This document shows positions 1 through 48,622 of a stretch of DNA of 48,622 nucleotides, one piece after another. Origin of the DNA: Shigella phage vB_Shig_1KOFFS; the sequence record PV615260, one strand, 5' to 3'. Under the pieces are notes generated by a model, which saw only the letters and a program-made list of their open reading frames with translations, had not been told where the DNA came from and searched no databases. A program made the translations under genes and the position numbers. Numbering within the stretch: position 1 is the first letter of the stretch; the number at the start of each line of letters is the position of its first letter.

Positions 1-18
1 CGCTGAGTATTTTGCAAA

Positions 19-92
19 ACAGCACTAATTGCTAAATAATGCCCGCCGCGAGCGGGTATTATTACCCCATCAACCAATCAGGAGCTAACGCC
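19..92 (+). promoter_or_regulatory. Conserved promoter-like cassette (copy 1): CAGCAC-N5-TGCTAAA box, 22-bp GC hairpin spacer, TATTAT
   Basis: Dyad-like box followed by hairpin gcccgccgcgagcggg, -10-like TATTAT, then RBS GGAG and ATG at 93. Confidence 0.5.
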
Positions 93-329
93 ATGAACAC
101 CAAAACCATTGCAGACACCATCAAGATTGTACCAGCAAAAGCGCAAGTAGTATCGCGCCACCTGGTTAACCTTTCTCGCCTGTGCATGGCCGACTACATG
201 GCGAACCCTTCAGAGAATGGCCTTGATGGTGTAGTCGGTGAGATTTATTTTCGCGCAGGTTACGGCCTGGAAAGTGTGGCCATGTATGAGCAAATGGCCG
301 AAGGTTTTTGCATTTACGGTGACGAATGA
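93..329 (+). CDS. hypothetical protein (78 aa)
   Basis: ORF with ATG at 93 preceded by GGAG; the ORF-track start at 39 lies inside the upstream regulatory cassette. Confidence 0.55.
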   Translation: MNTKTIADTIKIVPAKAQVVSRHLVNLSRLCMADYMANPSENGLDGVVGEIYFRAGYGLESVAMYEQMAEGFCIYGDE

Positions 330-577
330 TGATTGTCGAGACTGGTCGCGCTGCCGTATGGCAGCACGCTAAAGAAGCAGGAATAAGTGATGATATCGTG
401 AAGATCGCAAAGTATTTCGATATAAAGGATATCTCCATCGTGTTCGGCGGGAAGTTTACTTACCTCCACGAGCGCCCGGTGAAGCGCACGCGAATAGCAG
501 TGGCAACGCGAGCGGAGGCGGACGCGCTGAAGATGTTCATCCACGAGTCGAAGCAGCAGAAGAAATATTACAAGTAG
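326..577 (+). CDS. hypothetical protein (83 aa)
   Basis: ORF whose ATG overlaps the upstream stop (ATGA coupling). Confidence 0.5.
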   Translation: MMIVETGRAAVWQHAKEAGISDDIVKIAKYFDIKDISIVFGGKFTYLHERPVKRTRIAVATRAEADALKMFIHESKQQKKYYK

Positions 578-672
578 CGGGGAGGTGAAGAATGCGATAT
601 ATTGCGATCTTATTTACGGCGATTCTATTCACGATCGCAATCATTAACTATGCAATTCAATTGGGATAAATT

Positions 673-1803
673 ATGTCACCTAAAATCACAGACGAAGAAT
701 TCCTGGCCGCCCGCGAAGAAGGTAAAACATACCGCGAGATCGCGGAAGAGTTCGGCATGAACATTCGAAGCGTTGAACGTCGCGGCGTTCGCCTGGCGCG
801 ACAAGGACACCTACACGGAAACGCCCACGTTGCGAAGCATATCCCGGACGGCTTCGGCGTCAAAGGCACGTCGACGATGATTCGCGCGGACGGCTCCGAG
901 GTCGTTCGGTGGGTCAAGTCGGAAGTAGACCGCGATCGCATGGTCGCGCTTATGGAGGCAGCGCAGGCGGCTTTCTGCGAAGACCTTCCGCGAGCCGAAC
1001 CGCAACCGCTGGATGAATCGAAGTTCTACATTGAAGATCAGCTTGCCCTGTACCCGATCTTCGACTTGCATATTGGGGCAATGGCGCATAAGCATGAATG
1101 CGGCGAGAACTATGATACCAGCACGGCAGAGAAGGTTCTAAACCGCTTCTTTGATTATTCCGTTTCGGTTGCTCCGCAATCACAAAAGGCGGTTTTGTTG
1201 GTCGGCGGTGACTTCCTTCACAGTGACGGCCTGGACGCAGTAACCCCGGCAAGCGGTCACGTTCTCGATCAGGACAGCCGATACGCAAAACTTGTTTATG
1301 TTGCCATTCGTTCGCTGCGTCGCGCCGTTTCGCTACTGCTTAACAATCATGCAGAAGTTGAAGTGCAGGTGATTGAAGGCAACCACGACCAGGCCGGGAT
1401 GATCTGGCTACGCGCAGCGCTGGCGGCGTTCTATGAGAATGAACCGCGCGTTTTCGTTGATGTTAGTCCGGCGATCCTGCATCGCACCTTGTGGGGCAAA
1501 ACCATGCTGGGATATACTCATGGCCACACGATGAAAAAGCCGGAAACGCGCCTTGCTGCGATGGCTACCGACTTCCGTAAGGAGTTCGGCCAGTGCGACT
1601 ACATTTACACGCATTCCGGCCACTGGCATCACCAGACTGTAACGGAACACTCGTTAGGCATTGACGAAGTGCATGGCCAGTTGGGCGCAAAAGATGCCTA
1701 CGCAGCACGCGGCGGATGGCGATCATATCGGCAGGCTGCGGTGATTCTGTACAGCAAAGAATATGGCGAAGTAGGTCGCTTTATCTATCGCCCGAACATG
1801 TAA
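673..1803 (+). CDS. Calcineurin-like metallophosphoesterase with N-terminal helix-turn-helix domain
   Basis: Phosphoesterase motifs DLHIG, GGDFLHSDG and GNHD in order; N-terminal segment TYREIAEEFGMNIRSVERR resembles a sigma region-4 type HTH. Confidence 0.6.
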   Translation: MSPKITDEEFLAAREEGKTYREIAEEFGMNIRSVERRGVRLARQGHLHGNAHVAKHIPDGFGVKGTSTMIRADGSEVVRWVKSEVDRDRMVALMEAAQAAFCEDLPRAEPQPLDESKFYIEDQLALYPIFDLHIGAMAHKHECGENYDTSTAEKVLNRFFDYSVSVAPQSQKAVLLVGGDFLHSDGLDAVTPASGHVLDQDSRYAKLVYVAIRSLRRAVSLLLNNHAEVEVQVIEGNHDQAGMIWLRAALAAFYENEPRVFVDVSPAILHRTLWGKTMLGYTHGHTMKKPETRLAAMATDFRKEFGQCDYIYTHSGHWHHQTVTEHSLGIDEVHGQLGAKDAYAARGGWRSYRQAAVILYSKEYGEVGRFIYRPNM

Positions 1804-1841
1804 CCACAACGGCCCCGCGAGGGGCCAACAAGGAAAAACCG

Positions 1842-2330
1842 ATGAATAGAAATATCTGCATTTTCGATCTCGATGGCACGCTTTCAGACGGAACCCACCG
1901 CTTGCACCTGCTGCCGAAAAAAGATCTCCACCTTACAGAAAGTTGGAGCGAATTTAATGGCGCGTCAATTGGAGACAGCCCAATCCAAAGCACTATTGAC
2001 GTGGCGAATGCGCTTTATCGATCCGGAATGACCGTTATCATCCTGACTGGCCGATCCGATGAGGTGAAGACCGAAACAATGATTTGGCTTGACCGCTACG
2101 GGGTGAAATATGACAGCCTAATCATGCGCCGCGCCATCGATAACCGTAAAGACACGGTAATCAAGGAGGAGGAGTTACGCAAAATCGGGCTTGATCGCAT
2201 TGTTGCGGCATGGGATGATTCACCAAATGTTATTGCGCACTTTCGCGGCCTGGGTATTACGACTTACCAGGTCTGCGACTACGGCGACAATCTTCAGGAT
2301 CATTTAAAATCTCACGGAGTAGACAAATGA
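1842..2330 (+). CDS. HAD-superfamily phosphatase (possible 5-prime deoxynucleotidase)
   Basis: N-terminal FDLDGTL (DxDxT) motif; ATG at 1842 preceded by AAGGA. Confidence 0.6.
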   Translation: MNRNICIFDLDGTLSDGTHRLHLLPKKDLHLTESWSEFNGASIGDSPIQSTIDVANALYRSGMTVIILTGRSDEVKTETMIWLDRYGVKYDSLIMRRAIDNRKDTVIKEEELRKIGLDRIVAAWDDSPNVIAHFRGLGITTYQVCDYGDNLQDHLKSHGVDK

Positions 2331-2908
2331 AAAATGTAATTATCCTCAACGGAGCGCCGGGCATCGGAAAGGACACTATCGCGGAAATCATCTCGCGGAA
2401 GTGGCAATACAAGAACCTTAGCTTCAAACAGCCGATGTTTGCCATTGCTCGTGCTGTGCTGGGATCGGCTGATTTTGCACGCTTTACTGCCCGATACCAC
2501 GACCGCAAGCACAAAGAAGTGAAATGCGATTTTTTGGGCGACCGTTCTCCGCGTGAATTCATGATTCACATTAGCGAAAATTTCGTCAAGCCGACCCTGG
2601 GCAAAAATCAGTTCGGCAAGTTGCTTTGCGATTCAGCGCTAACCTCGCCGTTTAACTGCATCGTCAGCGACGGCGGATTCGATGAGGAGGTGGAGCACGT
2701 CGCAGCGCATGAGGCGCTTAACGTGTTTGTCGTCCGCCTTCATCGTGACGGCATGACATTTGAGGGTGATAGCCGCAAGCATATTCGACGCCAGGATCTG
2801 ATTTGCGACACTTACCATGAACTCGATTTTGATATGACCACTGGCGAGCCGGAAGACGACGCGCAAAAAATCCTTGATATGGTGTCAGATGTTGCATTAA
2901 AATTATAA
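2327..2908 (+). CDS. P-loop kinase, dNMP kinase-like
   Basis: Walker A GAPGIGKDT at N-terminus; overall pattern resembles T4 gp1 dNMP kinase from memory; start overlaps upstream stop. Confidence 0.55.
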   Translation: MKNVIILNGAPGIGKDTIAEIISRKWQYKNLSFKQPMFAIARAVLGSADFARFTARYHDRKHKEVKCDFLGDRSPREFMIHISENFVKPTLGKNQFGKLLCDSALTSPFNCIVSDGGFDEEVEHVAAHEALNVFVVRLHRDGMTFEGDSRKHIRRQDLICDTYHELDFDMTTGEPEDDAQKILDMVSDVALKL

Positions 2909-2942
2909 AGTTAATGCCTTTATTATCACCACCTTAACGATT

Positions 2943-2970
2943 GGGAACCTTGATGGGTTCCCTTTTTTTT
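2943..2970 (+). terminator. Rho-independent terminator
   Basis: Stem GGGAACC / GGTTCCC with loop ttgat, followed by T8. Confidence 0.75.
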
Positions 2971-3034
2971 GTTCTTAATTTGGCCTAATGCATATATCAT
3001 CACCTTACCATTTAACTAACAGAGGTTGCATATC

Positions 3035-3250
3035 ATGCGAGAATTCATCAACGCGGCAACCAATAGCAGCGGTGGCGTTGCCCTCGCGGGATCTGCAACC
3101 GGGCAATTAATCATTGCTGCCATTGGCTTATTTTTCATGATTCTATTCGGCTCCTTCGGCGCGTGGTTGCGCTGGCGAGATTCAAAGGCGCTTCGTGAAG
3201 CGCTGGAAGTCGGGGATATCAAAACGGCGATGAAGATCAGGAGTAAATAA
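3035..3250 (+). CDS. Holin, probably pinholin
   Basis: 71-aa product with long hydrophobic N-terminal region and charged C-terminus, immediately upstream of a SAR endolysin; RBS AGAGG. Confidence 0.6.
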
Positions 3251-3251
3251 C

Positions 3252-3734
3252 ATGGGGATTAAAACGCGGGTTACATTCGCGGCGGCGGTGGCGATCGCGG
3301 TCGCGTTCCTCCCCGAAGTGGAGGACACGAAATACAATGTTTATATGGATATCGCTGGCGTCCCGACAGTATGCGAAGGCATCACAGGCCCGGACGTTAT
3401 CAAGGGGAAAACCTATACCCGGTCAGAGTGCGACGCGCTTTTAACCAAGCATATCCAGGTGGCGAAGCGAACCGTTGACAGCAAAATCAAAGTCGATGTT
3501 CCGGATACCTTCAGGGCGTCGATGTACAGCTTCACGTTCAACGTTGGCGGCGGCGCGTATTCTGGCAGCACCATGCTGAAATTAACGAACCAGGGCCGAT
3601 TGCGCGAGGCGTGCGAGCAGCTATATCGCTGGACGTACTACCGCAACCCGAAAACGGGAAAGATGGAGAAGTCGAAAGGCTTGTATAATCGCCGGGTTCA
3701 GGAATATCAACTATGCATTAAGGATCTGAAATGA
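3252..3734 (+). CDS. SAR endolysin (GH24 lysozyme)
   Basis: Hydrophobic N-terminal signal-anchor-release segment ([15 protein letters not shown]) followed by the canonical E-x8-D-x5-T catalytic triad ([16 protein letters not shown]). Confidence 0.8.
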
Positions 3735-4156
3735 GCACATTAAACTTTCAACGAGCGCTGGCCATCGGCTTTATCGTGTGGGCGGCTGCCGTTGTTTCCG
3801 GTTGCGCGTCAAGCGTCCCAATCCTTTCCGATCTGGTTGGTAGCAAGCCGGATATGACGGCGCAAGTAGGCGCGGAGAACGTGAAACAGGCGGTTGGCGT
3901 GACCAACAAAACGGACACGTCGAGCAGGCAGGAGACCACGTTTAAGGAGTCGGCTGTAGGTAAAGTTGACACGTCGAACAAGAAATCCGTAACGACCTCC
4001 AGCATTCACGCCAACCAGATCACGGCGGACAAGATCGAGATCCGTAATGATGAAAGCGGAAGCCTGGTTCCGTGGCTGATTGGTAGCATTGGGGTAGTAA
4101 TGCTGGCTATCGGGGTGTTCGGTATTTGGCGGGAACGAAAAAATAAAGGGGCGTAA
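3731..4156 (+). CDS. Unimolecular spanin (lipoprotein with C-terminal transmembrane domain)
   Basis: Signal peptide with lipobox VVSGC at N-terminus and hydrophobic helix [22 protein letters not shown] at C-terminus, as in T1 gp11. Confidence 0.75.
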
Positions 4157-4168
4157 TGCCCCTTTTTC
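4146..4168. terminator. Bidirectional rho-independent terminator
   Basis: Stem GGGGC/GCCCC with loop gtaat, flanked by an A-run upstream and a T-run downstream; ends the + lysis operon and the - accessory operon. Confidence 0.75.
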
Positions 4169-4690
4169 TATATGTACCGCTTGACGTGCAATAGCGCTAC
4201 TCCATCTTCATCGTTAAGACCATGTTCAACCGTGTTGGTTGCGGCCATTCCTTGATAGAGCAAGATGAGCGCGGCACGCAAGTAATTTTCTGGTGTGATC
4301 TGTTTCACGCAAACAAGCCTGTGAACTTCCGTTATCAGATCTTCCACCTGGTTTCCCGAAAAGCTGTTCATCACTGAGTTGGTCAAGGTGCATCATCTCC
4401 CACATATATCGGTTATTCATCCCTTCGAACGACCGGAAATCAAAGCCTATCTCCCTGTTATCCGGCCCCGTACACCACACAGCGCCGTTTTTTCCGTCAA
4501 GGTATCCATTCGTATAGCTTCGCGCTAAAAACTCCTTAGAGACCATTGAGGCGAACATACGTTGCGACACGTTGGCAGCTTTTGCCAGGCGAGGCGCTTC
4601 GCGGTGCATGTAAACGAACTTCGCAAAATCCTGCCGGGTGAACTCCCGGCGAGATTCGCAGAACTTGTAAATGTCAAGAATGAACATCAA
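4168..4690 (-). CDS. hypothetical protein with apparent frameshift
   Basis: ORF 4226-4690 and ORF 4168-4386 overlap in different frames; protein-like composition switches frame near the A4/T4 run at 4359-4362. Confidence 0.4.
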
Positions 4691-6259
4691 TTACCTCATG
4701 AACGACGGGTTGATAAAGACTTCGGAATCCATCACGCAGATAAAGCCTAATTCCTCCATCTTCGGCAATAAGCGTTCCTTAATCTTTTTGCTCACCCCAG
4801 CCTGGCCTTTGAAGATCTTCAGGTTGCGGCAGGCGTTATAAATGCCCTGGACGGTCATAACACCTTTTGCCTGCTTGCAACGACTGGCGATAACGTCATA
4901 CAGCGCTTTAATTTCCGCGCCCTCACCAGCAAATCCGGAAGAGTCAGCAGATGACAGGTAAGTTTTGCTCAACTCATGGAACATGATGATCGCTTCGTCA
5001 ATGGTTGCCGTGTCGATCTTCTTCGAACGCTTACCGCCGGGTTGCCAGTTCCGGATCGTGTGGATTACCGACGCCAGACGCATAACCTGCTTATCAAACT
5101 TACCCATCGCGCCGCGAAGCATAGTATGCGAATACTTGCCGCCGTCACCTAACTCAGGTTCTAATTCCTGGCGGGCCTTATTCAGTCTCCGCATTGCCGC
5201 GTCAGTAACCTGCAACTTAATGTTCGACTCGCTCATAATGTCATGAATCAGCCGGAAGTAATCCGCCTTCAGTGACTGGTCGATCGGCTCATAGGTCGAA
5301 TTCCCGTTTTCGTCGATGAACACGCGTTCGCCCAAACGTGTTTGCTCACGAACCAAAAGGAAACGCTCCGAGACACCGATCCCGCGAGAACCCGCTTGCA
5401 TGATGGCGTCGATGGTTTCATCCTGGGCAATTACGCAAATGCAGCCCAAAGCAACGAATGACATATTATTGCTAACGTCGGCACGAGCGATCGACACGTG
5501 GCCTTTATCCCATGCTTTGAGCACCAGTTCGCTGTTCGTCTTCTTGCCGCCATCGTTGCCATACGTGATCCCCAAAAGGCTGTTAACCGCAGTTGCCTCA
5601 TCGGAAATAACGGCAAAGTTTCCCTGGCGGTTGTTAATCTTCGCCAGACCTTCCGGGGTGGTATCGGATACCGGGAAAGTTAGGTCACACAATTTTTCAA
5701 GTTTCTCTTCCAGTTCGTCACGATCTTCGAAAAGTTTCACCATATCAGATTGCGACAACTCCCCTTTAAGCGCCTGCTTGTTGGCGGACAACTTCGCCAT
5801 GATTTTCTTACGCTCCTTCTTGCGCGACTCGTTAATGCGCTCGACTTCGGCCACGATCGGATCGATGGCCAGCGAGTTAATGGCAGACTTACCAGCGGAA
5901 GGCGGCTGCGACGTGATAACGTAAAGCGTCGTCGGTTGCTCACTGCCGTGATACTCGACCCAAAAGCGACCCATCATCGCGGCGGATACGGTTCCGAGAA
6001 AGTGCATGTAAGCGGATGATTCCGGGAACTGAACAGATCTGGCGGCATTGAGCGCCAGCTTGCCGACCACATCGTAATCATTGGCGATCGAGATTGTTGG
6101 GTATTTATCCGCGTTTACGTCGATATCTTTGGGCTTTGGCCAGAATGAAACGGAGTCACGATACCCGTTCGCACGAATCGCAACGCGCAGAGGACTGATC
6201 CCCTCCCTTTCTGCGATGGCGATAATATCTTGCGGTGATACGCGGTCATTTAAAAACAT
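4691..6259 (-). CDS. Large P-loop NTPase-like protein of unknown function (522 aa)
   Basis: Walker A-like PPSAGKS and Walker B-like AVISDEAT; RBS CAGGAGCAAGGG before ATG at 6259. Confidence 0.55.
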   Translation of the reverse strand: MFLNDRVSPQDIIAIAEREGISPLRVAIRANGYRDSVSFWPKPKDIDVNADKYPTISIANDYDVVGKLALNAARSVQFPESSAYMHFLGTVSAAMMGRFWVEYHGSEQPTTLYVITSQPPSAGKSAINSLAIDPIVAEVERINESRKKERKKIMAKLSANKQALKGELSQSDMVKLFEDRDELEEKLEKLCDLTFPVSDTTPEGLAKINNRQGNFAVISDEATAVNSLLGITYGNDGGKKTNSELVLKAWDKGHVSIARADVSNNMSFVALGCICVIAQDETIDAIMQAGSRGIGVSERFLLVREQTRLGERVFIDENGNSTYEPIDQSLKADYFRLIHDIMSESNIKLQVTDAAMRRLNKARQELEPELGDGGKYSHTMLRGAMGKFDKQVMRLASVIHTIRNWQPGGKRSKKIDTATIDEAIIMFHELSKTYLSSADSSGFAGEGAEIKALYDVIASRCKQAKGVMTVQGIYNACRNLKIFKGQAGVSKKIKERLLPKMEELGFICVMDSEVFINPSFMR

Positions 6260-6384
6260 GCCCTTGCTCCTGATTGGTTAATCGTTCGGCTAATCATATG
6301 CCGTATTAAATCCGAGATCCAGTGATAATCTAAACACGCTTGAAAAACGCGCTTGGATTATCGGGGCGCACGGCCCCGAACCAG

Positions 6385-6822
6385 TCACAGGTATTTAGCT
6401 TCGAAAGTCGTTCCGTCCGATACACTGAAGCCAACTTCCTCGCGGTACAGCGTCCAGCGGCATCCGTCACGGTCGAAGATGTATCCAGCAACCGCACCGA
6501 GCGCACGACCGCTTTCGACCTGGTAGCGCTTGCCGACGCTGAAGGATTTTTTCATCGGGTTGCTATGGTCAAGGCCGACGCATTTTAGCGTTTTGGTTTT
6601 GAGTTCGATGAACGTCGCAATCGCCGCTCCGCCGTCGCCAGCAATAAACAACTCACCGCTAACGCCTACCGACAAAATAATGCGCTTCTTCTTCAGTTCG
6701 ACGCTGTCATATACCATCATTGACACGTTGCCTTCATCGTCGACGCGGGCGGAATAAAGGTTGTTTTCATTGATGTTAACGGCACGGCTTGACGTGCATT
6801 TAATCTTGATTGACTTCGCCAT
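6385..6822 (-). CDS. hypothetical protein (145 aa)
   Basis: ORF in the leftward operon. Confidence 0.5.
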   Translation of the reverse strand: MAKSIKIKCTSSRAVNINENNLYSARVDDEGNVSMMVYDSVELKKKRIILSVGVSGELFIAGDGGAAIATFIELKTKTLKCVGLDHSNPMKKSFSVGKRYQVESGRALGAVAGYIFDRDGCRWTLYREEVGFSVSDGTTFEAKYL

Positions 6823-7005
6823 TTATTTTCTTTCTCCCATCTCGATATACAGGTTAACCAGATCCAGAAAGTCAGCTTTATTTCTGCAACTCAATTTAAA
6901 GCCAACGTGCGACTCAATTTTATTTTGCATCGCAGCCAGTGTTGCGCCGCCATTATTCATCCTGAGAACTTCGCGGCATACTTCGGCGAGTTTTTGAGAT
7001 ATCAT
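6823..7005 (-). CDS. hypothetical protein (60 aa)
   Basis: Small ORF whose ATG overlaps the upstream stop. Confidence 0.4.
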   Translation of the reverse strand: MISQKLAEVCREVLRMNNGGATLAAMQNKIESHVGFKLSCRNKADFLDLVNLYIEMGERK

Positions 7006-7205
7006 TTTTCAATCACCCTTATTTTGATTGTTTCGCAGGCGCTTTCTATTTCGCTGATAATTCGATTCACCCTTAAATCAATCATTGTTTTATGATGGTA
7101 AATGTCAACAATGCCGACAACCGCTAACACCATGATCGAAAAGATGAGCGCACCAACCCCGTGCATGGAAAAGAGTGTGGCCATTACTGCGATCGTGAAT
7201 TTCAT
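7002..7205 (-). CDS. small membrane protein (67 aa)
   Basis: Mostly hydrophobic product (MKFTIAVMATLFSMHGVGALIFSIMVLAVVGIV); ATG at 7205 preceded by GGAG within a regulatory cassette. Confidence 0.5.
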   Translation of the reverse strand: MKFTIAVMATLFSMHGVGALIFSIMVLAVVGIVDIYHHKTMIDLRVNRIISEIESACETIKIRVIEK

Positions 7206-7280
7206 TTTGGTTTTCTCCGTTGCGTTTCTATGGGGTAATGCTACCCGACTTTCGCCGGGTAGTTTTAGCAATTCGTGCTA
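7206..7280 (-). promoter_or_regulatory. Conserved promoter-like cassette (copy on - strand)
   Basis: Reverse complement reads TAGCACGAATTGCTAAAAC, then hairpin tacccggcgaaagtcgggta, then CCCCATAGAAAC, RBS and ATG; the TAG is the stop of the upstream gene. Confidence 0.5.
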
Positions 7281-7970
7281 TTCTAGATAATTCGCCTGGA
7301 ACACGGCGCGGGCAAAACCTCGCGGAGTAATGGAGCGCAGCATTTTAGTCCTTTCTGACCTTCCGCCTAAAAACTTCCAGGCCCAAAAGAAATTCACGCC
7401 TTCCACTCCATCCGGCGGAGGGAGCCGTTTCGGTTCGACAAAACCGTTTCCGTGCCATATGCACGTTTTCTTCGTGTAATTGTCACAGTTGGGCATTTTT
7501 GGATGCCACACAGGTTCGTTTGGAGAAACATAGCCGCCGAAGTCGCGCGGGTGAAAATAGAAGTCAGGCTTTCGCCATAGTGACGACAATTTTCCAACCG
7601 GGTTTTCGACCATCCAGGGGCAACCATACTTATTGCCTAATTGCTCGACCATCTTCGCATCCCCTGCTGCGGATAATACGTCATTATCTTCCCTTACGTG
7701 CTTGATTCCGCTATGCGCTAACAGCGTGCATGACGGGAAGGCAAAAATGAAGTCGGGATCTGGAATGCCGAGAATCGATCGCTTCACGTCAAAATCCTTG
7801 TCGATCCAAATGTTAACATACTGGATATTGGGGTGAACCATTCTAATGCTGTATTCTCCGTGGTCGCCGGAGTCGGCATTGAAACAATACACCTTGCATC
7901 CCTTGATGGCCCACGGCAGGCCCATGATGCCGGAGCCGTCGAACATGCAGTAAATAACCTTGTCTTTCAT
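7278..7970 (-). CDS. Short C5-cytosine methyltransferase-like protein (230 aa)
   Basis: Motif I-like FDGSGIMG, motif IV-like FPSC and motif VI-like MVENPVG in canonical order; too short to hold a normal target recognition domain. Confidence 0.45.
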   Translation of the reverse strand: MKDKVIYCMFDGSGIMGLPWAIKGCKVYCFNADSGDHGEYSIRMVHPNIQYVNIWIDKDFDVKRSILGIPDPDFIFAFPSCTLLAHSGIKHVREDNDVLSAAGDAKMVEQLGNKYGCPWMVENPVGKLSSLWRKPDFYFHPRDFGGYVSPNEPVWHPKMPNCDNYTKKTCIWHGNGFVEPKRLPPPDGVEGVNFFWAWKFLGGRSERTKMLRSITPRGFARAVFQANYLE

Positions 7971-8193
7971 ACTTTACACGCCCCAATGAACATTCTTTTC
8001 GATTCCAGCGTCAGCGTGACGCCATCCAGGGAGGACTGAATGAGGCGACTGCCAGGAACCGTCCCGATGATGTAGCGGCCTTTCGACTTCGTGATCGTGA
8101 TCTGAGTGAAGCCGGAGGCGCGTTTCATGCGGAGAACGACGCGGCCATGCGCGTTCAGGACGGAGAGAATGTAATCAGTCTTCGGATGGTTCA
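7967..8193 (-). CDS. hypothetical protein (about 75 aa)
   Basis: ATG at 8193 preceded by AAGGAG; ORF-track N-terminal extension lacks an RBS. Confidence 0.45.
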
Positions 8194-8265
8194 TTGTGTA
8201 GCTCCTTCGTTTGTTGGTGTGGGACAGTATGCCACTATCCAGCCATGTTGTTTTAGCAAAACGTG

Positions 8266-8643
8266 CTATGCCGGAACGCAGGTCGCGTAATCTTGGCTGA
8301 TGTAGATCGTGCGCTGAACGCGAGGTTCGAGATCTCCGAGTTCCTGGATGGTAACATCGTTGCTTCCTACCCGGCACGGAACCGATCCAAAGATAAACTC
8401 GCTAGTCTGCTTGTCGTTGATTTGCCATACATTACCGCCTTCCTTTTTGACAACCAGGAAAGGCGCACTGTCTGCACTGAACTCTTCCGGGCCACGACCG
8501 TAGTAATGCGTGATCGCAGCTTTGGCCGCAGCGCTGAAGGCATCGGTAACGTCATTGGTCGCCTTGTCGCGGATGGCCTTGATACGTTCTTCAGGCGATC
8601 CGATGATGTAGGAAAAGCTGTTCGAAATGGTAACTGTTCGCAT
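8266..8643 (-). CDS. hypothetical protein (125 aa)
   Basis: ORF with RBS GAGGT before ATG at 8643. Confidence 0.5.
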   Translation of the reverse strand: MRTVTISNSFSYIIGSPEERIKAIRDKATNDVTDAFSAAAKAAITHYYGRGPEEFSADSAPFLVVKKEGGNVWQINDKQTSEFIFGSVPCRVGSNDVTIQELGDLEPRVQRTIYISQDYATCVPA

Positions 8644-8882
8644 TATATTTTAACCTCGTTTTGGTGGATGAAGTCGGCGACGTAATGGCATTCGATCGGA
8701 TTCTCGATACCCGCCAGCACCTCGCACAACCCGTTATTCAGTAGCTGGCAATGCTGGCACTCCGCGCCGCCAACACTGGCAATGACAATGGCGATCCCGT
8801 TGCATGAACCGCCGAACATTCGATGAGGGAAGGGGTAAGCATCGCAGGTGCAAACCACCTCCCCGGCTCGCAGTTTCCTCAT
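8643..8882 (-). CDS. Cys-rich small protein (79 aa), possible zinc-binding
   Basis: Seven cysteines including CTC and CQHC clusters; ATG at 8882 overlaps upstream stop. Confidence 0.45.
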   Translation of the reverse strand: MRKLRAGEVVCTCDAYPFPHRMFGGSCNGIAIVIASVGGAECQHCQLLNNGLCEVLAGIENPIECHYVADFIHQNEVKI

Positions 8883-9073
8883 ACCTGACCCTTCTCGATG
8901 CAGAAAACCCAATCACGAGCGTCAACCGCAAAGCGTGCAACGCCGTCGAGCACCACGAAGACAGTAAACCAGTTGACGCCGCGACCCTTCTCGATATCGG
9001 TTACGGTACGGAACAGATCGCTTGCGCCATATTGAATTTTATCCCCGACGACTACATCCGCAAATGCTTTCAT
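8879..9073 (-). CDS. hypothetical protein (64 aa)
   Basis: ORF directly downstream of a regulatory cassette, RBS AGGAG. Confidence 0.5.
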   Translation of the reverse strand: MKAFADVVVGDKIQYGASDLFRTVTDIEKGRGVNWFTVFVVLDGVARFAVDARDWVFCIEKGQV

Positions 9074-9148
9074 GGTTAATCTCCTGACTGGTTTCGATGG
9101 GGTAACTATACCAGGCCTTTCGGCCCGGCGTTTAGCAATTCGTGCTTA
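9074..9148 (-). promoter_or_regulatory. Conserved promoter-like cassette (copy on - strand)
   Basis: Reverse complement reads TAAGCACGAATTGCTAAACG, hairpin ccgggccgaaaggcctgg, extended -10-like TGGTATAGT, then CCCCATCGAAAC. Confidence 0.5.
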
Positions 9149-9427
9149 TTTCACTGCTTTCTTCGCTGCCTTGTACGCCTCTTTGAAAGCCGGAACATCT
9201 TCGACCGGAATCCAGAAGCCGGAGCCATAGCCATCATCGTAGCAGGGGCATTGGTCGCAGTAGTCGCCCCAGGTTTTCTCTTCGCCGCCAACAGAGAAGC
9301 CAGTGGCCATTTCGCATAACGCCTCCTCAACCGCCTCGATCTTGTCGGCGTCGCTATCCATGATAACGAAGTTCCACTTGCCGTTATACTCGCTGCCAAG
9401 GTTGATTGATTCGCGTTGAAGTTTCAT
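9146..9427 (-). CDS. acidic small protein (93 aa), first gene of leftward operon
   Basis: Asp/Glu-rich composition with CDQCPC cluster. Confidence 0.5.
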   Translation of the reverse strand: MKLQRESINLGSEYNGKWNFVIMDSDADKIEAVEEALCEMATGFSVGGEEKTWGDYCDQCPCYDDGYGSGFWIPVEDVPAFKEAYKAAKKAVK

Positions 9428-9785
9428 AGCTTTAGACCCTTTGGCTCAATTCGTTTCGTTGAAGTCATCATAGCAAAGTCGATCGGGTGGCTTTTGACAA
9501 AAAATGCTATTCCTGCGATTGCTGATTATTCCACCGATTCGGAATAGTGGAATAGATGGTGATTGCACCTGATTCCCTGGTGATTAGTTTTGACGAATCA
9601 TGATTGCTTTTGATTGTTTCATTTTGCGCAATGACTTGGTGGAGTGTTTCATGATTTGCAACGAATTGCATAAATGTATGCACCATGCACGCAATTTGCC
9701 GATCGAAGCTGGCAGAACTGGAGTTGTGTTTCACCAACATTTACGCCGTGTGGGAGTGTGGGGGAGGGATAATCTTACCTAAAAA

Positions 9786-9897
9786 TTGCGCAAAAAGCGA
9801 CCAATATAAGCCCATATATAGATAGTAAGTATATGATAAATAATAATATTATTATTATTACTCTCTATCTTTATATATGTTTGGTAAGATTTCTCAG
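9786..9897. repeat. Inverted repeat copy A (about 110 bp, 47-bp AT-rich core at 9818-9864)
   Basis: Reverse-complement match to 42604-42715; the core atagatagtaagtatatgataaataa(t/c)aatattattattattactct differs at one position. Confidence 0.85.
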
Positions 9898-10014
9898 GGG
9901 AGGTTATGGATTCCTCTTGCGCAAGCCATAATTTTTAGATGTTCCGCCGCGAAAAAATGTATATATGGATATATGGGGGATGACAGCAAATCTTCCCAAA
10001 CACGCGCAAATCCT

Positions 10015-10043
10015 TTGACACCAAGGCTTGCGGCCAGTATTAT
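10015..10043 (+). promoter_or_regulatory. Sigma70 consensus-like promoter for the rightward early operon
   Basis: TTGACA at 10015-10020, 17-bp spacer, TATTAT at 10038-10043, about 50 bp upstream of ATG 10091. Confidence 0.6.
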
Positions 10044-10090
10044 CACCTTCCGAAACATTACCAAACGCCGTAAGTGTGGGGGAAACACAA

Positions 10091-10669
10091 ATGCAATACA
10101 AAGGCTATGAGTTCGAAGAAGTCGATGTGTCCGAGTGGATGCAGTACGACGCAGAAAAGCAGGCCGCGTACCATGAATGGCTGCAATCCATCACGTTTGG
10201 TGACACCACCAGGCCAGCAGGGCGGAGCCAGGAAGCCACTAAACCTGAAGGCACATTCACTGGCAACCGCTCTTCCGAGATCCGGCGCATGTTCCTGGAT
10301 GGCGGGCGGCGTATCCAGATGACGGCGGAGGAGTTCGCGGAGAAGTTCGGCGTTCATCCGGTCGACAACCATTTCCGCAGGCCGTTGCTGAAACTCCTGG
10401 AGCCGGGCGAGGTGTTGCGCGTGAGCCTGGGGGCGGGGTTAATCTCCGTCTTTACCGAGTTCGACGCAATGACTAGCTCAAACCTGGAGGTTGAGGCATA
10501 CAGGCGGCAGGGCGCTACCTCTGAGCGGGAAAGGATTAAGGGTTTAGTGGCCGCTCTTGCCGTAGACTTTGCCGGGGATGCTCTGGCCGGGATTTACAAG
10601 GCGAACTTGTTCGCGGCTATCGATCTTGGGTTGACCGCCAGCGATATCAGCCAGCACGGCAAGCAATAG
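10091..10669 (+). CDS. hypothetical early protein (192 aa)
   Basis: ATG at 10091 preceded by GGGGGA; ORF-track extension to 10028 would overlap the promoter. Confidence 0.55.
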   Translation: MQYKGYEFEEVDVSEWMQYDAEKQAAYHEWLQSITFGDTTRPAGRSQEATKPEGTFTGNRSSEIRRMFLDGGRRIQMTAEEFAEKFGVHPVDNHFRRPLLKLLEPGEVLRVSLGAGLISVFTEFDAMTSSNLEVEAYRRQGATSERERIKGLVAALAVDFAGDALAGIYKANLFAAIDLGLTASDISQHGKQ

Positions 10670-10741
10670 CACTTTTTGTTAAAACGCGATCGGGGTGGCT
10701 TGCTATAGTAACCCCATCGAAACGAACAACGGAGCACCACA
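10667..10741 (+). promoter_or_regulatory. Conserved promoter-like cassette
   Basis: TAGCACTTTTTGTTAAAAC, hairpin GGGGTggcttgctatagtaACCCC containing TGcTATAGT, then CCCCATCGAAAC and RBS GGAG. Confidence 0.55.
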
Positions 10742-11236
10742 ATGAAATCTCGCGAATACCTAAACACCCTTAATGGCCTTATCTACTGGCTGGAAGATGA
10801 CGCAGTGATGATGCGCAAGCGCGAAGGCAATATTGTGAAGAAGTCGAATATGGCAGCGGCGATCTTCTTTGCGATGGTCGGCAACGATACACTTCTGCTT
10901 GTCGAGGCGGAGCCGGAGCAAAAGAGCATGACCATGAACGAATTCTCTAACTTCCTGGCTGGCATCGACAAGAGCACCACGACTGCAACCGCACAGACGG
11001 CCATTCAGGGCGGAGCCACCCACATTGCCATCGACGGTAACGGCGACGTCTTCGCATTCAAGATGCGCCCGCGCCCCTGCCTGCCGGATGACGACGACGC
11101 GAATGACTACCTGGGCGAATGGCTTCGCGGGTCTGAGCAGTACGGCCACATTGCGCGAACAGTCTGCTTCCTTGGCAACACTGGCCGCGAGCACCGCAAC
11201 TGGCTGGAACTCTGCTTCCAGATCCCACAGCAATAG
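10742..11236 (+). CDS. hypothetical early protein (164 aa)
   Basis: ORF downstream of cassette; contains an acidic DDDDAND stretch. Confidence 0.55.
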   Translation: MKSREYLNTLNGLIYWLEDDAVMMRKREGNIVKKSNMAAAIFFAMVGNDTLLLVEAEPEQKSMTMNEFSNFLAGIDKSTTTATAQTAIQGGATHIAIDGNGDVFAFKMRPRPCLPDDDDANDYLGEWLRGSEQYGHIARTVCFLGNTGREHRNWLELCFQIPQQ

Positions 11237-11304
11237 CACTTTTTGCTAAAACACGATCGGGGTAACGCGGTATTATTACCCCATCGAAACAGAGGAGCAA
11301 AAAC
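11234..11304 (+). promoter_or_regulatory. Conserved promoter-like cassette
   Basis: TAGCACTTTTTGCTAAAAC, hairpin GGGGTAAcgcggtatTATTACCCC, CCCCATCGAAAC, RBS GAGGAG. Confidence 0.55.
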
Positions 11305-11517
11305 ATGATTGGCAACCACAACAACGAACTGAACGCAGCAGCACACCGTCGCGCAGTCGAGCAGAACTTCAACGCGCTTAAAGCAGCCTGCGATGAGATG
11401 AAAGCAATGCTTGAACTGCCGTCATGGGATCCCCAACTCGAAGACTACTATGACGGCCTCCGCGTCAAGCGTGACGATATCATCAACCGCCTGCGCCTGG
11501 CTGGAATGTTCCTGTAA
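11305..11517 (+). CDS. hypothetical early protein (70 aa)
   Basis: ORF downstream of cassette. Confidence 0.5.
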   Translation: MIGNHNNELNAAAHRRAVEQNFNALKAACDEMKAMLELPSWDPQLEDYYDGLRVKRDDIINRLRLAGMFL

Positions 11518-11527
11518 GGAGAACGCA

Positions 11528-11848
11528 ATGATTCACGAAGTTAAATCCGGCGAGCAAGTAGTGGCCACCATCACGCAGCGCCACGTTGTAGCCTTCCAGA
11601 TTAACATCCCTGGCACGTTCGATATGCAGTCGCTTGACGTGCCAGTTTGGGCCAACACGGTTGCCATTGATGCCGACGGCTCGATTTGGGCCTATGAGTC
11701 GACCGTTGAAAATGTTCGCCTGCTGAGTTACTCGCCTGATTCATGGGTGGATAAGGGGCCGGGCGGAAACAAAATGGTTCAGGTGGGCGAAATGGCTCGT
11801 TTCCCTGATTGGGCAAAATCGAAGATTGACCTTCGCGGCCTGAAATAG
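11528..11848 (+). CDS. hypothetical early protein (106 aa)
   Basis: ATG at 11528 preceded by GGAG. Confidence 0.5.
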   Translation: MIHEVKSGEQVVATITQRHVVAFQINIPGTFDMQSLDVPVWANTVAIDADGSIWAYESTVENVRLLSYSPDSWVDKGPGGNKMVQVGEMARFPDWAKSKIDLRGLK

Positions 11849-11934
11849 CACGCATTGCTAAACGCCAGGTCAGTGGATCGGGCATAATTATCACGAAGTC
11901 GATTAACGACCAAATTATGCAAGGAGACAGGATA
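11845..11934 (+). promoter_or_regulatory. Conserved promoter-like cassette
   Basis: TAGCACGCATTGCTAAAC, 22 bp, CATAAT, then RBS AGGAG before ATG 11935. Confidence 0.5.
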
Positions 11935-12192
11935 ATGCAGCAATTCAAATCTCGCGGCAGGGTATACAGCCTGCCAGATACCGCAACTCATGCCGCGCCA
12001 GGCGTATGCGTCGGCCTTTACTTCATGGATTGCGGCAAATGGTTCTTCATTGGCGACCTGGTGACGGATGATGTTAAGCCGCTACTTTGCGGCAAACATC
12101 GCGGATTCTTCGATCACGATATCGTGGAGCTGAAGCCGAAGCGCAATCCGTTTGGTTTCTGGAACAAAATCAAAGTGGCGATTTTCAAATGA
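11935..12192 (+). CDS. hypothetical early protein (85 aa)
   Basis: ATG at 11935 with RBS AAGGAG. Confidence 0.5.
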   Translation: MQQFKSRGRVYSLPDTATHAAPGVCVGLYFMDCGKWFFIGDLVTDDVKPLLCGKHRGFFDHDIVELKPKRNPFGFWNKIKVAIFK

Positions 12193-12386
12193 ACCAATTC
12201 GAATTCCTGGCGCGGGCGCACCGTGCGCTTGCAATGTACGCCTTCAGCAAGAACATGAAGATTATCAGTATTGAGGTTGAGTTCAACAATATCAGCATTT
12301 CCGGCTATGTTGGCGGCTCGTACCACGTTACAAAATTCAGCTTCCCATCGCTGGCCAGCCTGGAGCGTGAGGCGCTCGGTTTCTGA
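12189..12386 (+). CDS. hypothetical early protein (65 aa)
   Basis: ATG overlaps upstream stop. Confidence 0.45.
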   Translation: MNQFEFLARAHRALAMYAFSKNMKIISIEVEFNNISISGYVGGSYHVTKFSFPSLASLEREALGF

Positions 12387-12459
12387 ATAGCACTTTTTGC
12401 TAAACGCCCGGTCAGGAGATCGGGCATAATGGCCATACACCAAACAACGGAGATTAACC
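12387..12459 (+). promoter_or_regulatory. Conserved promoter-like cassette
   Basis: TAGCACTTTTTGCTAAAC directly after stop TGA, 22 bp, CATAAT, RBS GGAG. Confidence 0.5.
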
Positions 12460-12786
12460 ATGATTCGCACTACCAGGCCGCTACCCAATAACCTTTACGC
12501 CACGATTGGGATTCGCGCGGTGATACTGATTCACGTCAACGAAGTTGGCAACGTGGCTGTTTTGTGGTTTGAGCGCCACTCAAGCGGGGTTGGCCTGAGC
12601 ATTGAAAGAGTCGGGCGCTTTGACGGCAGATCACGAACTCATTCTCATTGGGTTGATGGCTCCTGCTGCTGGACGCACGTTAAGCACGCCGAGAACTTCG
12701 ACGCCAAATCACTGAGCGACGACGACGCCTGGAAGATGGTAACAGATCTCTTTGGTTATGATTCCTGCATGGAGGTAGTAGGATGA
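12460..12786 (+). CDS. hypothetical early protein (108 aa)
   Basis: ORF downstream of cassette. Confidence 0.5.
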   Translation: MIRTTRPLPNNLYATIGIRAVILIHVNEVGNVAVLWFERHSSGVGLSIERVGRFDGRSRTHSHWVDGSCCWTHVKHAENFDAKSLSDDDAWKMVTDLFGYDSCMEVVG

Positions 12787-13085
12787 TACGTTTATCAGAC
12801 TTCGATCGCCACTGCTTAACCGGGCAATTTGGCGAAAAGCCAGTGATGTGCAAGATCTCGAAGGTTAAGGGCGACCCCGTCGAGAAGGTCAATACGCTTA
12901 AAGGCCTGGCAATGCGCAACCGACTTTACATCCAGGTTCGCGGCGGACTGTTCGCAATGCAGGTTCATTTTTCGCATGGGACGTGGTTCTACACTGGCGG
13001 AGACGGGGTTGGCCCATCGCCGAAAAGGGTTATGCTGCGTGAGATAATCGAACGCGGCTACGTTTGGACTAACGGGATCTACTAA
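12783..13085 (+). CDS. hypothetical early protein (100 aa)
   Basis: RBS GGAGG; start overlaps upstream stop. Confidence 0.5.
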   Translation: MIRLSDFDRHCLTGQFGEKPVMCKISKVKGDPVEKVNTLKGLAMRNRLYIQVRGGLFAMQVHFSHGTWFYTGGDGVGPSPKRVMLREIIERGYVWTNGIY

Positions 13086-13330
13086 TGGAAACAGTAACAG
13101 TGATTTGCACCCATGCGGGTTACGGGCCACTTATTCCGCTGTTCACGGTGGGTAAGGAGTATCAAGCCAGGTTCGGCCCCGGCCTTGATGAAGTCTGGAT
13201 TTTGCAGGACGACAAGAAAACAACGGAGTTGGGAGAAAACTGGTTAGCGTGCCGTATGCCGGACGAAAAGATAGCGATGTTTCTTAACAGACCATATGAA
13301 AACAACGTTATATTTGAGGTGAAAGTATGA
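13085..13330 (+). CDS. hypothetical early protein (81 aa)
   Basis: ATG overlaps upstream stop (TAATG). Confidence 0.5.
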   Translation: METVTVICTHAGYGPLIPLFTVGKEYQARFGPGLDEVWILQDDKKTTELGENWLACRMPDEKIAMFLNRPYENNVIFEVKV

Positions 13331-13512
13331 AAGTAAGCAAAAAGAAACTCGCGCTGTATTGGGCCTTCTTCTTGGTTGGCCTGGCGCTGCATGATAATGT
13401 AGACTGGCATCCGGTCGGCATGATTTGCATCATCATCGGGTTATGCCGACTGTCAGAGATTGACGGGTTCCGCCGTGGATATAGGGCAGCGTTCAGCGGC
13501 GAAAAAAAATAG
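13327..13512 (+). CDS. small membrane protein (61 aa)
   Basis: Two hydrophobic segments (LALYWAFFLVGLAL and VGMICIIIGL). Confidence 0.45.
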   Translation: MKVSKKKLALYWAFFLVGLALHDNVDWHPVGMICIIIGLCRLSEIDGFRRGYRAAFSGEKK

Positions 13513-13591
13513 CACTTTTTGTTAAAACTGCCGTAACGTCATTTGATAAAGTGGCGTTACTGAAGTGAACAATCCAATCAGGAGCAACGCA
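13510..13591 (+). promoter_or_regulatory. Conserved promoter-like cassette (variant hairpin)
   Basis: TAGCACTTTTTGTTAAAAC, hairpin CGTAACG..CGTTAC, TGATAAAGT, RBS AGGAG. Confidence 0.45.
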
Positions 13592-13810
13592 ATGAACGAC
13601 AATTTAATCGCACTGCTGGAAGAACTGAATTCCTACGGCTGTGCATACATCGAGCTTTCGAGCGAGCAGGTTATTGAAGTCGCAATCGACGATGACGCCG
13701 GGTTCACCAGATTAAGGGTGGCGGCAGGGGCCGAAGAGGAATTCGAGGACTGCGGCATCCGTGAAGTAACTAACCTTCTCGAAGTTCACCAGGTGAAGGA
13801 GATCCGCTAA
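13592..13810 (+). CDS. hypothetical early protein (72 aa)
   Basis: ATG at 13592 after RBS CAGGAG. Confidence 0.5.
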   Translation: MNDNLIALLEELNSYGCAYIELSSEQVIEVAIDDDAGFTRLRVAAGAEEEFEDCGIREVTNLLEVHQVKEIR

Positions 13811-14298
13811 TGAACACCGTCAAACTTATGGTTGTCAACGTGGCCCGCGAACGTGAACGCCACCTTATCGGCTGCGTATTCGATGCCGTCGAGGTTCGCG
13901 ATCCGCTCGGAATGGCTCGCGTAATCAATGGCGGATACCTTAACGAATTCATCATCAACCCGCTTGATACTGACGAAGACTTGACCATCCGTGTTGGTGG
14001 CGAGCCGGAAAACGCGCTTTTCCACCTGCGGAAAGTATCGAAGGCGTCGCAGCGCAAGTTGCTGGTTCGCGCACTGAAGCGCATTGCGAAGGAGCGCGGT
14101 TACACCGACGCATACATCCGCAAGTTCGGCACGTTCGCTGGCGTCGGAGATTGGGCGCGATCCTGGGCCGACTTATACTTCGATAAATCCGGCAAATTCT
14201 GTTCCGCGCATACGGACTGGCTGCATGGAACCGAACACGATCCAGTTAGCGGCCACGAGTGGTACGAATTCATTGAGGATGGATTAGACGCCCTTTGA
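13810..14298 (+). CDS. hypothetical early protein (162 aa)
   Basis: ORF whose start overlaps upstream stop. Confidence 0.55.
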   Translation: MNTVKLMVVNVARERERHLIGCVFDAVEVRDPLGMARVINGGYLNEFIINPLDTDEDLTIRVGGEPENALFHLRKVSKASQRKLLVRALKRIAKERGYTDAYIRKFGTFAGVGDWARSWADLYFDKSGKFCSAHTDWLHGTEHDPVSGHEWYEFIEDGLDAL

Positions 14299-14373
14299 TA
14301 GCACGAATTGCTAAAACGAACGTCCGGGGATGGTGCATACTATCCCCACACCAACGAACAAAGGAACTCACAC
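14299..14373 (+). promoter_or_regulatory. Conserved promoter-like cassette
   Basis: TAGCACGAATTGCTAAAAC, hairpin GGGGAtggtgcatactATCCCC, RBS AAGGAA. Confidence 0.5.
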
Positions 14374-14976
14374 ATGAAAAGTCAGAAAATTACCCTGATC
14401 CCGTCCGTCGATTCCGTGGTTAATACTTACGCGAAATTCACCAAAGGCAAGCGCTATACCGCAACCGCATTTACCAAATGTTCAGGCGAAATGCTGTACA
14501 AGGTCAGCGATGACTACGGGCGCGAGTATCACGTAAACCCAATATCTTCGCAATATCTTGGTGGCCATCGCTTCGATATCGAGTATCCGATCGAGGATTG
14601 CAGCAAGCGCGAGTCGCTCACCATCAACGCGGCAACCATCGGGGACGGGTTCATTAGCCGTGCCTGCATCGTTGACCTGATCCCGTCCGACAATCACGCC
14701 AAAGACGACGCCGACCCGCTGTTAAAGGCAGTTGTTCGCGCCGGAATCGGCTGGGCGTTAAGTGATGCGTCGTGCGAATCATTCATGCGTGAACCGTTCT
14801 CACGAATCGCGGAGCTTGAAAAGCAGGTTGCGTTCCTGACTGGTGAACTTCAGGCGGCTATCGCCACGATCGAGAAGGTTCGGGAAATCATGCGCACCGA
14901 ACCTGGCTATGACGTTGAAGATCACGCGCGAGTTTTGCGCATGATGGCCGACGCCTTCGCAAAACTCCAGCAATAG
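14374..14976 (+). CDS. hypothetical early protein (200 aa)
   Basis: ATG at 14374; C-terminal region looks coiled-coil-like (ELEKQVAFLTGELQAAIATIEKVREIM). Confidence 0.55.
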   Translation: MKSQKITLIPSVDSVVNTYAKFTKGKRYTATAFTKCSGEMLYKVSDDYGREYHVNPISSQYLGGHRFDIEYPIEDCSKRESLTINAATIGDGFISRACIVDLIPSDNHAKDDADPLLKAVVRAGIGWALSDASCESFMREPFSRIAELEKQVAFLTGELQAAIATIEKVREIMRTEPGYDVEDHARVLRMMADAFAKLQQ

Positions 14977-15041
14977 CACGAACCACAAACACTAACCGGG
15001 TTTGCTGCATGGCTACCCCGCCAAAGACAAGGAAAAACATC
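14975..15041 (+). promoter_or_regulatory. Degenerate copy of the promoter-like cassette
   Basis: Starts TAGCACGAA and contains GGCTACCCC but lacks the TGCTAAA half. Confidence 0.3.
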
Positions 15042-15233
15042 ATGATTTACGCAATTATTGCCCTGGTGGTTCTTATTCTGGCCCTGTATGCGTGCGGCTG
15101 TTTCCTCATGCGGGCCTTCCTGAAATCTGCGGATTCTACCGACAAAGACGATCTTTATCCTGTGTTGTGCTGGCCATGGATTACACTTTCCTCCGTTGGC
15201 AGCGTGATCATTTCCCGCAATTTTAAATGGTGA
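15042..15233 (+). CDS. small membrane protein (63 aa)
   Basis: N-terminal hydrophobic helix IYAIIALVVLILALYACGCFL; RBS AAGGAAAAA. Confidence 0.5.
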   Translation: MIYAIIALVVLILALYACGCFLMRAFLKSADSTDKDDLYPVLCWPWITLSSVGSVIISRNFKW

Positions 15234-15269
15234 GATGGCGTTTGTGTTCCAAAGTGGATAGCCAGCAAA

Positions 15270-15343
15270 TAGCACGAATTGCTAAAACCGATCAGGGGTA
15301 AGCTGGTATAGTTACCCCATCGAAACGAAACGGAGTTACAGCA
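15270..15343 (+). promoter_or_regulatory. Conserved promoter-like cassette
   Basis: TAGCACGAATTGCTAAAAC, hairpin GGGGTAAgctggtatagTTACCCC with TGgTATAGT, CCCCATCGAAAC, RBS GGAG. Confidence 0.55.
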
Positions 15344-15556
15344 ATGAAAATCAAAATTACCAAAATCGACACTCTTAACGGCGACGGCTCAATTACCCTG
15401 GAAGAATGCGGCCTCAAAATCGGCGAAGTTCTTGAGGTCGACGGCCACTTCAACGACGGCTCCTACTGTGTGATCGCTCCGCGCAATAGCGAGTTTATCC
15501 AGGCTGGTGACAATATCAGCGTGAGCGCAGACGAATGCGAGGTTGTGGAAGAATGA
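15344..15556 (+). CDS. hypothetical early protein (70 aa)
   Basis: ORF downstream of cassette. Confidence 0.5.
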   Translation: MKIKITKIDTLNGDGSITLEECGLKIGEVLEVDGHFNDGSYCVIAPRNSEFIQAGDNISVSADECEVVEE

Positions 15557-16128
15557 GCAACAAAATTTGGGTACTGACCTACACTATCGGAACCAACGAG
15601 GGGCGCAAATCGCGCCGCCTCATCTGCGACACCAAAGAGCAGGCGATTATGCAGCAAACCGTTCTTGGTGGCGAGGTTGTCGAATATTTCCGCAAGCCTG
15701 AAGCGTTCAAGGTGAACTGGCCGGAAGGCATGGATATCAACGGAGCGTTAGCGAGCCTGCGTGAGATGCAGCACAACCCGAAGACGTGGAGCGACTTTCA
15801 ATGCCTGCGTGCGGAGCCGGAAGTGAAGGCCGACCCGTTCACCAATATTCGGGCGCAGCACGCGGAATGGTCGGATCGCCAGTTCGGTAACGTCGGGCCA
15901 GTAGGGCCACTCAAACACCTGGCGAAAGAGGCGATCGAGGCTGCCGAAGCGCCGGATGACATTAGCGAGTTCGCCGATATCCTCATGTTGGTATGGGACG
16001 CAATGCGCCGCGCCGGATTCAGCGATGAGCAGTTGGCTGAAGCGGTGGCGGAAAAGCTGGAACGGAACAAGCGTCGGGCGTGGGGTGAGGTCAAAGATGG
16101 CGAACCTTGCCACCACGTAAAAAATTAA
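15553..16128 (+). CDS. MazG-like nucleotide pyrophosphohydrolase domain protein (tentative)
   Basis: Glu/Asp-rich helical segment KEAIEAAEAPDDISEFADILMLVWDAMRRAG resembles the MazG EExxE/D metal-binding helices; from memory only. Confidence 0.4.
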   Translation: MSNKIWVLTYTIGTNEGRKSRRLICDTKEQAIMQQTVLGGEVVEYFRKPEAFKVNWPEGMDINGALASLREMQHNPKTWSDFQCLRAEPEVKADPFTNIRAQHAEWSDRQFGNVGPVGPLKHLAKEAIEAAEAPDDISEFADILMLVWDAMRRAGFSDEQLAEAVAEKLERNKRRAWGEVKDGEPCHHVKN

Positions 16129-16197
16129 CGAAATCTAATACCGTTTAAAGCGCCTGTAAGCCATTCTGGCGGGCGCAAATTTAAGGAGTGCGATTGT

Positions 16198-16434
16198 ATG
16201 CCTGAATACTCAAAAGTCGAAGATATGCCGATTGGCGCAACCATTACGGGAATTCGCATTGATGAATGGGTAGATGCCATCACCCCACTGGCGTTTCCGG
16301 TTACGCAGGTGGAGACTGACAGCGAAAAAGGGTTTATCTTCATCTACAAAAACCTCAATAGTCCGCTGCGTGTTGAAGTGTTCATTGCTCGCGGAACCTG
16401 GGTAGAATGGGAGAAGGCCAAATGTTCGGACTGA
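16198..16434 (+). CDS. hypothetical early protein (78 aa)
   Basis: ORF with RBS AAGGAG. Confidence 0.5.
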   Translation: MPEYSKVEDMPIGATITGIRIDEWVDAITPLAFPVTQVETDSEKGFIFIYKNLNSPLRVEVFIARGTWVEWEKAKCSD

Positions 16435-16655
16435 ATGAAGCGCAGTACAACGCCGTGAAGCGCATAGCAAAGCAGATGGCCGCAGAAACAAAAGACGCCA
16501 TCAAGAAGGACAAGAAGACCTACGATCAGGTCGCCGCGAAGATGATCGATAAACATTGGGCGCAAATCAACACGCTGGTTACTCGCGGCCAGTTTATCTG
16601 GATAGCTGGCTACCTGGAAGGCCGATTCGGTCGCAGGGATGGCGAGTATGAATAA
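16422..16655 (+). CDS. hypothetical early protein (77 aa)
   Basis: ATG at 16422 overlapping the end of the upstream gene. Confidence 0.45.
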   Translation: MFGLNEAQYNAVKRIAKQMAAETKDAIKKDKKTYDQVAAKMIDKHWAQINTLVTRGQFIWIAGYLEGRFGRRDGEYE

Positions 16656-16783
16656 AAAACAGCCAAACGATTCAGTGACCTATTGACGCAATCGCGCTGA
16701 CCGTGTAACGTGAACCACGTAGACGCAAGAGGCGGTAAACATCCGCAAGTCTGGCCCCGCTTAGGGGCATTTACAAAGGGGTT

Positions 16784-16978
16784 ATGATGCAGTACAAAAT
16801 CATACTCACGGCAAGAAAAATGGGCGGCTTTTGCAAGTCCTGCATTCAAGAGTTCAGCATGACGATTGAGGCGAACGACGCCGCCGACGCGGTAGAGAAA
16901 GCAAAAAAGCAATCCGGCGTTAATCTGGATACTCATAAAATCAACATCAACTACATAAGGGAAGTCAATCAATGTTAA
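16784..16978 (+). CDS. hypothetical protein (64 aa)
   Basis: ORF with RBS AAGGGG. Confidence 0.4.
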   Translation: MMQYKIILTARKMGGFCKSCIQEFSMTIEANDAADAVEKAKKQSGVNLDTHKININYIREVNQC

Positions 16979-17235
16979 CTCTGATTATTGCACTGTTAAT
17001 GCTGTTCATAGGCTATCATGTTGGCGCGGCTCATCTTGTCGAGCGCCTTTCAAAGCGGGTACATGAAGGCACCTTTGCTGCCATGTTCTACAATAAGAAA
17101 ACAGCACGTTGGGAAAAAATTGGCGATCCGGATGGTATCGCAAAACGAATTGCTTTTTCGCCGCTTCCGTATGTTGACTGCGAGCCATTTGTTAAACTCC
17201 AGAAGACGCTGAATCGGCGAAACAAACTGATATGA
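16972..17235 (+). CDS. hypothetical membrane protein (87 aa)
   Basis: N-terminal hydrophobic helix LTLIIALLMLFIGYHVGAA. Confidence 0.45.
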   Translation: MLTLIIALLMLFIGYHVGAAHLVERLSKRVHEGTFAAMFYNKKTARWEKIGDPDGIAKRIAFSPLPYVDCEPFVKLQKTLNRRNKLI

Positions 17236-17242
17236 CAAAAGA

Positions 17243-17267
17243 ACCCGCTTCGGCGGGTTTTTTTATG
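17243..17267 (+). terminator. Rho-independent terminator ending the early operon
   Basis: Stem AACCCGC / GCGGGTT with loop ttcg, followed by T7. Confidence 0.8.
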
Positions 17268-17314
17268 CCCGCGATCTGATATACTCGCAAATCAACATAG
17301 AAGGAGGGTACAAA

Positions 17315-17839
17315 ATGTCTGAAGAACGTAGAAAACGCGTAACGAAATCGCACTTTGCAGGCAACTTTAAAGCGCTATATGAAAAGGAGTTCGGCGTGGT
17401 ACTAGGGCGCACGGCAGAGATGACGCCGGAACAATTTTTTGATATCGCAAAGCGTTACTTCCAGTGGGCCGAAGATAACGCAATCAAGGCTGCGGAAACG
17501 GCAACGTTTCAGGGAGACGTTAACGAGTGGGGAGTGAACAAGCCGCGCATTTTTACTCTCACAGGGTTAAGCCTGTTTTGCGGCGTGAACCAGTCAACGC
17601 TTGGGCGCTACCGTCACGATCCCAACTATGCTCCCGTCATGGAGTTCATCGACTCCGTAATTTATGAGCAGAAATTTCAGCTTGCTGCCGTCGGCATGAT
17701 TAACGCTTCTTTCGTCGGAAAAGAGATGGGGATCGATAAGCCGCCAGTGCTTAACATCGACGCTATCGCCGGGGATAAGAACGAGATCACCGAGGAGAAG
17801 TTAGAGAAGGCAGTGACCAATATTCTTGATAAGCTGTAA
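17315..17839 (+). CDS. Terminase small subunit
   Basis: 174-aa ORF immediately upstream of the large terminase, first gene after the early terminator; RBS AAGGAGGG. Confidence 0.6.
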   Translation: MSEERRKRVTKSHFAGNFKALYEKEFGVVLGRTAEMTPEQFFDIAKRYFQWAEDNAIKAAETATFQGDVNEWGVNKPRIFTLTGLSLFCGVNQSTLGRYRHDPNYAPVMEFIDSVIYEQKFQLAAVGMINASFVGKEMGIDKPPVLNIDAIAGDKNEITEEKLEKAVTNILDKL

Positions 17840-17848
17840 GGGTCAACT

Positions 17849-19450
17849 ATGAACGAAATGATCATTTGGGAAGACTTATCGCCAGCCGATAAGCTGGCAA
17901 TTAAGGCGCTGAGTACGCGCAACTTTTCGCTGTTCCTGAAGATCTGGTTCCAGATTATCCAGGGCGAAAAGCTGATGTGGAACTGGCATCACTCTTACTT
18001 TTGCCACACGGTTGATGAAATTATCGCCGGGAAGCGCAAAAGCACGATCGTTAACGTTGCGCCAGGCTCAACAAAGACGGAGGCGTTTTCAATCCACCTC
18101 GCGCCGTATGCGTATCTGAAATGCCGGAAGGTTCGAAACCTTCAGATCTCGCAGGGTGACGCCCTGTCAAAAGGCAACTCGGATCGCGTGATTAAGATCT
18201 TCTCATCGAGCGAGTGGCAGGAGCTATGGCCATCAAGGTTCGGGCGCAAGCAGATCGATGAATTTCAGGTGATGGATGATAACGACCGCGTAAGGCTGGA
18301 AATGGTTTCCCGTTCGTCTGGCGGTCAGATTGTCGGTAAGCGTGGCGGGTACATGACGCCAGGGTTTAGCGGCCTTATCGCGCTGGATGATATCGACAAG
18401 CCGGATGATATGTTCTCGAAGGTGAAGCGTGAGAAAAACCACGTTCTGCTGAAGAACACCATTCGATCCCGTCGAGCGAAGAAGAAGAAGGGCGACGAAA
18501 CGCCAATCCTTTCCGTGCAGCAGAGATTGCACGCACAGGATTCGACCTGGTTCATGATGAGCGGAGGCATGGCGATTGACTTCAATCGAATTGTTATCCC
18601 GGCGATGGTAACGCGAGAATATGGCGAATCGCTTCCTGACTGGTTGCGACCTGAGTTCGAACGCGACGTGCTTTCCGGCCCGTCGGTGGTCATTGACGGC
18701 GTAGAATACTGGTCATTTTGGGAGGACAACGAATCGATCGAGAACCTGGTTGCCTTGCGCGAGGCCGATCTTTATACGTTCCTTTCGCAGTATCAGCAGG
18801 AGCCAATCGCCCTGGGTGGAAACGTGTTCAAGTCGGAGTGGTGGCGCTATTACGGCGATTCCGACAAGGCGCACGAGCCGCGCCCGGACAAGTTCGAATA
18901 TACGTTCATCACGGCGGACACCGCGCAGAAGGTCAAGGAGCTAAACGACTACTCTGTAATGTGCTATTGGGGCAAGTATCGGGATCGCGTCTACTTCATT
19001 GACGGAATTCGCGGAAAATGGGAAGCGCCAGATCTCCGCGTTCAGGCCGAAGCATTCATCAAGCAGTGCTGGCGTCGGAACAAGGAGTGCGGAAACCTTC
19101 GCCGGATCTACATCGAAGACAAGGCGAGCGGTACAGGTCTAATCCAGGATTTAACGAAGGCTGTAAACGGCATGGGCGAGATCGTCCCGGTGCAGCGCGA
19201 TAAAGATAAGGTCACTCGCGCTATGGATGCACAACCAATCATCAAGGGTGGGCGTGTCGTGCTGCCTGACAATCACCCATTCGTTGCAGAGCTTGAGGCG
19301 GAGATGAGCGCGTTTACATATGACGATTCTCATCCACACGATGATATTTGCGACAACGTGTTTGACGCCGCAAACCTGGAAATGAACCTGAGCGACGATC
19401 CGGTTGAGCGAATGAAACGCCTTGCGGGATTGAAAAAGCTGGGTCGCTAA
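17849..19450 (+). CDS. Terminase large subunit
   Basis: 533-aa ORF between small terminase and portal; acidic nuclease-like C-terminal half. Confidence 0.8.
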   Translation: MNEMIIWEDLSPADKLAIKALSTRNFSLFLKIWFQIIQGEKLMWNWHHSYFCHTVDEIIAGKRKSTIVNVAPGSTKTEAFSIHLAPYAYLKCRKVRNLQISQGDALSKGNSDRVIKIFSSSEWQELWPSRFGRKQIDEFQVMDDNDRVRLEMVSRSSGGQIVGKRGGYMTPGFSGLIALDDIDKPDDMFSKVKREKNHVLLKNTIRSRRAKKKKGDETPILSVQQRLHAQDSTWFMMSGGMAIDFNRIVIPAMVTREYGESLPDWLRPEFERDVLSGPSVVIDGVEYWSFWEDNESIENLVALREADLYTFLSQYQQEPIALGGNVFKSEWWRYYGDSDKAHEPRPDKFEYTFITADTAQKVKELNDYSVMCYWGKYRDRVYFIDGIRGKWEAPDLRVQAEAFIKQCWRRNKECGNLRRIYIEDKASGTGLIQDLTKAVNGMGEIVPVQRDKDKVTRAMDAQPIIKGGRVVLPDNHPFVAELEAEMSAFTYDDSHPHDDICDNVFDAANLEMNLSDDPVERMKRLAGLKKLGR

Positions 19451-19495
19451 TACATAATGTGGGCCTGACGGCCCACACTTAAACAAGGTTGAAAT

Positions 19496-20806
19496 ATGAA
19501 TAACATTAAGATGGACGACTATAATCAAATCTTTAATGGTGGCGCTGGTTATGCGTCAACCCTCGCGTCTATCGCGGCAAGATTTGGAACAATGTCGCAG
19601 GTTGAAGAGTTCTATCATGAAAACGGCATGGCGAAGAAAATCGTTGACGTGATCCCGGAAGAGATGGTCGCTCCCGGCTTCCAGCTAAACGGCATTTCAG
19701 ATAACACCAAGTTTCAATCGGAATGGGACGGGTTAAATCTGGAGCCGCAAATCACCGATGCTCTTTGCTGGGCGCGGCTGTATGGTGGCTCATACGTCCT
19801 GGCGATGGTTAACGATGGTCGCGCGTTGACTTCGGCAGCGAAGCGGGGTAAGCCGCTCGAATCGATCGTTGTTTACGACCATGATTCCGTTTCCGTCGCA
19901 GAGGAGGAAACCAGCCCACGAAGCCCACGATTCGGAAAGCCTAAAATGTACGAGGTGAAGCCGCTAAACGGTGGGCAACCGTTCAAGGTGCATTATACCC
20001 GGATGCACTACATCGACGGCGAGCGAGTAACAAACAAGGTGCGCCAGCTAAACAACGGCGCTGGTGGTTCGGTGCTGAACAAGTCGATCATTGAAGCGAT
20101 TCTTGACTACGACTATTCGGAATATCTGGCAACGCAGCTACTGAAGCGCAAGCAGCAGGGCGTTTGGAAGGCGAAAGGCCTGGCGCTAATCTGCGACGAC
20201 AAAGAAGGCGAGTACGCCGCCCGGTTGCGCATGGCGCAGGTTGATGCTAATTCCGGCGTCGGAAACACGATCGGCATTGATGCGGACGACGAAGAGTACA
20301 CCGTTATCAACTCCGATATTTCAGGCATCCCTGAGTTCCTTTCCGCCAAAATGGATCGGATTGTCGCCCTGTCAGGCATTCATGAGATCGTGCTAAAAAA
20401 CAAAAACACTGGTGGCGTAAGCGCAAGCCAGAACACGGCGCTACAGACGTTCTACAAACTGGTTGACCGCAAGCGCAATGACGATTACAAGCCGCTGTTA
20501 GAATTCCTGTTACAGTTCATCGTAACGGAGGAGGAATACAGCGTCGAGTTCGAACCGTTGTCGCTGCCTACCGATGCGGAGAAAGCGGATATCTTCCAGA
20601 AGAACGCCAACGCGGCTCGCGGCCTCGTTACCGACCAGGTTATCGACACCAACGAAGCGCGTGATACTCTGTCGGCGTTAATTCCAGAACTGAAGCTAAA
20701 AGGCAACGCTCCGAAACAGAAAAAACTTCCGGATCGCGCCGCTGGTTCAGGCAGTACGCAAAGCGCTGAGATCTTAAACAACACGGAGGCGGATGATGAA
20801 AGTTAA
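19496..20806 (+). CDS. Portal protein
   Basis: 436-aa ORF following terminase with acidic C-terminus, conserved gene order. Confidence 0.75.
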   Translation: MNNIKMDDYNQIFNGGAGYASTLASIAARFGTMSQVEEFYHENGMAKKIVDVIPEEMVAPGFQLNGISDNTKFQSEWDGLNLEPQITDALCWARLYGGSYVLAMVNDGRALTSAAKRGKPLESIVVYDHDSVSVAEEETSPRSPRFGKPKMYEVKPLNGGQPFKVHYTRMHYIDGERVTNKVRQLNNGAGGSVLNKSIIEAILDYDYSEYLATQLLKRKQQGVWKAKGLALICDDKEGEYAARLRMAQVDANSGVGNTIGIDADDEEYTVINSDISGIPEFLSAKMDRIVALSGIHEIVLKNKNTGGVSASQNTALQTFYKLVDRKRNDDYKPLLEFLLQFIVTEEEYSVEFEPLSLPTDAEKADIFQKNANAARGLVTDQVIDTNEARDTLSALIPELKLKGNAPKQKKLPDRAAGSGSTQSAEILNNTEADDES

Positions 20807-21563
20807 CGGCAGAATCCCAAACTGGCGTTATCCTGAAGCAAGCGAGCGGGATTTATCCCGCTCCATGCAGGACGCGGTGACAGAACTCGTGGTAGAAATG
20901 CGGGATCGCTTAGATCGCCTTAAATTTGACGCCACGGCGGAGGAAATCAGCCAGGCGGAAGACGATATCAGCGAATCGGCCATCGTGTTCTTTTCCGCCG
21001 TAATTGCGGCTCTTGCCTCCATTGGGTTGACCATCTATAGATTCAATTCTAAGCAGTGGCTTGCAATTGCGATCGCGGCTGGCGGGCGGAACAACGAATC
21101 AGTTATGCGCCTTAAAGAATTCGGCGCTGGTGGGTATGAAGACTGGTATCAGGAATCGCTGAGGAAGTGGGAAGATTCCGCCGAAGCGTCGATCAGGAAG
21201 TTAGCAAGCGATATCGTTGCTGACTGGACGACGAAAGTTAGAACCGCCAACAACATTGGCAAGTCTCGCCAGCAGATCGATGAAATCATCGAAGGGCGCT
21301 ACGCGATTTATGGTAGCTGGTCGCGCAACCGGGCAAGCGGAATCATCGGAACTTTTAACAGTATGTTGATGATGCAGCGCCTAAAAGATGCTAAAGTGTC
21401 GCATTACTTTTGGTTCGGTATGATGGACGACCGCGAGCGCGAAAGCCATATCAAGCTAGAAGGTAAGCGACGCCCTGTTAATGGTGATGGCATTTTCCCC
21501 GGCGAGGAGTACGGTTGCCGTTGCTGGGCGGTTCCAGATTTTAACAACGTAGAGGTATCATGA
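20793..21563 (+). CDS. Head morphogenesis / minor head protein
   Basis: 256-aa ORF directly after portal, overlapping its end. Confidence 0.5.
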   Translation: MMKVNGRIPNWRYPEASERDLSRSMQDAVTELVVEMRDRLDRLKFDATAEEISQAEDDISESAIVFFSAVIAALASIGLTIYRFNSKQWLAIAIAAGGRNNESVMRLKEFGAGGYEDWYQESLRKWEDSAEASIRKLASDIVADWTTKVRTANNIGKSRQQIDEIIEGRYAIYGSWSRNRASGIIGTFNSMLMMQRLKDAKVSHYFWFGMMDDRERESHIKLEGKRRPVNGDGIFPGEEYGCRCWAVPDFNNVEVS

Positions 21564-22693
21564 TGAAAAGAGTTCAAAGGTTCGACACTGTAAAGGTAAA
21601 GGCCCGATTTGATGAGAATGGCTTTCTGGTTGACACTCCGATCGTGGCGCGTATCGGTGCGCAGACGTACCAGACTCCAACCGGGCCGCGCGTCGAGTTC
21701 CGCCCGCGTTCTGAGGTGTTTGATGCTGAATCGCTGGTCTCATACCAGGGCAAGCCGATCACTTTAGGTCATAAGATGGTGAACGCACAGAACGCAAAAG
21801 GCCTGGTGGTAGGCTCTTGCTCCGGCCCTGGGAAAGAGGACGGGATCGGCGTTCTTGTTCCGGTGATGATTTACGATGGTGAGTCGATCGAGCAAGCCAA
21901 AAAGCGCGTAGCGGCTGAGTTATCCGTGGGCTACACTTCGGTCGATATCGATCGCAAAGGCTGGGGCAATAACGCAACTGGCGAATATTATTTCGACGAA
22001 GACCTACCGGAAAACTTCGAGGAGATGAAAAATGATTCCGTCTCTGATTGGGTTCGCTTTGATGCGGTGCAAACGAAGATTCGCGTGAATCACGTCGCGC
22101 TTGTTTTCCGTGGTCGTGCCGGGATTGCGAAATTAAATCTTGATAGCGAACAAGAATTCCCCTATGATGACGACTCAAACCACAAAGGAGCTAAAACAAT
22201 GATCATTAAAATTGACGGCGTAGATGTTGAAGTGGCCGATAACGTAGGCGCTTACATTGCAAAACTCGACGCACAAGTTGCATCGGCAACCAGTCAGGTA
22301 ACGAGCATCACCGCAGAGCGTGACGCGCTTCAGGCCAAAGTTGATGGCATTGAAGATGAAGTTGCCGCCCGCGTTGCTAAAATCAAAGCCGACGAAGACG
22401 CAAAACAGAAAGTTATCGCGGTGGTTTCTGCCGCTGGCGTCAAGTGCGACGGCCTGGATGTTAAGGCAATGAAAGTTGCTTACATCAAAGAGGTAGACGG
22501 TCGTGATCTGTCTGATAAAGAAGATTCGTACATCGACGCTTCTTTTGACTTTATCGCCAACTCTGATAAGATGGCTGGCAACCGCTCGAAAGTCTTTGGC
22601 AAGAAAGAAGACGGCGAGCAGAAAGATAAAGGCGGCTTACCGAAACTTGACGGAACCGAAATCATCGACCCGCAGGCAAAATTCCGCCGCTAA
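21560..22693 (+). CDS. Scaffolding / prohead core protein (possibly with protease)
   Basis: 377-aa ORF between head morphogenesis and capsid genes; C-terminal half Ala/Lys/Asp-rich and helical. Confidence 0.5.
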   Translation: MMKRVQRFDTVKVKARFDENGFLVDTPIVARIGAQTYQTPTGPRVEFRPRSEVFDAESLVSYQGKPITLGHKMVNAQNAKGLVVGSCSGPGKEDGIGVLVPVMIYDGESIEQAKKRVAAELSVGYTSVDIDRKGWGNNATGEYYFDEDLPENFEEMKNDSVSDWVRFDAVQTKIRVNHVALVFRGRAGIAKLNLDSEQEFPYDDDSNHKGAKTMIIKIDGVDVEVADNVGAYIAKLDAQVASATSQVTSITAERDALQAKVDGIEDEVAARVAKIKADEDAKQKVIAVVSAAGVKCDGLDVKAMKVAYIKEVDGRDLSDKEDSYIDASFDFIANSDKMAGNRSKVFGKKEDGEQKDKGGLPKLDGTEIIDPQAKFRR

Positions 22694-22744
22694 TAATTTG
22701 CGGCCTTCGGGCCGCTACCAGACCAAATAAACAGGAGATTCAAA

Positions 22745-23254
22745 ATGGCACAGATTCCAGCTTCTTATTCCCGCAAGCGTGATATTGCTGTAGCTGGGCA
22801 GATCGCTGATACGTCACTTTACAATATCGATGGCACTTGCGTTGCTGAAGGCGATATCCAAGCTGGCGTACTGGTGGCTTCCACTGGCGCGGTTTCCAAC
22901 GGCCACAAGGTCGTTAAGCCAGCGACAGCAGCGAGCGACGTTATTGTAGGTATCGCGCAGTTCTCGCAAGCCTACTCGCCTGAAGGCAAGTATGACGATG
23001 AGAGCGCGGTTAACGTTATGACTCATGGCCGCATTTGGGCGATCGCAGACGCCACTGTTACAGAAGCAGATTGCGCGTTCGGTTCTTTCGTTACCTTTAC
23101 CGCAACTGGCACCGTAGCGAAGGGTGATGCCGGGGTTATCAAAACTGGCTACAAACACACTGGCGAATACACAAAAAACGCAGATGGCACTGTTCTGGTG
23201 AAAGTGCAGGTGCTTCAGGGCGCAGTGGCCCCGGCGGCTGGCGCTGGTGTATAA
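22745..23254 (+). CDS. Putative head decoration / structural protein
   Basis: 169-aa Gly/Ala/Thr/Val-rich product just upstream of the major capsid gene. Confidence 0.4.
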   Translation: MAQIPASYSRKRDIAVAGQIADTSLYNIDGTCVAEGDIQAGVLVASTGAVSNGHKVVKPATAASDVIVGIAQFSQAYSPEGKYDDESAVNVMTHGRIWAIADATVTEADCAFGSFVTFTATGTVAKGDAGVIKTGYKHTGEYTKNADGTVLVKVQVLQGAVAPAAGAGV

Positions 23255-23261
23255 TAAGTAG

Positions 23262-23283
23262 TGGGGCTTCGGCCCCATTTTTG
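23262..23283 (+). terminator. Rho-independent terminator
   Basis: Stem GGGGC/GCCCC with loop ttcg, then T-run. Confidence 0.7.
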
Positions 23284-23366
23284 CACCAGAAAAAAACCTT
23301 TGACGGCTTAACGATTCGTGATATTCTTCATCTCGTTAAGCCAAATACACAAACAGGAGTTTTCAG

Positions 23367-24326
23367 ATGACTATGAAATTAGATGCATTCGAACAGAGTG
23401 CAATTAAGGTCGCAATGCAGGGCATGGGCGTCGATGCCGCAAAACTGGATGCTTACGGTATCTGGACTGTTAAGCAGATGACTCAATTACTGAATCGCCA
23501 GTATGAGCAGGCATACCCGCAGACCAGCGCACTTGAGCTTTTCCCGGTAACTACCGAGATCTCGCCGACCGCCCGCCGCTTTGAGTGGCTCGAATTCGAT
23601 GGCGTAACTTCTGCGAAAATTATCGCCGATTACACCGACGACCTGCCGACCGTTGAAGCGATGGCGAAAGAGAAGTCAGGTAAAGTTTTCCGCCTGGGTA
23701 ACGCGTGGTTTATTTCCATCGACGAAATTAAAACTGGCGCGGCGCTGGGTTCCAGCCTGAGCGATCGCAAAGCAACTCTGGCCCGCGAAGGTCATGAGAC
23801 GCTCGTAAACGATCTGGTGTTCAAGGGTTCCGCTCCTCACGGCATCGTGAGCGTTTTCGACCATCCGAACATTAACCGCATGACCGCCAGCGCGGCTTGG
23901 GGCGATGACGCAGCAGCGGCTGAAAAGGCATTCGAAGATCTGGAAGACCTGCTAAACATGATCGAAGAAACTACGCTGGGCCGCCATCACGCGACCAACA
24001 TCGTGATTCCTCCGTCTAAGCGTCGTCTTCTGACGAAAAAGATGCCGGACACTAGCGGCGACTCTTATCTGACCTGGTTCACCAAGAACCACCCGAACAT
24101 CACCATTACGGCGATGGCGGAGCTGGAAGATATTGACGGCGCAGGCACCAAAGGCGTGCTGGCATACGAAAAAGACCCAATGAACATGAGCATCGAGATC
24201 CCTGAGCGGTTCAACATGCTGCCGATGCAGCCGAAAGACCTGCATTTCAAAGTTCCGTGCACCTCCAAATGCACTGGTCTCATCGTTTACCGCCCGCTGA
24301 CTATTGCGATTCTCACCGGGATTTAA
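23367..24326 (+). CDS. Major capsid protein
   Basis: 319-aa ORF with strong RBS AGGAG, flanked by terminators. Confidence 0.75.
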   Translation: MTMKLDAFEQSAIKVAMQGMGVDAAKLDAYGIWTVKQMTQLLNRQYEQAYPQTSALELFPVTTEISPTARRFEWLEFDGVTSAKIIADYTDDLPTVEAMAKEKSGKVFRLGNAWFISIDEIKTGAALGSSLSDRKATLAREGHETLVNDLVFKGSAPHGIVSVFDHPNINRMTASAAWGDDAAAAEKAFEDLEDLLNMIEETTLGRHHATNIVIPPSKRRLLTKKMPDTSGDSYLTWFTKNHPNITITAMAELEDIDGAGTKGVLAYEKDPMNMSIEIPERFNMLPMQPKDLHFKVPCTSKCTGLIVYRPLTIAILTGI

Positions 24327-24330
24327 TCAA

Positions 24331-24354
24331 AAAGCGCCTTCGGGCGCTTTTTTA
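24331..24354 (+). terminator. Rho-independent terminator
   Basis: Stem AGCGCC/GGCGCT with loop ttcg, then T6. Confidence 0.8.
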
Positions 24355-24417
24355 TTGCATTGCATTCTACAATGTGCTTTAATTTGAAACCTAAAGTAAA
24401 CCAATGGAGCATTAACA

Positions 24418-24714
24418 ATGGCCAGTAAAAAAGAAACCGTAGAAACCGTCGGAACCGTAGAAACCACCAGTGCCGAACAGGCGTCGCAGGTTGTTCAACT
24501 ACAAAACGTTGGTGCATGTGCAATTCGCTATAAAGGCAAAAATTACGTCTATGAGCAGGTTTTTGAAGTGCCGGAAAACGAAATCGACCGCTTCCGCCAC
24601 GAAATCTTCAAAGGCCGGGTCGAATTCTACGACAACCCGAAACGCACGCGCGAATACATCGCAGCAGTGAAGGCGAAGGCGAAAGAGATCGTGCAGCCTA
24701 AAAGCGCGGAATAA
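24418..24714 (+). CDS. hypothetical structural-module protein (98 aa)
   Basis: ORF between two terminators after the capsid gene. Confidence 0.5.
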
Positions 24715-24726
24715 CAAAAACCAACA

Positions 24727-24750
24727 AAGGGCGCTTCGGCGTCCTTTTTC
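24727..24750 (+). terminator. Rho-independent terminator
   Basis: GGGCGC ttcg GCGTCC stem followed by T5. Confidence 0.6.
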
Positions 24751-24767
24751 ATATCAGGAGATCGACC

Positions 24768-25184
24768 ATGAGTTACACAATTCAAGATGTGATCGATAAA
24801 ATGCGCAGCCTTGCACCTCCGCTTAAAGAAGTTCCAGATGAACTGCTGTCTGCATGGGTTGTGCTTGCTGAAGAGTTCGTTTGCAAATCCAGGTTCGGAG
24901 ATTCCATTGTTACGGCGATCGCATTGATGACCATGCACCTAATGTTTTTGGATGGCGCGATGAAGCAAGAGGGCGAAAGCCTGGAATCTTATTCGCAGCG
25001 CGTGGCATCGTTCACCCTGACCGGGGAGTTTTCCCAAACCTTCGATCGCGTGTCGGCATCAAGCGACAACGAAATGCTTTCTACGCCGTGGGGCAAAATG
25101 TACTGGCGTATGCTCAAAATGCGAGGCGGTGGCTTCGGCCTGCTTACCGCTGGCAACGTTCGGCGTTGCGGAGTTGGGAGGTAA
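24768..25184 (+). CDS. Head-tail connector / adaptor protein
   Basis: 138-aa ORF first after the capsid block; position-based call. Confidence 0.45.
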
Positions 25185-25189
25185 TCGCA

Positions 25190-25567
25190 ATGAACTACAA
25201 AGCAATCCAGGCTCGCGCAAGCGCGGGCATTAAGTTCTTCAGCGACGCTGACGGCGTGTTCAACAAGTACACGAAAGGCGCTGGCGGTGGCATCGATCCG
25301 GAAACCGGGGCGGATATCATCCCCGGCGAGGTGGTGACGACAATCAAGGGCGCGATCAGGGATGTAAATGACCGTGACATTAACGGCGAAACCATCCTCG
25401 CTGGCGACAAGCGCGGGTTTTTCACTCATAATGTGCCAATCATGGAGGGTGACGAAATCGAAGTAGATGGCGAGCGCTACCGCGTGGTTAATGCCCGCCC
25501 GGTAAAACCAACCGGAACCGTTGTCGCCTACCGTCCAGTTTTACGCAGGGTGGCGACTTATGGCTAA
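25190..25567 (+). CDS. Head closure / head-tail joining protein
   Basis: ATG at 25190 with RBS GGAGG; position-based call. Confidence 0.45.
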   Translation: MNYKAIQARASAGIKFFSDADGVFNKYTKGAGGGIDPETGADIIPGEVVTTIKGAIRDVNDRDINGETILAGDKRGFFTHNVPIMEGDEIEVDGERYRVVNARPVKPTGTVVAYRPVLRRVATYG

Positions 25568-25997
25568 TTATACGATCCGGGAGTTCACAGGGGCTATTGA
25601 TGCATGGTGTAAGGCCGCTGGTGATGCGCTGGAGGACGTTGTAAGGTTTACGTGTGAAGATATTCACCGAGACCTTGTAATGCGTTCTCCGGTGGATACA
25701 GGGCGCTTCCGTGGTAACTGGCAAATCACCTTTAACCGCGCTCCGCTTTACGCGATTAACGCATATGACCAAACTGGCGAAAAGACGATCCAGAACGGCA
25801 AAGCCAACATTGCGCTATACGCAAAAGGGGCTGGGATCACTTCGATCTGGTTCAGTAACATGCTAATCTATGCGAACGCGCTGGAATACGGCCATTCAAA
25901 GCAGGCTCCCAATGGCGTTATGGGGGTTGTTGCGATCCGGTTGGGCGTTTATGTTACTGAGGCAATCAAGCGAGCGAGGGCTAAAAATGCATTATGA
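25560..25997 (+). CDS. Tail completion / neck protein
   Basis: ATG at 25560 overlapping upstream stop; position-based call. Confidence 0.4.
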   Translation: MANYTIREFTGAIDAWCKAAGDALEDVVRFTCEDIHRDLVMRSPVDTGRFRGNWQITFNRAPLYAINAYDQTGEKTIQNGKANIALYAKGAGITSIWFSNMLIYANALEYGHSKQAPNGVMGVVAIRLGVYVTEAIKRARAKNAL

Positions 25998-26418
25998 AAT
26001 GGCGTTAAAATGCAAGGCGGCAGCGGCTAAGTATGCCGCCGATATCGGACTACAGATCGCTGGTGATAACGTTGATTTTAAGCCACCAAAACACGGTGAA
26101 ACTTATCTCAAGTTCTCATACGTAGAGGCGGATTCCAGATCTGTCAGCCTTTCCAGAACTTGCCGCGTTTATCTGGCTATGGTGCAGATTGACGTTGTTT
26201 TCAAACCTGGGATCGGAACCGACGACGCGCGGCTAATCGCGCAAAACGTTGCAAAATCCTTCCCTGAAGGCAAGATTGTTGATCGTGACAGTAAGTTATA
26301 TGTGAGCGAGTGGGCGGAGGTACACGGCGTGCAGAAGCACGAAACGGGTTGGTTCTTTCCGGTTAGGTTCACAGTAAGATGCGAGAGCACGGAGGAGAGC
26401 GGCTATCCATCCAACTAG
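25987..26418 (+). CDS. Tail terminator-like protein
   Basis: ATG at 25987; last small ORF before the major tail protein. Confidence 0.4.
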   Translation: MHYEMALKCKAAAAKYAADIGLQIAGDNVDFKPPKHGETYLKFSYVEADSRSVSLSRTCRVYLAMVQIDVVFKPGIGTDDARLIAQNVAKSFPEGKIVDRDSKLYVSEWAEVHGVQKHETGWFFPVRFTVRCESTEESGYPSN

Positions 26419-26511
26419 CGGAACCTCACGTCGCTTATAATTTCTTGCCAGCCTGGAAATATGTAGGCATAATGGCGGTGTAAAACTTTCATTCAAACAG
26501 GAGTATTCAAC

Positions 26512-27168
26512 ATGCATTTACCAAACGGTGCTAAGGTCTTCTTTGAGAAGGCTCGCGGTGCGGCGATTCCGTTTACCGCAATGACCAATGACGCGAAAAA
26601 CCCAAAAATCACAGTAGCGGATGGCAAGCTGAAGGTGAAAGATATTGTGATCTTTACCGATTGCACCTGGGGCGACTTTGTTAACAAGGTGGCTCGCGTA
26701 AAAGCAGTGGCAGCAGGCGTGGCAACGCTGGAAGAGTTCGACACCTCCGACACGAACAAGTATCCCGGCGGCGCGGCCACTGGCAGCGTTACCGTGATCA
26801 CTGATTGGGTCGAATTGCCTTGCATTCAGGATTTAGGCAAAGACGGCAACGAACAGCAGTTCTATAACTATCAGTGCTTGGGCGATGAGCGCGAACAATC
26901 CGAACCTACTTACAAGTCGGCGGTGACGCTTAACTACACTTTTGCGCACGAGTACGATAACGCGATCTACCCTGTATTGCGTGCAGCCGACACCAGTAAG
27001 CAGGCGAAAGCGATGTACATGTATATCCCGCGAGCTTCCGAGGTTCGTTACTGGTCTGGAATTGCATCTTTCGATGACATTCCTTCCACGGCTGTTAACG
27101 AGATGGAAACGGTAACGCTTAACGTTGCGCTCAAAGGTTCTCACGTCTTCCTTCCGGTTGTCGCGTAA
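26512..27168 (+). CDS. Major tail protein
   Basis: 218-aa ORF with strong RBS AGGAG, followed by terminator and chaperone genes. Confidence 0.7.
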   Translation: MHLPNGAKVFFEKARGAAIPFTAMTNDAKNPKITVADGKLKVKDIVIFTDCTWGDFVNKVARVKAVAAGVATLEEFDTSDTNKYPGGAATGSVTVITDWVELPCIQDLGKDGNEQQFYNYQCLGDEREQSEPTYKSAVTLNYTFAHEYDNAIYPVLRAADTSKQAKAMYMYIPRASEVRYWSGIASFDDIPSTAVNEMETVTLNVALKGSHVFLPVVA

Positions 27169-27173
27169 TTAAA

Positions 27174-27207
27174 TGGCGGGGCTTGTGCCTCGCCTTTTTT
27201 TGTGCAT
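27174..27207 (+). terminator. Rho-independent terminator
   Basis: GGCGGGGC ttgt GCCTCGCC stem followed by T7. Confidence 0.7.
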
Positions 27208-27244
27208 AATAGCGAATAACACAAACCAATCAGGAGTTAACAAA

Positions 27245-27571
27245 ATGGCCAAGTTCAAAATTCAAATCGGCGGCAACCTCCCTTCTTTCAAGCTGCCCGT
27301 AACTTTCACTTGCCCGGATGGAAAAGAAGCAACCATCACCATGACCGTAAAACACCGCTCCACCGATGAGATGAAAGACTTTTATGAGAGCGAAGATAAA
27401 GCGCCAAAGGGTAACGCCGAGTTTATCCGCTTTATGGCCGAAGGCTGGGATCTTGATGATGAGTTCAACGACGAAAACATTTCCTGGCTTTGCTCACACT
27501 TCCCGGCATTTGTCATGGCGCTGCCGCAAACTTACATGGCCGCGCTTGCGGGCCACCGTGCAAAAGTTTAA
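27245..27571 (+). CDS. Tail assembly chaperone (gpG-like)
   Basis: 108-aa acidic ORF directly upstream of the tape measure gene with an overlapping -1 frame extension. Confidence 0.65.
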   Translation: MAKFKIQIGGNLPSFKLPVTFTCPDGKEATITMTVKHRSTDEMKDFYESEDKAPKGNAEFIRFMAEGWDLDDEFNDENISWLCSHFPAFVMALPQTYMAALAGHRAKV

Positions 27572-27885
27572 GGCGGGCTGTTTATCTCACGCTTCAGCCT
27601 GAGCTAACCGATCGCCAGCTTGCGGAGTACGGGTTAAGGCGATCGGATTATGAAGCAGATCTTGAAACGATCTATTTTGATGAACAGACCGCCCAAAGCT
27701 GGCAGCTATTCAAGGCCATGCAAACGCAATGGCGAATCGGGATGAATGGCCCGACGGGGCTTGACTATAATACGTTGCCACTGCTGTTCGAATTGTATAA
27801 AATCGACAATCGAGAAGCGGCATTACTTGACTTGCAAATCCTTGAGGGTGAATATCTGAAGGAGATTTACAAGAAATCCAAATAA
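27245..27885 (+). CDS. Tail assembly chaperone frameshift product (gpGT-like)
   Basis: ORF 27490-27885 is in the -1 frame relative to 27245-27571 and overlaps its 3-prime end; A4 run at 27562-27565 (GCAAAAG) is a possible slip site. Confidence 0.5.
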
Positions 27886-27907
27886 GCGCCTACGGGCGCT
27901 TTTTTCA
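27885..27907 (+). terminator. Rho-independent terminator
   Basis: AGCGCC tacg GGCGCT stem followed by T6. Confidence 0.7.
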
Positions 27908-27921
27908 TATGGGGGCTAAAC

Positions 27922-30888
27922 ATGGCTGATAAAGTAGCTGGGTTGACGTTTGGCGTTGACGTTTCGCAGGTTGATAAAGCGGTACGATCACTCGCAGAAC
28001 TGAAAAACCAAAGCCAGCAAACTGGCGCTGGCCTACAGTCACTTGCGGACGCTGAAAGGCGGGCCACGGCACAGACCGAGGAAATGAACCGCGCGTTGCA
28101 GCGCCAGAAGCAAGAGACTGACAAATCAAAAACCAGCTTTAGCAGGATCGCAAGCGCCATCGATCCAACGATCGCAAAAATGGCCAACTTGCGCAAAGCG
28201 ACGGAAGAACTTGATAAAGCATGGGCTTTGGGGCTTGTTCCAGATAAGGAATTTTTCCGCCTGGGCGCTATCATTGAATCAACAACCAATAAGCTGAGAC
28301 AGCAGCAGTTGGCTCTAACCGAAGAAGGCCGCGCAGCAATCGCAGAGGCGGAGGCAAAGCAGAAGGCGGCAAACGCCGGGCGTGATTTTGTAGCCAGCCT
28401 GAAACAGCAAGCGGACTCGATCGGAAAGACTCGCGCCGAACTGCTGGAAATGAAGGCGGCGCAATTGGGCGTATCTGCGGAAGCGGCCCCGTTCATTAAT
28501 GCCCTGAAGCAGCAAGAGCAGGCGTTAAAGAAACAGCAAAACGCTATGGGCCTGGCTGGCATTTCTGCCGGGCAATATAAAATGGCCATGCTCCAGTTAC
28601 CGATGCAGATTACTGACGTTGTAACGTCGCTCGCTTCAGGTATGCCAATCTGGCTGGTTGCGGTGCAGCAGGGCGGGCAAATCAAGGACAGCTTCGGAGG
28701 CTTGAGCAATACGTTTAAGGTGTTGTTGAGCTACATCAACCCGCTAACGGTTGGCGCTGCGTCGTTGGGTATCGCGCTGGCAGCAATCGCTAAAGCTGGT
28801 TATGACTCCTGGAAAGCGCAACGAGAACTGGCGAATGCGCTGGTGCTGACTGGTGGCTATGCTGCGACCACCACCGGGCAGATCACAGCCTTAACCGAAG
28901 AGATTAACAAAAACTCATCGGCCACGATTGGCAGCATTCAGGAAATCGCAACATCGCTCGCCAGTTCTGGTAAGTACACCATCAACCAGATTAAGCAGAT
29001 CACGAAGACTACGGCGGAATGGTCGGCGCAGACTGGTGAAAGCGAGAAGACGATCACAGGGTATTTTGATGCCATCGTAAAAGACCCTGTTAAGGGGCTT
29101 GCCGATCTCAATGAGCAGTTTAATTTCCTGAAGGAAGGGCAGTTAACCTACATCGAATCTTTGCGCAAAACCAAAGGTGAGACGGCAGCAGCAGATGCGG
29201 CTACAAAACTGTTTGCTGACACTATGGATAAGCGCCTTAAAGATATCGCGGACAGCGCAACGCCGCTCGAAACGATGTGGATGGATATTAAAAAATGGTC
29301 GGCTGACTCGTGGAAATGGGTAGGCGATCACACGGTAGGGGCGCTAAACCTTATCGTTGACACGGTTTCCGCAATCATCAACACGATCAGGAAGCTGATT
29401 GCCGACGGCGACGCCATGATCGCGCAGTTCATCGTTGACGCTGGCAGACAGCTACAAAAAATCCCCGGAATGGGAGACTTTGGGAATGATTTTCTGGCGC
29501 AGCAGGAGCAGCTAATCAAGGACTCGAAAGCCAAATCCGCTACGCTTGCAAAAACCATTGCGGAACAGCAGGCAAGGATCGCAAAAGGCGAAATGGGTTA
29601 CATTGATGCCGCGAAGGATAAAACCCTTTCCGGTGGGTACAGCAGCAAAACGAAGGATCGCGTAAATCAGGAAGAAAAAGATATCCTGAAAAACCGCAAC
29701 GCCAGGAAGCAGCAGGTAGACGCGGGCGTTAAAATTGATGAGCAGTATCAGGCTGAACTGCTATCGCTACAGGCGCAGTTAAAGGTTTTGCAGCAGCACA
29801 AAGGGCTTGACGACAAGATCAGCCAGCAGCGCAAGGACTACTTCGAGACGGTTGCTAAATTCCAGGTTTTGGAAGAGGCAAGCCAGAAGCGAAAACTGAC
29901 CCAAAGCGAACAGCAGATGCTGGCGAACAAAAAGAATATCCTGTACATGGCGGAACAAAAGGCCATCGTGGGAGATCAGATTGTTCAGCAGCAGCGACTG
30001 AACGCCTTGCTTGACAAGTCGACCAAGTATCAAAACCAGATGGCGGAGAAAACCAAAGCGCTACAGGATACCGCCGGAATGGGTAGCAAGGAGCAGGAGA
30101 GATACCGGGCCAATGCGCAGATGGCGGCTGACTGGAAAAACAGCGGCGGATCTTTAAGTGACCCTGGATTTAAAGCGATGCAGGCCGCAAGCGATAAATT
30201 CTACGCACAGCAAGATGCGCAAATGATGAACTGGAAGGCCGGGTTTACTCACGCGTGGGCTGACATTGGCGACGAAGTTAATGACGTATACACCAACGTC
30301 GGGGATATTACTAAAAACGCATTTAACGGCATGGCGAGCGTGCTGACTGATTTTGTTATGACTGGTAAGGCCAGCTTTAGCGACTTCGCAAGAAGCGTTA
30401 TCGGTGACATTACCAACATGCTTATCAAGATGGCGCTGTTTAACTCGCTTTCTGCCGCGTTTGGTGGTGGTGGTACGTTCAGCTTCGCCAACATGTTCAG
30501 CAAGGGATTTTCTGGCGGCGGTTACACTGGCGACGGCGGGAAGTATGAGCCAAAAGGTGTTGTTCACGGCGGGGAATTCGTGTTCACGAAGGAGGCGACG
30601 CAAAGGTTAGGCCCGGAAAACCTATACCGACTAATGCGCGGCTATGCAAGTGGCGGCCTGGTTGGAGGTAACGCAAGTTCAGGATCTGGAATTACCAACG
30701 GCGGCAACGTTGCGGCATCGGCTGCGATGGTGTTCACTATCGGTGATATTAACATCACGATGGGTTCCGGTCAGGATAGCAAGGGGTTAGAGCAGGGCGT
30801 AAGGCAGATCGTGAACGATATGTTCACCGAGGCTTTGAGCCAAAACGGGCGCATTGCGAAGTTCGTCAATGAGAAAACGAGGAGGTAG
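27922..30888 (+). CDS. Tape measure protein
   Basis: 988-aa ORF, Ala/Gln/Lys-rich helical body with Gly-rich C-terminal region, between chaperone and minor tail genes. Confidence 0.9.
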   Translation: MADKVAGLTFGVDVSQVDKAVRSLAELKNQSQQTGAGLQSLADAERRATAQTEEMNRALQRQKQETDKSKTSFSRIASAIDPTIAKMANLRKATEELDKAWALGLVPDKEFFRLGAIIESTTNKLRQQQLALTEEGRAAIAEAEAKQKAANAGRDFVASLKQQADSIGKTRAELLEMKAAQLGVSAEAAPFINALKQQEQALKKQQNAMGLAGISAGQYKMAMLQLPMQITDVVTSLASGMPIWLVAVQQGGQIKDSFGGLSNTFKVLLSYINPLTVGAASLGIALAAIAKAGYDSWKAQRELANALVLTGGYAATTTGQITALTEEINKNSSATIGSIQEIATSLASSGKYTINQIKQITKTTAEWSAQTGESEKTITGYFDAIVKDPVKGLADLNEQFNFLKEGQLTYIESLRKTKGETAAADAATKLFADTMDKRLKDIADSATPLETMWMDIKKWSADSWKWVGDHTVGALNLIVDTVSAIINTIRKLIADGDAMIAQFIVDAGRQLQKIPGMGDFGNDFLAQQEQLIKDSKAKSATLAKTIAEQQARIAKGEMGYIDAAKDKTLSGGYSSKTKDRVNQEEKDILKNRNARKQQVDAGVKIDEQYQAELLSLQAQLKVLQQHKGLDDKISQQRKDYFETVAKFQVLEEASQKRKLTQSEQQMLANKKNILYMAEQKAIVGDQIVQQQRLNALLDKSTKYQNQMAEKTKALQDTAGMGSKEQERYRANAQMAADWKNSGGSLSDPGFKAMQAASDKFYAQQDAQMMNWKAGFTHAWADIGDEVNDVYTNVGDITKNAFNGMASVLTDFVMTGKASFSDFARSVIGDITNMLIKMALFNSLSAAFGGGGTFSFANMFSKGFSGGGYTGDGGKYEPKGVVHGGEFVFTKEATQRLGPENLYRLMRGYASGGLVGGNASSGSGITNGGNVAASAAMVFTIGDINITMGSGQDSKGLEQGVRQIVNDMFTEALSQNGRIAKFVNEKTRR

Positions 30889-30890
30889 TA

Positions 30891-31235
30891 GTGGATTCCT
30901 TTAAATGGTGTACGCAGATTCAAGGAGGGGCGGCGAAAGTCGCCGTATCCAATAACGTTAGGGCGATCAGCTTCGGAAACGGCTACATCCAAACGGCATC
31001 GAGCGGAATTAACACGAAGCGCCGGACGGTTCCGATCGTTTATGGCGGTTCGGACTGGCAGGCGGTTTATGACTTCTGCCAGGAGCACGTAACAAAGCCT
31101 TTTGTGTGGAAGGCACCGGATGGAAGAATGGGCGTATTCGTCGTAACTGCCGACTCCGTTAACCTTGCGCCGCAGGGTGGCGGAGTGTTTGAGGTAACGG
31201 CTGAATTCGCCGAACGCTTCACTTCAGCCGGATAA
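30891..31235 (+). CDS. Minor tail protein (gpM-like)
   Basis: 114-aa ORF with GTG start after RBS AGGAGG, directly after tape measure. Confidence 0.6.
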   Translation: MDSFKWCTQIQGGAAKVAVSNNVRAISFGNGYIQTASSGINTKRRTVPIVYGGSDWQAVYDFCQEHVTKPFVWKAPDGRMGVFVVTADSVNLAPQGGGVFEVTAEFAERFTSAG

Positions 31236-31239
31236 TCAA

Positions 31240-31269
31240 AAAGCGCCCTTTACGGGTGCTTTTTTTTGG
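31240..31269 (+). terminator. Rho-independent terminator
   Basis: AGCGCCC ttta CGGGTGCT stem followed by T9. Confidence 0.65.
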
Positions 31270-31304
31270 CCTATGATCTGGAGTCAATTAGAGGAGGGCT
31301 TACG

Positions 31305-32057
31305 ATGACAGCCAATGTTTCAAAAGAGTTTGCGAACTGCTTACAAAAACTTTTCCCCGGCGAGATCCTAACGCTGATCGATATCGACGCCACAAAGTTC
31401 GGCGGGCAGGTCTACCGATTCCATAACGAGAACGTCGCCTATACAACCGAGGAGCTTTTGGCAGCGGTTAACGGCGGGACGCTTCAGCCAAAGATGATCA
31501 CGTTTCGCGGTGAGCAGTACGGCCCGCGCCCGTTCGGCCTGGGAGGGATCGCAATGTCGAGCGATGGCACAGTGGAAAAGCCAACGCTGACGGTTAGTAA
31601 TATCGATGCGCAGGCGAGTGCTCTTATTCGCGCCTACAATGGCCTCATGCAAGCCAAGGTTACGGTATGGGTTTTGGTCAAGGAATTGCTACAAAACGAC
31701 GGCAGCGTTAAAGAGGGCGATTTTAGGCGATTTGTCTACTACATCGAGCGCCCAAAACAGGTCGACCCGCAAAAGGCAACGTTCGAATTAACATCCGTGT
31801 TTGATATGGATGGATTAATGATCCCGGCACGCCTAACGCAAACCGTTTGTTATTGGGCGCAGCGTGGGTGGTACAAGTCTGGCAAAGGCTGCGACTACAA
31901 CGGGCAGAACGGATACTTCGACAAGTTAGGAAACAGGGTTGACGACCCGGCGCAAGATGTTTGTGGTGGCCTGGTTTCTTCCTGTAGGCTTCGTTTTGGT
32001 AATGAGCCGTTGAGTTTCGGCGGTTGTGCGACAGCAACGTTAAAGAGTGGTAGCTAA
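31305..32057 (+). CDS. Minor tail protein (gpL-like) with C-terminal Cys cluster
   Basis: Position after gpM-like gene; C-terminal cysteines (CYWAQ, GCDYN, CGGLVSSC) resemble the Fe-S ligands of lambda gpL. Confidence 0.65.
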   Translation: MTANVSKEFANCLQKLFPGEILTLIDIDATKFGGQVYRFHNENVAYTTEELLAAVNGGTLQPKMITFRGEQYGPRPFGLGGIAMSSDGTVEKPTLTVSNIDAQASALIRAYNGLMQAKVTVWVLVKELLQNDGSVKEGDFRRFVYYIERPKQVDPQKATFELTSVFDMDGLMIPARLTQTVCYWAQRGWYKSGKGCDYNGQNGYFDKLGNRVDDPAQDVCGGLVSSCRLRFGNEPLSFGGCATATLKSGS

Positions 32058-32058
32058 T

Positions 32059-32796
32059 ATGTTGACTCCGAAAATCAAAATGCAGATCATGCAGCACGCG
32101 AAAGAAGTTTACCCGCATGAGTGCGCAGGTCTGGTAACGCAAAAATCACGCGTGCAAAAATATCACCGACTCGACAACGTTTCACCAGATCCTGAGAACG
32201 AGTCAATGCCGGACGAAACGCAGTATGCGCTGGCATCAATGGATGGTGAGCCGATCGCGTTCGTTCATTCTCACACTGGCGACGGAGCAACCACGATCCC
32301 AAGCGCTACAGATTTGTGCTTTTGCGATGAGTCTGGCTTGTCTTGGGTTATCGTCTCCATCCCGGAAGGTGACATGCGAATCATTGAGCCGAAACGCCGT
32401 CCGCTGATTGGTCGCCCCTGGGCTTTGGGTGCTTATGATTGCTATGGCCTTATTATGGATTTTCACAAGCGCCACGGCGTCACGCTAAAAGATCGGCGGG
32501 TTCCGTTCGAATGGTGGAAGCCGGAATACAAAGAGAATCTTTACCAGGATTACTGGCAAGAGGACGGATTCATTGAAAACACTGGCGATCCTGAAGTTGG
32601 CGATATGATCATCTTCCAGCTTCAGGCGGAGAAGTGGAATCACGCTGGGATTTACGTTGGAAATAACAACATCCTTCATCATGCATATGGCAAGCTGTCT
32701 CGCCGGGATATCTATTCTGGATGGTACGAGCAGCATAAGGTTTTAATTTGCAGGCACAAGGAGCTTAAACATGGCATCACATACAAAGACGATTAA
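32059..32796 (+). CDS. Tail assembly protein (gpK-like, JAMM/MPN plus NlpC/P60-like)
   Basis: HSHTGDGATTIPSATD metalloprotease-like motif and downstream Cys/His segment YDCYG. Confidence 0.7.
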   Translation: MLTPKIKMQIMQHAKEVYPHECAGLVTQKSRVQKYHRLDNVSPDPENESMPDETQYALASMDGEPIAFVHSHTGDGATTIPSATDLCFCDESGLSWVIVSIPEGDMRIIEPKRRPLIGRPWALGAYDCYGLIMDFHKRHGVTLKDRRVPFEWWKPEYKENLYQDYWQEDGFIENTGDPEVGDMIIFQLQAEKWNHAGIYVGNNNILHHAYGKLSRRDIYSGWYEQHKVLICRHKELKHGITYKDD

Positions 32797-33373
32797 ACTT
32801 TCTGGTTCCCTGGGGCGTCGGTTCGGCGTATTCCACAAACTTGCGGTTGATTCGGTTGCTGAATGTATCCGGGCGCTGTCTTACCAGGTGGAAGGGTTTA
32901 AGCCTTTCATGCAGAGCAAAGTTGGTTCAAACATGCGCTTTGGTATCATCGCAGACGGAAAGCCAATCAGCACGGACGACTTTGCTACTTTCGCCGTGGC
33001 GAGGGAGATCAGAATCATCCCGATCCCAAAAGCCAGAAAGAACGGCGGGTTGTTGCAGGTCGTTATCGGAGCGGCGATTATGGTTGCGGCCTTCTTTACT
33101 GGCGGCGGTTCGCTGGCGGCTATGGGCGCTTTTTCATCCGCTGCATTTATGGCTGGTGGCTCAATGGTTTTGGGTGGCGTAATGCAGATGATCGCCCCGC
33201 AGATGGGCGGCAACATGCGGGCGAGCGAATCACCTGAGAATAAACCATCGTATGCGTTCGGCGGGCCGATTAACACCACGGCGGCTGGGTATCCAATCCA
33301 ATTGCCATACGGTTACAGATTGGCTGGCGGTGCGTTGTTCGGTTCGGGATCTTACGCAGAAGACAACAACTAA
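32771..33373 (+). CDS. Tail assembly protein (gpI-like)
   Basis: 200-aa ORF with Gly/Ala-rich hydrophobic C-terminal half, directly upstream of the J-like gene. Confidence 0.65.
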   Translation: MASHTKTIKLSGSLGRRFGVFHKLAVDSVAECIRALSYQVEGFKPFMQSKVGSNMRFGIIADGKPISTDDFATFAVAREIRIIPIPKARKNGGLLQVVIGAAIMVAAFFTGGGSLAAMGAFSSAAFMAGGSMVLGGVMQMIAPQMGGNMRASESPENKPSYAFGGPINTTAAGYPIQLPYGYRLAGGALFGSGSYAEDNN

Positions 33374-33460
33374 TTAATCCATTCGCTTTTTAGCCTGGGG
33401 GCGTAGCCTCCGGGCTTTTTGTCGTGTACAATTGCGATACTATTAACAGGAGGCTAAACG

Positions 33461-36400
33461 ATGAATAATATCAAGGCCCGAAAGGGCGGTTCAAGCAAGC
33501 CACGTACTCCCGTAGAAATGCCAGATAACCTGATCTCAAAAGATAAGATCAAGTTGTTGCTTGCTGTTTCAGATGGCGAGGTAGTTAACGACTTCAGCCT
33601 GAAGCAGTTGCATTTTGGCGGCGTCCCGGTTCAGAACGAGGATGGAACATTCAACTATGAGGGCGTGATTGCAGAGTTCCGCCCCGGCACGCAAACGCAG
33701 GACTACATTCAGGGCTTCAGCGAGTCAAGCGCTGAGTTCCAGGTTGCTCGTGAAGTCACTCGCAACACGCCTTATACGCTTACCGTATCGAACAAAAATC
33801 TTTCTGCTATTCGCTTTCGCCTGTTATGGCCGCGCGTGCTGACTCAAAAAGATAACGGCGATATGGTCGGATCGGTTGTTGAGTACAAGATCGAGATGGC
33901 GGTAGATGGTGCAAGTTACCAGACCTACCTAACTGGCAAGATTGACGGTAAGAACACGACTGGCGGTTACGATCGGAGCATTCGCGTTAACCTGCCGCAA
34001 AACTTCACGTCGCAGGTGCTTATCCGCGTTAGTCGAGTAACGCCGGACGCTGACGGGGTGAAAGTTGTCGACGCTTTCCGGGTTGAATCCTACGCTGAAG
34101 TTATTGATGCAAAATTCCGCTACCCGTTAACGGCCATGCTTTACGTTGAGTTCGATAGCGATCTGTTCCAGAACCAGATCCCCACCATCTCACTCAAAAA
34201 GAAATGGAAGATTATCCAGGTTCCGAGAAACTACGATCCGATTAATCGCACGTACTCCGGAACGTGGGACGGTGTTTTCAAGTGGGCGTGGAGCAATAAC
34301 CCGGCCTGGGTTCTTTATGATCTGATCATGAATCAGCGCTATGGTTTAGACCAGCGTGAGTTAGGAATCCCGGTTGATAAGTGGTCGCTGTATGAGGTGG
34401 CGCAATATTGTGATGAACTTGTTCCTGACAATCGCGGCGGGATGGAACCGCGCTATTTAATTGATGTAATTGTTCAGTCGCAGGTTGAGGCGTTCCAGTT
34501 GGTAAGGGATATTTGTTCCGCATTCCGTGGAATGACGTTCTACAACGGTGAAAGCCTATCGATCATCGTCGATAAGCCGCGCGATCCTGTGTACCTGTTT
34601 ACGGCTGATAACGTCGTTGATGGCGTTTTCGTTCGGACGTTCCCAAGCGAAAAGACGATGTACACGTCGTGCAACGTCATGTTCGACGACGAAGAAAACC
34701 AGTACGAACAGGATGTTGAGCCAGTATTCAACCCTGACGCAGCCATGCGATTTGGCCACAACCCAACGAGCATTACAGCGATCGGGTGTACCAGAAGGAC
34801 GGAGGCGAACCGCCGTGGGCGTTGGATTTTGCAAACGAACCTAAGCGCTACAACCGTTTCGTTTTCTACTGGCCTGGAAGGTATGATTCCTTCTTGCGGA
34901 GATGTAATTTACGTTGCAGATCCGCACTGGCAATCGGCCTTTAACCTGGTGCTATCAGGCCGCGTTATGGAAGTGTCTGGCGTGCAGGTGTTCCTGGCCT
35001 ACCGCTGCGATGCGAAGGCTGGCGACACTCTAATCCTGAATACCGACGACGGAAAGCCTGTGCGCCGCACAATCGCCAGCGTTTCGGCGGACGGTAAAAC
35101 CCTAACGCTAAACGTGGGATTTAATTTTGACGTTGCGCCGGACAGTGTATTCCTGATCGAGAGCGATCAGCTTGCAGCGGAACAGTATGTAGTAACCCGG
35201 ATTGAAAAGGGTAGTGATGACGACGAATTCACCTTTGCCATCACGGCTACGCAGTACGATCCGAACAAGTATGACGCGATCGACAACGGGGTAATTACCG
35301 ATAGCCGACCAACTTCGATTGTAGACCCGGATTCATTGGGCGCTCCGAAAGACTTAACGATTAGCTCGTTTTCTCGCATTGTTCAGGGAATGAGCGTCGA
35401 AACGATGGTGATCGGCTGGTCTGCTGTACAGTATGCCAAACTGTACGAGGTACAATGGCGCAAGGATGGAGGTAACTGGAACAACGTTCCGCGCACTGCG
35501 ACAACGCAGGTTGATATCGAAGGCATCTATGCTGGCGAGTATCAGGCCCGCGTTAGGTGCATTAGCGGCGGGAATGTAGCGTCTCCGTGGTCTGCATTGG
35601 CAACCGCCACACTGACCGGGAAAGTCGGAGCGCCGAAAGGCCCGATTAACCTTTTTGCGTCGGATGATGAGATCTTCGGTATTCGCGTTAAGTGGGCTAT
35701 GCCAGAAGGAGCGGAAGACACGGCATACATTGAGCTTTACCAGTCGCAAAGCGGAACCGATCAGGACGCAAGCCTGCTTACTCTGATTCCTTACCCGGCG
35801 GCTGAATACTGGCACTCAATTTTGCCAGCTGGCTACGTGAACTTCTACAAAGCCAGAAGCGTAGACCGGATCGGCAACGTTTCAGCGTGGACTGATTACG
35901 CTCGCGGCATGTCGTCGACTGACGTTAACGCCATCACAGATACGATCCTGGATGAGATCCTCGATAGCGACGCGATGAAAGAAATTCAGGAGAGTGCGCA
36001 GGATAGCGCGGCAAAACTCAATGAATACGCGAACAGTATCATTCAAAACGCATTAGCGAATGATGGCGATGTTAGAATAATGAGAAAGGAGAATGGCAAG
36101 AGGAAAGCTGAAATTAAACACGCAGAAGTTCTAATAGCAAATGAGACGGAAGCTAGGGTGCAGCAGGTCAACCAGATCTCGGCAGAGTTCAACGAAAACC
36201 TCAATGCTGGATTAACTCAAGTTAACGAGGCGCTGGCCAATGAAACTGAGGCACGCGTTACTTCTGAGGAGGCTCTATCAGCAAGGATTGGCCAGAACTC
36301 CGCAGCGCTAGACCAGAAGCTCGACTCATGGGCTGACGTTAATGGAGTTGGCTCCATGTATACAATGAAGTTGGGCTTGAGGTACAACGGGCAGGAGTAC

Positions 36401-37165
36401 AATTCTGGTATGGCGCTACAGCTTACCGCGAGTGGTGGAGGCGTTGTTTCCCAGGTGCTATTTATTGCTGATAGATTCGCTATCATCCGAAATGCGGAGT
36501 CTGGAGCGTACACGTTGCCGTTTGTTGTGCAGAATGACCAGGTTTTCATGAATAACGCGCTTATTCAGGATGGTTCGATTACCAACGCGAAGATCGGCAA
36601 CTTTATTCAGTCCAACAACTATGTTTCAGGTAGTCGAGGATGGTCAATAGACAAAAACGGGAATGCTGAGTTCAGCGGCGTAACTGTAAGGGGGCACATT
36701 GAGGCTGATAGCGGTTCATTTCATGGCACCATCGACGCAACCGATGGGATATTCCGCGGCTCGGTTGAAGCAAATAGTTTTGTGGGAGATATCGCGGCAA
36801 TGGGGCCATTCCCGACGAGAGTTGGGTCGACATGGAAATCACGAGTCGTGCACCATGATTCAAGTGAAAAAGGAGGGAAAAACTACGCAATTCTCGGACT
36901 AATTCGCTGGGATGCTGGCGACAAGACTGGCTCGGTTATCGTTGAGTGTTATGTTAATGGCGTAAGGGTATCTTCTCAAACGTATAATGGCAGAGATGCA
37001 GGGGAATCAACCCGTGCTCGCCTAACTGCTGTAGGTGTTGCGACGGGAATCAACACGAAGGATACTTTGGTTGAGATTGTCGTAAGTGGGACTGGCACCA
37101 GCTCCCTTGAGGCTGGTTACTGCATTATGTCTCGAGGCTCCGGATCGTGGGAGGTGGTAGCATAA
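33461..37165 (+). CDS. Tail tip / host specificity protein (gpJ-like central fibre)
   Basis: 1234-aa ORF at the end of the tail module, conserved position after K and I homologues; RBS AGGAGG. Confidence 0.85.
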   Translation: MNNIKARKGGSSKPRTPVEMPDNLISKDKIKLLLAVSDGEVVNDFSLKQLHFGGVPVQNEDGTFNYEGVIAEFRPGTQTQDYIQGFSESSAEFQVAREVTRNTPYTLTVSNKNLSAIRFRLLWPRVLTQKDNGDMVGSVVEYKIEMAVDGASYQTYLTGKIDGKNTTGGYDRSIRVNLPQNFTSQVLIRVSRVTPDADGVKVVDAFRVESYAEVIDAKFRYPLTAMLYVEFDSDLFQNQIPTISLKKKWKIIQVPRNYDPINRTYSGTWDGVFKWAWSNNPAWVLYDLIMNQRYGLDQRELGIPVDKWSLYEVAQYCDELVPDNRGGMEPRYLIDVIVQSQVEAFQLVRDICSAFRGMTFYNGESLSIIVDKPRDPVYLFTADNVVDGVFVRTFPSEKTMYTSCNVMFDDEENQYEQDVEPVFNPDAAMRFGHNPTSITAIGCTRRTEANRRGRWILQTNLSATTVSFSTGLEGMIPSCGDVIYVADPHWQSAFNLVLSGRVMEVSGVQVFLAYRCDAKAGDTLILNTDDGKPVRRTIASVSADGKTLTLNVGFNFDVAPDSVFLIESDQLAAEQYVVTRIEKGSDDDEFTFAITATQYDPNKYDAIDNGVITDSRPTSIVDPDSLGAPKDLTISSFSRIVQGMSVETMVIGWSAVQYAKLYEVQWRKDGGNWNNVPRTATTQVDIEGIYAGEYQARVRCISGGNVASPWSALATATLTGKVGAPKGPINLFASDDEIFGIRVKWAMPEGAEDTAYIELYQSQSGTDQDASLLTLIPYPAAEYWHSILPAGYVNFYKARSVDRIGNVSAWTDYARGMSSTDVNAITDTILDEILDSDAMKEIQESAQDSAAKLNEYANSIIQNALANDGDVRIMRKENGKRKAEIKHAEVLIANETEARVQQVNQISAEFNENLNAGLTQVNEALANETEARVTSEEALSARIGQNSAALDQKLDSWADVNGVGSMYTMKLGLRYNGQEYNSGMALQLTASGGGVVSQVLFIADRFAIIRNAESGAYTLPFVVQNDQVFMNNALIQDGSITNAKIGNFIQSNNYVSGSRGWSIDKNGNAEFSGVTVRGHIEADSGSFHGTIDATDGIFRGSVEANSFVGDIAAMGPFPTRVGSTWKSRVVHHDSSEKGGKNYAILGLIRWDAGDKTGSVIVECYVNGVRVSSQTYNGRDAGESTRARLTAVGVATGINTKDTLVEIVVSGTGTSSLEAGYCIMSRGSGSWEVVA

Positions 37166-37262
37166 AGCAATTCACCACCACGCTCTTGGTGATATTATTT
37201 TATCAGAGAGAGGGCATACATATCTGCGTACAGAAAAGGAAATAGAATAGTAGTCTAGTGAC

Positions 37263-37290
37263 AAAAGCGCCCGGCTGGGCGCTTTATTTT
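37263..37290 (+). terminator. Rho-independent terminator ending the structural operon
   Basis: GCGCCC ggct GGGCGC stem followed by TTTATTTT. Confidence 0.75.
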
Positions 37291-37310
37291 AATATGAATA
37301 ATAGATGTGG

Positions 37311-37336
37311 AAAAGGGGCCGAATGGCCCCTTTTTC
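37311..37336. terminator. Bidirectional rho-independent terminator
   Basis: GGGGCC gaat GGCCCC stem flanked by an A-run and a T-run; can terminate the convergent - strand operon. Confidence 0.75.
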
Positions 37337-37492
37337 TTATGTTGTATTGATATACTTATATTTCATATCGCAAAAATGTGGATGTTTTTTCGTCAACTCC
37401 TGTTTTTTCGGCCTGCGCTAACCGTTGCAGGCCGTAGTTTGTGTGAATTGTTGCGTATGCTATTATTTTTACCAATAAATTTATAAAATTGA

Positions 37493-37708
37493 TTATTCGC
37501 TGTAAAGTCCGTTTCCACCTTCGCACATGATGTAATAACCACCAGGTTGTGGGTCATATTTTTGCATATACTCTTCTGTCACAACAATAGGGTCTGAAAT
37601 CTCCTGACCACTTTCCAGAATTAACGTACACTGACCATCTGTGACATCACCTACACTTGCAATTTTTAATGAAAATACTGGTGTAATTTTTTCAACGTTG
37701 CTTTCCAT
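37493..37708 (-). CDS. hypothetical protein (71 aa) downstream of tail fibre
   Basis: Small ORF immediately after the fibre gene on the - strand. Confidence 0.45.
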   Translation of the reverse strand: MESNVEKITPVFSLKIASVGDVTDGQCTLILESGQEISDPIVVTEEYMQKYDPQPGGYYIMCEGGNGLYSE

Positions 37709-39997
37709 TTAAAGTACCTCTATCTCAACAGAATAAGGGGTGGTTGTAGTTGCCCCTGGGTTCGCAGGAAGAATAAAACGAATCTTGCGACCTGAGTTCA
37801 CAGCATAGGATAAGCTGTTATCATCATTCGCATTTTTTACAGTAAGACCATAGTTCTGGCCGATGAAGTTTCTGGCCTGAGTGGGTGTTACTGTTTTAAG
37901 GAACGTCGCTGTTTGTACTGGACTGGTGTTGGTAACAGCCAACCCATCGGTAGTTGCAATATTTGCACCGCCAGACATAGGGACGACTATACATGGGAAG
38001 TTAGTGCTACGAACGAACACATTCCACTCCTGAACAACAGCGTCACCAAGGTCGTTTCCGTTGCGAGATGTTAGCTTGACTCTCAACGTCATTCCAGGAA
38101 TTAGCCCGTTAAGGGTGTAAACCTTACCAGACTGCCGCTCATCAACAGTGAACGTACCGTTAAATCGTATTTTCATCCCTACAGGGTTAATAGTCGGCAG
38201 CGCGTCAAAATCAGACTCATAAAAAGTCATGGCGTTAGTGTACATGCTGGACTGGAAGATGATGTTCAGGAAATCCAGACCCCAACCACCAGCCTGATTC
38301 GACCAGTTTTCCACTCTACTCCGGAACCGGGCATTGAGTCCACGCACGTTAATGGAGTGAACAACCTCAGTTGCCGGTACAGTAGTTTTGGATATACCGT
38401 AACCATCCGCAACTATTTTTATTACACCAGTTTCAGCAATAATGCTATGGTCTTCCAGACGAACAATGTCATGCCAGGAACCAGCGCTCATCCACTGAGT
38501 AAGCTTAATATCGTGCCCGTACACGAGACATTCACCAGCAGCAGTCCCGTCACCGACAACCATTACCTGCGTTGCTTGTCCAGGAACGCCAGCATTAAAT
38601 GATAGGTCAACCACCGTTCGGAAGAAGCTATCAGTTGCAATGCCGTTGTGGTTACGCAAGAATGTAATCCCTCGCCGAGATTTGCGAACCATAACATTTT
38701 CAACGGTACATCCTTCCGTCCACGCAAACTCGTTATACAGGGACACTACTGCACCATTAGAATTCCCGGTATACCCAGTAACCCACAAGTTAGACGCATC
38801 ACCTTCCCACATATCAGACAGACGAACTGGTGTAGCATCTACACCATCATTCCCTTCGACAAGGTAAGATGCAGCACCCCAAAAACGGAATCCGTTGATT
38901 CCGCCGCCAGACCATGCCTGCTGCGAAGTGCCATCTTCTTTGAAGCGGGAGAATGTAATTCCAACATTATTACCGGTGTGCCAAAGGTTTGGGCCGCGCA
39001 GAGTCCCTACCGAATAGGATAGGATGTAGAAAGGCTTATCACCACAGTAAAACCGCAAACCACCCTGCAAGACATAACCCTTATCAAATCCGGGGTTTTC
39101 AATCTTGGCCTCATAAATGTTAAATGTACGCGAAGCCTTGTACATGTTAAGGAGAACAGGATCAATGGTATCTCCGGCTCGTAATCCGAAGTAACTTGAG
39201 GTTAACTCTTTAACACCTTTACGGCGGATGACCTGTCCATAATCATTGATAATCTGGCACCCATTATCATCAGTATAAGTGGTGTCTGATGTAAGCGAAT
39301 GGCAGTACCAAATACCGCCTCCGGCATTTTGTCCAGAAGTATGTTCTTTCAGAAACACTTGTTGACCAACAGATGAAAACTGCAAAGACCTTAAAGCTGT
39401 GAGATTAGCACACTGACCGATATTTTTCAGCCCTGAACTTTGAGCGAGAACAGCTAGAGTCGACTGATCGCCAGCGTTATCAATGATGTGCTGAACTTGG
39501 TCTCTTGCAGTCTCTACTGCCACCTCGGACGCTTTGGCGTTGGTCTCTGAAGTTTTTGCAGCGGTTTCAGACGCCGCAGCAGCCGCAGCGCTCGTGCCTG
39601 CGGATTGTGAATCATCCTTTACCTGGTTGGCAAGATTTTGCAGCGACTCAAAATCGAACGTCTTAAAGAAATCGACTGCATCCGCAATTACGGTTTCCTG
39701 CGACTGGTAGTAGCGCAGCGTTTCAGCAACATCTTGCGCCAGGCCGTCAACGGTTAGCGAGTCGCTTAAAAGGATCGCGTAGTCGCTAGACGCTACGACA
39801 GCGCCTTTTGTGGTGATAGCTTTAATTTCAGTATCGCTAACCACCTTGTTTACGACGGCCATTTGAATTGGTGACGACAAAAACATAATCGTTGCGCCGG
39901 GGCGAATAAGCGAAAGCGAAGATTGCCATTTTGTGCCAGTCCCGGTAACGGTTCCGTCTGCGGCCATAGCCGCTTTGCCTTCTCTGTATAGTGCCAT
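37709..39997 (-). CDS. Lateral tail fibre / tailspike protein
   Basis: 762-aa ORF; N-terminal Ala/Ser/Thr/Glu-rich segment with [11 protein letters not shown]-type repeat as in side tail fibres; long Gly/Asn/Thr/Val-rich beta-type body. Confidence 0.7.
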
Positions 39998-40053
39998 TTT
40001 AAAAGCCTCTTATGTTGGTTGAGTAACGCAGATAATAGCATCAATGAACAGAT

Positions 40054-40076
40054 AAAAAAAGGAGCCTTTCGGCTCC
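40054..40076 (-). terminator. Rho-independent terminator (- strand) after ssb
   Basis: On the - strand: stem GGAGCC gaaa GGCTCC followed by T7. Confidence 0.7.
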
Positions 40077-40089
40077 TTTAGTTGTCAAA

Positions 40090-40551
40090 TTAGAACGGGA
40101 TATCATCATCGAAATCCATCCCCGTATTCCCTCCGCTGTTTTGCGTCTTAGGCGCTTGTTGCGGCTTGGGTTGTTGAGGCTGCCCCCACCCGGATTGCTG
40201 ATTGCCGCCGTTTTGCGAAGGCTCGCGCTGGCTGAATTCGAGTTGTGGCATAATCATTTCATTGTGGCTGTAAATTGTGCCGTTGTGCTCGCGGTTCACG
40301 ATCTGAAGCGTCCGGCAGGTGACGCTGATCACCTTATCCATTTGCAGCGCTTCGTCGTACCACTTAATCATGTTTTCTTTTGCAAAGAAAACGGCGCGGT
40401 AGTTCGTGTAAATTGTTTCGTCCTCGCCATCACGATTGCGGATCTTCATCCGCTCCGACAGGTCTACGGCGTACATTTTCCACGGCCCGTTATTATTACT
40501 GCCTTCCTTGATGTACGGTTCTTTTCGGATTACACCTGTTACAACATGCAT
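40090..40551 (-). CDS. ssb: Single-stranded DNA-binding protein
   Basis: Gly/Gln-rich linker and acidic C-terminal tail MDFDDDIPF typical of SSB; start probably the second ATG (40551). Confidence 0.85.
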   Translation of the reverse strand: MHVVTGVIRKEPYIKEGSNNNGPWKMYAVDLSERMKIRNRDGEDETIYTNYRAVFFAKENMIKWYDEALQMDKVISVTCRTLQIVNREHNGTIYSHNEMIMPQLEFSQREPSQNGGNQQSGWGQPQQPKPQQAPKTQNSGGNTGMDFDDDIPF

Positions 40552-40587
40552 TGTCATTCCTATGGGGCGGTTTCCCGCCCGGTTAAA

Positions 40588-41244
40588 TTAATTGAAAGAT
40601 GAAATATCTTGTGCTTCTGGTTCAGGTTTTGATTCTACCTTTTCCGGCTCGCGCTTCGCAACCTCTTGCGGTTTACCAGGGTTAAAGCCGTTAGCCGGGG
40701 TGACTTTCAGTTCTGCCTGGCGTTTGGTGATATCGTCTTCAGTCATTTTCCACTCCGCAGGCGTTAACGTTTGTTTCGCCATCTTATAGATCTCACGAAG
40801 CGATTCGAGATCTTCGCACGCGTCAATGCGTTTTTTGAAGTCTTTCGGTGTCATTTTCGTAATTTCTGCATCATCATCCGCCTGCTTGATGCCGAGCGCT
40901 GCGGCTAGTGCATAGCGGCGGGCGTAAGATGTTGTTGAACCGTATGCTTGTTCGACTGTTTTGCTGATCGGCATGTTGTACTGAAACGCCATGAACTCGC
41001 CGCTTTCATGCAAAAACATAGTTTCGAGGTGCATAACCTTTTCGGTGCTGGTATCCATCATGGATTGAATGACCATAATTTTATTCTTCTCCAGCGCCGG
41101 GGAAATAGCGTCGAGGATATCCCCAAGATTCGCATAGGTGTTCCCAAGATGGTTGTTCTTCCCGCTTTTCTTCGCGGCCACGAAGCCAGATTTTGCCTTG
41201 ATTAATGCGGCTGCGATGGTGGTAAATTTTTCAGATGTACGCAT
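40588..41244 (-). CDS. erf: Erf-family single-strand annealing protein
   Basis: Segment YGSTTSYARRYALAAALGI typical of Erf recombinases; sits between exonuclease and SSB. Confidence 0.65.
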   Translation of the reverse strand: MRTSEKFTTIAAALIKAKSGFVAAKKSGKNNHLGNTYANLGDILDAISPALEKNKIMVIQSMMDTSTEKVMHLETMFLHESGEFMAFQYNMPISKTVEQAYGSTTSYARRYALAAALGIKQADDDAEITKMTPKDFKKRIDACEDLESLREIYKMAKQTLTPAEWKMTEDDITKRQAELKVTPANGFNPGKPQEVAKREPEKVESKPEPEAQDISSFN

Positions 41245-41303
41245 GATAAAGTTTCCTTTTCCTGATTGGTAATGCGCACTATATCACAAGTGCGCACCAG
41301 TGT

Positions 41304-42350
41304 TTAGCTATTTGTGCCGTATACGTCCGGGAACATGTATTTCACAAACTGCGGAGTAGGCAAAACGACTTCCGCCGCGTTTGACTCATATGATGGCCAT
41401 GAATCGTGCTTCACGCATTCCGCATACTGATGAATCACGCTTTGATACTGCTTGCGACCGATCTCGATCTGCTTGCTGGTCAGGGTGAACGCCAGCGGAG
41501 CAAACGGTGATTTTTTCTCCTGCGTTAGCAGTCTGACAACTACCGGGCGTTTTTCGTTGTAGGTCTTCACGAACAGATCGCGCTGCAATGCCATCTTGAG
41601 ATAGTAGCCCAAATTGAAGGCGAGTCGCCCGAAATCGTCCGGCTTGGAAGATTGCGTGGTTTTGTAGTCGGTAATCACCACGACCTCGAAAACCTCATCC
41701 GGGTTGAACCCCCACTCCTTGATGAGTTCGGGATCGGAAACAACGTCAACATGATCGAGTCGAACCTTAACCTTGACGCCGAAGATCTCACCGAAGATTG
41801 ACAATTCACGCTGTGCGGTAGGCGATTCGATACATGCGGCGTGTCGCGGGTTAGCCAGCATCACGCTGCGCATTTGAACAACGGCATCGAAATCAACATC
41901 CTTAACCAGCTTGCGCCCGGAGTTCATCGCGGCGCTTTCGTCGCACAGTTCAATCGCCCACCAAACATTTACGTCAATCCCGGCGCGATATGCCATTTCC
42001 AGAAGTTCCGGGTAATCCTTGTTGGACGTCCCAATCAGGCCACACGCTTTCAGCTTCGCAGACAATGCCGACTTCGACGTAATCAGATCTTTAACCTCGC
42101 CAGGAGAAGTCGCCCGCAGATACTCGCCATTAAATTTTGCCGTCTCAAGCATACAGGTATGCGAACAGGTTCCGAACGCCAGCGCGGCGGTTTCCTCACG
42201 CACCTTGTATTTCCAGTGCGCCGGGGATGTTGCGTAAATCTCGCCGAGGCTTGAGCCGCTAACGTACTCCGCGCACCAGGAATCAGGATCGTGATATTGC
42301 TCGTTAGTCAATTCACTGCTTGTGTATGCCCTGAAAATTGCTTCAGCCAT
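41304..42350 (-). CDS. Recombination exonuclease (PD-(D/E)xK family)
   Basis: 348-aa ORF upstream of erf and ssb; D..E.K-like segment VVITDYKTTQ; position in recombination module. Confidence 0.55.
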   Translation of the reverse strand: MAEAIFRAYTSSELTNEQYHDPDSWCAEYVSGSSLGEIYATSPAHWKYKVREETAALAFGTCSHTCMLETAKFNGEYLRATSPGEVKDLITSKSALSAKLKACGLIGTSNKDYPELLEMAYRAGIDVNVWWAIELCDESAAMNSGRKLVKDVDFDAVVQMRSVMLANPRHAACIESPTAQRELSIFGEIFGVKVKVRLDHVDVVSDPELIKEWGFNPDEVFEVVVITDYKTTQSSKPDDFGRLAFNLGYYLKMALQRDLFVKTYNEKRPVVVRLLTQEKKSPFAPLAFTLTSKQIEIGRKQYQSVIHQYAECVKHDSWPSYESNAAEVVLPTPQFVKYMFPDVYGTNS

Positions 42351-42383
42351 TGATATTGCTCCATTTGTGGTTTCGTTGCGTTA

Positions 42384-42425
42384 AGTATACGCATGACGAT
42401 TCCCGGCGCAAGTCAAAAAGTGCTA
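42384..42425 (-). promoter_or_regulatory. Promoter-like cassette variant upstream of the exonuclease operon
   Basis: On the - strand: TAGCACTTTTTGACT, 21-bp spacer, TATACT. Confidence 0.4.
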
Positions 42426-42468
42426 TCTGCGGTTGGTCAAAAAATGAGCGAAATTTACGTAAGATTTA

Positions 42469-42484
42469 GTAAGATGCATCTTAC
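42469..42484. promoter_or_regulatory. Perfect 16-bp palindrome GTAAGATGCATCTTAC (operator-like)
   Basis: Exact self-complementary sequence read directly. Confidence 0.7.
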
Positions 42485-42603
42485 GTGGTTTTTTCCATAT
42501 ATTTCATAAAGTTAACGCAAATCGGTAAGATGGTAAGATCCCTATAGGTAAATATCCATGAAAAAACTGGCGCGAAATCCAGCGAAAAAAGACACGTACC
42601 ACG

Positions 42604-42715
42604 GAGAAATCTTACCAAGATAAGTATAGAGAGATAGAGTAATAATAATAATATTGTTATTTATCATATACTTACTATCTATGTATCGCGGTTAATTGGT
42701 TAAATTTTGCGCGAA
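42604..42715. repeat. Inverted repeat copy B (about 110 bp, 47-bp core at 42636-42682)
   Basis: Reverse complement of 9786-9897; core identical apart from one base. Confidence 0.85.
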
Positions 42716-42721
42716 ATTTAC

Positions 42722-42737
42722 GTAAGATTAATCTTAC
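42722..42737. promoter_or_regulatory. Perfect 16-bp palindrome GTAAGATTAATCTTAC (operator-like)
   Basis: Exact self-complementary sequence; shares the GTAAGAT half-site with 42469-42484. Confidence 0.7.
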
Positions 42738-42796
42738 TAAATCTTACCTAAAGTGGTTCGACCAGTTGCAAGCCACTGAATTTCAGGCATAAAAAA

Positions 42797-42825
42797 AGGT
42801 AAGACTGATTTTCTCAATCTTACCT
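42797..42825. promoter_or_regulatory. Inverted repeat AGGTAAGA-N13-TCTTACCT (operator-like)
   Basis: Same GTAAGA half-site in a wider-spaced inverted arrangement. Confidence 0.55.
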
Positions 42826-42845
42826 AAATTCTGGTCAATATTTAA

Positions 42846-43805
42846 TCATAGAAGAGATGATGCCTTGTATAACTTACGCTCAAAGCCGAGCTTGAAGTTG
42901 TCACCGTTCGGAACGATAACCTTTAGATCCCGATCGTCTGCGGCTGCCAGCATATCCCGATCTCCACGACGGCAAACTACACGCATTTCTCGCTTACCTT
43001 CTCCGCCCTTGCCTTTATACCTGTACGCCACGATCTCGACGTTTGAAGGTATGATGCAGGCCCAAACGTCGCACTTGAACGAACTGGCAATATTGAAGTG
43101 CATCGCCTCAATCCAGGATCGAGCAAGGTAAATCGGCCCGTTACCGTCGTCGCTCTGATTGGTCACTATCACCGATCCGAAGGTCAGATCTCCAGCTAAC
43201 ATCTTCTCCCGGCCTTCTTCATCAATGAACAGGATATTGCAATACTCATCATCCAGCCCATCTTCATGCACGAGTTGCATCGGTAGCGCGTGAATTAGCT
43301 CCTGTCTGCCGTTCTCGTGAGTTTTTACGCCAACCTGATATGATTTGATATGCTCATTTTCAATGCCCTCATAGAGCGTTACAGGCGTGCTATCGACGGC
43401 CTCCGTTCTGTTTAAAACTGCCAGCACTCTTTCATGATCTGCCATCTTGCCGTAGTCATACCCGTTATCACGAGCTACCTGCTTGTTTCTCTTGACTACG
43501 TATTCTTGCGGAACCTTGCCGAGATAGCGCCCAAGAATGTTGATGCACTCGCTATACGGCTGGCCGCTTAACTTCATTAACCAGCCGATCCCCTTATCAG
43601 CACCGCAGCCGCCACAGTATGCGCCGCCGTCGCCGCGCGTTTCTAATTTGTCAGTCCAGCGGAATCTGTCTTTGCCGCCGCAGTTCGGGCAGTCCTGATG
43701 CTTGCCGTTGAAGTATCGAGAGTGTATGCCGCAAATGTTCTGCAACGCCTCGCGCCACATGCCAGCCATGTACGGCAAAACCTCTTTTTCATCGTAAAAA
43801 TCCAC
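42846..43805 (-). CDS. DNA primase (zinc-ribbon type)
   Basis: N-terminal zinc-binding motif CPNCGGKDRFRW..CGGCG typical of phage/plasmid primases; GTG start after RBS GGAGGT. Confidence 0.7.
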   Translation of the reverse strand: MDFYDEKEVLPYMAGMWREALQNICGIHSRYFNGKHQDCPNCGGKDRFRWTDKLETRGDGGAYCGGCGADKGIGWLMKLSGQPYSECINILGRYLGKVPQEYVVKRNKQVARDNGYDYGKMADHERVLAVLNRTEAVDSTPVTLYEGIENEHIKSYQVGVKTHENGRQELIHALPMQLVHEDGLDDEYCNILFIDEEGREKMLAGDLTFGSVIVTNQSDDGNGPIYLARSWIEAMHFNIASSFKCDVWACIIPSNVEIVAYRYKGKGGEGKREMRVVCRRGDRDMLAAADDRDLKVIVPNGDNFKLGFERKLYKASSLL

Positions 43806-43883
43806 GTCGTTACCTCCAAATAAAAAACGCCTACACGAGAATGATAACCCGGCAGGCGTTTAGTGTTTAGACAAATTGTGCTA
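43806..43883 (-). promoter_or_regulatory. Conserved promoter-like cassette (- strand) upstream of primase
   Basis: Reverse complement reads TAGCACAATTTGTCTAAAC, then hairpin and TATCAT-like element, then RBS. Confidence 0.45.
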
Positions 43884-44282
43884 TCGGACTACGCGGAGCA
43901 TTTCCCGGCGGTCGCATCGGCGCGTAACTGGCTTGCCGTTGCTGTCAAACCTTAAATCTGGTCGGCAGAATGAGGCGCGGAAACCTTTGCAATTGTTCCG
44001 GCGGTAGCTCTTGTGTACGAGATAAGCGCCATCGGCTGAGATCATGCCTCGCTTGCGCCACTGCTGAACGACCTGGATGCTAACCCCCAACTCTTTTGCC
44101 GTTCCAGCGATGCCACCGAAGGCATCAATAACAAGCTCCATCCGCGCAGTCAACCCGGCGCGAACCTCATCCTTCAGTACGTAGTAACCAGTCGGGCGTT
44201 TGCGCTTCTTCTTGTCCTTTCCGCGAGATGTTCCATTGTTGCCGTTCAAAGTTCGCTTGTCTACCTTTGCCATTTGTTCCAT
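43881..44282 (-). CDS. HTH DNA-binding protein (Cro/YdaS-like), candidate transcription regulator
   Basis: Segment GTAKELGVSIQVVQQWRKRGMIS resembles Cro/YdaS-type helix-turn-helix; basic N-terminus. Confidence 0.55.
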   Translation of the reverse strand: MEQMAKVDKRTLNGNNGTSRGKDKKKRKRPTGYYVLKDEVRAGLTARMELVIDAFGGIAGTAKELGVSIQVVQQWRKRGMISADGAYLVHKSYRRNNCKGFRASFCRPDLRFDSNGKPVTRRCDRREMLRVVR

Positions 44283-44295
44283 AATTTAGCCCTCA

Positions 44296-44373
44296 TAGCA
44301 CTTTTTGTTAAACATGATAAAATATGCTATGTATTATACACGCAACCATGCTAATGACAAATTAGGATTGCAC
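44296..44373 (+). promoter_or_regulatory. Conserved promoter-like cassette
   Basis: TAGCACTTTTTGTTAAAC followed about 22 bp later by TATTAT, with an extended -10-like TGATAAAAT nearer the box. Confidence 0.45.
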
Positions 44374-44886
44374 ATGGCAAGCACAGAAGAAGACGTAGCA
44401 TATTTTAAGCGACTATTTCGTTATGAAGGCGGAACACTGATTCGCAAAGTTACAACCAGTAGTCGTGCATTCGCTGGCGACTCCGTAGGGTGCGAGAACA
44501 ACGCTGGGTATTTACAGGTAAGCGTAAAAAGCAAACCCCTATACGTTCACCGAATCATTTGGGAAATGCATAATGGGCCGATCCCAGAAGGAATGGAGAT
44601 AGATCATATCAATCAGGTCAGAACAGATAACAGAATCGAAAACCTGCGACTGGTAAGCCACAAAGGAAACCTTAAAAACCAATCAATGAACAGTGGCAAT
44701 ACTAGCGGGCAATCTGGCGTAAGCTGGTTTAAGCGAGGCGGGAAGTGGAGGGCAACAATAAAGGTTGACAGAAGGCAAATACACATTGGTTACTTCGCGT
44801 CGTTTGATTCGGCAGTTGCCGCACGAAAAGCAGCAGAAAAACAATACGGTTTTCATGATAACCACGGAGCAGAGAAAAAGAAATGA
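44374..44886 (+). CDS. HNH homing endonuclease with AP2-type DNA-binding domain
   Basis: HNH motif EIDHINQVRTDNRIENLRLVSHKGN and C-terminal AP2-like SGVSWFKRGGKWRATIKVDRRQIHIGYF. Confidence 0.75.
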   Translation: MASTEEDVAYFKRLFRYEGGTLIRKVTTSSRAFAGDSVGCENNAGYLQVSVKSKPLYVHRIIWEMHNGPIPEGMEIDHINQVRTDNRIENLRLVSHKGNLKNQSMNSGNTSGQSGVSWFKRGGKWRATIKVDRRQIHIGYFASFDSAVAARKAAEKQYGFHDNHGAEKKK

Positions 44887-46922
44887 GCTTATCGATTGAG
44901 CAACAAATAGATCTATACGCAGACAAAATACCGGCAATCCAAAAGAGATTTACCGTTGGAAATATCGTTCCGTATCCATATCAGGCTGTGGCTTATATTG
45001 AGACCGCCAAAAGAATAGCAAACTACACCGCACCGTTTTACATTAAGGCTTCGGTTTCCGCCGGGAAAACCATCATGATCGCCATGCTCGCGGCGCAGTG
45101 CAAAGCAATGAACTTACCCATGATGGTTCTAGCTCGCCAGGCTGAGATCGTGAAGCAGGATTCCGAGGAGATCAGTAACCTCGATGTTCCCAACTCCGTT
45201 TATTGCGCCGGGTTAGGAACGAAGGCCGCATACTTCCCGATTGTCGTCGGATCTGAAGGGACGGTGGTTAATGGCCTGTTTAAAATGCTGGGCGACTACG
45301 TGCCTTCAGTTCTGGCCATTGATGAATGCCACCAGGTTGACTGGCAAGATTTGGCGGAAGCGATCGCCAACAATGAATCGTTCGAGTACATGAGCCGACC
45401 GAAGGATAAGCCGTATCGCGTGAACGGGGAACTGGTCGATGCCGACCACCCCTACGACGAAAAATTCGACGACGTGGAATTCGGCGGCGGGCGCACTCAA
45501 TACACCATCGTAATCATTGAGTTAATGCGCCGTTGCCTTCAGAAGACTGGGCGCGAGCTTCGCATTGTTGGCTATACGGGTTCGGAGTTTCGCGGAGTCA
45601 TTCCGATCTTACAGGAAGACAAGAGCCAGCCGGGTTTCTGGCGCGAGCAGATCACCGACATTAACACAAACTATCTTGTCGAGTTCGGATCGGTTGTTCC
45701 CACCATTTTCGGCGATACCGAGGCGGATGGGTTGGGGTATGATCTTTCAGAATTCCACGGCTCCAGTCAGGACGGTACGCAGGATTTTAGCGCGGAAGAC
45801 TTGCGCAAGATGGAGAAGAAAATCCATGAATCCGGCGAAATGACGAAGCTGATTATGCAAAAGGTCGTTGAGCGTGCGAAAACCCGAAACGGTGTTCTGA
45901 TAACTTGCGCTGGACAGCGGCATTGCAAGGAGGCGGCGAGCTATCTACCGCCGGACGCAACATACGCGATCATCACCGAGAAGACCAACTCAAAGAAACG
46001 CGGCGAAATTTTGGATAAGGCGAATCGCGGGGAGATTAAATACATCTTCCAGGTGATGGCCCTAACCACTGGCGTTAACGTTCCGTTTTGGGATTTTTCG
46101 GTGATATTGCGCAAGATTGGATCGCTTACGTTGCTTATTCAGCTTTTGGGGCGCGGTATGCGACTTCTGAAGGACTGGCAAAAACAGCCACCTTACTCGT
46201 GGGTGAAAGAAGATCACCTTGTCTGGGATTTTGCCGGAACAATGGATGACCTGGGCCAGTTGTATTTCGATCCGATTTTGGAGCAGGCGCAATACCAAAG
46301 ACGCAAGAGCAGCAAGAACGGCCCGAAAATTTGCCCGGTATGCAAGGGCGAAAATAGCGAGTACGCCCGCCGATGCATTCATAAGGACAGTAACGGCAAT
46401 CGGTGCGAATACTTCTGGATCTCGCAGCGCTGCGAAGACCAGAAAGACCCACGAACAGGGAAGATTAAAGTAAAAGGGTGTTACGCTGAAAACGATATTG
46501 TTGCTCGCCAGTGCAGATGCTGCGGTGTTCAGCTTAAAGACCCAAATGACAATCTCACCGGGAAGCACTATACGCAAAATGACTGGTATGATGTTGTCGG
46601 GTTCGATATCGGCTTGACTCGCAATCAGTCCGGGATAATCTTCAATTACGTGTTACTGAACCATGACGGCGAGCGATTCACCGCAAGGGAAAAGTTCTTC
46701 CCGGAATCAGAGAATCAGATTTGCGGCAAGTTGTGGCGGCAAAAGGCAGTCTTCCAGCACGTTAGCGACGCGGTAATGCGCGGCAAGTTGGGTGGCATGA
46801 AAAACGCCCGCAAGATCCTTGAGTATGCGGAATACTTCCGCGCTCCGAAGCGTGTAACGCATCGCATCAACGGCAAGAAGGAGGACATTATTTCCCGCAA
46901 AGACTTTGGAGGCGAGGAGTGA
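44883..46922 (+). CDS. SF2 DEAD/DEAH-box helicase
   Basis: Walker A VSAGKT and DEAH-type motif DECHQV; C-terminal Cys clusters (CPVCKG, CRCC). Confidence 0.8.
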   Translation: MSLSIEQQIDLYADKIPAIQKRFTVGNIVPYPYQAVAYIETAKRIANYTAPFYIKASVSAGKTIMIAMLAAQCKAMNLPMMVLARQAEIVKQDSEEISNLDVPNSVYCAGLGTKAAYFPIVVGSEGTVVNGLFKMLGDYVPSVLAIDECHQVDWQDLAEAIANNESFEYMSRPKDKPYRVNGELVDADHPYDEKFDDVEFGGGRTQYTIVIIELMRRCLQKTGRELRIVGYTGSEFRGVIPILQEDKSQPGFWREQITDINTNYLVEFGSVVPTIFGDTEADGLGYDLSEFHGSSQDGTQDFSAEDLRKMEKKIHESGEMTKLIMQKVVERAKTRNGVLITCAGQRHCKEAASYLPPDATYAIITEKTNSKKRGEILDKANRGEIKYIFQVMALTTGVNVPFWDFSVILRKIGSLTLLIQLLGRGMRLLKDWQKQPPYSWVKEDHLVWDFAGTMDDLGQLYFDPILEQAQYQRRKSSKNGPKICPVCKGENSEYARRCIHKDSNGNRCEYFWISQRCEDQKDPRTGKIKVKGCYAENDIVARQCRCCGVQLKDPNDNLTGKHYTQNDWYDVVGFDIGLTRNQSGIIFNYVLLNHDGERFTAREKFFPESENQICGKLWRQKAVFQHVSDAVMRGKLGGMKNARKILEYAEYFRAPKRVTHRINGKKEDIISRKDFGGEE

Positions 46923-47326
46923 TTACAGATAAAGGGGATTACCTCGAATATTACGGCGGGCCTGTAAAGGCTTGCCCGCTTGAGAAAATCGACCAGATGA
47001 ACAGCGTTTCGTGGCTGCGGCATGAATATCCTGATTATCTGTTTTGGCATACGGTTAACGAAGGGAGCAAGCACAAAGCGAGCGCGGTTATCGATCATCA
47101 AATGGGGTTGCTGAAGGGTGTTAGCGACATTCTGATCCTGATTGGGTTCGGTGGCAAATACCCGTTCGCAGCCATTGAGCTAAAGCGCCAGGGTAAGGCG
47201 CAGGCGTCGCCAGTGAGCAAGGAGCAAAGGGAATTCCTTGCTGCCGTCCGGCGTCGCGGCGGATTCGCCGCCGTGGCCTATGGCTTCGAGCAATTCAAGA
47301 TCGCTTTCTGCGATGCCATAAAATAG
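46919..47326 (+). CDS. VRR-NUC domain nuclease
   Basis: PD-(D/E)xK-like segments GVSDILIL and AIELK; GTG start after RBS GAGGAG overlapping helicase stop. Confidence 0.55.
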   Translation: MITDKGDYLEYYGGPVKACPLEKIDQMNSVSWLRHEYPDYLFWHTVNEGSKHKASAVIDHQMGLLKGVSDILILIGFGGKYPFAAIELKRQGKAQASPVSKEQREFLAAVRRRGGFAAVAYGFEQFKIAFCDAIK

Positions 47327-47399
47327 CACTTTTTGTTAAAACCGCCCGGCGAAAGCCGGGTATCATTTCCACATCGAAACAAAGAACGGAGTGTTGAAA
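47324..47399 (+). promoter_or_regulatory. Conserved promoter-like cassette
   Basis: TAGCACTTTTTGTTAAAAC, hairpin CCCGGCgaaaGCCGGG, TATCAT, CATCGAAAC, RBS GGAG. Confidence 0.5.
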
Positions 47400-47678
47400 A
47401 TGAAAAAGATGCTGGCTTTAGTTGTTCTGTCTCTTGGTCTTATTGGTTGCAGCGAAAAACCAAAAACATATGATTGCGGTGGTGAAGCGTTCGAGGTAAC
47501 TAGCAACTATATGAAAGTTGTAAAGGGTAAGAACTCTGGCGTTGTAATTGATGGCGCTGGCGAAAATCAATATAAACTGCTTACTCCTTTTGGGTACGCT
47601 CATTATGAAGTAAACAAAAACACTATTGATGTTAGTGTGGGCGCTTTTCATAATACCTTAACCTGCGAGGTTAAATAA
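47400..47678 (+). CDS. Small lipoprotein, candidate superinfection-exclusion protein
   Basis: Signal peptide with lipobox LIGC (MKKMLALVVLSLGLIGCSE); 92 aa. Confidence 0.5.
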   Translation: MKKMLALVVLSLGLIGCSEKPKTYDCGGEAFEVTSNYMKVVKGKNSGVVIDGAGENQYKLLTPFGYAHYEVNKNTIDVSVGAFHNTLTCEVK

Positions 47679-47680
47679 TA

Positions 47681-48412
47681 ATGGCAAAAGATATCACAGA
47701 CAAAGACACTCGTGACGCATTCATCACGTTTGAGCAATTGGAGCGCGAAACGTTTATTGGCAATGCCCTTGCCACTGGCGGACACTATCAGGCTGTCAGG
47801 CCCGACAAGTTTTACCAGGTAACAGGCAACCGATACGCCGGGAGCAAAACGCCTGATATTGTGCGCGATAAGTGGGCGACCGATCGCAGCCTGATCGCAT
47901 ACATGGAAGAGCGTTATGGCCCTTACGACCTCGACGCCGCCGCAGACAGAAGCAACGCAGTTTGCCCGAAGTTCTACGACGAAAAAACGGATTGCCTTAA
48001 ACGCTGGTGGGGTAAAAACAAGCACATCTGGCTAAATCCCCCTTACTCGTTTCCAGATCCGTTTATTCTCAAGGCCATTGAGCAAATGGAGCACGACAAC
48101 CAGATCGACATTCTGCTACCCGGCGACAATTCTACTGCCTGGTTCCGTGACGCGCAGAAAATGGCAGCCGAAATTATCTGGATTGTTGCAGATGTTGAAG
48201 AGGATGATGACGGGAACCAGTTAAGCCGATCCGGTCGCCTCGCATTCATCAATGGATTAAGCGGGAAGCCAGTCGACAACAACAATAAAGGAAGTGTTAT
48301 TTTCATCATGCGCAAGCTCAAGCCGGGAGAGGAGCAAAAGACGCTTTACATTCCGGTAAGCGAGATTTGCCCGTCATTAGCTAAAAAGCGTATGCGCAAA
48401 CGTGGGGTTTAA
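47681..48412 (+). CDS. dam: DNA N6-adenine methyltransferase (phage Dam-like)
   Basis: NPPY catalytic motif (WLNPPYSF). Confidence 0.75.
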   Translation: MAKDITDKDTRDAFITFEQLERETFIGNALATGGHYQAVRPDKFYQVTGNRYAGSKTPDIVRDKWATDRSLIAYMEERYGPYDLDAAADRSNAVCPKFYDEKTDCLKRWWGKNKHIWLNPPYSFPDPFILKAIEQMEHDNQIDILLPGDNSTAWFRDAQKMAAEIIWIVADVEEDDDGNQLSRSGRLAFINGLSGKPVDNNNKGSVIFIMRKLKPGEEQKTLYIPVSEICPSLAKKRMRKRGV

Positions 48413-48414
48413 AA

Positions 48415-48622
48415 TGGAACAGATCGAGTCTTTTGCTGAATATCTTCGAATCGTTGTTGAGTTGCTTAATAAATATGGCTTCATCGGAACAGACGAGGAG
48501 AAGTTAGCCTTTGCGGATACTATTGACGGAACTTACATTGAGTTCATGGATAACGGAATCCCGATGGCTGACTGGCCAGCCATCCTTGAACGCGAGCTAC
48601 TGGAATTCAGGTCGCACGAAGG
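48415..48622 (+). CDS. hypothetical protein, 3-prime truncated by window end
   Basis: ORF starting at ATG 48415 runs off the window. Confidence 0.4.

What the first reader, a model, noticed from the sequence alone, without database searches (positions are those of the whole stretch)
7278..7970. Minimal C5-cytosine methyltransferase-like protein without a recognisable target recognition domain
The 230-aa product carries FDGSGIMG, FPSC and ENPVG in canonical motif I / IV / VI order but is 100-200 aa shorter than typical Dcm-type enzymes, and the catalytic dipeptide is P-S-C rather than P-C. It could be an orphan MTase with unusual specificity, a hypermodification enzyme, or a catalytically altered paralogue acting as an inhibitor.
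Basis: partly seen in the sequence, partly recalled or inferred. Interest (0 to 1): 0.55.

Follow-up and report, generated by a model that had tools for sequence, protein, structure and literature searches.

The report
Known phage mini cytosine-C5 DNA methyltransferase
This gene is the Klebsiella (Webervirus) copy of an already recognised, very widespread family of unusually small phage enzymes that methylate cytosine in DNA, so the finding is real but ordinary; what the enzyme's exact target sequence is has still not been measured directly.

The parts
7278..7970 (-). CDS of the 230-aa mini C5-cytosine DNA methyltransferase (PHROG 757; orthologue of KarlJaspers/K42 Dcm and of KP36_073)
7920..7943 (-). 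Motif I, FDGSGIMG (residues 10-17): AdoMet-binding glycine loop after strand 1
   Evidence: Translation. D11, G12, S13 and G14 are invariant in alignment A1. hhalign places it on FAGIG of E. coli Dcm. Strand 5-9 precedes it in the model.
7725..7739 (-). Motif IV, FPSCT (residues 78-82): catalytic nucleophile Cys81, with Ser80 in place of the canonical Pro
   Evidence: C81 is invariant in 75 diverse members. It equals C82 of K42 Dcm, which was mutated in the inactive quadruple mutant. Variants at the x position of FPxCT: P 83, D 75, S 32, E 10, V 9. Aligned on PPCQ of M.HaeIII and DNMT2 and on FPCQ of Dcm.
7593..7607 (-). Motif VI, ENPVG (residues 122-126): Glu122 is the counterpart of the ENV glutamate that contacts the target cytosine
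   Evidence: E122 and P124 are invariant. E122 equals E128 of K42 Dcm. Aligned on LENV of E. coli Dcm.
7455..7472 (-). Motif VIII equivalent, KKTCIW (residues 167-172), on a strand of the core sheet; basic residues replace the canonical QxRxR
   Evidence: K167, T169 and W172 are invariant. K167/K168 equal K175/K176 of K42 Dcm. Strand 169-174 in the model.
7338..7448 (-). Vestigial target-recognition region (residues 175-211, 37 aa) between the motif VIII equivalent and motif IX
   Evidence: Translation. Two short helices, 196-201 and 206-211, in the model. W196, W198, G202, G203, T208 and K209 are conserved in A1. Its role in DNA recognition is inferred from its position only.
7302..7337 (-). 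Motif IX, RSITPRGFARAV (residues 212-223); only 7 residues (FQANYLE) follow, so there is no canonical motif X
   Evidence: Compare E. coli Dcm RRLTPRECARLMGF, with GNSV about 30 residues further on. R212, S213, P216 and G218 are conserved.
7967..8194 (-). Upstream 75-aa ORF (PHROG 4344, function unknown) whose stop overlaps the methyltransferase start (ATGA); same operon, not a conserved partner
   Evidence: It is not homologous to the ORFs upstream of dcm in KarlJaspers or IsaakIselin.
47681..48412 (+). Second, unrelated DNA methyltransferase of the phage: Dam-type N6-adenine methyltransferase (243 aa, NPPY motif)
   Evidence: PF05869 at E 4.6e-55 and PHROG 111. ORF. 98% identical to MezzoGao gp27.

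Best explanation
The gene encodes an active, stand-alone (orphan) S-adenosylmethionine-dependent DNA cytosine-C5 methyltransferase of the phage 'mini-Dcm' family. Inferred mechanism, from the standard C5-methyltransferase chemistry: motif I (FDGSG) and the acidic residues after strands 2 and 3 hold AdoMet. The target cytosine is flipped into the pocket. Cys81 attacks C6, Glu122 contacts N3/N4, and Lys167/Lys168 take the role of the motif VIII arginines. The methyl group goes to C5 and the enzyme is then released by beta-elimination. The most likely target is the Dcm site CCWGG, read by the short 175-211 segment and the catalytic loop. The product, 5mC on replicating phage DNA, protects it from 5mC-sensitive restriction enzymes such as EcoRII-type enzymes in Klebsiella hosts; the phage's Dam-type enzyme covers GATC. 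As a side effect, the same activity would make the phage detectable by retron Ec86/Eco1-type defences that sense methylation of their msDNA. What is shown here: ORF, fold, motif conservation, homology and selection. What is shown elsewhere for relatives: 5mC formation, retron triggering and EcoRII resistance of KP36 DNA. What is inferred: activity of this Ser80 variant, CCWGG specificity and the anti-restriction role.
Against: The protein itself gets no Pfam or NCBIfam hit even at E 10. Family profiles do not reach significance against PDB C5 methyltransferases or E. coli Dcm by sequence. The canonical Pro of the Pro-Cys dipeptide is Ser here, whereas the tested K42/KarlJaspers enzyme has FPPCT, so activity of the Ser variant is inferred. 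No methylome exists for any family member. The retron study took CCWGG from E. coli Dcm rather than measuring it. It is also odd that the dcm+ MG1655 host did not itself trigger the retron, which hints that the phage enzyme may not act exactly like host Dcm. The EcoRII resistance of KP36 DNA could come partly from host Dcm, as its authors assumed. The BASEL study found no simple link between Drexlerviridae methyltransferase genes and restriction resistance.
Confidence: 0.78

Rival explanations
1. It is an active C5 DNA methyltransferase, but its specificity is not that of Dcm. It could have a shorter or relaxed motif, methylate both cytosines of CCWGG, or prefer hairpin or single-stranded DNA. 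This would be a consequence of the 37-aa recognition segment.
For: The recognition region is far smaller than in sequence-specific bacterial enzymes, and the closest solved folds are DNMT3A/B, which read only CpG. Specificity was assumed and not measured in the only experimental study. Host Dcm in MG1655 did not trigger retron Ec86 whereas the phage enzyme did. In Webervirus FZ10 a single predicted NotI site was not cut.
Against: KP36 DNA is fully EcoRII-resistant at 155 CCWGG sites. Changing either C of the msDNA CCTGG abolished the defence. FZ10 DNA is cut by HaeIII, BamHI and EcoRI as predicted, so methylation is not indiscriminate.
Confidence: 0.17
2. It is a catalytically impaired paralogue. 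The Pro-to-Ser change in motif IV would have disabled methyl transfer, and the protein would act by binding DNA or AdoMet, for example as a decoy or an inhibitor of host enzymes.
For: Ser replaces the canonical Pro next to the catalytic Cys. There is no canonical motif X or QxRxR. The catalytic loop (residues 82-94) has low model confidence.
Against: Cys81, Glu122 and Lys167 are invariant. The residue before the Cys varies freely (P/D/S/E/V) among otherwise highly conserved family members, including separate lineages carrying S. dN/dS is 0.05-0.11. KP36, which has the same FPSCT enzyme, has EcoRII-resistant DNA. From my own recollection, unverified here: Pro185Ala and Pro185Ser mutants of M.EcoRII kept partial activity (Kossykh et al. 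1995, FEBS Lett 370:75; one search confirms only that the reference exists).
Confidence: 0.03
3. It is a hypermodification enzyme or an RNA enzyme. It would transfer a group other than methyl to cytosine C5 (for example carboxymethyl from Cx-SAM), or methylate tRNA as Dnmt2 does, and would not make 5mC in DNA.
Against: These scores are no better than those for ordinary DNA C5 methyltransferases. LC-MS detected 5mC for the orthologue. No Cx-SAM synthase or other modification gene is annotated in close relatives. Webervirus DNA is cut normally by many enzymes.
Confidence: 0.02

Closest known systems
Dcm of Escherichia phage K42 / KarlJaspers (Bas06, bas06_0055), the trigger of retron Ec86/Eco1 (bioRxiv 10.1101/2023.08.16.553469; published as Wang et al. 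2024, Cell Rep 43:114857)
   Same: Same family and size (236 vs 230 aa), 48% identity over the full length, and the same four functional residues. Both are in Drexlerviridae and occupy the same position, in a leftward operon a few small ORFs upstream of the PHROG 2373 helicase.
   Different: The host genus differs (Klebsiella vs E. coli). Motif IV is FPSCT here and FPPCT there. The upstream neighbour ORF is unrelated. This copy has not been assayed.
KP36_073 of Klebsiella phage KP36 (type Webervirus), and the 'DNA / cytosine methyltransferase' genes of MezzoGao, FZ10, the VAC phages and others
   Same: These are orthologues at 96-99% identity, with the same synteny and the same FPSCT motif.
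   Different: Essentially nothing differs. KP36_073 was deposited as 'hypothetical protein', and the CCWGG protection of its DNA was credited to host Dcm.
E. coli Dcm / M.EcoRII (PF00145; CCWGG)
   Same: Motifs I, IV (Cys), VI and IX are recognisably shared and collinear. The probable target site and product are the same.
   Different: Dcm is 472 aa, with an N-terminal extension, QxRxR, a target recognition domain of more than 100 aa and motif X (GNSV). None of these is present here. Sequence similarity is below significance (hhalign E 0.16). No vsr-like partner gene was seen near the phage gene.
DNMT3A / DNMT3B catalytic domain (best solved-structure match)
   Different: Only 12-18% identity. 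DNMT3 has motif X, works as a DNMT3L-assisted tetramer and reads CpG. The oligomeric state of the phage enzyme is unknown.

Membership tests
Phage mini-Dcm family (PHROG 757; K42/KarlJaspers Dcm type) | Full-length match to the family profile | tested here: met
   PHROG 757 at E 4.7e-84; residues 1-228 match profile positions 12-219 of 247.
Phage mini-Dcm family (PHROG 757; K42/KarlJaspers Dcm type) | Full-length homology to the experimentally studied member, with its functional residues C82, E128, K175 and K176 | tested here: met
   BLASTP 48% identity, E 2e-71. The residues align to C81, E122, K167 and K168.
Phage mini-Dcm family (PHROG 757; K42/KarlJaspers Dcm type) | Single-domain protein of about 200-260 aa with no extra domains | tested here: met
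   230 aa. Homologues are 215-248 aa and representatives are mostly 200-260 aa.
Phage mini-Dcm family (PHROG 757; K42/KarlJaspers Dcm type) | Produces 5mC in DNA in vivo and triggers retron Ec86 | not testable with these tools
   Shown only for K42 Dcm. Indirect support comes from the EcoRII resistance of KP36 DNA.
C5-cytosine DNA methyltransferases (Pfam PF00145, Dcm / M.HhaI type) | Class I AdoMet methyltransferase fold closest to C5 methyltransferases | tested here: met
C5-cytosine DNA methyltransferases (Pfam PF00145, Dcm / M.HhaI type) | Motif I FxGxG | tested here: met
   FDGSG at residues 10-14, conserved in A1 and aligned to FAGIG of Dcm.
C5-cytosine DNA methyltransferases (Pfam PF00145, Dcm / M.HhaI type) | Motif IV Pro-Cys dipeptide with the catalytic Cys | tested here: inconclusive
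   The Cys is present and invariant. The Pro is replaced by Ser here and by P/D/S/E/V across the family. The feature is half met.
C5-cytosine DNA methyltransferases (Pfam PF00145, Dcm / M.HhaI type) | Motif VI ENV glutamate | tested here: met
   ENPV, with E122 invariant, aligned to ENV of Dcm. There is one extra Pro.
C5-cytosine DNA methyltransferases (Pfam PF00145, Dcm / M.HhaI type) | Motif VIII QxRxR | tested here: not met
   No QxRxR is present. The equivalent strand carries KKTCIW, with K167 invariant.
C5-cytosine DNA methyltransferases (Pfam PF00145, Dcm / M.HhaI type) | Motif IX (RxLTPRExARLQGF) | tested here: met
   RSITPRGFARAV compared with Dcm RRLTPRECARLM.
C5-cytosine DNA methyltransferases (Pfam PF00145, Dcm / M.HhaI type) | Motif X (GNSV) C-terminal to motif IX | tested here: not met
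   Only FQANYLE follows motif IX. The conserved FxAN might be a remnant, but this is speculation.
C5-cytosine DNA methyltransferases (Pfam PF00145, Dcm / M.HhaI type) | Variable target recognition domain (typically 80 aa or more) between motifs VIII and IX | tested here: not met
   37 residues, 175-211.
C5-cytosine DNA methyltransferases (Pfam PF00145, Dcm / M.HhaI type) | Score above the Pfam gathering threshold | tested here: not met
   No hit at E up to 10 for this protein. Only 6 of 75 members hit at E below 1. The 62%-identical P0026 does pass, at 27.3 vs 22 bits.

The most novel reading that the evidence does not exclude
The mini-Dcm family may be a structurally distinct, minimal class of C5 DNA methyltransferases. 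It has no motif X, no QxRxR, a dispensable Pro in the 'Pro-Cys' motif and a 37-aa recognition segment. It might achieve sequence specificity, or tolerate the lack of it, by a mechanism not seen in classical bacterial enzymes. One possibility is DNMT3-like dimerisation. Another is reading a target that differs from host Dcm, which would explain why only the phage enzyme, and not host Dcm, trips retron Ec86.
Probability: 0.25. Interest if true: 0.5.

Novelty: already known. Interest (0 to 1): 0.2.

Why it matters
This is of limited importance as a discovery. The gene is a routinely annotated phage cytosine methyltransferase with an experimentally studied relative. Three practical points follow. 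(1) Weberviruses are widely proposed for Klebsiella phage therapy, and a phage-encoded Dcm-like enzyme affects both which restriction systems the phage escapes and which methylation-sensing defences (retron Eco1/Ec86 type) it would trigger. (2) The 2013 conclusion that KP36 has no cytosine methyltransferase and relies on host Dcm should be revisited, because KP36_073 is this enzyme. (3) The family is a compact natural example of a C5 methyltransferase stripped to about 230 residues, so a measured specificity and a structure with DNA would be useful for enzymology and for tool building.

Tried and rejected
Direct sequence searches did not link the protein to canonical C5 methyltransferases. Pfam and NCBIfam scans of the protein gave nothing, even at E 10. 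phmmer of the protein and profile searches with A1 and A2 against PDB sequences gave only noise, or sub-threshold hits to M.HaeIII and DNMT2. hhalign of the family profile against E. coli Dcm aligned motifs I, IV and VI in register but was not significant. The link rests on structure and on a close homologue that passes the Pfam threshold.

I tested whether the translationally coupled upstream 75-aa ORF is a conserved partner or specificity subunit. It is not homologous to the ORFs upstream of dcm in KarlJaspers or IsaakIselin, and K42 Dcm works when expressed alone. I rejected this idea.

I checked whether longer family members carry a detachable target recognition domain. Six of seven had no Pfam domain and one has a C-terminal HNH_2 domain. 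This gave no support.

I used site counts to look for the specificity. CCWGG and GATC are not avoided, while GGWCC and many GC-rich hexamers are absent. This is compatible with CCWGG protection but is not decisive.

Literature searches for a phage methylome covering this family found none. The published Cell Reports version is not held. The AlphaFold-database fold library was unavailable.

Full report
**Observation**

The window holds an ATG-to-stop ORF of 230 aa at 7278..7970 on the minus strand.
- FDGSGIMG at residues 10-17
- FPSC(T) at residues 78-82
- ENPVG at residues 122-126

The ORF's ATG overlaps the stop of an upstream 75-aa ORF (ATGA). It lies in a leftward block of small ORFs that ends in a PHROG 2373 helicase at 4691-6259.

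**What the window is**

Megablast of 6800-8500 finds 386 phage records. Most are Klebsiella phages of the genus Webervirus (Drexlerviridae, T1-like), at 93-95% nucleotide identity. The gene under the match is already labelled 'DNA methyltransferase', 'DNA cytosine methyltransferase' or 'C-5 cytosine-specific DNA methylase' in many of them. Papers describing Weberviruses list it as an anti-restriction cytosine methyltransferase.

**How widespread the family is**

- tblastn finds the protein in 1,486 phage records, in phages recorded as infecting Escherichia, Klebsiella, Salmonella, Shigella, Vibrio, Cronobacter and Arthrobacter among others.
- It matches PHROG 757 'DNA methyltransferase' at E 4.7e-84 over its full length.
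- The large protein collection gives 854 hits, all about 215-248 aa among the best 120. Several are named 'DNA cytosine methyltransferase' by NCBI.
- An exhaustive HMMER scan finds 804 clusters at 50% identity, nearly all 200-260 aa.

The small size is therefore the norm for a large, coherent family. It is not a truncation.

**Is it a C5 methyltransferase?**

By sequence alone the link to canonical enzymes is weak:
- There is no Pfam or NCBIfam hit, even at E 10.
- Family profiles do not reach significance against PDB sequences or E. coli Dcm.
- The sub-threshold alignments are nevertheless in register. Motif I falls on FAGIG, FPPCT on FPCQ/PPCQ, and ENPV on ENV.
- A 62%-identical homologue (P0026) does pass the PF00145 gathering score over motifs I-IV.

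Structure settles the question:
- An AlphaFold model built on 24 homologues has pLDDT 87.5 and pTM 0.87.
- Foldseek against the PDB returns only DNMT3A/3B catalytic domains in the top 50 (best E 8e-9).
- BFVD returns phage 'DNA-cytosine methylases' with TM up to 0.91.

**Anatomy**

| Element | Residues | Sequence or note |
|---|---|---|
| Motif I | 10-14 | FDGSG |
| Motif IV | 78-82 | FPSCT |
| Catalytic loop | 82-94 | low model confidence |
| Motif VI | 122-125 | ENPV |
| Motif VIII equivalent | 167-172 | KKTCIW, replaces QxRxR |
| Recognition segment | 175-211 | 37 residues |
| Motif IX | 212-223 | RSITPRGFARAV; compare Dcm RRLTPRECARLM |
| C-terminal tail | 224-230 | FQANYLE; no room for motif X (GNSV) |

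Across 75 members with 34% mean identity, C81, E122, P124, K167, T169, W172 and G218 are invariant.

The residue before the Cys is P in 83, D in 75, S in 32, E in 10 and V in 9 of 245 family sequences. It is not an insertion and not a sign of lost catalysis. Within Webervirus the gene evolves at dN/dS 0.05-0.11.

**Experimental evidence from relatives**

A preprint on retron Ec86 (10.1101/2023.08.16.553469; published as Wang et al. 2024, Cell Rep 43:114857, cited) studied phage K42. Its genome is 95.4% identical to KarlJaspers Bas06. Escaper phages were isolated:
- All four escapers had lost or damaged a 711-bp 'dcm' gene.
- Expressing that Dcm alone was toxic only when the retron was present.
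- LC-MS showed high 5mC on msDNA with the wild-type enzyme, but not with a C82A/E128A/K175A/K176A mutant.
- 34 of 35 retron-sensitive phages encoded such a Dcm.

I retrieved KarlJaspers bas06_0055 (711 bp, 236 aa). It is 48% identical to the window protein over the full length (E 2e-71), and the four mutated residues align to C81, E122, K167 and K168. It occupies the same relative genome position.

Separately, Klebsiella phage KP36, the type Webervirus, carries KP36_073. This gene is annotated 'hypothetical protein' and is 97% identical, with the same FPSCT motif. KP36 DNA has 155 EcoRII (CCWGG) sites but was not cut by EcoRII. The authors did not recognise this gene and credited host Dcm. DNA of KP34, which has no methyltransferase gene, was cut by all enzymes in the same study.

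In the window itself CCWGG (130 observed, 145 expected) and GATC (287, 304) are not avoided. GGWCC and many GC-rich hexamer palindromes are absent. This fits protection of CCWGG by this enzyme and of GATC by the Dam-type enzyme at 47681-48412.

**Best explanation**

The gene encodes an active orphan DNA C5-cytosine methyltransferase of the phage mini-Dcm family. It probably methylates CCWGG, protects phage DNA from 5mC-sensitive restriction, and incidentally serves as a trigger for methylation-sensing retrons. I put confidence in an active C5 DNA methyltransferase at about 0.8, and in CCWGG specifically at about 0.55.

What remains inferred:
- Activity of the Ser80 variant. The tested enzyme has Pro at this position.
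- The target sequence. The retron study assumed CCWGG from E. coli Dcm and supported it only by msDNA mutagenesis. The dcm+ host did not self-trigger the retron, so the phage enzyme may differ from host Dcm in some respect.
- The anti-restriction benefit. BASEL found no simple correlation between these genes and restriction resistance.

**Rivals**

- A different or relaxed specificity is the only serious rival (about 0.17).
- A catalytically dead binder or inhibitor (about 0.03) is contradicted by the invariant catalytic residues, purifying selection and the natural variability of the Pro position.
- A hypermodification or RNA enzyme (about 0.02) is contradicted by detection of 5mC for the orthologue and by normal cutting of Webervirus DNA by many enzymes.
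- No conserved partner protein exists.

**Comparison and novelty**

The gene works like Dcm/M.EcoRII and is a clear member of the PHROG 757 / K42-Dcm family. Measured against the classical PF00145 definition:
- It meets the fold, motifs I, VI and IX, and the catalytic Cys.
- It lacks the Pro of the Pro-Cys motif, QxRxR, motif X and a full-size target recognition domain.
- It does not reach the Pfam threshold itself.

It is best described as a divergent, minimal branch of the C5 methyltransferases. Because the gene is already annotated as such in this phage genus, and a family member has been characterised, I rate novelty as 'already known' and interest as low (0.2). What remains of interest is the unmeasured specificity and how so small a recognition region reads DNA.

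Noticed in passing
window 47681-48412 (+): The phage has a second DNA methyltransferase. It is a 243-aa Dam-type N6-adenine enzyme (PF05869 at E 4.6e-55, NPPY motif), located after the helicase and VRR-NUC genes. GATC sites are not avoided (287 observed, 304 expected).
   Followed up: partly
whole window: There is strong, selective palindrome avoidance. GGWCC occurs 0 times (expected 24.6), GCGCGC 0 (19.8), GGCGCC 0 (19.4), CCCGGG 0 (16.1), GCCGGC 0 (15.8), CGGCCG 0 (13.6), GCATGC 0 (11.1), CTGCAG 0 (7.8), GGTACC 0 and RCCGGY 3 (34.5). CCSGG is over-represented (114 vs 73.6). This looks like restriction-site avoidance operating alongside methylation.
   Followed up: partly
L007 (KP36, JF501022) 47552-48244 (-): KP36_073, deposited as 'hypothetical protein', is 97% identical to this methyltransferase. 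The 2013 KP36 paper stated that the phage lacks a cytosine methyltransferase and attributed the EcoRII resistance of its DNA to host Dcm. That attribution probably needs revising.
   Followed up: yes
window 7967-8194 (-): A 75-aa ORF (PHROG 4344, function unknown) is translationally coupled to the methyltransferase through an ATGA overlap. It is conserved in Weberviruses (87% identity to the MezzoGao copy) but unrelated to the ORF upstream of dcm in KarlJaspers or IsaakIselin, so it is not a family-wide partner.
   Followed up: yes
related records PP978614.1 (AttikonH6) and PQ6577xx-PQ6578xx (Roth series), region matching window 6800-8500: In some Weberviruses the matching region is about 700 bp longer and is annotated with an extra D12-class N6-adenine methyltransferase beside the cytosine methyltransferase. 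This suggests a variable methyltransferase cassette at this spot.
   Followed up: no
protein P0242 (348 aa, family representative): One family member carries a C-terminal HNH_2 endonuclease domain (PF13391 at E 5.9e-8, residues 250-298). This is either a methyltransferase-nuclease fusion or a merged gene call.
   Followed up: no
records MG065640.1 and MG065659.1 ('Campylobacter phage' A14b and C5): Records labelled as Campylobacter phages hold copies 48-61% identical to this enterobacterial-phage gene. Given the host labels, this is unexpected and may reflect mislabelled or contaminant coliphage genomes.
   Followed up: no
window about 9800-10050: A divergent intergenic region lies between the leftward small-ORF operon that contains the methyltransferase and the rightward genes. 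It holds a near-consensus sigma-70-like promoter on the + strand (TTGACA-17-TATTAT, 10015-10043).
   Followed up: no

What the first reader, a model, noticed from the sequence alone, without database searches (positions are those of the whole stretch)
9428..10090. 660-bp gene-free control region with iteron-like repeats and the canonical early promoter
This divergent region carries repeated TGATTG/GATTG elements (about 9520-9640), the inverted repeat TTCCAC-N13-GTGGAA, direct GGAATAG repeats, the 47-bp AT-rich core and TTGACA-17-TATTAT. ORF-track reading frames here lack RBSs and look non-coding. It is a candidate replication origin and/or master regulatory region.
Basis: partly seen in the sequence, partly recalled or inferred. 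Interest (0 to 1): 0.5.

Follow-up and report, generated by a model that had tools for sequence, protein, structure and literature searches.

The report
T1-like phage packaging-and-control region
This gene-free 663-bp stretch is the conserved control region of a T1-like Klebsiella phage, holding two divergent early promoters, the probable DNA-packaging start site, and one of two copies of an AT-rich, repeat-flanked module that is the best candidate yet for the unmapped replication origin of this phage family.

Summary
The window is a Webervirus genome (Klebsiella T1-like phage). Region 9428-10090 is non-coding, aligns base-for-base with relatives, and is conserved in blocks.

It is a mosaic of DNA sites:
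- A leftward early promoter carrying the family's known 21-nt ATAGCAC..TTGnTAAA element.
- Seven same-strand, helically phased TGATT repeats followed by an invariant TGCAA/TTGCA palindromic block. The T1 and Rtp records start next to a similar palindrome, and three Webervirus linear records end within this block. This is the probable pac site.
- The most AT-rich segment of the genome, bracketed by inverted GGTAAGAT sites.
- A conserved sigma-70 rightward promoter, TTGACA-17-TATTAT.

The AT-rich module (9770-9895) is duplicated, inverted, at 42604-42730. That copy lies among 11 GTAAGAT sites between the primase gene and the recE-erf-ssb genes.

T1, TLS and Rtp have the same two-locus arrangement, each with its own flanking motif. 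I infer paired origin-like modules, comparable to P4 ori/crr, SaPI ori or SPP1 oriL/oriR. A transcription-operator role is the main rival.

Novelty is a new member of a known kind. Interest is moderate.

The parts
9428..10090 (.). Whole divergent non-coding control region
   Evidence: RefSeq relatives annotate no gene here. None of five candidate reading frames tested is conserved. The alignment with 27 full-length relatives is collinear.
9467..9472 (-). -10 hexamer TATGAT (with TGn extension) of the leftward early promoter for the DUF5417 operon
   Evidence: Read from the sequence. Relatives carry TATAGT at the same column. The assignment is inferred; the transcription start is not mapped.
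9493..9510 (-). One copy of the Drexlerviridae 21-nt intergenic repeat (ATAGCAnnnTTGnnAAA-type)
   Evidence: Pattern search found 20 matches against 3.7 expected, and this copy has 2 mismatches. The repeat family is described for TLS, T1 and Rtp in PMC11447400. It lies 22 nt from the -10, as in six of the seven family copies read; the seventh has 20.
9505..9555 (.). GGAATA dyad: two inverted and two direct copies, near-invariant
   Evidence: Positions and counts. Conserved runs are 9505-9514, 9524-9533 and 9542-9555. The same arrangement occurs in T1.
9523..9656 (+). Seven same-strand, helically phased TGATT repeats; proposed small-terminase recognition part of pac
   Evidence: One search gives 7 copies here against a maximum of 2 elsewhere. 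The stretch is TGATT-rich at the homologous place in T1 and TLS. The T1, TLS and Rtp records start within or next to it.
9657..9700 (.). Invariant palindromic block TGCAAcgaaTTGCATAAATGTATGCA; proposed pac cleavage zone around 9673-9676
   Evidence: It contains a 16-nt run at 92% or more identity. The linear records P11 and AttikonH6 and contig L003 begin or end at 9673-9676. Position 1 of T1 and of Rtp abuts a similar TTGCA/TGCAA palindrome.
9724..9759 (.). Left arm of a 36-nt imperfect inverted repeat whose right arm is the 5'UTR at 10055-10090
   Evidence: Self-BLAST gives 81% identity over 36 nt. Its meaning is unknown.
9770..9895 (+). Copy 1 of the duplicated AT-rich module
   Evidence: It is 84% identical over 128 nt to 42604-42730 on the opposite strand. 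Both copies are present in all 25 paired relatives.
9771..9779 (-). Left bracket site AATCTTACC (GGTAAGATT on the minus strand)
   Evidence: It is invariant in relatives.
9806..9877 (.). AT-rich core; proposed DNA-unwinding element
   Evidence: It contains the most AT-rich 60-bp window of the genome. The blocks TAAGTATATGATA and TATTATTATTACTCT are invariant.
9883..9891 (+). Right bracket site GGTAAGATT
   Evidence: It lies in a 17-nt invariant run at 9878-9894.
9934..9950 (.). Conserved block TTTAGATGTTCCGCCGC of unknown role
9989..9997 (-). Degenerate site AATCTTCCC; every other sequence in the alignment has AATCTTACC
   Evidence: In several relatives the -10 of the rightward promoter is itself GTAAGAT.
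10015..10043 (+). Rightward early sigma-70 promoter TTGACA-17-TATTAT
   Evidence: Scan scores 11 of 12. CCTTTGAC is invariant, and the -10 varies as TATTAT, TAAGAT or TAATCT.
10055..10090 (+). 5'UTR with G-rich ribosome-binding site (GTGGGGGA) of the first early gene
   Evidence: Conserved runs at 10062-10070 and 10075-10083.
42604..42730 (-). Copy 2 of the AT-rich module
   Evidence: It holds the second most AT-rich 60-bp window in the genome.
42459..42823 (.). Cluster of 10 perfect and 1 near-perfect GTAAGAT sites, both orientations, on both sides of copy 2. It lies in the 495-bp gap between the primase 3' end and the recE-like gene.
   Evidence: All 8 GTAAGATT in the genome lie in the two intergenic regions.
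10091..10669 (+). First early gene; genus-specific protein with a predicted central winged-helix-like domain; one candidate site-binding protein
   Evidence: Model residues 60-124 have pLDDT 81-89 and an a-b-a-a-b-b topology. PDB matches are only weak and fall on winged-helix proteins. It is not homologous to the T1 gene at the same position.
4691..6259 (-). DUF3987 MCM-like replicative helicase with a C-terminal winged helix
   Evidence: Pfam match. The model has pLDDT 89. Foldseek top hits are MCM subunits. The literature agrees (PMC4889955).
42846..43805 (-). Primase with a P4-alpha-type N-terminal zinc ribbon
   Evidence: Pfam Zn_Ribbon_Prim. BLASTP against P4 alpha gives E 3e-11.
43881..44282 (-). 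Cro/YdaS-like helix-turn-helix protein of the replication module; another candidate site-binding protein
   Evidence: It is 53% identical to T1 gp23.
17315..17839 (+). Small terminase subunit; presumed reader of the pac repeats
   Evidence: 51% identical to T1 TerS.

Best explanation
The stretch is the conserved non-coding control region that T1-like phages carry between their two divergent blocks of small early genes. It acts as DNA, through a dense row of protein-binding sites. It does not act as a gene or a structured RNA.

From left to right it contains:
1. **Leftward early promoter.** The -10 is TATGAT, together with the family's 21-nt ATAGCAC..TTGnTAAA element.
2. **GGAATA dyad.**
3. **Probable pac site.** Seven TGATT repeats lie on one helical face, followed by an invariant TGCAA/TTGCA palindromic block. 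I propose the small terminase binds the phased repeats, the large subunit cuts near 9673-9676, and headful packaging runs rightward.
4. **AT-rich module.** About 70-90 bp, the most AT-rich in the genome, bracketed by inverted GGTAAGAT sites. This is one of two copies. The other copy (42604-42730) lies among 11 GTAAGAT sites between the primase and recE-erf-ssb genes.
5. **Rightward early promoter.** TTGACA-17-TATTAT, followed by its 5'UTR.

I infer that the AT-rich module is a replication-origin element. A phage-encoded sequence-specific protein would bind the short repeats. The AT core would melt, and the phage's MCM-like helicase and P4-type primase would be loaded there. The copy in the finding is the repeat-poor partner, comparable to P4 ori/crr or SPP1 oriL/oriR.

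**Shown:** the anatomy, conservation, duplication, family-wide recurrence and non-coding nature.

**Inferred:** promoter use, pac function and origin function.

**Sub-confidences:** divergent promoter region about 0.85; pac within 9520-9700 about 0.65; module is an origin element about 0.4-0.45.
For: **Non-coding, DNA-level constraint**
- None of the five candidate reading frames tested is conserved.
- RNAalifold finds no covariation on either strand.
- There are no Rfam or tRNA hits.
- The alignment is collinear and block-conserved.

**Promoters**
- The scan scores TTGACA-17-TATTAT at 11 of 12. The -35 is invariant and the -10 stays TAnnnT.
- The leftward element belongs to the known 21-nt repeat family.

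**pac**
- The TGATT cluster is unique in the genome and helically phased.
- The T1 record is linear, has its terminal repeat annotated from position 1, and starts inside the homologous stretch.
- TLS pac was mapped there by restriction analysis.
- The SU57 paper places the T1-like pac in this untranslated region.
- The Rtp record starts at the same relative place.
- In all three records position 1 lies 217-235 bp left of the AT-rich window.
- Records P11 and AttikonH6 and contig L003 end within 3 nt of each other, inside the invariant block.

**Origin-like module**
- The module is duplicated within the genome at 84% identity over 128 nt.
- The two copies are the two most AT-rich 60-mers in the genome.
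- GTAAGAT occurs 17 times against 3.7 expected, and 12 of those lie in the two gaps. All 8 GTAAGATT lie there.
- Both copies are kept in all 25 paired relatives.
- T1, TLS and Rtp show the same two loci, again the two most AT-rich windows of each genome. Core similarity within each genome is 75%/91 nt, 68%/123 nt and 83%/123 nt.
- Each genus has its own flanking motif: GTGTAACA (T1), GTGAACA/TGGAACA (TLS), TTCCGCGGAA plus GTTACGC (Rtp).
- The TLS motif matches 7 of 8 bases of the P4 type-1 iteron GGTGAACA.
- The phage encodes an MCM-like helicase with a C-terminal winged helix and a P4-alpha-type primase.
- No origin has been mapped for T1-like phages in the papers I could read.
Against: - No experiment shows initiation, protein binding, transcription starts or DNA ends in this phage.
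- The copy in the finding has only two perfect GTAAGAT sites plus one degenerate site. That is few for an iteron array.
- In several relatives and in T1 the genus-specific motif overlaps the -10 of the rightward promoter. That is what an operator would look like.
- Both module copies lie upstream of, and in the same orientation as, an operon. This also fits a transcriptional role.
- There are no DnaA boxes, and each core has only a 1-mismatch IHF-like site.
- The binding protein is not identified. Comparing gene 1, the HTH protein and the helicase winged helix across genera did not discriminate among them.
- Database record ends are indirect evidence for pac. Some were set by convention, such as the Roth phages.
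- The final TLS base assignment rested on resemblance to the P22 pac.
Confidence: 0.5

Rival explanations
1. The AT-rich module and its GTAAGAT sites are a transcription-control device, not an origin. An early phage DNA-binding protein, for example the winged-helix-like product of the first early gene, would bind the sites. It would switch the early-right operon and the recE-erf-ssb operon off or on. The AT core would serve as a promoter, an UP-like element or bent DNA.
For: - Both copies lie upstream of an operon and share its orientation.
- In many relatives the -10 of the rightward promoter is GTAAGAT, with a second site just upstream of the -35.
- In T1 the GTGTAACA motif overlaps the same promoter.
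- Weak promoter-like hexamers lie inside the core.
- Gene 1 is genus-specific, as the motif is, and its model has a winged-helix-like domain.
Against: - Eleven sites spread over 365 bp on both sides of the AT core is more than operators usually need.
- The cores have no convincing -35/-10 pair conserved across copies.
- The cores lie 170-250 bp upstream of the recognisable promoters.
- The window's own lineage has lost both promoter-proximal sites yet keeps the core brackets.
Confidence: 0.3
2. The AT-rich module is part of the packaging signal. On this reading it works like the P1 pac site, where short repeats flank a bend site, rather than having a replication role.
For: - It lies about 150-200 bp from the presumed cut.
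- GGTAAGATTTCTC resembles the P22 pac core AAGATTTATCTG as quoted in the TLS paper.
- Each core has a 1-mismatch IHF-like site.
- Several database records begin or end inside the core.
Against: - A second full copy 33 kb away lacks the TGATT cluster. It would imply a second pac, but the TLS restriction data as reported describe one pac fragment, and the T1 record has a single annotated terminal repeat starting at position 1.
- Record and contig ends inside the core are explained by assembly breaks at the 128-nt inverted repeat.
- Fragment contigs of 32-34.6 kb match the distance between the two cores. For two of them both ends were checked and lie at or near the cores, and one still carries Nextera adapter at both ends.
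Confidence: 0.08
3. The region encodes a small protein or a structured or regulatory RNA that accounts for its conservation.
For: - Mechanical ORFs of 32-77 aa exist, and some submitters annotate them.
- GGGGAGG-tt-ATG at 9897-9908 opens a 10-codon micro-ORF that is kept in the closer relatives.
Against: - Frames and lengths are not conserved.
- The micro-ORF start is lost in the diverged relatives, and its spacing to the ribosome-binding sequence is only 2 nt.
- RNAalifold covariation terms are about 0 on both strands.
- Rfam gives only sub-threshold noise.
Confidence: 0.05
4. The duplicated module is a small mobile or selfish element of the miniature inverted-repeat type, with 9-bp terminal inverted repeats and no function for the phage.
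For: Perfect 9-bp inverted ends AATCTTACC...GGTAAGATT flank a unit of about 120 bp, and two copies are present.
Against: - The same two genomic positions are occupied in four genera, each with a different end motif.
- Extra copies of the motif lie outside the unit.
- No further copies occur elsewhere in the genome.
Confidence: 0.02

Closest known systems
Satellite phage P4 ori plus crr (type-1 iterons TGTTCACC bound by the alpha primase-helicase)
   Same: - Both have two separate cis regions that share one short repeat in both orientations.
- One region lies in a divergent promoter gap, and the other lies just 3' of the primase gene, as in this window.
- In both the repeats flank AT-rich DNA.
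- The phage primase shares the alpha N-terminal zinc ribbon (E 3e-11).
- The TLS version of the motif (GTGAACA) matches the P4 iteron in 7 of 8 bases.
   Different: - Here the helicase is a separate MCM-like DUF3987 protein. BLAST finds no similarity to alpha beyond the primase zinc ribbon.
- The Webervirus motif GGTAAGAT matches the P4 iteron only 4 of 8.
- A conserved ~128-nt module (AT core plus bracket sites) is itself duplicated.
- Adjacency to primase is not kept in T1, TLS or Rtp.
- Function is untested.
SaPI/PICI replication origins (two sets of short iterons flanking an AT-rich stretch, next to pri-rep). This is recalled from my own knowledge of Ubeda et al. and not re-read here.
   Same: The architecture matches: short 6-8 bp repeats on both sides of an AT-rich segment of about 80 bp, with repeat sequence specific to each element.
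   Different: - A virulent phage, with two copies.
- No demonstrated Rep binding.
- The copy in the finding has only 2-3 sites.
Bacillus phage SPP1 oriL/oriR. This is recalled from my own knowledge of Missich et al. 1997.
   Same: Both are pac-type siphoviruses with two distant origin regions. The regions share initiator-binding boxes next to AT-rich DNA, and replication is linked to recombination.
   Different: - The proteins are unrelated.
- SPP1 oriL lies inside a gene.
- Nothing here has been tested biochemically.
pac regions of T1, TLS and other T1-like phages
   Same: The position is homologous, in the untranslated gap between the two early gene blocks. The sequence blocks are homologous too: the 21-nt repeat, the GGAATA dyad, the TGATT-rich stretch and the TTGCA palindrome. 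The record starts of T1, TLS and Rtp fall here.
   Different: No pac sequence has been defined functionally in any of them. The TLS assignment used resemblance to the P22 pac. The phased TGATT array is strongest in Webervirus.
Drexlerviridae 21-nt intergenic repeat aaATAGCACnnnTTGnTAAAA (TLS paper, 2024)
   Same: The copy at 9493-9510 matches with 2 mismatches. [quoted passage not shown]
   Different: Its function is still unknown. In six of seven copies read it sits a constant 22 nt from a -10-like hexamer (20 nt in the seventh), usually with a G+C-rich hairpin in between.

Membership tests
Iteron-type phage or satellite replication origin (P4, SaPI, SPP1 kind) | AT-rich, easily melted segment | tested here: met
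   The window at 9823 scores 52 of 60 A+T, the highest in the genome. The second copy is the runner-up. The same holds in T1, TLS and Rtp.
Iteron-type phage or satellite replication origin (P4, SaPI, SPP1 kind) | Several copies of a short repeat flanking the AT-rich segment | tested here: inconclusive
   The finding's copy has 2 perfect GTAAGAT sites and 1 degenerate site. The partner locus has 10 perfect and 1 near-perfect site on both sides of its core. The feature is clearly met at 42459-42823 and only weakly met inside the finding.
Iteron-type phage or satellite replication origin (P4, SaPI, SPP1 kind) | Element encodes a cognate initiator, helicase or primase | tested here: met
   The phage encodes an MCM-like DUF3987 helicase with a C-terminal winged helix and a P4-alpha-type primase. 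It also encodes two further DNA-binding candidates. Which protein binds the repeats is unknown.
Iteron-type phage or satellite replication origin (P4, SaPI, SPP1 kind) | Initiator binds the repeats and replication starts there | not testable with these tools
   This needs footprinting or ChIP, plus marker-frequency or 2D-gel mapping.
pac site of a headful-packaging phage | Positionally homologous to the mapped first-headful end of relatives | tested here: met
   The T1 record is linear with its terminal repeat from position 1. TLS pac was mapped by restriction analysis. Position 1 of the T1, TLS and Rtp records lies 217-235 bp left of the AT-rich window, which corresponds to window 9588-9606.
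pac site of a headful-packaging phage | Physical DNA ends of this phage map here | tested here: inconclusive
   There are no reads for this phage. Linear records of three relatives end at 9673-9676. Other record ends reflect convention or assembly breaks.
pac site of a headful-packaging phage | Clustered recognition repeats for the small terminase | tested here: met
   Seven phased same-strand TGATT repeats form a cluster unique in the genome. Binding by TerS is inferred.
Sigma-70 promoter | -35 and -10 hexamers at 17±1 bp spacing, conserved in relatives | tested here: met
   The site at 10015-10043 scores 11 of 12. The -35 is invariant and the -10 keeps TAnnnT. The transcription start is not mapped.
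Drexlerviridae 21-nt intergenic repeat | Match to aaATAGCACnnnTTGnTAAAA, oriented with transcription, about 76 nt before a start codon | tested here: met
   The copy lies at 9493-9510 on the minus strand with 2 mismatches. It is 66-83 nt from the ATG at 9427. The definition comes from PMC11447400.
Structured RNA (any Rfam family or new) | Covariance-model hit or compensatory base changes | tested here: not met
   There are no hits at gathering score, only noise at E of 0.1 or more, and covariation terms of 0.76 and 0.01 kcal/mol.
Protein-coding gene | Reading frame kept in relatives | tested here: not met
   All five candidate frames vary in length from 1 to 110 aa and shift frame among 27 relatives.

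The most novel reading that the evidence does not exclude
T1-like phages (Drexlerviridae) may replicate from a two-site origin system that has been overlooked. It would consist of two copies of a conserved AT-rich unwinding module, one beside pac and one in the replication-recombination gene block. Each copy would be flanked by genus-specific short repeats read by a fast-evolving phage DNA-binding protein. That protein could be the winged-helix-like product of the first early gene, which would also auto-regulate the rightward early promoter. The two sites would cooperate as P4 ori and crr do.
Probability: 0.3. Interest if true: 0.65.

Novelty: new member of a known kind. Interest (0 to 1): 0.5.

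Why it matters
T1 is one of the seven classical coliphages, and its relatives are now common phage-therapy candidates against Klebsiella. Even so, the papers I could read state that no origin or iterons have been found in this family. Only GC-skew guesses exist.

The paired AT-rich modules and their genus-specific bracket motifs give two precise places to test, each under 150 bp. A short list of candidate binding proteins comes with them.

The analysis also narrows the probable packaging start to a ~40-bp invariant block. That is useful for orienting genomes and for thinking about transduction risk.

It also explains a practical nuisance. Short-read assemblies of these phages break at the 128-nt inverted repeat, which produces 32-35 kb fragments and arbitrary record starts.

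Tried and rejected
- **Coding ORFs.** Five candidate frames were translated in 27 relatives, and none is conserved.
- **Structured RNA.** Rfam was searched at gathering and at E-value thresholds. tRNA and tmRNA scans found nothing. RNAalifold on 14 diverse sequences, both strands, showed no covariation.
- **Host-factor sites.** There are no DnaA boxes within 1 mismatch. Each core has only one 1-mismatch IHF-like site, and GATC is not enriched.
- **TTCCAC/GTGGAA as a hairpin or palindrome.** Relatives change one arm without compensation.
- **Record ends in the AT core as physical termini.** These are rejected in favour of assembly breaks. The 32-34.6 kb fragment contigs match the core-to-core distance; two were checked at both ends, and one contig keeps Nextera adapter at both ends. 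Roth phage starts were set by convention.
- **Sequence search of helicase and primase against solved structures.** Nothing was found.
- **BLASTP of the helicase and the HTH protein against P4 alpha.** No similarity.
- **Co-variation of the motif with candidate binders across four genera.** Uninformative. Every conserved candidate is 39-73% identical across the genera, and gene 1 is too divergent to compare.
- **Fold search of the gene-1 model.** Only weak matches, best E 0.06.
- **Literature.** I found no T1-like transcription-start maps or origin mapping. The T1 and Rtp genome papers are not held.
Full report
**What the window is.** The 901 bases around the finding match 316 phage records, almost all Klebsiella phages of the genus Webervirus (Drexlerviridae, T1-like), at up to 96% identity. 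The window is about one genome long. The gene order matches T1-like phages:
- a minus-strand block of small early genes ending at 9427;
- a plus-strand block of small genes starting at 10091 and running into the terminase and structural genes;
- a replication-recombination block around 40-47 kb.

**Checking the observation.**
- TGATT occurs seven times on the plus strand between 9523 and 9656. No other 150-bp window of the genome has more than two.
- From 9560 onward the spacings are 10, 11, 20, 10 and 41 bp, so the copies share one face of the helix.
- All three GGAATAG copies in the genome lie here.
- The spacer between TTCCAC and GTGGAA is 12 nt, not 13. Relatives change one arm without compensation. 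The conserved feature is really a dyad of four GGAATA units.
- The 60-bp window at 9823 is the most AT-rich in the genome.
- TTGACA-17-TATTAT at 10015-10043 scores 11 of 12.

**Non-coding, and constrained as DNA.** I collected 31 related loci through the downstream gene and two annotated records.
- The intergenic region aligns in 741 columns for 721 nt, even against relatives only 71-78% identical.
- Conservation is block-wise, with many near-invariant runs of 8-17 nt.
- Left of about 9445 similarity is lost in the diverged relatives, which carry a different flanking gene.
- None of five candidate reading frames is kept. Lengths range from 1 to 110 aa and frames shift.
- Rfam gives nothing, and there are no tRNAs.
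- RNAalifold on 14 diverse sequences gives weak energies and covariation terms near zero on both strands.
- The constraint is therefore on DNA sequence, which points to protein-binding sites.

**The two promoters.**
- On the right, CCTTTGAC is invariant. The -10 varies as TATTAT, TAAGAT or TAATCT, always TAnnnT, and is followed by a conserved 5'UTR and a G-rich ribosome-binding site.
- On the left, the minus strand reads GGAATAGCATTTTTTGTCAAA-N19-TGcTATGAT (22 nt separate the TTGTCA hexamer from TATGAT). This belongs to a family found before many early genes.
- That family is the 21-nt repeat aaATAGCACnnnTTGnTAAAA described for TLS and noted in T1 and Rtp. Its function is an acknowledged open question.
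- Promoter use is inferred. I found no transcription-start data for any T1-like phage.

**Packaging site.**
- The T1 record is linear, annotates its terminal repeat from position 1, and begins inside the homologous gap.
- The TLS paper maps pac to the same gap by restriction analysis of the submolar fragment. It fixed the exact base only by resemblance to the P22 pac.
- The SU57 paper states that the T1-like pac lies in this untranslated region.
- In T1, TLS and Rtp, record position 1 lies 217-235 bp left of the AT-rich window. That corresponds to window 9588-9606, inside the TGATT array.
- Two linear Webervirus records from different submitters (P11 and AttikonH6) and an IMG/VR contig (L003) begin or end at 9673, 9674 and 9675-9676. 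They agree within three bases but not exactly, as independent end determinations would. All fall inside the invariant block TGCAACGAATTGCATAA|ATGTATGCA.
- Position 1 of T1 abuts GTTGCAtggtgTGCAAC, and position 1 of Rtp abuts TTGCAcgtataGCAA.
- I therefore read the TGATT array plus the palindromic block as pac. The small terminase would bind the phased repeats, and the cut would fall near 9673-9676.
- This is indirect evidence. Some record starts are conventions.

**The duplicated AT-rich module.**
- Self-comparison shows that 9770-9895 recurs, inverted, at 42604-42730 with 84% identity over 128 nt.
- The second copy lies in a 495-bp gap between the 3' end of the primase gene and the recE-like, erf and following genes.
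- The two copies are the two most AT-rich 60-mers of the genome.
- Copy 1 is bracketed by AATCTTACC and GGTAAGATT. Copy 2 lies among ten perfect and one near-perfect GTAAGAT sites, in both orientations, on both sides.
- GTAAGAT occurs 17 times against 3.7 expected. All eight GTAAGATT lie in these two gaps.
- All 25 relatives for which both loci were retrieved keep both copies, with the same invariant blocks.

**The same plan in other genera.** T1, TLS and Rtp represent three other subfamilies. In each, the two most AT-rich windows of the genome are again the pac-side gap and the gap upstream of the recE-erf-ssb genes.

| Genus | Core similarity within the genome | Flanking motif |
|---|---|---|
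| Webervirus (window) | 84% / 128 nt | GGTAAGAT |
| T1 | 75% / 91 nt | GTGTAACA (4 of 4 genome copies in the two gaps) |
| TLS | 68% / 123 nt | GTGAACA / TGGAACA |
| Rtp | 83% / 123 nt | TTCCGCGGAA (5 of 5) plus GTTACGC |

A conserved architecture with a changing recognition motif is what one expects of sites read by a diverging phage protein.

**What the module most likely does.**
- The phage has its own replication proteins. These include a DUF3987 helicase whose model (pLDDT 89) resembles MCM subunits and ends in a winged helix. This agrees with Kazlauskas et al. 2016.
- It also has a primase whose N-terminal zinc ribbon matches P4 alpha at E 3e-11.
- The papers I could read say that no origin or iterons have been found, or offer only GC-skew guesses.
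- P4, checked in its annotated record, has exactly this logic. Eight-base type-1 repeats (TGTTCACC) flank AT-rich DNA in an ori placed in a divergent promoter gap, and a second repeat-rich region (crr) lies just 3' of the primase-helicase gene.
- The TLS motif GTGAACA matches the P4 repeat in 7 of 8 bases. The Webervirus motif does not (4 of 8).
- I therefore favour an origin role, with the finding's copy as the repeat-poor partner. I put this at about 0.4-0.45.

**The main rival.**
- The motif also overlaps the rightward promoter. In many relatives the -10 is GTAAGAT, with another site upstream of the -35. In T1, GTGTAACA overlaps the same promoter.
- The first gene behind that promoter is genus-specific. 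Its model has a central a-b-a-a-b-b domain of good local confidence. The only fold matches, all weak, are to winged-helix DNA-binding proteins.
- The sites could thus be operators of an early regulator.
- The two readings are not exclusive, because plasmid initiators bind both iterons and their own promoters.
- I could not identify the binder. Comparison across genera did not discriminate.

**Rejected readings.**
- *A packaging role for the AT core.* This is unlikely, because a second full copy lacks the TGATT array.
- *Record ends inside the core as physical termini.* These are assembly breaks. Fragment contigs of 32-34.6 kb match the distance between the two cores. For two of them both ends were checked and lie at or near the cores, and one still carries Nextera adapter at both ends.
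- *A mobile miniature element.* The same two positions are occupied in four genera.

**Verdict.** The region is the known pac/early untranslated region of T1-like phages and holds a known repeat family. The paired, motif-bracketed AT-rich modules are not described in any paper I could read. They make the long-missing origin of this family directly testable.

Noticed in passing
window 9075-9150 (-), 9445-9514 (-), 10662-10726, 11228-11290, 12385-12445, 13508-13570, 47322-47390 (+): Seven copies of the 21-nt repeat family were read. In six the TTGnTA part sits a constant 22 nt from a -10-like hexamer; the copy at 13508-13570 has 20 nt. This is too far for a normal -35. The spacer usually holds a G+C-rich hairpin, and CATCGAAAC often follows. 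This looks like a dedicated early or middle promoter class, or a combined terminator-promoter.
   Followed up: partly
window 9724-9759 and 10055-10090: A 36-nt imperfect inverted repeat (81% identity). The sequence left of the AT module is an inverted, degenerate copy of the 5'UTR and ribosome-binding region of the first early gene, but no start codon follows it.
   Followed up: no
window 9989-9997 and 10037-10043, compared with relatives L009, L022, L025-L027 and L032: The window lacks both promoter-proximal GTAAGAT-type sites that several relatives have. It reads AATCTTCCC instead of AATCTTACC, and the -10 is TATTAT instead of TAAGAT. Close relatives such as L001 and L004 keep the upstream site but also have TATTAT. 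The two sites that bracket the AT core are retained throughout.
   Followed up: partly
window 10091-10669 and homologues P0121-P0221: The first early protein is modular. Two unrelated N-terminal domain types and two alternative C-terminal modules of about 45 aa occur in different combinations among relatives.
   Followed up: partly
loci L018/L036, L029/L061 and L033 (IMG/VR contigs of 32-34.6 kb): These fragment contigs match the distance between the two AT cores. L018/L036 and L029/L061 were checked at both ends and end at or near the cores; for L033 only contig length and the locus-1 side were seen. L018 and L036 still carry Nextera adapter sequence at their ends. This is a data-quality issue, and it explains arbitrary genome starts.
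   Followed up: yes
window 44305-44886 (+): An HNH endonuclease gene with a weak AP2-like domain sits between the HTH regulator gene and the SF2 helicase gene. The T1 annotation shows no gene between the corresponding regulator (gp23) and helicase (gp22).
   Followed up: no
window about 9445 and leftward: Similarity to the diverged relatives stops abruptly at the left edge of the control region. Those relatives carry a different first leftward gene, and DUF5417 is absent or lies farther away. This suggests cassette exchange at the boundary.
   Followed up: partly
window 9624, 9786 and 9917: The palindromic octamer TTGCGCAA occurs three times in the 663 bp, out of 7 in the genome against 2.7 expected. 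The copy at 9786 lies in the duplicated module, where copy 2 has TCGCGCAA.
   Followed up: partly
window 8000-10000: The cumulative GC-skew minimum falls next to the region. It coincides with the switch in transcription direction, so on its own it says little about replication.
   Followed up: no

What the first reader, a model, noticed from the sequence alone, without database searches (positions are those of the whole stretch)
9786..9897. About 110-bp inverted repeat shared by the two large non-coding control regions (copy A)
9786-9897 matches the reverse complement of 42604-42715, with a 47-bp AT-rich core (9818-9864 vs 42636-42682) differing at one base, plus flanking TTGCGCAAAA / ACCAAT / TTGGTAAGATTTCTC blocks. 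Each copy sits about 200-250 bp upstream of an outward-facing operon, so this looks like a duplicated regulatory module (enhancer, origin or nucleoid-protein site).
Basis: seen in the sequence. Interest (0 to 1): 0.65.

Follow-up and report, generated by a model that had tools for sequence, protein, structure and literature searches.

The report
Paired AT-rich iteron modules, T1-like phage
The repeat is real: this Klebsiella T1-like phage and relatives in four other genera carry two copies of a very AT-rich, repeat-flanked non-coding module, which are the best candidates yet for the unidentified replication origins of T1-like phages, although an early-gene control role is not excluded.

Summary
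Confirmed. The window is a Webervirus (Drexlerviridae, T1-like Klebsiella phage). A 47-nt core (9818-9864) recurs on the other strand at 42636-42682 with one mismatch (0 expected). With two small indels the match spans about 126 nt: 9770-9895 against 42604-42730.

It is not just low-complexity DNA. The cores are the two most AT-rich spots in the genome. Each is flanked by an inverted pair of GTAAGAT repeats (17 in the window against 3.7 expected, 12 of them in the two non-coding regions).

The layout holds across the family. In six genomes of five genera the top two AT peaks sit at the same two places: the divergent region at the conventional genome start, and upstream of the exoVIII-erf-ssb operon. 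Both regions share genus-specific repeats (Ec_L1 GGAGGAT, 8+8 against 4 elsewhere). The two copies within a genome resemble each other far more than positional counterparts between genera do.

Only Webervirus has inverted copies; the other four genera have direct ones. I found no sign of a 33-kb inversion.

Best reading (about 0.45): iteron-flanked unwinding elements, meaning a pair of replication origins or an origin plus helper site. Main rival (about 0.3): operator clusters for early promoters. The binding protein is unidentified.

The parts
9428..10090 (.). Non-coding region A (663 bp). It lies between the leftward DUF5417 gene (9146-9427, -) and the first rightward early gene (10091-10669, +). 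It corresponds to the point where the T1 reference genome is opened.
   Evidence: ORF map, RefSeq annotation of phage KL, Pfam and PHROG hits. The ORFs inside it are not conserved among relatives.
9770..9895 (+). Module copy A, comprising left repeat, TTGCGCAA palindrome, ACCAAT, AT-rich core and right repeat.
   Evidence: Gapped alignment to the reverse complement of 42604-42730, z about 52; the repeat finder pair I1. As single-stranded DNA it folds into a long imperfect hairpin, z = -4.5.
9771..9778 (-). Left flanking repeat of copy A, (G)GTAAGATT read on the - strand.
9818..9864 (+). The 47-nt conserved core of copy A. It lies inside the most AT-rich 60-bp window of the genome (9814-9873, 87% AT).
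9839..9856 (.). Perfect 18-bp palindrome AATAATAATATTATTATT, part of the longest (AAT)n/(ATT)n run in the window.
   Evidence: Read directly from the sequence; run analysis.
9881..9895 (+). Right flanking block TTGGTAAGATTTCTC of copy A (GTAAGAT at 9884-9890).
10015..10043 (+). Near-consensus sigma-70 promoter-like site (TTGACA-17-TATTAT, 11 of 12) that would drive the gene at 10091. It lies 150 bp downstream of the module.
42351..42845 (.). Non-coding region B (495 bp), between primase (42846-43805, -) and exoVIII (41304-42350, -).
42604..42730 (-). Module copy B.
42636..42682 (-). The 47-nt core of copy B (one mismatch to copy A). It lies in the second most AT-rich 60-bp window of the genome (42617-42676, 82% AT).
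42722..42747 (.). Repeat cluster on the primase side of core B. It contains the perfect 16-bp palindrome GTAAGATTAATCTTAC (42722-42737) plus one more GTAAGAT at 42741-42747.
42609..42615 (-). GTAAGAT repeat on the exoVIII side of core B, inside TTGGTAAGATTTCTC.
42459..42539 (.). Promoter-proximal repeats of region B. These are two ATCTTAC units 8 bp apart (42525-42539), the palindrome GTAAGATGCATCTTAC (42469-42484) and one more unit (42459-42465), just upstream of the ATAGCAC-box promoter of exoVIII.
   Evidence: direct repeat D8 and inverted repeat I4.
42797..42825 (-). Terminator-like hairpin after the primase gene. Its stem is itself built from an inverted GGTAAGA / TCTTACC pair.
   Evidence: a terminator is annotated at the same place in phage Smiley.
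43881..44282 (-). Cro-type helix-turn-helix protein (133 aa) encoded next to primase. It is one candidate, not shown, for the protein that binds the repeats.
   Evidence: Pfam P22_Cro and YdaS hits below cut-off, phrog_2856, PDB profile hit to P22 Cro at E 7.6e-4. AlphaFold2 model with pLDDT 87; top Foldseek hits are Xfaso-1 Cro and N15 Cro. The covariation test did not support it.

Best explanation
The repeat is a duplicated cis-acting module of origin-of-replication type.

Anatomy. Each copy has a strongly AT-rich, partly palindromic core: (AAT)3(ATT)4 embedded in AGATAG...CTATCT. I read this core as a DNA-unwinding element. It is bracketed by oppositely oriented copies of a genus-specific repeat, (TTTAC)GTAAGAT in Webervirus. 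Further repeats, about one helical turn apart, lie nearby and just upstream of the adjacent promoter.

Proposed mechanism. An early phage DNA-binding protein occupies the repeats on both sides of the core. This distorts or melts the core and lets the phage replication proteins start DNA synthesis with host polymerase. Those proteins are the primase (zinc ribbon domain) and the DUF3987 helicase. The same protein probably also modulates the neighbouring early promoters.

The two copies would be two origins (as SPP1 oriL/oriR), or one origin plus a distant helper site (as P4 ori/crr). Copy B, beside the replication and recombination genes, is the more constrained and probably the primary one.

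What is shown: the repeat itself, its anatomy, its conservation, its pairing, and the shared genus-specific repeats.
What is inferred: protein binding, unwinding, and replication initiation.
For: (1) The two cores are the first and second most AT-rich 60-bp and 100-bp windows in the window. The same two positions hold the top two peaks in KLPN1, T1, TLS, Ec_L1 and IME542, which makes five genera in all.

(2) Repeats are concentrated in the two regions:
- GTAAGAT: 17 in the window against 3.7 +/- 1.8 expected, 12 of them in the two regions.
- Ec_L1 GGAGGAT: 8 + 8 against 4 in the rest of the genome.
- T1 TGTAACA: 2 + 4 against 0.
- TLS GTGAACA: 2 + 2 against 4.
- Erwinia phage Snitter CTATAACA: 6 in region B against 0 in the rest of a 20-kb locus.

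(3) In Webervirus and Ec_L1 both copies show the order: inward repeat, AT core, outward repeat. Adjacent units are 8-10 bp apart. This is the textbook layout of iteron-type origins (my own knowledge of SaPI, P4 and archaeal origins).

(4) Within a genome the two copies are much more alike than positional counterparts in other genera. Within-genome z is 40, 38.6, 30, 16.7 and 13.7; cross-genus B-to-B z is at most 9.4. That fits co-evolution with one trans-acting factor.

(5) Module A is flipped relative to its flanking genes in Ec_L1 compared with Webervirus. Function is therefore orientation-independent, unlike a promoter.

(6) The core is conserved as a sequence, not only in composition: 46 of 47 between copies, and nearly invariant in eight B copies, while the flanks are copy-specific.

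(7) The regions are truly non-coding and match no known RNA family.

(8) Papers on T1-like phages state that no origin has been found (PMC11447400, PMC7718038). The phage encodes a primase, two helicases, SSB, Erf and exoVIII, and neither my domain scans nor the relatives' annotation name an origin-binding initiator.

(9) SPP1, another pac-type siphovirus, has two origins bound by one protein (PMC5615212).
Against: There are no replication data of any kind.

Both copies sit 150-250 bp upstream of early promoters. Some repeats abut those promoters, and in T1 region A they overlap them. That pattern fits a purely transcriptional role equally well.

The binding protein is not identified. The obvious candidate, the Cro-type protein next to primase, failed a covariation test. 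Snitter has an almost Webervirus-like recognition helix (SIQVVSEW against SIQVVQQW) but a T1-like repeat. The C-terminal end of the helicase and the phrog_2794 protein are too conserved across genera to explain genus-specific repeats.

Copy A has only two exact repeat units in Webervirus.

No DnaA box or consensus IHF site is present.

In T1 and TLS region B is not next to the primase gene.
Confidence: 0.45

Rival explanations
1. Transcription control only. The two regions would be the phage's early control regions, comparable to lambda OL and OR. The repeats would be operators for a phage regulator, for example the Cro-type protein, that shuts off or activates the early promoters. The AT-rich core would be an upstream bending, UP-like or nucleoid-protein-binding element and not an unwinding site.
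For: - A near-consensus sigma-70 promoter lies 150 bp downstream of copy A, and an ATAGCAC-box promoter lies downstream of copy B.
- Repeats sit directly upstream of these promoters. In T1 region A they overlap the -10 and +20 positions.
- Two perfect 16-bp palindromes in region B look like dimer operators.
- A Cro-fold protein is conserved in every genus.
- The TLS paper places one of its three intergenic sigma-70 promoters upstream of recE (PMC11447400).
Against: - In Webervirus the repeats do not overlap the -35 or -10 elements, and the core is too far upstream (150-250 bp) to act as a UP element.
- This reading does not explain why the core is the most AT-rich DNA in every genome examined, why it is flanked by an inverted repeat pair, or why it is conserved as a sequence.
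- The recognition helix of the Cro-type protein does not track the repeat sequence.
- The module is flipped in Ec_L1.
- This rival is not exclusive of the origin reading.
Confidence: 0.3
2. Architectural or insulator element. The AT-rich palindromic cores would bind host nucleoid proteins (H-NS, Fis, HU) or extrude as cruciforms, organising the injected genome or separating transcription units, with no dedicated phage protein and no origin function.
For: The AT content is extreme. Module A has internal dyad symmetry, folding as single-stranded DNA with z = -4.5. Terminator-like hairpins bracket module B at 42797-42825 and 42566-42583.
Against: Genus-specific GC-containing repeats shared by both regions point to a phage-encoded specific binder. 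The core is conserved in sequence beyond its composition. No consensus IHF site is present. Module B has weaker dyad symmetry (z = -2.8), and its 61-nt core alone is not significant.
Confidence: 0.12
3. Packaging signal. The module would be part of the pac site recognised by the P22-like small terminase, with copy B as a second or decoy pac site.
For: Region A corresponds to the start of the T1 reference genome, where a 2.8-kb terminal repeat is annotated from position 1. By alignment T1 position 1 maps to about window 9590-9600, roughly 220 bp left of core A. The repeat contains AAGATTT, which resembles the P22 pac core quoted in PMC11447400.
Against: - The sequences nearest the T1 end (the TGATT and GGAATA repeats at 9497-9700) occur only in region A and are not part of the duplicated module.
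- Two pac sites would give two packaging series. The TLS paper describes a single submolar pac fragment (PMC11447400).
- The repeat differs between genera.
Confidence: 0.05
4. Recombination substrate. The inverted repeat would allow the intervening 33 kb to invert, giving genome isomers, or would be a relic of such an inversion.
For: There are 126 nt of inverted homology with a 46-of-47 core. The exoVIII-erf-ssb block is inverted in Webervirus and Ec_L1 relative to T1 and TLS.
Against: - All 17 copies from nine genomes pair A-type left flanks with A-type right flanks, and B with B. There are no chimeras.
- In four other genera the copies are direct repeats, yet the architecture is kept.
- No invertase or integrase is annotated in relatives.
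Confidence: 0.03

Closest known systems
Bacillus phage SPP1 oriL and oriR
   Same: SPP1 is a pac-type, headful-packaging siphovirus of similar genome size. It has two distant origin regions recognised by one phage protein (G38P). Replication starts in theta mode and then becomes recombination-driven, using a phage exonuclease, annealing protein and SSB (PMC5615212). From my own knowledge, each SPP1 origin has repeated boxes next to an AT-rich stretch, and the two lie about 32 kb apart on the linear map.
   Different: There is no sequence or protein homology. SPP1 oriL lies inside the initiator gene, whereas these modules are intergenic. No G38P-like replisome organiser was named by my domain scans or by the relatives' annotation. 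Origin activity is demonstrated for SPP1 and only inferred here.
Satellite phage P4 ori and crr (my own knowledge: Flensburg and Calendar 1987; Ziegelin et al. 1993)
   Same: P4 has two separate cis elements that share the same short repeat (TGTTCACC), both bound by the replication protein, with an AT-rich segment at ori. crr works at a distance and in either orientation. The T1-family primase is annotated as similar to the primase part of P4-type alpha proteins. The TLS repeat GTGAACA is the reverse complement of the P4 repeat core.
   Different: In P4 a single 777-aa protein carries the primase, helicase and origin-binding domains. Here the primase (319 aa) and the DUF3987 helicase (522 aa) are separate, and no P4-type origin-binding domain was detected. 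The match between the TLS and P4 repeats may be coincidence.
Origins of staphylococcal pathogenicity islands (SaPI ori) and archaeal ORB-DUE-ORB origins (my own knowledge)
   Same: An AT-rich region of about 80 bp is flanked on both sides by short repeats bound by an initiator or helicase. The opposed orientation of the flanking sites suits loading of two helicases head to head.
   Different: Those are single copies next to the initiator gene, and the binding proteins (Rep, Orc1/Cdc6) are known. Here the module is duplicated and the binder is unknown.
Lambda OL / OR operator regions with Cro
   Same: Two separated control regions share related binding sites and govern early promoters, and a Cro-fold protein is encoded in the genome.
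   Different: Lambda operators overlap the promoters and have no AT-rich core. Here most repeats are upstream of the promoters, many are direct repeats about 10 bp apart, and the helix of the Cro-type protein does not track the repeat sequence.
The 21-nt ATAGCACnnnTTGnTAAAA repeat of T1-like phages (PMC11447400)
   Same: It is another conserved intergenic repeat of the same phage family, and its function is also unknown. One copy lies in each of the two regions, next to the module.
   Different: It is a different element. It occurs about 20 times per genome, is conserved across genera, is always oriented with transcription and sits about 76 nt before start codons. The module studied here occurs twice, and its repeats are genus-specific.

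Membership tests
Iteron-type replication origin (unwinding element plus initiator-binding repeats) | AT-rich, easily melted segment | tested here: met
   The cores are the two most AT-rich 60-bp and 100-bp windows of the genome (87% and 82% AT). The same holds in five other genomes.
Iteron-type replication origin (unwinding element plus initiator-binding repeats) | Several copies of a short specific repeat adjoining the AT-rich segment, over-represented relative to the rest of the genome | tested here: met
   GTAAGAT occurs 17 times against 3.7 expected, 12 of them in the two regions. Ec_L1 has 8 + 8 against 4 elsewhere, T1 2 + 4 against 0, Snitter 6 against 0. Copy A in Webervirus has only two exact units.
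Iteron-type replication origin (unwinding element plus initiator-binding repeats) | A cognate initiator protein binds the repeats | not testable with these tools
   The candidates examined are the Cro-type protein, the C-terminal end of the DUF3987 helicase, and the phrog_2794 protein. None shows sequence variation that tracks the repeat.
Iteron-type replication origin (unwinding element plus initiator-binding repeats) | Supports initiation of DNA synthesis | not testable with these tools
   Needs experiments. The searched literature says the origin of T1-like phages is unidentified (PMC11447400, PMC7718038).
Iteron-type replication origin (unwinding element plus initiator-binding repeats) | Linked to replication genes | tested here: inconclusive
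   Copy B adjoins the primase and Cro-type genes in Webervirus and Ec_L1 and the exoVIII-erf-ssb operon in all genera. In T1, TLS and IME542 it is several kb from the primase gene. Copy A heads the leftward operon that ends in the DUF3987 helicase.
Cro/CI-type operator region | Palindromic operators of about 15-17 bp | tested here: inconclusive
   Region B has two perfect 16-bp palindromes (42722-37 and 42469-84). Region A has none. Many units are direct repeats 8-10 bp apart.
Cro/CI-type operator region | Operators overlap the regulated promoter | tested here: not met
   In the window the nearest exact repeats lie at least 25-35 bp upstream of the promoter elements. Overlap is seen only in T1 region A.
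Cro/CI-type operator region | Recognition helix co-varies with the operator sequence | tested here: not met
   Snitter has helix SIQVVSEW, close to Webervirus SIQVVQQW, but the repeat CTATAACA instead of GTAAGAT.
Invertible DNA segment (Hin/Gin type) or recombination isomers | Both orientations, or chimeric junctions, occur among genomes | tested here: not met
   None of 17 module copies has mixed A/B flanks. The copies are direct repeats in four other genera.
Invertible DNA segment (Hin/Gin type) or recombination isomers | Adjacent site-specific recombinase gene | tested here: not met
   Neighbouring genes are primase, exoVIII, a Cro-type protein, an HNH endonuclease, a DUF5417 protein and a protein of unknown function. 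No invertase or integrase is annotated in KLPN1, T1 or TLS.
pac site of headful-packaging phages | A single terminase recognition and cleavage site defining the first genome end | tested here: not met
   The module occurs twice. The T1 genome end maps about 220 bp left of core A, among repeats unique to region A.
Known structured RNA (Rfam) | Match to a curated covariance model | tested here: not met
   Region A gave only two sub-threshold chance hits outside the module. Region B gave none.

The most novel reading that the evidence does not exclude
The two modules are the long-sought replication origins of T1-like phages and work as a coupled pair. One genus-specific phage protein binds the repeats flanking both palindromic (AAT)n(ATT)n cores, bridges the two sites about 30 kb apart (as in P4 ori/crr or SPP1 oriL/oriR), opens the core for the phage primase and DUF3987 helicase, and at the same time sets the activity of the adjacent early promoters. 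The pair is kept alike by co-evolution or gene conversion.
Probability: 0.3. Interest if true: 0.75.

Novelty: new member of a known kind. Interest (0 to 1): 0.6.

Why it matters
T1 is one of the seven classical coliphages, yet where and how its DNA replication starts has never been established. Recent genome papers on the family say explicitly that no origin was found.

This work gives two precise candidate sites of about 130 bp each, conserved in position across five genera, with a defined repeat for each genus. That turns an open question into simple experiments: plasmid amplification on infection, marker-frequency sequencing, and DNA-binding assays.

Weberviruses are widely used as Klebsiella therapy candidates. 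Knowing their origin and early control elements matters for engineering them and for understanding how defence systems or satellites might target them.

If the modules turn out to be purely transcriptional, they still define the early regulatory circuit of the family.

Tried and rejected
(1) Low-complexity artefact: rejected. The 47-mer with up to 3 mismatches never occurs in shuffles, and the GC-containing flanks are shared.

(2) Hidden small genes in region A: rejected. The 77-aa ORFs at 9507-9740 (-) and 9877-10110 (+) shrink to 20-35 aa or vanish in close relatives.

(3) Known RNA family: none found.

(4) Host-factor sites: no consensus IHF site or DnaA box in either region.

(5) Identifying the binding protein:
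- The Cro-type protein (phrog_2856) was modelled (pLDDT 87) and is a Cro fold. Its recognition helix does not predict the repeat, as Snitter shows.
- The C-terminal end of the DUF3987 helicase is nearly the same in Ec_L1 and TLS although their repeats differ.
- The phrog_2794 protein is likewise conserved across genera.
- Neither the helicase nor the phrog_2794 protein has a sequence match in the PDB.

(6) Ongoing gene conversion within Webervirus: no polymorphism shared by A and B of the same genome was seen. The likeness of A and B is a genus-level pattern.

(7) GC skew: it follows gene orientation and says nothing about origins.

(8) Plasmids or satellites carrying the module: the only hit was CP124687.1 ('Paraclostridium', 49.6 kb), which looks like a misfiled Webervirus genome.

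(9) Loss of copy A in phage mtp30: rejected. The assembly simply ends inside core A.

(10) Literature: six searches found no description of these modules. The 2004 T1 genome paper is not in the library and could not be checked.

(11) The viral-contig scan with a 15-mer mostly returned chance hits; only about 40 loci were Webervirus.

Full report
IDENTITY OF THE WINDOW

BLAST of both regions against phage records gives 94-98% identity to hundreds of Klebsiella phages of the genus Webervirus, family Drexlerviridae, the T1-like phages. The gene map is as follows.
- 39-4156 (+).
- 4226-9427 (-). This block includes a DUF3987 helicase at 4691-6259 and ends in a DUF5417 gene at 9146-9427.
- Non-coding region A, 9428-10090.
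- 10091-37165 (+): small early genes, terminase, head and tail genes.
- 37709-44282 (-): tailspike, SSB, Erf, exoVIII at 41304-42350, non-coding region B at 42351-42845, primase at 42846-43805, and a Cro-type regulator at 43881-44282.
- An HNH endonuclease and an SF2 helicase follow on the + strand.

THE OBSERVATION

The 47-mer at 9818-9864 recurs at 42636-42682 on the opposite strand with one mismatch. With up to three mismatches allowed, it never appears in 100 dinucleotide-preserving shuffles. The pair is the longest inverted repeat in the window, 106 nt at 82%. A gapped alignment covers 9770-9895 against 42604-42730, with z about 52 against shuffles.

The operons 200-250 bp away face inward in window coordinates, not outward. 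The ORFs that overlap region A are not conserved in close relatives. Neither region matches an Rfam family.

ANATOMY

Written in the direction of the downstream operon, each copy reads:
AATCTTAC(C/G)TAAA - (T)TGCGCAAAA - ACCAAT - AT-rich core - TTGGTAAGATTTCTC.

The core is bracketed by an inverted pair of the heptamer GTAAGAT. That heptamer occurs 17 times in the window against 3.7 +/- 1.8 expected. Two of them flank core A and ten lie in region B.

In region B the units form two perfect 16-bp palindromes (42722-42737 and 42469-42484) and direct pairs 8-10 bp apart. A cluster lies just upstream of the ATAGCAC-box promoter of exoVIII. The terminator-like hairpin after primase (42797-42825) is itself built from two units.

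The core contains a perfect 18-bp palindrome, AATAATAATATTATTATT, within a wider imperfect dyad AGATAG...CTATCT. As single-stranded DNA, module A folds into a long hairpin (z = -4.5). Module B does so less clearly (z = -2.8).

The two cores are the first and second most AT-rich 60-bp and 100-bp windows of the whole sequence.

WITHIN THE GENUS

The 136-nt module finds 347 phage records and 587 places, essentially all of them Webervirus. I aligned nine A copies and eight B copies from nine genomes.
- The flanks are copy-specific. Examples are CCTAAAAATTGCGCAAAAAG for A and CGTAAATTTCGCGCAAAATT for B. The duplication therefore predates the genus.
- The core is almost invariant in B.
- The core is usually the same in A but diverges in some genomes: strongly in KLPN1, and as a GATATACATACATATT patch in three contigs.

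The 1-kb region around B is also more conserved than that around A: 216 against 17 records at 95-99% identity. No copy has an A-type flank on one side and a B-type flank on the other, so assembled genomes show no trace of crossover or inversion between the copies. Phage mtp30, which seemed to have one copy, has both; its assembly ends inside core A.

ACROSS THE FAMILY

This is the main new result. I fetched T1 (Tunavirus), TLS (Tlsvirus), Ec_L1 (Eclunavirus), IME542 (Christensenvirus) and KLPN1.

In every genome the two most AT-rich windows lie at the same two syntenic places:
- the non-coding region between the leftward and rightward early genes, where T1-type records are conventionally opened;
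- the region immediately upstream of the exoVIII-erf-ssb operon.

In every genome the two regions also share a short repeat that is rare elsewhere and differs between genera.

Genome | Repeat | Region A + region B | Elsewhere in genome
Webervirus (window) | GTAAGAT | 2 + 10 | 5
Ec_L1 | GGAGGAT | 8 + 8 | 4
T1 | TGTAACA | 2 + 4 | 0
TLS | GTGAACA | 2 + 2 | 4
TLS | TGGAACA | 2 + 2 | 7
IME542 | GGTATAC | 2 + 2 | 1
IME542 | ATGTAAC | 1 + 4 | 4

Erwinia phage Snitter has CTATAACA six times in region B and nowhere else in 20 kb. The longer forms TTTACGTAAGAT (Webervirus) and TTTACGGAGGAT (Ec_L1) are clearly related. In both genera the order 'repeat facing one way, core, repeat facing the other way' is kept in both copies.

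Local alignment with shuffling controls shows that the two regions of one genome are far more alike than positional counterparts of different genera. Within-genome z is 40, 38.6, 30, 16.7 and 13.7. Cross-genus B-to-B z is at most 9.4. This indicates concerted evolution or co-evolution with a common factor.

The copies are direct repeats in T1, TLS, IME542 and Ec_L1. Only Webervirus has them inverted. In Ec_L1 module A is flipped relative to its flanking genes compared with Webervirus.

WHAT IT PROBABLY IS

A strongly AT-rich segment bracketed by opposed arrays of a specific repeat spaced about one helical turn apart is the classical design of origins that are opened by a sequence-specific initiator.

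The phage brings its own primase, a DUF3987 helicase, an SF2 helicase, SSB, Erf and exoVIII. Neither my domain scans nor the relatives' annotation name an initiator. Two recent papers on T1-like phages state that no origin could be found (PMC11447400, PMC7718038).

A precedent for two origins bound by one protein in a pac-type siphovirus is SPP1 oriL/oriR (PMC5615212). P4 ori/crr and SaPI origins are further parallels, which I cite from my own knowledge. I therefore rank 'origin-type module, in two copies' first, at about 0.45.

The main rival, at about 0.3, is that the repeats are operators for early-promoter control and the core is an architectural element. Both copies lie upstream of early promoters. 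Some repeats abut those promoters, and in T1 they overlap them. A Cro-fold protein is conserved in the family. The two readings can both be true, as with autoregulating plasmid initiators.

Packaging, inversion and nucleoid-protein readings are less likely, for the reasons given under the rival explanations.

THE BINDING PROTEIN IS NOT SETTLED

The Cro-type protein has a variable recognition helix and looked promising. However, Snitter combines a Webervirus-like helix with a T1-like repeat. The C-terminal end of the helicase and the phrog_2794 protein are too conserved between genera whose repeats differ. No consensus IHF site or DnaA box lies in either region.

NOVELTY

I found no description of these modules in the searchable literature. 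The only intergenic repeat discussed for the family is the different 21-nt ATAGCAC element (PMC11447400). The 2004 T1 genome paper could not be read.

By design the module belongs to a known kind, iteron plus unwinding element, or else an operator cluster. Its identification, duplication and family-wide conservation appear to be new, and they make the T1 origin question directly testable.

Noticed in passing
window 18-71, 10665-10718, 11232-11285, 11844-11888, 12386-12430, 13489-13532, 14297-14341, 15268-15321, 47322-47375; reverse-strand copies at 7224-7285, 8249-8269, 9091-9146, 9492-9511: About a dozen copies of AATAGCACnnnnnTGCTAAAAC followed roughly 22 nt later by a TATAGT-like -10 hexamer, always oriented with transcription. 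This is the 21-nt repeat of T1-like phages, whose function the TLS paper lists as an open question (PMC11447400). It contains an inverted repeat TAGCA-N5-TGCTA, and it sits where a -35 element should be, somewhat like the MotA box of T4 middle promoters.
   Followed up: partly
window 9497-9700: The part of region A left of the module carries repeats found only there: TGATT(G) seven times on one strand, and TTATTCC / GGAATA inverted units. The block 9497-9555 aligns with the right end of the T1 reference sequence, which places T1 position 1 (the start of its annotated 2.8-kb terminal repeat) at about window 9590-9600. This looks like the pac region, separate from the duplicated module.
   Followed up: partly
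window 44305-44886 (+): An HNH homing-type endonuclease gene (PF13392, E 4e-23) is inserted between the Cro-type regulator and the SF2 helicase and overlaps the helicase start. KLPN1 has only a 92-bp gap at this place.
   Followed up: no
window 42566-42583 (-) and 42797-42825 (-): Two terminator-like hairpins bracket module B, one after primase and one between the module and the exoVIII promoter. A short transcript crossing the AT core, or transcriptional insulation of the core, is possible. The sequence CTTTTTTCATG at the second site is also present in Ec_L1.
   Followed up: no
window 42433-42466 and 42696-42729: A direct 34-nt sub-repeat (85%) within region B. The left arm of the module (ATCTTACGTAAATTTCGC...AACCAA) is repeated just upstream of the exoVIII promoter (D8; also inverted repeat I4).
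   Followed up: partly
window 10091-10669 (+): The first rightward early gene (192 aa, phrog_10392) is mosaic. It is only 39% identical to its KLPN1 counterpart, with an unrelated N-terminal two-thirds and a nearly identical C-terminal 60 residues. It is barely alignable with the first genes of T1 and TLS. KLPN1 is also the genome in which module A has diverged most.
   Followed up: no
window 673-1803 (+): The 376-aa protein in the PHROG family labelled 'DNA repair exonuclease' has an N-terminal hit to sigma-70 region 4 (PF08281, E 4.7e-6, just above the cut-off), hinting at a DNA-binding or RNA-polymerase-contacting domain.
   Followed up: no
L005 (TLS) regions 1-588 and 28707-29165: The TLS repeat (C)GTGAACA is the reverse complement of the core of the type I iteron TGTTCACC of satellite phage P4 (the P4 sequence is from my own knowledge). 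The T1-family primase is annotated as related to P4-type alpha proteins. This may be coincidence.
   Followed up: no
plasmid record CP124687.1 (hit H181), 19950-20442: A 49.6-kb record filed as a Paraclostridium bifermentans plasmid is 94.7% identical to region B over its full length. Its size is that of a Webervirus genome. It is most likely a phage genome or a contaminant filed as a plasmid.
   Followed up: no
L129 (phage mtp30) record ends: The mtp30 assembly begins and ends inside the AT-rich core of module A: the second most AT-rich window is the last 60 bases of the record. The core may be a place where assemblies break.
   Followed up: no
cores of both regions in window, KLPN1 (L004), TLS (L005), IME542 (L127), and core B of Ec_L1 (L126): Runs of (ATT)n/(AAT)n of 9-22 nt recur in the cores of four of the five genera, but not in T1. 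Where present, they are the longest such runs in each genome. A three-base periodicity in a putative unwinding element recalls the DnaA-trio idea, which is my own speculative comparison.
   Followed up: partly

What the first reader, a model, noticed from the sequence alone, without database searches (positions are those of the whole stretch)
10667..15343. Clustered family of promoter-like cassettes with a dyad box and a fixed 22-bp hairpin spacer
Eight intergenic gaps in the early operon carry the same ~75-bp unit: dyad TAGCA-N5-TGCTA (often starting on the upstream stop codon), a GC hairpin, a -10-like hexamer (TATAGT, TATTAT, CATAAT), then CCCCATCGAAAC and the RBS. The TTGCTA-to-hexamer spacing is 22 bp in nearly every copy, not the sigma70 17 bp, which puts the dyad centre near -42 like a class II activator site. 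This fits a middle-promoter class needing a phage-encoded factor, which I cannot name from memory.
Basis: partly seen in the sequence, partly recalled or inferred. Interest (0 to 1): 0.7.

Follow-up and report, generated by a model that had tools for sequence, protein, structure and literature searches.

The report
Phage promoter cassettes carrying host marbox sites
A T1-like Klebsiella phage repeats a stop-to-start gene-punctuation cassette whose upstream "dyad" exactly matches the binding site of the host stress regulators MarA/SoxS/Rob/RamA, placed as in a known activator-dependent promoter, so much phage early transcription may depend on those host regulators.

Summary
The window is a Webervirus (T1-like Klebsiella phage). 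It carries about 16 cassettes on both strands, always co-oriented with genes, not 8. Their order is upstream stop codon, box, 22-nt spacer with hairpin, -10 hexamer (often TGn-extended), conserved C/A start site, short leader with Shine-Dalgarno sequence, ATG.

The same cassette, with exactly 22 nt of spacer, occurs 13-20 times per genome in T1, TLS and Rtp. The box and -10 change about 4-10 times less between orthologues than spacer and flanks.

The "dyad" is better read as a perfect marbox (published consensus GCANNWWNTGNNAAA: 13 exact hits against 0.84 expected). It lies forward, in place of a -35. Its GCAC sits 35 nt before the -10, the same distance to the base pair as in E. coli micF, the model class II MarA/SoxS/Rob/RamA promoter.

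No MarA-like protein is encoded by the phages. The phage regulator Pir is the main rival binder.

The hairpins vary in sequence and register and fold better on the sense strand. This suggests RNA 3' hairpins of read-through transcripts, as in T4-type PeSL cassettes. Insertion/deletion breakpoints fall in the cassettes.

Nothing here is experimentally tested. No prior description was found.

The parts
19..92 (+). Cassette. Marbox 19-38 (ACAGCACTAATTGCTAAATA), spacer hairpin CCCGC/GCGGG, -10 TATTAT 57-62, predicted +1 A69, ATG 93.
   Evidence: z -3.8
7206..7281 (-). Cassette. Marbox 7281-7262, GAAA-tetraloop hairpin in the spacer, -10 TAGCAT 7243-7238, predicted +1 A7231, ATG 7205.
   Evidence: z -4.9
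8195..8269 (-). Cassette. Marbox 8269-8250 (ATAGCACGTTTTGCTAAAAC) shares CACGTTTTGCTAAA 14/14 with the E. coli mar operon marbox. -10 CATACT 8231-8226 preceded by TG.
   Evidence: hairpin not significant (z -0.8)
9074..9148 (-). Cassette. Marbox 9148-9129, GAAA-loop hairpin with a G.U pair, TGn-extended -10 TATAGT 9110-9105, +1 A9098, then ATCGAAAC leader.
   Evidence: z -3.0
9428..9510 (-). First cassette of the leftward early operon. Marbox 9510-9491 with a micF-like B site (TGTCAAAA), TGn plus TATGAT 9472-9467, no hairpin.
   Evidence: z +0.7
10666..10741 (+). Cassette 1 of the finding. The TAG stop of the upstream ORF lies inside marbox 10666-10685. The GGGGT/ACCCC hairpin encloses TGn-TATAGT 10704-10709. 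+1 A10716, ATG 10742. It is also the breakpoint of a 0.6-1.1 kb insertion/deletion relative to 1KM2 and KpCol1.
   Evidence: z -3.3
11233..11304 (+). Cassette 2. Marbox 11233-11252; the hairpin GGGGTAA/TTACCCC encloses TATTAT 11271-11276; +1 A11283.
   Evidence: z -2.6
11845..11934 (+). Cassette 3. Box TAGCACGCATTGCTA (one departure from the 15-mer, C at a W position), -10 CATAAT 11883-11888, weak hairpin, longer leader.
   Evidence: z -0.9
12387..12459 (+). Cassette 4. Marbox 12387-12406, spacer hairpin CCCGGTC/GATCGGG with a G.U pair, -10 CATAAT 12425-12430.
   Evidence: z -3.5
13509..13591 (+). Cassette 5. Marbox 13509-13528; a 12-bp hairpin encloses TGA-TAAAGT 13547-13552.
   Evidence: z -4.8
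14298..14373 (+). Cassette 6. Marbox 14298-14317; the hairpin GGGGAT/ATCCCC encloses CATACT 14336-14341.
   Evidence: z -2.9
14973..15041 (+). Degenerate copy. It keeps TAGCACGAA but has lost the B site and the -10. It is probably a decayed cassette.
15269..15343 (+). Cassette 8. Marbox 15269-15288; the hairpin GGGGTAA/TTACCCC encloses TGG-TATAGT 15307-15312; +1 A15319; ATCGAAACGAAACGGAG leader. A gene-replacement breakpoint relative to KP36 starts at 15288.
   Evidence: z -2.9
43806..43884 (-). Cassette at the pir-to-primase junction. Variant box; the hairpin plus U-run is a true intrinsic terminator whose loop holds the -10 TATCAT. The same arrangement occurs in T1, TLS and Rtp.
   Evidence: z -4.4
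44295..44373 (+). Cassette in the divergent pir / HNH-helicase gap. The box lies 14 bp upstream of the pir ATG (on the opposite strand). The spacing to the -10 is 21, or 17 to TATGTA.
47323..47399 (+). Cassette upstream of the gene that precedes the methyltransferase. Marbox 47323-47342, GAAA-loop hairpin, -10 TATCAT 47361-47366. It corresponds in position to the cassette upstream of dam in T1.
   Evidence: z -3.5
43881..44282 (-). Homologue of T1 Pir (Orf23), a Cro/C2-like HTH regulator. It is the only phage-encoded candidate box binder conserved in all four lineages.
10015..10043 (+). Canonical sigma70 promoter TTGACA-17-TATTAT at the head of the rightward early operon, included for contrast. 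It has no marbox.

Best explanation
Each unit is a compact stop-and-restart cassette between small early or replication genes.

**Promoter part.** It works as a class II, activator-dependent sigma70 promoter.
- A consensus 20-bp marbox (A site GCAC at -47..-44, B site TG(C/T)TAAA at -39..-33) replaces the -35 hexamer.
- The marbox is forward-oriented and ends 18 bp before a -10 hexamer that often carries the extended TG.
- Transcription would start at a conserved C(-1)/A(+1), giving a 22-33 nt CA-rich leader with a Shine-Dalgarno sequence.
- The most likely binder is a monomeric host AraC/XylS regulator: Rob, MarA or SoxS, plus RamA in Klebsiella. It would contact alpha-CTD and sigma region 4, as in the micF complexes.

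**Hairpin part.** The hairpin lies in or around the spacer and the -10. It belongs to transcripts reading through from the upstream gene. There it would act as a 3' stabiliser, attenuator or terminator.

**Evolutionary role.** Because all copies share the box, they also serve as homology patches for inserting and deleting genes.

**Status of each step.**
- Shown: sequence match, geometry, conservation, hairpin statistics, breakpoints.
- Inferred: protein identity, start site, hairpin function.
For: **Marbox match**
- The published marbox 15-mer is gcannwwntgnnaaa (PMC12052159). The window has 13 exact matches against 0.84 expected. T1, TLS and Rtp have 20, 19 and 14 against about 1.
- The mar operon's own marbox shares CACGTTTTGCTAAA with cassette 8268(-).

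**Geometry**
- In micF, GCAC starts 35 nt before TAGAAT. The same distance holds in the cassettes.
- The literature defines class II as a forward marbox overlapping the -35, centred near -41/-41.5.
- The Rob-contacted bases -47G, -45A, -38G, -37T and -35/-34 A:T are the conserved cassette positions.

**Logo of 63 cassettes**
- Positions the search did not select follow the marbox: A-50 in 60/63, W at -42 in 61/63 and at -41 in 63/63, A-33 in 59/63.
- G-14 occurs in 52/63 and A+1 in 53/63.
- There is no -35.

**Conservation and context**
- Orthologue substitution rates: marbox 1.0%, -10 region 2.3%, spacer 7.6%, flanks 10-11%.
- T1 fragments carrying such cassettes (Pdam, Porf65) were used as promoter-GFP fusions in phage-free E. 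coli.
- The phages encode no MarA-like protein.

**Hairpins**
- Mean z is -3.4, and 79% of cassettes have z below -2. The official tool gives comparable values.
- The sense strand is more stable than the antisense in 47/63 cassettes, p = 3e-6, with more G.U pairs.

**Breakpoints**
- Insertion/deletion breakpoints lie in cassettes.
- The architecture equals that of PeSL cassettes.
Against: - There are no binding, transcription or 5'-end data for any cassette.
- A-48 and T-40 are conserved although the marbox consensus leaves them free. Together with the 5+5 dyad, this leaves room for a dimeric phage protein such as Pir, which all four lineages encode.
- MarA and SoxS are scarce in unstressed cells, and Rob is reported to be largely sequestered until induced. 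Dependence on these regulators seems risky for a lytic phage. Frequent TGn-extended -10 elements could make the promoters work without any activator.
- Most hairpins lack a U-tract, so they are not classical terminators.
- The logo set was chosen with a box pattern, which inflates conservation at the selected positions.
Confidence: 0.55

Rival explanations
1. The box is the operator of the phage regulator Pir (T1 Orf23 homologue, window 43881-44282 minus strand). Pir is a Cro/C2-like HTH dimer that would bind TAGCA-N5-TGCTA centred at -42. It would activate RNA polymerase as lambda cI does at PRM, and repress its own gene, where the box lies between the pir promoter and the pir ATG.
For: - Pir is a functional regulator of T1 promoters: it activates hol and dam and represses pir and recE.
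- It is conserved in all four lineages.
- It shows weak P22_Cro/YdaS HTH hits and an HHpred C2 note.
- The half-sites are 10 bp apart.
- The box sits 12-14 bp from the pir ATG in every lineage.
- dam has a cassette.
Against: - Response to Pir does not track the box. Porf65 has a perfect box but is Pir-independent. hol and recE respond to Pir but have no box within one mismatch.
- Conservation is asymmetric: C-44 pairs with T-40 rather than G. The flanks are AA upstream and AAA downstream, not complementary. Position -37 varies C/T while its symmetric partner G-47 never varies.
- All of these departures fit the marbox.
Confidence: 0.2
2. The cassettes are activator-independent extended -10 promoters. 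The box is conserved for another reason, such as a shared 'linker' that carries a stop codon and supplies homology for modular recombination, kept uniform by gene conversion.
For: - G-14 occurs in 52/63 cassettes and T-15 in 31/63.
- Breakpoints lie in the box.
- The TAG of the box is the stop codon in 31/63 cassettes.
- The cassette occurs next to unrelated genes in the T4-like phage Miro.
Against: - Recombination homology does not require a rigid 22-nt distance to the -10.
- It does not explain near-invariance of the same bases across four subfamilies whose spacers have fully diverged.
- It does not explain an exact match to an unrelated host consensus at the micF position.
- About half of the copies lack TG.
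Confidence: 0.12
3. The units are not promoters. They would be RNA-level punctuation only (terminators, processing or stabilising hairpins, and translation leaders) within long polycistronic transcripts that start at the few canonical promoters.
For: - The hairpins are significant and favour the sense strand.
- T1 annotators called several of them rho-independent terminators.
- The standard sigma70 scan finds only one strong promoter in 6500-17500.
Against: - The most conserved parts (box, -10, CA start) lie outside or only partly inside the hairpins, and they have promoter spacing.
- Three window cassettes have no significant hairpin but intact box and -10.
- No Rfam family matches.
Confidence: 0.06
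4. The cassettes are sigma54-type or T4 MotA-type promoters. TAGCAC-N3-TTGCT resembles TGGCAC-N5-TTGCW, and TTTGCTA resembles the MotA box.
For: Superficial sequence resemblance only. The consensus sequences are from established knowledge.
Against: - The sigma54 GG is AG here, and the two blocks are 2 bp too close.
- A sigma54 start would fall inside the spacer, far from the conserved -10.
- The MotA box sits at -30, about 12 bp from the -10. Here the TTGCT block lies at -40..-36.
Confidence: 0.02

Closest known systems
Class II MarA/SoxS/Rob/RamA-dependent promoters (E. coli and K. pneumoniae micF as the type case)
   Same: - Forward-oriented marbox with A site GCAC and B site (C/T)AAA.
- Exact match to the published 15-mer.
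- The marbox overlaps and replaces the -35.
- GCAC lies 35 nt before the -10, as in micF.
- The conserved bases are those contacted by Rob in the cryo-EM complex.
   Different: - The location is a virulent phage genome, at 13-20 copies per roughly 48 kb.
- The boxes are far closer to consensus than typical chromosomal marboxes.
- They are fused to a stop codon and a hairpin.
- Activator dependence is untested.
PeSL (promoter-early stem-loop) cassettes of T4-type phages RB49/phi1 (Arbiol et al. 2010, PMC2839356)
   Same: [quoted passage not shown]
- A promoter is combined with a stem-loop containing G-T pairs.
- The stem-loop lies between the upstream box and the -10, or overlaps the -10.
- GGGG...CCCC stems occur.
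- The cassettes are sites of insertion, deletion and replacement.
   Different: [quoted passage not shown] Here there is no -35, but a marbox 22 nt from the -10.
- The phage family differs (Drexlerviridae).
- Terminator activity and mini-circles were not tested here.
Lambda cI at PRM, and class II CRP promoters
   Same: The activator site is centred near -42, abuts or replaces the -35, and contacts sigma region 4.
   Different: Those activators are dimers on symmetric sites. The cassette box is conserved asymmetrically.
Rho-independent terminators as annotated in T1 (NC_005833 / AY216660)
   Same: Several annotated T1 'terminators' (for example 38973-39001, 39998-40024, 41980-42007) are the GC hairpins of cassettes.
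   Different: Most lack a U-tract. What follows the stem is the -10 hexamer. Only the pir-primase junction copy has a real U-run.

Membership tests
Class II marbox (MarA/SoxS/Rob/RamA) promoter | Sequence matches the marbox consensus (A site GCAC, B site YAAA, 7-nt gap; 15-mer GCANNWWNTGNNAAA) | tested here: met
   The window has 13 exact matches against 0.84 expected. T1, TLS and Rtp have 14-20. The consensus is taken from PMC12052159, PMC8811837 and PMC9638938.
Class II marbox (MarA/SoxS/Rob/RamA) promoter | Forward orientation, overlapping the -35, centred near -41 | tested here: met
   The orientation and the GCAC-to-(-10) distance (35 nt) equal those of micF. The centre of the 20-mer is -40.5 if +1 is the conserved A.
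Class II marbox (MarA/SoxS/Rob/RamA) promoter | Poor or absent -35 hexamer together with a usable -10 | tested here: met
   Positions -35..-30 read AAAACn. -10 positions A-11 and T-7 are 63/63 by selection, and T-12 is 51/63. The sigma70 scan misses every cassette.
Class II marbox (MarA/SoxS/Rob/RamA) promoter | Binding by, and transcriptional activation through, MarA, SoxS, Rob or RamA | not testable with these tools
   This needs EMSA or footprinting, in vitro transcription, and mutant hosts.
PeSL cassette (T4-type phages) | [quoted passage not shown] | tested here: met
   A stop codon lies at or within 13 nt of the box in 45/63 cassettes.
PeSL cassette (T4-type phages) | Promoter identical to the sigma70 consensus (-35 and -10) | tested here: not met
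   There is no -35 at 16-18 bp. The TTGYTA block is 22 nt from the -10.
PeSL cassette (T4-type phages) | Stable stem-loop at variable positions relative to the promoter boxes | tested here: met
   37 hairpins enclose or overlap the -10, 14 lie upstream of it, and 12 are weak.
PeSL cassette (T4-type phages) | Recombination between cassettes produces gene insertions and deletions | tested here: met
   The breakpoints relative to 1KM2 and KpCol1 overlap cassette 10665-10728. The replacement relative to KP36 starts at 15288. This rests on few cases.
Operator of a dimeric HTH regulator (Pir, Cro/C2-like) | Two-fold symmetric conservation of the site | tested here: inconclusive
   The 5-bp arms are symmetric, but the flanks, -44/-40 and -47/-37 are not. 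Response to Pir does not track the box.
Sigma54 promoter | GG at -24 and GC at -12, with TGGCAC-N5-TTGCW spacing | tested here: not met
   AG replaces GG, and N3 replaces N5. The consensus is from established knowledge.
Intrinsic (rho-independent) terminator | GC-rich hairpin immediately followed by a U-tract | tested here: not met
   No cassette hairpin on the sense strand passes the terminator scan in 6500-17500. Only 43883(-) has a U-run.

The most novel reading that the evidence does not exclude
T1-like phages (Drexlerviridae) have wired most of their non-late promoters to the host's antibiotic, oxidative-stress and bile regulators (MarA, SoxS, Rob, RamA) through consensus class II marboxes.

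Possible consequences:
- Phage gene expression would read the host's stress state.
- Hundreds of replicating genomes, each with 13-20 perfect marboxes, could titrate these regulators.
- The same cassettes would act as portable promoter/terminator modules that move ORFans within and between phage families, as seen in a T4-like Klebsiella phage.
Probability: 0.4. Interest if true: 0.85.

Novelty: new variant of a known kind. Interest (0 to 1): 0.7.

Why it matters
If host MarA/SoxS/Rob/RamA drive these promoters, several things follow.

- **Therapy.** The productivity of a very common group of therapeutic Klebsiella and E. coli phages would depend on regulators that are over-expressed in multidrug-resistant clinical strains (ramR, marR and soxR mutants). 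These regulators are also induced by salicylate, bile, redox drugs and some antibiotics. That gives a direct, testable mechanism for phage-antibiotic synergy or antagonism.
- **Annotation.** Standard sigma70 promoter predictors find almost no promoters in these genomes. Several annotated 'terminators' are actually parts of promoters.
- **Evolution.** The PeSL idea of mobile regulatory cassettes would extend to a second phage family.
- **Synthetic biology.** The cassettes offer a set of compact, insulated parts.

Tried and rejected
- **Standard sigma70 scan.** It misses all cassettes because of the 22-nt spacing. It finds only the canonical promoter at 10015.
- **Rfam.** No family matches.
- **My first box pattern.** It was off by one base and found nothing. 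It was corrected.
- **Sigma54 and MotA-box readings.** Both were rejected on spacing.
- **Phage-encoded MarA-like activator.** A profile of MarA, SoxS and the Rob N-terminus was searched against 2811 six-frame ORFs of five phage genomes. The best E-value was 0.04, so nothing was found.
- **Pfam on candidate regulators.** The 70-aa protein annotated 'transcriptional regulator' (11305-11517) has no Pfam hit and is Webervirus-specific. T1 Orf65 is not conserved across lineages.
- **Single fixed pairing register for the hairpin.** None was found. The hairpins are heterogeneous.
- **fumC as a second geometry check.** The marbox is visible, but the -10 is ambiguous without a mapped start site.
- **Literature.** No paper reports these sequences or links marboxes to phage promoters. 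The T1 and Rtp genome papers and Zafar 2011 are not held.
- **Miro flanking genes.** They are not homologous to Drexlerviridae ORFs.

Full report
**What the window is.** The region is 88-98% identical to several hundred Klebsiella phages of the genus Webervirus (Drexlerviridae, T1-like). The best match is vB_Kpn_1KM2. The finding lies in the rightward early operon of small hypothetical genes that precedes the terminase genes.

**Check of the observation.**
- All eight sites exist.
- Seven have TAGCA-N5-TG(C/T)TA followed by exactly 22 nt and then a -10-like hexamer. The copy at 14974 is decayed.
- The family is larger than reported. Further copies lie at 20, 44296 and 47324 on the plus strand. 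On the minus strand they lie at 7280, 8268, 9147, 9509 and 43883. Every copy points the same way as the neighbouring genes.
- Box plus fixed spacing plus nAnnnT gives 13 matches against 0.01 expected.
- CCCCATCGAAAC is exact in only three of the eight copies.

**A family-wide element.**
- The same box occurs in T1 (46 two-strand matches against 5.4 expected), in TLS and in Rtp. These are three other Drexlerviridae lineages with different G+C content and hosts.
- Over the four genomes, the best -10 hexamer lies exactly 22 nt after TTGYTA in 58 of 88 candidate boxes. Nearly all well-formed boxes show this spacing.
- A strict composite pattern hits IMG/VR contigs of 42-52 kb, with about 7-17 matches each.
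- Neither curated T1 record annotates these sites as promoters. Several of the GC hairpins are annotated as rho-independent terminators.

**Anatomy.** This comes from a logo of 63 cassettes, numbered with the -10 hexamer at -12..-7.
- Upstream part: A-51 and A-50, then T A G C A C at -49..-44, then n W W at -43..-41.
- Box continuation: T T G (C/T) T A A A at -40..-33, then A and c at -32 and -31.
- Spacer: -30..-16 shows no sequence conservation.
- -10 region: T-15 in 31/63 and G-14 in 52/63, then the hexamer.
- Start region: C-rich at -4..-1, A at +1 in 53/63, then TCGAAAC.
- A Shine-Dalgarno sequence follows, and the start codon lies 22-33 nt after +1 in most well-formed window copies.
- Positions that my search pattern did not constrain (-50, -42, -41, -33) are nevertheless conserved.
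- Between orthologous cassettes of four Weberviruses, substitutions run at 1.0% in the box and 2.3% in the -10 region. They run at 7.6% in the spacer and 10-11% in the flanks.

**What the box is.**
- The dyad is only 5+5 bp, and its surroundings are conserved asymmetrically.
[quoted passage not shown] The Grainger laboratory's consensus is gcannwwntgnnaaa (PMC12052159).
- Other papers describe CAC(G/T)-7N-AAA (PMC8811837), and an A site GCAC plus a B site CAAA (PMC9638938 and PMC9178005).
- The window has 13 exact matches to the 15-mer against 0.84 +/- 0.76 expected. All 13 are cassettes. T1, TLS and Rtp have 20, 19 and 14 against about 1.
- The one frequent variation in the box (C/T at -37) and the two 'flavours' of the centre (TTT or GAA) fall on positions that the consensus leaves free or requires only to be W.
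- The mar operon's own marbox, ATGCCACGTTTTGCTAAATC, shares 14 of 14 bases (CACGTTTTGCTAAA) with cassette 8268(-).

**Geometry.**
- In E. coli micF, the model class II promoter for SoxS, Rob and RamA, GCAC starts 35 nt before the -10 hexamer TAGAAT. The annotated 5' end lies 8 nt after it.
- In the cassettes GCAC also starts 35 nt before the hexamer.
- Class II is defined as a forward marbox overlapping the -35, centred near -41/-41.5.
- The bases Rob contacts in the cryo-EM complex (-47G, -45A, -38G, -37T, and the A:T pairs at -35/-34) are the conserved cassette bases at the same coordinates.
- In that complex Rob keeps sigma region 4 off the -35. This fits the lack of a -35 here.

**Whose protein binds?**
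- The five phage genomes encode nothing resembling MarA, SoxS or Rob.
[quoted passage not shown] K. pneumoniae has RamA, MarA and SoxS.
- The main rival is Pir, the T1 Orf23 regulator. It is Cro/C2-like, conserved in all four lineages, and activates hol and dam while repressing pir and recE in reporter assays (PMC6737242).
- The response to Pir does not follow the box. The orf65 promoter has a perfect cassette but is Pir-independent. hol and recE respond to Pir but have no box.
- I therefore favour a host regulator at about 0.55 and Pir at about 0.2.

**The hairpin.**
- Region -33..+8 folds far better than shuffled sequence. Mean z is -3.4, and 79% of cassettes have z below -2. Eleven of 14 window copies have z at or below -2.6 with dinucleotide shuffles.
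- Stem sequences and registers differ between copies. Thirty-seven enclose or overlap the -10, 14 lie in the spacer and 12 are weak. There is no fixed pairing register.
- The sense strand folds better than the antisense in 47 of 63 cassettes (p = 3e-6). It has more G.U pairs, and GNRA loops are seen in several copies.
- This points to an RNA structure in transcripts arriving from the upstream gene, because the predicted start lies at or beyond the 3' arm.
- Only the pir-primase copy has a U-run. For the rest I infer attenuation or 3'-end protection. This is not shown.

**Comparison with PeSL cassettes.**
- T4-type PeSLs run from stop codon to ATG. [quoted passage not shown] They mediate gene shuffling (PMC2839356).
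- The cassettes share all of this, including recombination. The 0.6-1.1 kb insertions in 1KM2 and KpCol1 are bounded by two cassette copies (window 10665-10728 aligns to both ends). A gene replacement relative to KP36 starts at 15288.
- They differ in having a marbox where PeSLs have a sigma70 -35.
- A full cassette, next to unrelated genes, also sits in the T4-like Klebsiella phage Miro.

**Novelty and verdict.**
- No paper in the searchable library reports these sequences or links marboxes with phage promoters. The T1 and Rtp genome papers could not be read.
- I rate this as a new variant of known kinds: class II marbox promoters fused into PeSL-like cassettes. All functional steps still need experimental test.

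Noticed in passing
window 9500-10045: A roughly 550-bp non-coding gap separates the divergent early operons. It has an AT-rich run (about 9800-9880) and a canonical sigma70 promoter, TTGACA-17-TATTAT, at 10015-10043 that has no marbox. The equivalent site is the only promoter annotated in KP36. The gap may hold a pac site or an origin.
   Followed up: partly
window 44283-44375; L006 (T1) 36432-36524: The box lies 12-14 bp upstream of the pir ATG on the opposite strand in the window, T1, TLS and Rtp. The -10 of the rightward (HNH/helicase) promoter and a TATAAT for pir overlap on opposite strands. The two promoters probably compete.
   Followed up: partly
window 43806-43884 (-); T1 35994(-), TLS 35239(-), Rtp 34830(-): At the pir-to-primase junction the cassette hairpin is followed by a U-run. 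This makes a true intrinsic terminator whose loop contains the -10 of the next promoter. The arrangement is conserved in all four lineages.
   Followed up: partly
L014 (Klebsiella phage Miro, Slopekvirus) 1505-1585 and 1150-1240: A T4-like 176-kb Klebsiella phage carries a complete cassette (box, 22 nt, TATAGT, TACCCCATCGAAAC) next to genes with no homologue in the Drexlerviridae genomes examined. A second copy has a 33-nt spacer (22+11) holding a larger terminator hairpin. The cassette appears to move between phage families.
   Followed up: partly
L006 (T1) 29930-30270, upstream of recE: There are repeated GTGTAACAG / TGTTACA motifs, including an inverted pair. They are possible Pir operators or replication iterons and are unrelated to the box.
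   Followed up: no
window 14973-15041: This is a decayed cassette. It keeps TAGCACGAA but has lost the B site and the -10. The start of the downstream gene is ambiguous (ATG 15009 without a Shine-Dalgarno sequence, or ATG 15042 with AAGGA).
   Followed up: partly
window 11258-11283 (-): The terminator scan flags the cassette-2 hairpin on the antisense strand. There the complement of the A-rich marbox supplies a T-run, so the cassettes might also stop antisense transcription.
   Followed up: no
window 44314 / 44374: The related record's HNH gene length implies a start at ATG 44314, inside the box. ATG 44374, with an AGGA Shine-Dalgarno sequence, fits the cassette better. This is a possible start-codon misannotation in relatives.
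   Followed up: no
window 15535-16128; 9146-9427; 8266-8643: Pfam hits among the cassette-driven genes: dATP/dGTP pyrophosphohydrolase (E = 3e-34), DUF5417 (E = 4e-47), and a weak match to the DNA mimic Ocr (E = 0.04).
   Followed up: no

What the first reader, a model, noticed from the sequence alone, without database searches (positions are those of the whole stretch)
10091..17235. Early operon of about 20 small coupled ORFs with almost no recognisable domains
Most genes here are 60-200 aa, many with overlapping start/stop codons and several membrane-associated; only one (MazG-like) has a tentative assignment. This is where host-takeover and anti-defence proteins are usually encoded and is the largest pool of potentially novel functions in the window.
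Basis: inference. Interest (0 to 1): 0.45.

Follow-up and report, generated by a model that had tools for sequence, protein, structure and literature searches.

The report
Phage early genes with modular promoters
This is the ordinary, fast-evolving block of small unknown early genes of a T1-like Klebsiella phage, but it is a chain of mini-units rather than one operon, each unit headed by a repeated promoter/stem-loop cassette whose function the field lists as an open question.

Summary
Window 10091-17235 holds 20 same-strand genes of 61-200 aa. Eight of the 19 junctions overlap, three products have hydrophobic segments, and only g16 (PF04447, MazG-like) passes a Pfam cut-off. The window is a Webervirus (T1-like). 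The block corresponds to T1 ORF77-55, lying between the pac end and terS, and over 400 sequenced phages annotate it as hypothetical proteins.

"Operon" is not supported. g1 has a near-consensus sigma70 promoter. Seven internal gaps carry a family-wide cassette: a 21-nt box (aATAGCAC-N3-TTGYTAAAA, containing the palindrome TAGCA-N5-TGCTA), a stem-loop, and a -10 hexamer exactly 22 nt after TTGYTA, often with an extended -10 G. A strong terminator closes the block.

The box was reported in phage TLS in 2024 with its function unknown. New here:
- the fixed -10 (63 of 83 sites in four genera);
- the palindrome centred at about -42;
- the near-universal stem-loop (61 of 63);
- a box-to-box deletion relative to the closest relative;
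- a conserved Cro-like regulator whose own leader contains a box in 80 of 80 loci.

Most likely the cassettes are portable early promoters read by that regulator, and they also act as recombination joints, like T4 PeSLs. The protein functions remain unknown.

The parts
10015..10043 (+). Canonical sigma70 promoter of g1 (TTGACA-17-TATTAT, 11/12), with no box
10091..10669 (+). g1, 192 aa, acidic. The core (residues 60-125) is predicted a-b-a-a-b-b, winged-helix-like but not significant. Found in Webervirus only
10666..10741 (+). Cassette 1: box 10667-10687, -10 TATAGT 10704-10709 (TGc extended), predicted +1 at about 10716, stem GGGGT/ACCCC enclosing the -10
10742..11236 (+). g2, 164 aa, unknown function; absent from 2 of 8 weberviruses
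11233..11304 (+). Cassette 2: box 11234-11254, -10 TATTAT 11271-11276, stem GGGGTAA/TTACCCC enclosing the -10
11305..11517 (+). g3, 70 aa, two-helix hairpin; the public label 'transcriptional regulator' is unsupported
11528..11848 (+). g4, 106 aa, unknown function
11845..11934 (+). Cassette 3: box 11846-11866, -10 CATAAT 11883-11888
11935..12386 (+). g5 (85 aa, 11935-12192) and g6 (65 aa, 12189-12386), coupled by ATGA
12387..12459 (+). Cassette 4: box 12388-12408, spacer hairpin, -10 CATAAT 12425-12430
12460..13512 (+). g7 (108 aa), g8 (100 aa), g9 (81 aa) and g10 (61 aa, two hydrophobic segments), all translationally coupled
13509..13591 (+). Cassette 5: box 13510-13530, -10 TAAAGT 13547-13552, with a 12-bp stem enclosing it
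13592..14298 (+). g11 (72 aa, very acidic) and g12 (162 aa), coupled
14298..14373 (+). Cassette 6: box 14299-14319, -10 CATACT 14336-14341, stem GGGGATGG/CTATCCCC
14374..14976 (+). g13, 200 aa, a two-part mosaic (PHROG 15124 N-terminal, 21078 C-terminal coiled coil)
14974..15044 (+). Decayed cassette: the first half of the box is kept (TAGCACGAA), the second half and the -10 are lost
15009..15233 (+). g14, a small single-pass membrane protein (probable start 15045)
15269..15343 (+). Cassette 7: box 15270-15290, -10 TATAGT 15307-15312 (TGg extended), stem GGGGTAA/TTACCCC
15344..16128 (+). g15 (70 aa) and g16 (191 aa; C-terminal PF04447 MazG-like dATP/dGTP pyrophosphohydrolase), coupled
16198..16655 (+). 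g17 (78 aa) and g18 (82 aa, PHROG 303). g18 is one of only two genes conserved in T1, TLS and Rtp
16784..17235 (+). g19 (64 aa, conserved in T1, TLS and Rtp) and g20 (87 aa, N-terminal TM helix)
17237..17264 (+). Intrinsic terminator closing the block (12-bp stem, UUCG loop, U7; -16.7 kcal/mol)
   Evidence: Skenny annotates the equivalent
43881..44282 (-). Outside the finding: the conserved Cro-type HTH regulator (T1 gp23 homologue), the proposed reader of the box
44296..44360 (.). Outside the finding: the switch region. Box at 44296-44316 (+). Canonical promoter of the regulator on the - strand (TTGTCA-16-TATAAT, 44360 to 44333). The box lies in the regulator's leader and at -42 of the rightward promoter

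Best explanation
The block is the hypervariable early/accessory arm of a T1-like (Webervirus) virulent phage. It is a chain of short transcription units, not one operon.

Host RNA polymerase first uses the near-consensus sigma70 promoter ahead of g1. The rest of the block is served by seven copies of a portable cassette that begins at the stop codon of the preceding gene. Each cassette consists of: (i) a 21-nt box containing the palindrome TAGCA-N5-TGCTA, centred at about -42; (ii) a variable stem-loop that either encloses the -10 or fills the spacer; (iii) a -10 hexamer exactly 22 nt after TTGYTA, usually with G at -14 (extended -10) and no usable -35; (iv) a C-A start site and a 22-40 nt leader with an SD. 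A strong terminator ends the block before terS.

The same cassette heads the replication, recombination, methylase and nucleotide-kinase genes, so it defines the phage's early regulon.

Inferred: the box is the operator of the family-wide Cro-type regulator (window 43881-44282, minus strand). That regulator is made from its own canonical promoter, has a box in its own leader (autorepression), and most likely helps RNA polymerase at the -35-less box promoters from the class II position.

Partly shown: the cassettes also act as homology patches for gene gain and loss, as PeSLs do in T4-like phages.

Not shown: the 20 proteins are accessory early proteins. Host takeover or counter-defence is the likeliest role, and only g16 has a family assignment.
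For: Identity and layout:
- The region is 98% identical to Klebsiella phage vB_Kpn_1KM2, and 403 phage records match it.
- T1, TLS and Rtp share the arrangement pac end, small-gene block, terminator, terS.

The box:
- 17 matches in the window against 0.68 expected; 0 of 100 shuffles reach 17.
- All convincing copies are intergenic, co-oriented with the downstream gene, and outside the structural module.

The promoter half:
- In four genera, 63 of 83 box sites have an xAxxxT hexamer (at least 4/6 to TATAAT) at offset exactly 22, against 0-8 at any other offset.
- G at -14 occurs in 52 of 63 sites, TG in 30 of 63, and C and A are conserved at -1/+1.

The stem-loop:
- Within-site arm complementarity averages -3.17 kcal/mol against -1.04 for arm-swapped controls (z -13.7).
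- 61 of 63 cassettes have a hairpin.

Promoter and terminator at the ends: canonical promoter before g1 (11/12); terminator -16.7 kcal/mol.

The regulator:
- 53-67% identity across genera with 50 invariant columns.
- Cro/YdaS-type HTH.
- Its own canonical promoter in the window, T1 and TLS.
- A divergent box immediately upstream of its start in 80 of 80 loci.

Recombination:
- The window lacks three genes present in 1KM2, and its single cassette is a chimera with the crossover inside the box.
- Indel junctions fall in cassettes 65 of 221 times against 17.6 expected.

Gene turnover: only g18 and g19 are detectable in T1, TLS and Rtp.
Against: - There are no transcript 5' ends, no binding data and no expression timing for any T1-like phage in the literature I could reach.
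- Box copies descend from one another, so the counts are not independent. Part of the fixed spacing could be inheritance, although the spacer sequences have diverged completely without indels.
- Extended -10 promoters can fire without any activator, so the box-bound protein could equally be a repressor.
- The regulator-box link is guilt by association. Both are universal in the family, so no covariation test was possible.
- Whole-gene indels must end between genes, so the junction enrichment is expected to some degree. Only one clean box-to-box event was dissected.
- The last four genes (g17-g20) have no box cassette.
Confidence: 0.55

Rival explanations
1. The block is a single polycistronic early operon, transcribed from the g1 promoter to the terminator at 17237-17264. 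The repeats are not promoters but RNA-level elements, such as processing or stabilising hairpins or attenuators.
For: All 20 genes are on one strand, 8 of 19 junctions are coupled, and there is one canonical promoter at the start and one strong terminator at the end. Most cassette hairpins lack a good U-tract, so read-through is likely. As RNA, the box itself folds into a 5-bp stem with a 5-nt loop followed by a second hairpin.
Against: A -10 hexamer at one exact offset in 63 of 83 sites, G at -14, and C-A at -1/+1 are promoter features that an RNA element would not need. The box stem never covaries (G3, C4 and A5 are invariant in 63 of 63 sites), which points to sequence-specific rather than structural recognition. 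The same cassette also heads isolated genes on the other strand. Read-through and internal initiation are not mutually exclusive.
Confidence: 0.12
2. The cassettes are constitutive extended -10 promoters, and the box is a 'stoperator'-like operator. The Cro-like protein accumulates and shuts off all early units, including its own gene, to make the early-to-late switch.
For: G-14/TG plus good -10 hexamers could suffice for sigma70 alone. The box lies in the regulator's own leader in 80 of 80 loci, which is a repressive position. The Cro family is classically repressive. The TLS authors themselves suggested stoperators.
Against: A repressor does not need invariant 22-bp spacing to the -10 across four genera while the spacer sequence drifts freely. 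At the switch region, the rightward box promoter lacks a -35 and its -10 overlaps that of the near-consensus regulator promoter, so it should need help to compete.
Confidence: 0.22
3. The box is read by a host factor, or by RNA polymerase itself as a UP-like or displaced -35 element, and no phage protein is involved. One lead: from memory, the E. coli Lrp SELEX consensus YAGHAWATTWTDCTR matches 13 of 15 positions of the TTT-class box.
For: The box is identical in phages of Klebsiella and Escherichia, whose hosts share their global regulators. It contains TTGYTA and an A-tract. The TLS authors suggested a UP-element-like role.
Against: TTGYTA is 22 bp from the -10, outside the range sigma70 tolerates. 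The hexamer at the true -35 position is TAAAAC (2/6). The box is G+C-containing and palindromic, unlike UP elements. The invariant C6 disagrees with the Lrp consensus. A sigma54-like reading fails because the -24/-12 spacing is 2 nt too short and GG is replaced by AG. None of this was tested against host data.
Confidence: 0.08
4. The repeats matter mainly as recombination substrates, integron- or PeSL-like joints for shuffling accessory genes, and their promoter-like features are secondary.
For: There is a box-to-box deletion with the crossover in the box, and junctions are enriched in cassettes. HNH homing-endonuclease genes travel with their own box cassette (window 44296/44374-44886; Rtp 6317 and 21394). 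The phage encodes Erf and ExoVIII.
Against: Recombination alone does not explain the conserved -10, the start site and the SD at fixed distances, or the presence of cassettes ahead of conserved core genes that are never shuffled (helicase, primase, Dam).
Confidence: 0.03

Closest known systems
Left-arm small-gene block of coliphage T1 (ORF77-ORF55) and its equivalents in TLS (gp01-28) and Rtp (rtp1-18)
   Same: The position is the same (pac/terminal-repeat end, then the block, then a terminator, then terS and terL), as are the strand, the gene sizes and the lack of annotation. g18 and g19 have 40-52% identical homologues there.
   Different: 18 of the 20 proteins have no detectable homologue in T1, TLS or Rtp. 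TLS and Rtp carry stp-like and polynucleotide-kinase genes in this arm, whereas here the kinase genes lie elsewhere (window ~1716-2908).
The 21-nt intergenic direct repeats of phage TLS (aaATAGCACnnnTTGnTAAAA; PMC11447400)
   Same: This is the same element. The consensus, the orientation with transcription, the distance of about 76 nt to the start codon and the TTT/GAA/AAA sub-classes all agree.
   Different: The paper treats the repeat as an isolated 21-mer of unknown function (stoperator, enhancer or UP element?) and finds only three sigma70 promoters. Shown here in addition: the -10 hexamer fixed at +22, the extended -10 G, the conserved start site, the embedded stem-loop, the palindrome geometry, the link to the Cro-like regulator, and a recombination event.
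PeSLs (promoter-early stem-loops), the composite terminator/promoter cassettes of T4-like myoviruses (PMC2839356, PMC4122927)
   Same: Both are short repeated intergenic cassettes that combine an early promoter with a stem-loop. Both are concentrated between small unknown ORFs in hyperplastic regions, and both mark indel boundaries through homologous recombination.
   Different: The phage family is unrelated (siphovirus) and there is no sequence similarity. Here the -35 is replaced by a palindromic box 22 bp from the -10, and the stem-loop lies inside the promoter (between the box and +1) rather than beside it. Excised circles were not examined.
Class II activator-dependent promoters (CRP or FNR at -41.5; lambda cI at OR2, -42, for PRM) and phage middle promoters (T4 MotA box)
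   Same: Both have a dimer-sized palindrome centred at about -42 with half-sites one helical turn apart, no functional -35, a good and often extended -10, and strict spacing.
   Different: Activation is inferred and was not measured. The T4 MotA box sits at -30 and needs AsiA. No AsiA- or MotA-like protein was sought or found. The comparison with the lambda and CRP geometry rests on textbook knowledge.
Mycobacteriophage L5 stoperators
   Same: Many copies of one short asymmetric site lie in intergenic regions, oriented with transcription (this was the TLS authors' suggestion).
   Different: L5 is temperate and its repressor maintains lysogeny. Here the sites have fixed promoter geometry, and the phage is virulent.

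Membership tests
T1-like (Drexlerviridae) left-arm early/accessory gene block | Lies between the pac/terminal-repeat end and terS-terL, on the same strand as the terminase genes | tested here: met
   terS is at 17315 and terL at 17849. The T1, TLS and Rtp layouts agree. The Skenny genome start maps to about 10022.
T1-like (Drexlerviridae) left-arm early/accessory gene block | A run of about 18-28 small ORFs, mostly without assigned function, ended by an intrinsic terminator | tested here: met
T1-like (Drexlerviridae) left-arm early/accessory gene block | Expressed early in infection | not testable with these tools
   Only promoter-class arguments are available. No transcriptome was found.
Drexlerviridae 21-nt intergenic repeat (TLS 'DR') | Consensus aaATAGCACnnnTTGnTAAAA | tested here: met
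   Seven exact-core copies lie in the finding. The window has 17 matches at up to 2 mismatches against 0.68 expected.
Drexlerviridae 21-nt intergenic repeat (TLS 'DR') | Intergenic, oriented with transcription, about 76 nt upstream of a start codon | tested here: met
Single operon (one promoter, one terminator, one transcript) | No internal promoters | tested here: not met
   Seven internal cassettes carry a -10 at fixed offset, G-14 and a C-A start. This is sequence-level evidence only.
PeSL-type composite promoter/stem-loop cassette | Repeated intergenic unit combining an early promoter with a stem-loop | tested here: met
   63 of 83 sites have the -10, and 61 of 63 have a hairpin, with mean z -3.2.
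PeSL-type composite promoter/stem-loop cassette | Marks indel boundaries between close relatives through recombination within the repeat | tested here: met
   One clean box-to-box event was found. Junctions are enriched, 65 of 221 against 17.6 expected, though the counts are not independent.
PeSL-type composite promoter/stem-loop cassette | Canonical T4-type early promoter (-35 and -10), and membership of the T4-like phages | tested here: not met
   There is no -35 at 16-18 bp; a box sits at 22 bp instead. The phage is a siphovirus of the Drexlerviridae. It therefore works like a PeSL but is not a member.
Class II activator-dependent promoter | Palindromic site centred near -41.5/-42, overlapping a defective -35 | tested here: met
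   The box spans -49 to -29 relative to the predicted +1, and the -35 position reads TAAAAC.
Class II activator-dependent promoter | Transcription depends on the bound activator | not testable with these tools
   This needs in vitro transcription or reporters.
Cro/YdaS-type HTH regulator (the proposed box reader, window 43881-44282) | HTH domain matching P22_Cro or YdaS | tested here: inconclusive
   Single-sequence scores are below Pfam's cut-offs (21.6 bits against 30.2). However, 18 of 20 family members hit YdaS and 16 of 20 hit P22_Cro, and the profile hits P22 Cro 1rzs at E 0.005.
Cro/YdaS-type HTH regulator (the proposed box reader, window 43881-44282) | Binds the box | not testable with these tools
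   Only co-occurrence and position are available: 80 of 80 loci.
MazG-like all-alpha NTP pyrophosphohydrolase (PF04447) for g16 | HMM match above the gathering score | tested here: met
   117.8 bits against a cut-off of 23, covering residues 99-190.
MazG-like all-alpha NTP pyrophosphohydrolase (PF04447) for g16 | Catalytic metal-binding residues and activity | not tested
   No solved homologue was found by sequence.

The most novel reading that the evidence does not exclude
T1-like phages run a two-tier early programme that has gone unrecognised. Host RNA polymerase first reads a very few canonical promoters (g1 and the Cro-like regulator). The regulator then binds one invariant palindromic box, centred at -42 of about 15-20 -35-less extended -10 promoters per genome, switching on the whole early regulon while repressing itself. 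Because each accessory gene carries this self-contained box/stem-loop/-10/SD cassette, any gene captured between two boxes is at once placed under the phage's early control. That would make the cassette both the regulatory unit and the recombination unit of counter-defence gene exchange across the Drexlerviridae.
Probability: 0.3. Interest if true: 0.6.

Novelty: new variant of a known kind. Interest (0 to 1): 0.4.

Why it matters
The gene block itself is routine. Every T1-like phage has one, and hundreds of weberviruses, which are popular candidates for Klebsiella phage therapy, carry near-identical copies annotated as hypothetical.

The value lies in the regulatory reading. [quoted passage not shown] The analysis here turns that question into a concrete hypothesis that can be tested on the bench: a bipartite promoter with a class II-positioned operator, a named candidate regulator, and a PeSL-like recombination role.

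If it is right, three things follow. It explains why conventional promoter searches find almost no promoters in these phages. It gives a sequence tag that delimits the early/accessory regulon, and so the candidate anti-defence genes, in any Drexlerviridae genome. It also identifies safe junction points for engineering therapeutic weberviruses.

Tried and rejected
- **g1 as the box reader.** Rejected. It is not conserved outside Webervirus (15-23% to the first genes of T1, TLS and Rtp; no tblastn hit). Its winged-helix-like core is not significant (best Foldseek E 0.06).
- **g3 as a transcriptional regulator.** Rejected. See the observation check.
- **g2/g4 paralogy** from a shared 'AID.(N/D)G' motif. 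BLASTP finds nothing.
- **TTGYTA as a -35.** Rejected. The spacing is 22 bp in every copy, and the hexamer at 17 bp is TAAAAC.
- **Sigma54-like reading** (TGGCAC-N5-TTGC). Rejected by inspection. The spacing is 2 nt shorter and GG is replaced by AG.
- **Sigma32-like reading** of ACCCCAT. Rejected. There is no -35 partner, and the motif is the 3' arm of a hairpin present in only a subset of copies.
- **Sequence searches of g1, g2, g12, g13 and g16 against solved structures.** Nothing significant.
- **Rfam and tRNA scans of the window.** Nothing.
- **Covariation test between regulator and box.** Not possible, because both are invariant in all 80 loci recovered.
- **GATC/Dam control of the promoters.** GATC is enriched in the window's spacers (6 of 14) but not in T1 or Rtp, so it is not general.
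- **Box-like hits at 48020(+), 26533(-) and 19071(-).** They lie inside genes and lack a -10, so they are chance or coding constraint.
- **Literature on T1-like expression timing or anti-defence genes.** Nothing usable, and the T1 genome paper is not held.

Full report
**What the window is.** The finding region is 98.2% identical over its full length to Klebsiella phage vB_Kpn_1KM2, and it matches 403 phage records, almost all Klebsiella weberviruses (Drexlerviridae, T1-like). The structural genes downstream match the same phages. The window is a circular permutation of a ~49-kb webervirus genome:
- 1-4156 (+): exonuclease, kinases and lysis genes.
- 4226-9427 (-): helicase, cytosine methylase and small ORFs.
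- 9428-10090: a 660-bp divergent intergenic region.
- 10091-17235 (+): the finding.
- 17315-37165 (+): terS, terL, head and tail genes.
- 37709-43805 (-): fibre, SSB, Erf, ExoVIII and primase.
- 43881-44282 (-): an HTH regulator.
- 44374-48412 (+): HNH, helicase, VRR-NUC and Dam.

**Checking the observation.** Twenty + strand genes of 61-200 aa fill 10091-17235, and the annotated records of close relatives call the same genes. Eight of the 19 junctions overlap. g14 and g20 have clear TM helices, and g10 has two short hydrophobic stretches. Pfam gives a single hit above its cut-off, g16 = PF04447, a MazG-like dATP/dGTP pyrophosphohydrolase. All 20 fall in PHROGs, 19 of them of unknown function.

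The only other public label is g3, 'transcriptional regulator'. I tested it and do not support it. g3 has no Pfam hit, its family is confined to weberviruses, and a confident model (pLDDT 87) is a two-helix hairpin with no significant or DNA-binding structural match. Sequence searches of g1, g2, g12, g13 and g16 against solved structures found nothing.

g1 gave a moderate model (pLDDT 62). Its well-predicted core (residues 60-125) has winged-helix topology, but the best Foldseek E-value is 0.06, so this is only a hint.

**What the block corresponds to.** T1 has the same arrangement: a terminal repeat/pac end, 23 small + strand genes (ORF77 to ORF55), a terminator, then terS and terL. TLS and Rtp are alike. 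Only g18 and g19 have detectable homologues in those three phages (40-52% identity). The other 18 genes are genus-specific, and even among eight weberviruses genes come and go. This is the well-known but uncharacterised hypervariable arm of T1-like phages. TLS and Rtp carry an stp-like gene and polynucleotide kinase in this arm. That is a precedent for counter-defence functions, but nothing of the kind was identified here.

**Not one operon.** While reading spurious minus-strand ORFs I saw the same peptide recurring in the intergenic gaps, which led to a repeated DNA element. The core TAGCAC-N3-TTGYTAAA occurs 17 times in the window at up to 2 mismatches, against 0.68 expected, and 0 of 100 shuffles reach 17.

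Seven copies lie in the finding, in seven of the nine gaps of 68 nt or more. An eighth, between g13 and g14, is decayed. The other convincing copies precede non-structural genes on the appropriate strand. None lies in the structural module, apart from hits inside genes that lack the rest of the architecture.

The element usually starts at the stop codon of the upstream gene (...AA-TAG-CAC...). A near-consensus sigma70 promoter (TTGACA-17-TATTAT) precedes g1, and it has no box. A strong terminator (-16.7 kcal/mol, U7) follows g20.

**What was already known.** The 2024 re-annotation of TLS (PMC11447400) reports 18 intergenic 21-nt repeats, aaATAGCACnnnTTGnTAAAA, oriented with transcription and about 76 nt upstream of start codons. 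It notes similar repeats in T1, Rtp and Rogue1 and finds only three sigma70-like promoters. It suggests stoperators, enhancer sites or UP elements, and it lists the function of the repeat as an open question for the field. I found no paper that takes this further.

**What the comparison adds.** I collected all box matches in the window, T1, TLS and Rtp, which gave 83 sites in four genera.
1. 63 of the 83 sites have a -10-like hexamer (xAxxxT, at least 4/6 to TATAAT) exactly 22 nt after TTGYTA. Any other offset scores 0-8.
2. G is found two bases before the hexamer in 52 of 63 sites, and TG in 30 of 63. This is the extended -10 motif, which in E. coli compensates for a missing -35 (established knowledge).
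3. C and A are conserved where -1/+1 should fall, followed by a 22-40 nt leader and an SD.
4. The box therefore spans about -49 to -29. Its perfect palindrome TAGCA-N5-TGCTA, with half-sites 10 bp apart, is centred at -42. The hexamer at the true -35 position is TAAAAC.
5. The spacer sequences are unrelated between copies, yet the spacing never changes.
6. The sequence before the hexamer is complementary to the sequence after it within each site but not between sites (mean -3.17 against -1.04 kcal/mol for swapped arms, z -13.7). Folded without constraints, 61 of 63 cassettes have a hairpin between the box and +11. In 39 it encloses the -10, and in 22 it fills the spacer. Several of the latter are annotated as terminators in the T1 record.

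The unit is thus a composite of box, stem-loop, extended -10 and leader. This explains why searches for TTGACA-N15-19-TATAAT find almost no promoters in these phages.

**Who reads the box.** An invariant site implies a conserved reader. The first-gene products of the four phages are not conserved (15-23%), and g3 is genus-specific. The T1 gp23-like protein (window 43881-44282, minus strand) is 53-67% identical across the four genera, with 50 invariant columns.

A 20-member profile of this protein matches phage Cro proteins in the PDB (P22 Cro 1rzs, E 0.005). 18 of 20 members hit Pfam YdaS and 16 of 20 hit P22_Cro, although each single score is below the curated cut-off. A dimeric Cro-type HTH fits a 5+5 palindrome spaced one helical turn apart.

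Its gene has its own near-consensus promoter without a box: TTGTCA-16-TATAAT in the window, and 10/12 matches in T1 and TLS. A box lies in the regulator's leader, roughly +14 to +30. The same box sits at -42 of the divergent rightward promoter, whose -10 overlaps that of the regulator promoter. A divergent box immediately upstream of the regulator's start codon is present in 80 of 80 IMG/VR loci, with regulator identity from 56 to 100%.

I infer autorepression plus action on all box promoters. The invariant spacing and the missing -35 favour activation from the class II position. Repression (a stoperator-like early shut-off) is the main rival. None of this is shown experimentally.

**Cassettes as recombination joints.** The window lacks three genes that 1KM2 carries between g1 and g2. 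The window's single cassette has 1KM2's 'after g1' sequence to the left of the box and 1KM2's 'before g2' cassette to the right (one mismatch between the box and the start codon), so the crossover lies inside the shared box.

Across nine weberviruses, alignment breakpoints fall in cassettes 65 of 221 times against 17.6 expected. These counts are not independent, and whole-gene indels must end between genes in any case. HNH homing-endonuclease genes carry their own box cassette, both here (44296/44374-44886) and in Rtp. This is the behaviour described for PeSLs, the composite terminator/promoter cassettes of T4-like phages (PMC2839356, PMC4122927). The resemblance is functional, not a matter of family membership.

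**Verdict.** The finding is real and accurately described, but the gene block is ordinary for this phage family and is already present, unannotated, in hundreds of records. The 'operon' reading should be replaced by a chain of cassette-driven units. 'Early' is likely but unproven, and 'host takeover / anti-defence' remains a reasonable guess with no direct support.

The added value is a specific, testable mechanism for a repeat that the field has flagged as unexplained. Weak points are the absence of transcript or binding data, the non-independence of the repeat copies, and the associative nature of the regulator-box link.

Noticed in passing
window 9428-10090: This 660-bp AT-rich divergent intergenic region has nested inverted repeats. 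There are 50-nt arms at 9719-9768 and 10046-10095 (74% complementary), the second covering g1's leader and start codon. There is also a perfect palindrome AATAATAATA-T-TATTATTATT at 9839-9859. By analogy with T1 the pac site should lie near 9550-9590, and the Skenny record starts at about 10022. It may be a pac site, an origin, or both.
   Followed up: partly
window 44374-44886 (+): An HNH_3 homing endonuclease (E 3e-23) with a weak AP2-like tail is inserted between the regulator and the helicase, behind its own box cassette (44296). Skenny lacks it. In Rtp, the HNH genes rtp20 and rtp40 inside the structural module also each carry a box cassette (L006 6317 and 21394).
   Followed up: partly
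window promoter spacers (e.g. 10691, 11258, 11879, 12421, 15293; 9480 on the - strand): GATC occurs in 6 of the 14 box-promoter spacers of this phage, against about 1.6 expected. The phage encodes Dam. The enrichment is not seen in T1 (1 of 16) or Rtp (1 of 17).
   Followed up: partly
window 42433-42466 and 42696-42729: A 34-nt direct repeat (TTGGTCAAAAAATGAGCGAAATTTACGTAAGATT, 85% identical) lies in the gap upstream of the ExoVIII gene on the minus-strand side. It is unrelated to the box and unexplained.
   Followed up: no
window 48020-48036 (+); L004 39345; L005 39003: A box-like sequence (AAGCAC-N3-TGGYTAAA) sits inside the Dam methylase gene at the same place in the window, T1 and TLS. It lacks a -10 and is probably conserved as coding sequence. 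It shows that box matches inside genes can be false positives.
   Followed up: partly
window 10667, 11234, 11846, 13510, 14974, 47324; 7280, 8268, 43883 on the - strand: The box supplies the stop codon (TAG) of the upstream gene in most copies, and it also closes a second reading frame (TAA at box positions 14-16). A gene recombined in at a box is therefore terminated in two of three frames.
   Followed up: partly
window 14374-14976 (g13): g13 is a mosaic. Residues 1-121 and 98-200 belong to different PHROGs. In Skenny, RAD2 and N141 the matching gene is much shorter (~107 aa) and only about 65% of g13 aligns, which suggests domain-level shuffling inside the block.
   Followed up: partly
window 24329-24353, 27881-27905, 33116-33137: A family of near-identical GC-stem/T-run terminators (AAAAGCGCCTTCGGGCGCTTTTTT) punctuates the structural module, in line with the 'transcripton' organisation described for T1 late genes.
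   Followed up: no
L005 1865-1945 (TLS gp05) and L006 2432-2524 (Rtp6): The equivalent arm of TLS and Rtp encodes an Stp-like peptide (annotated as activator of the host PrrC anticodon nuclease) next to polynucleotide kinase. These are the only functionally suggestive counter-defence genes seen in this arm in any relative. No homologue was seen among the 20 genes here.
   Followed up: no
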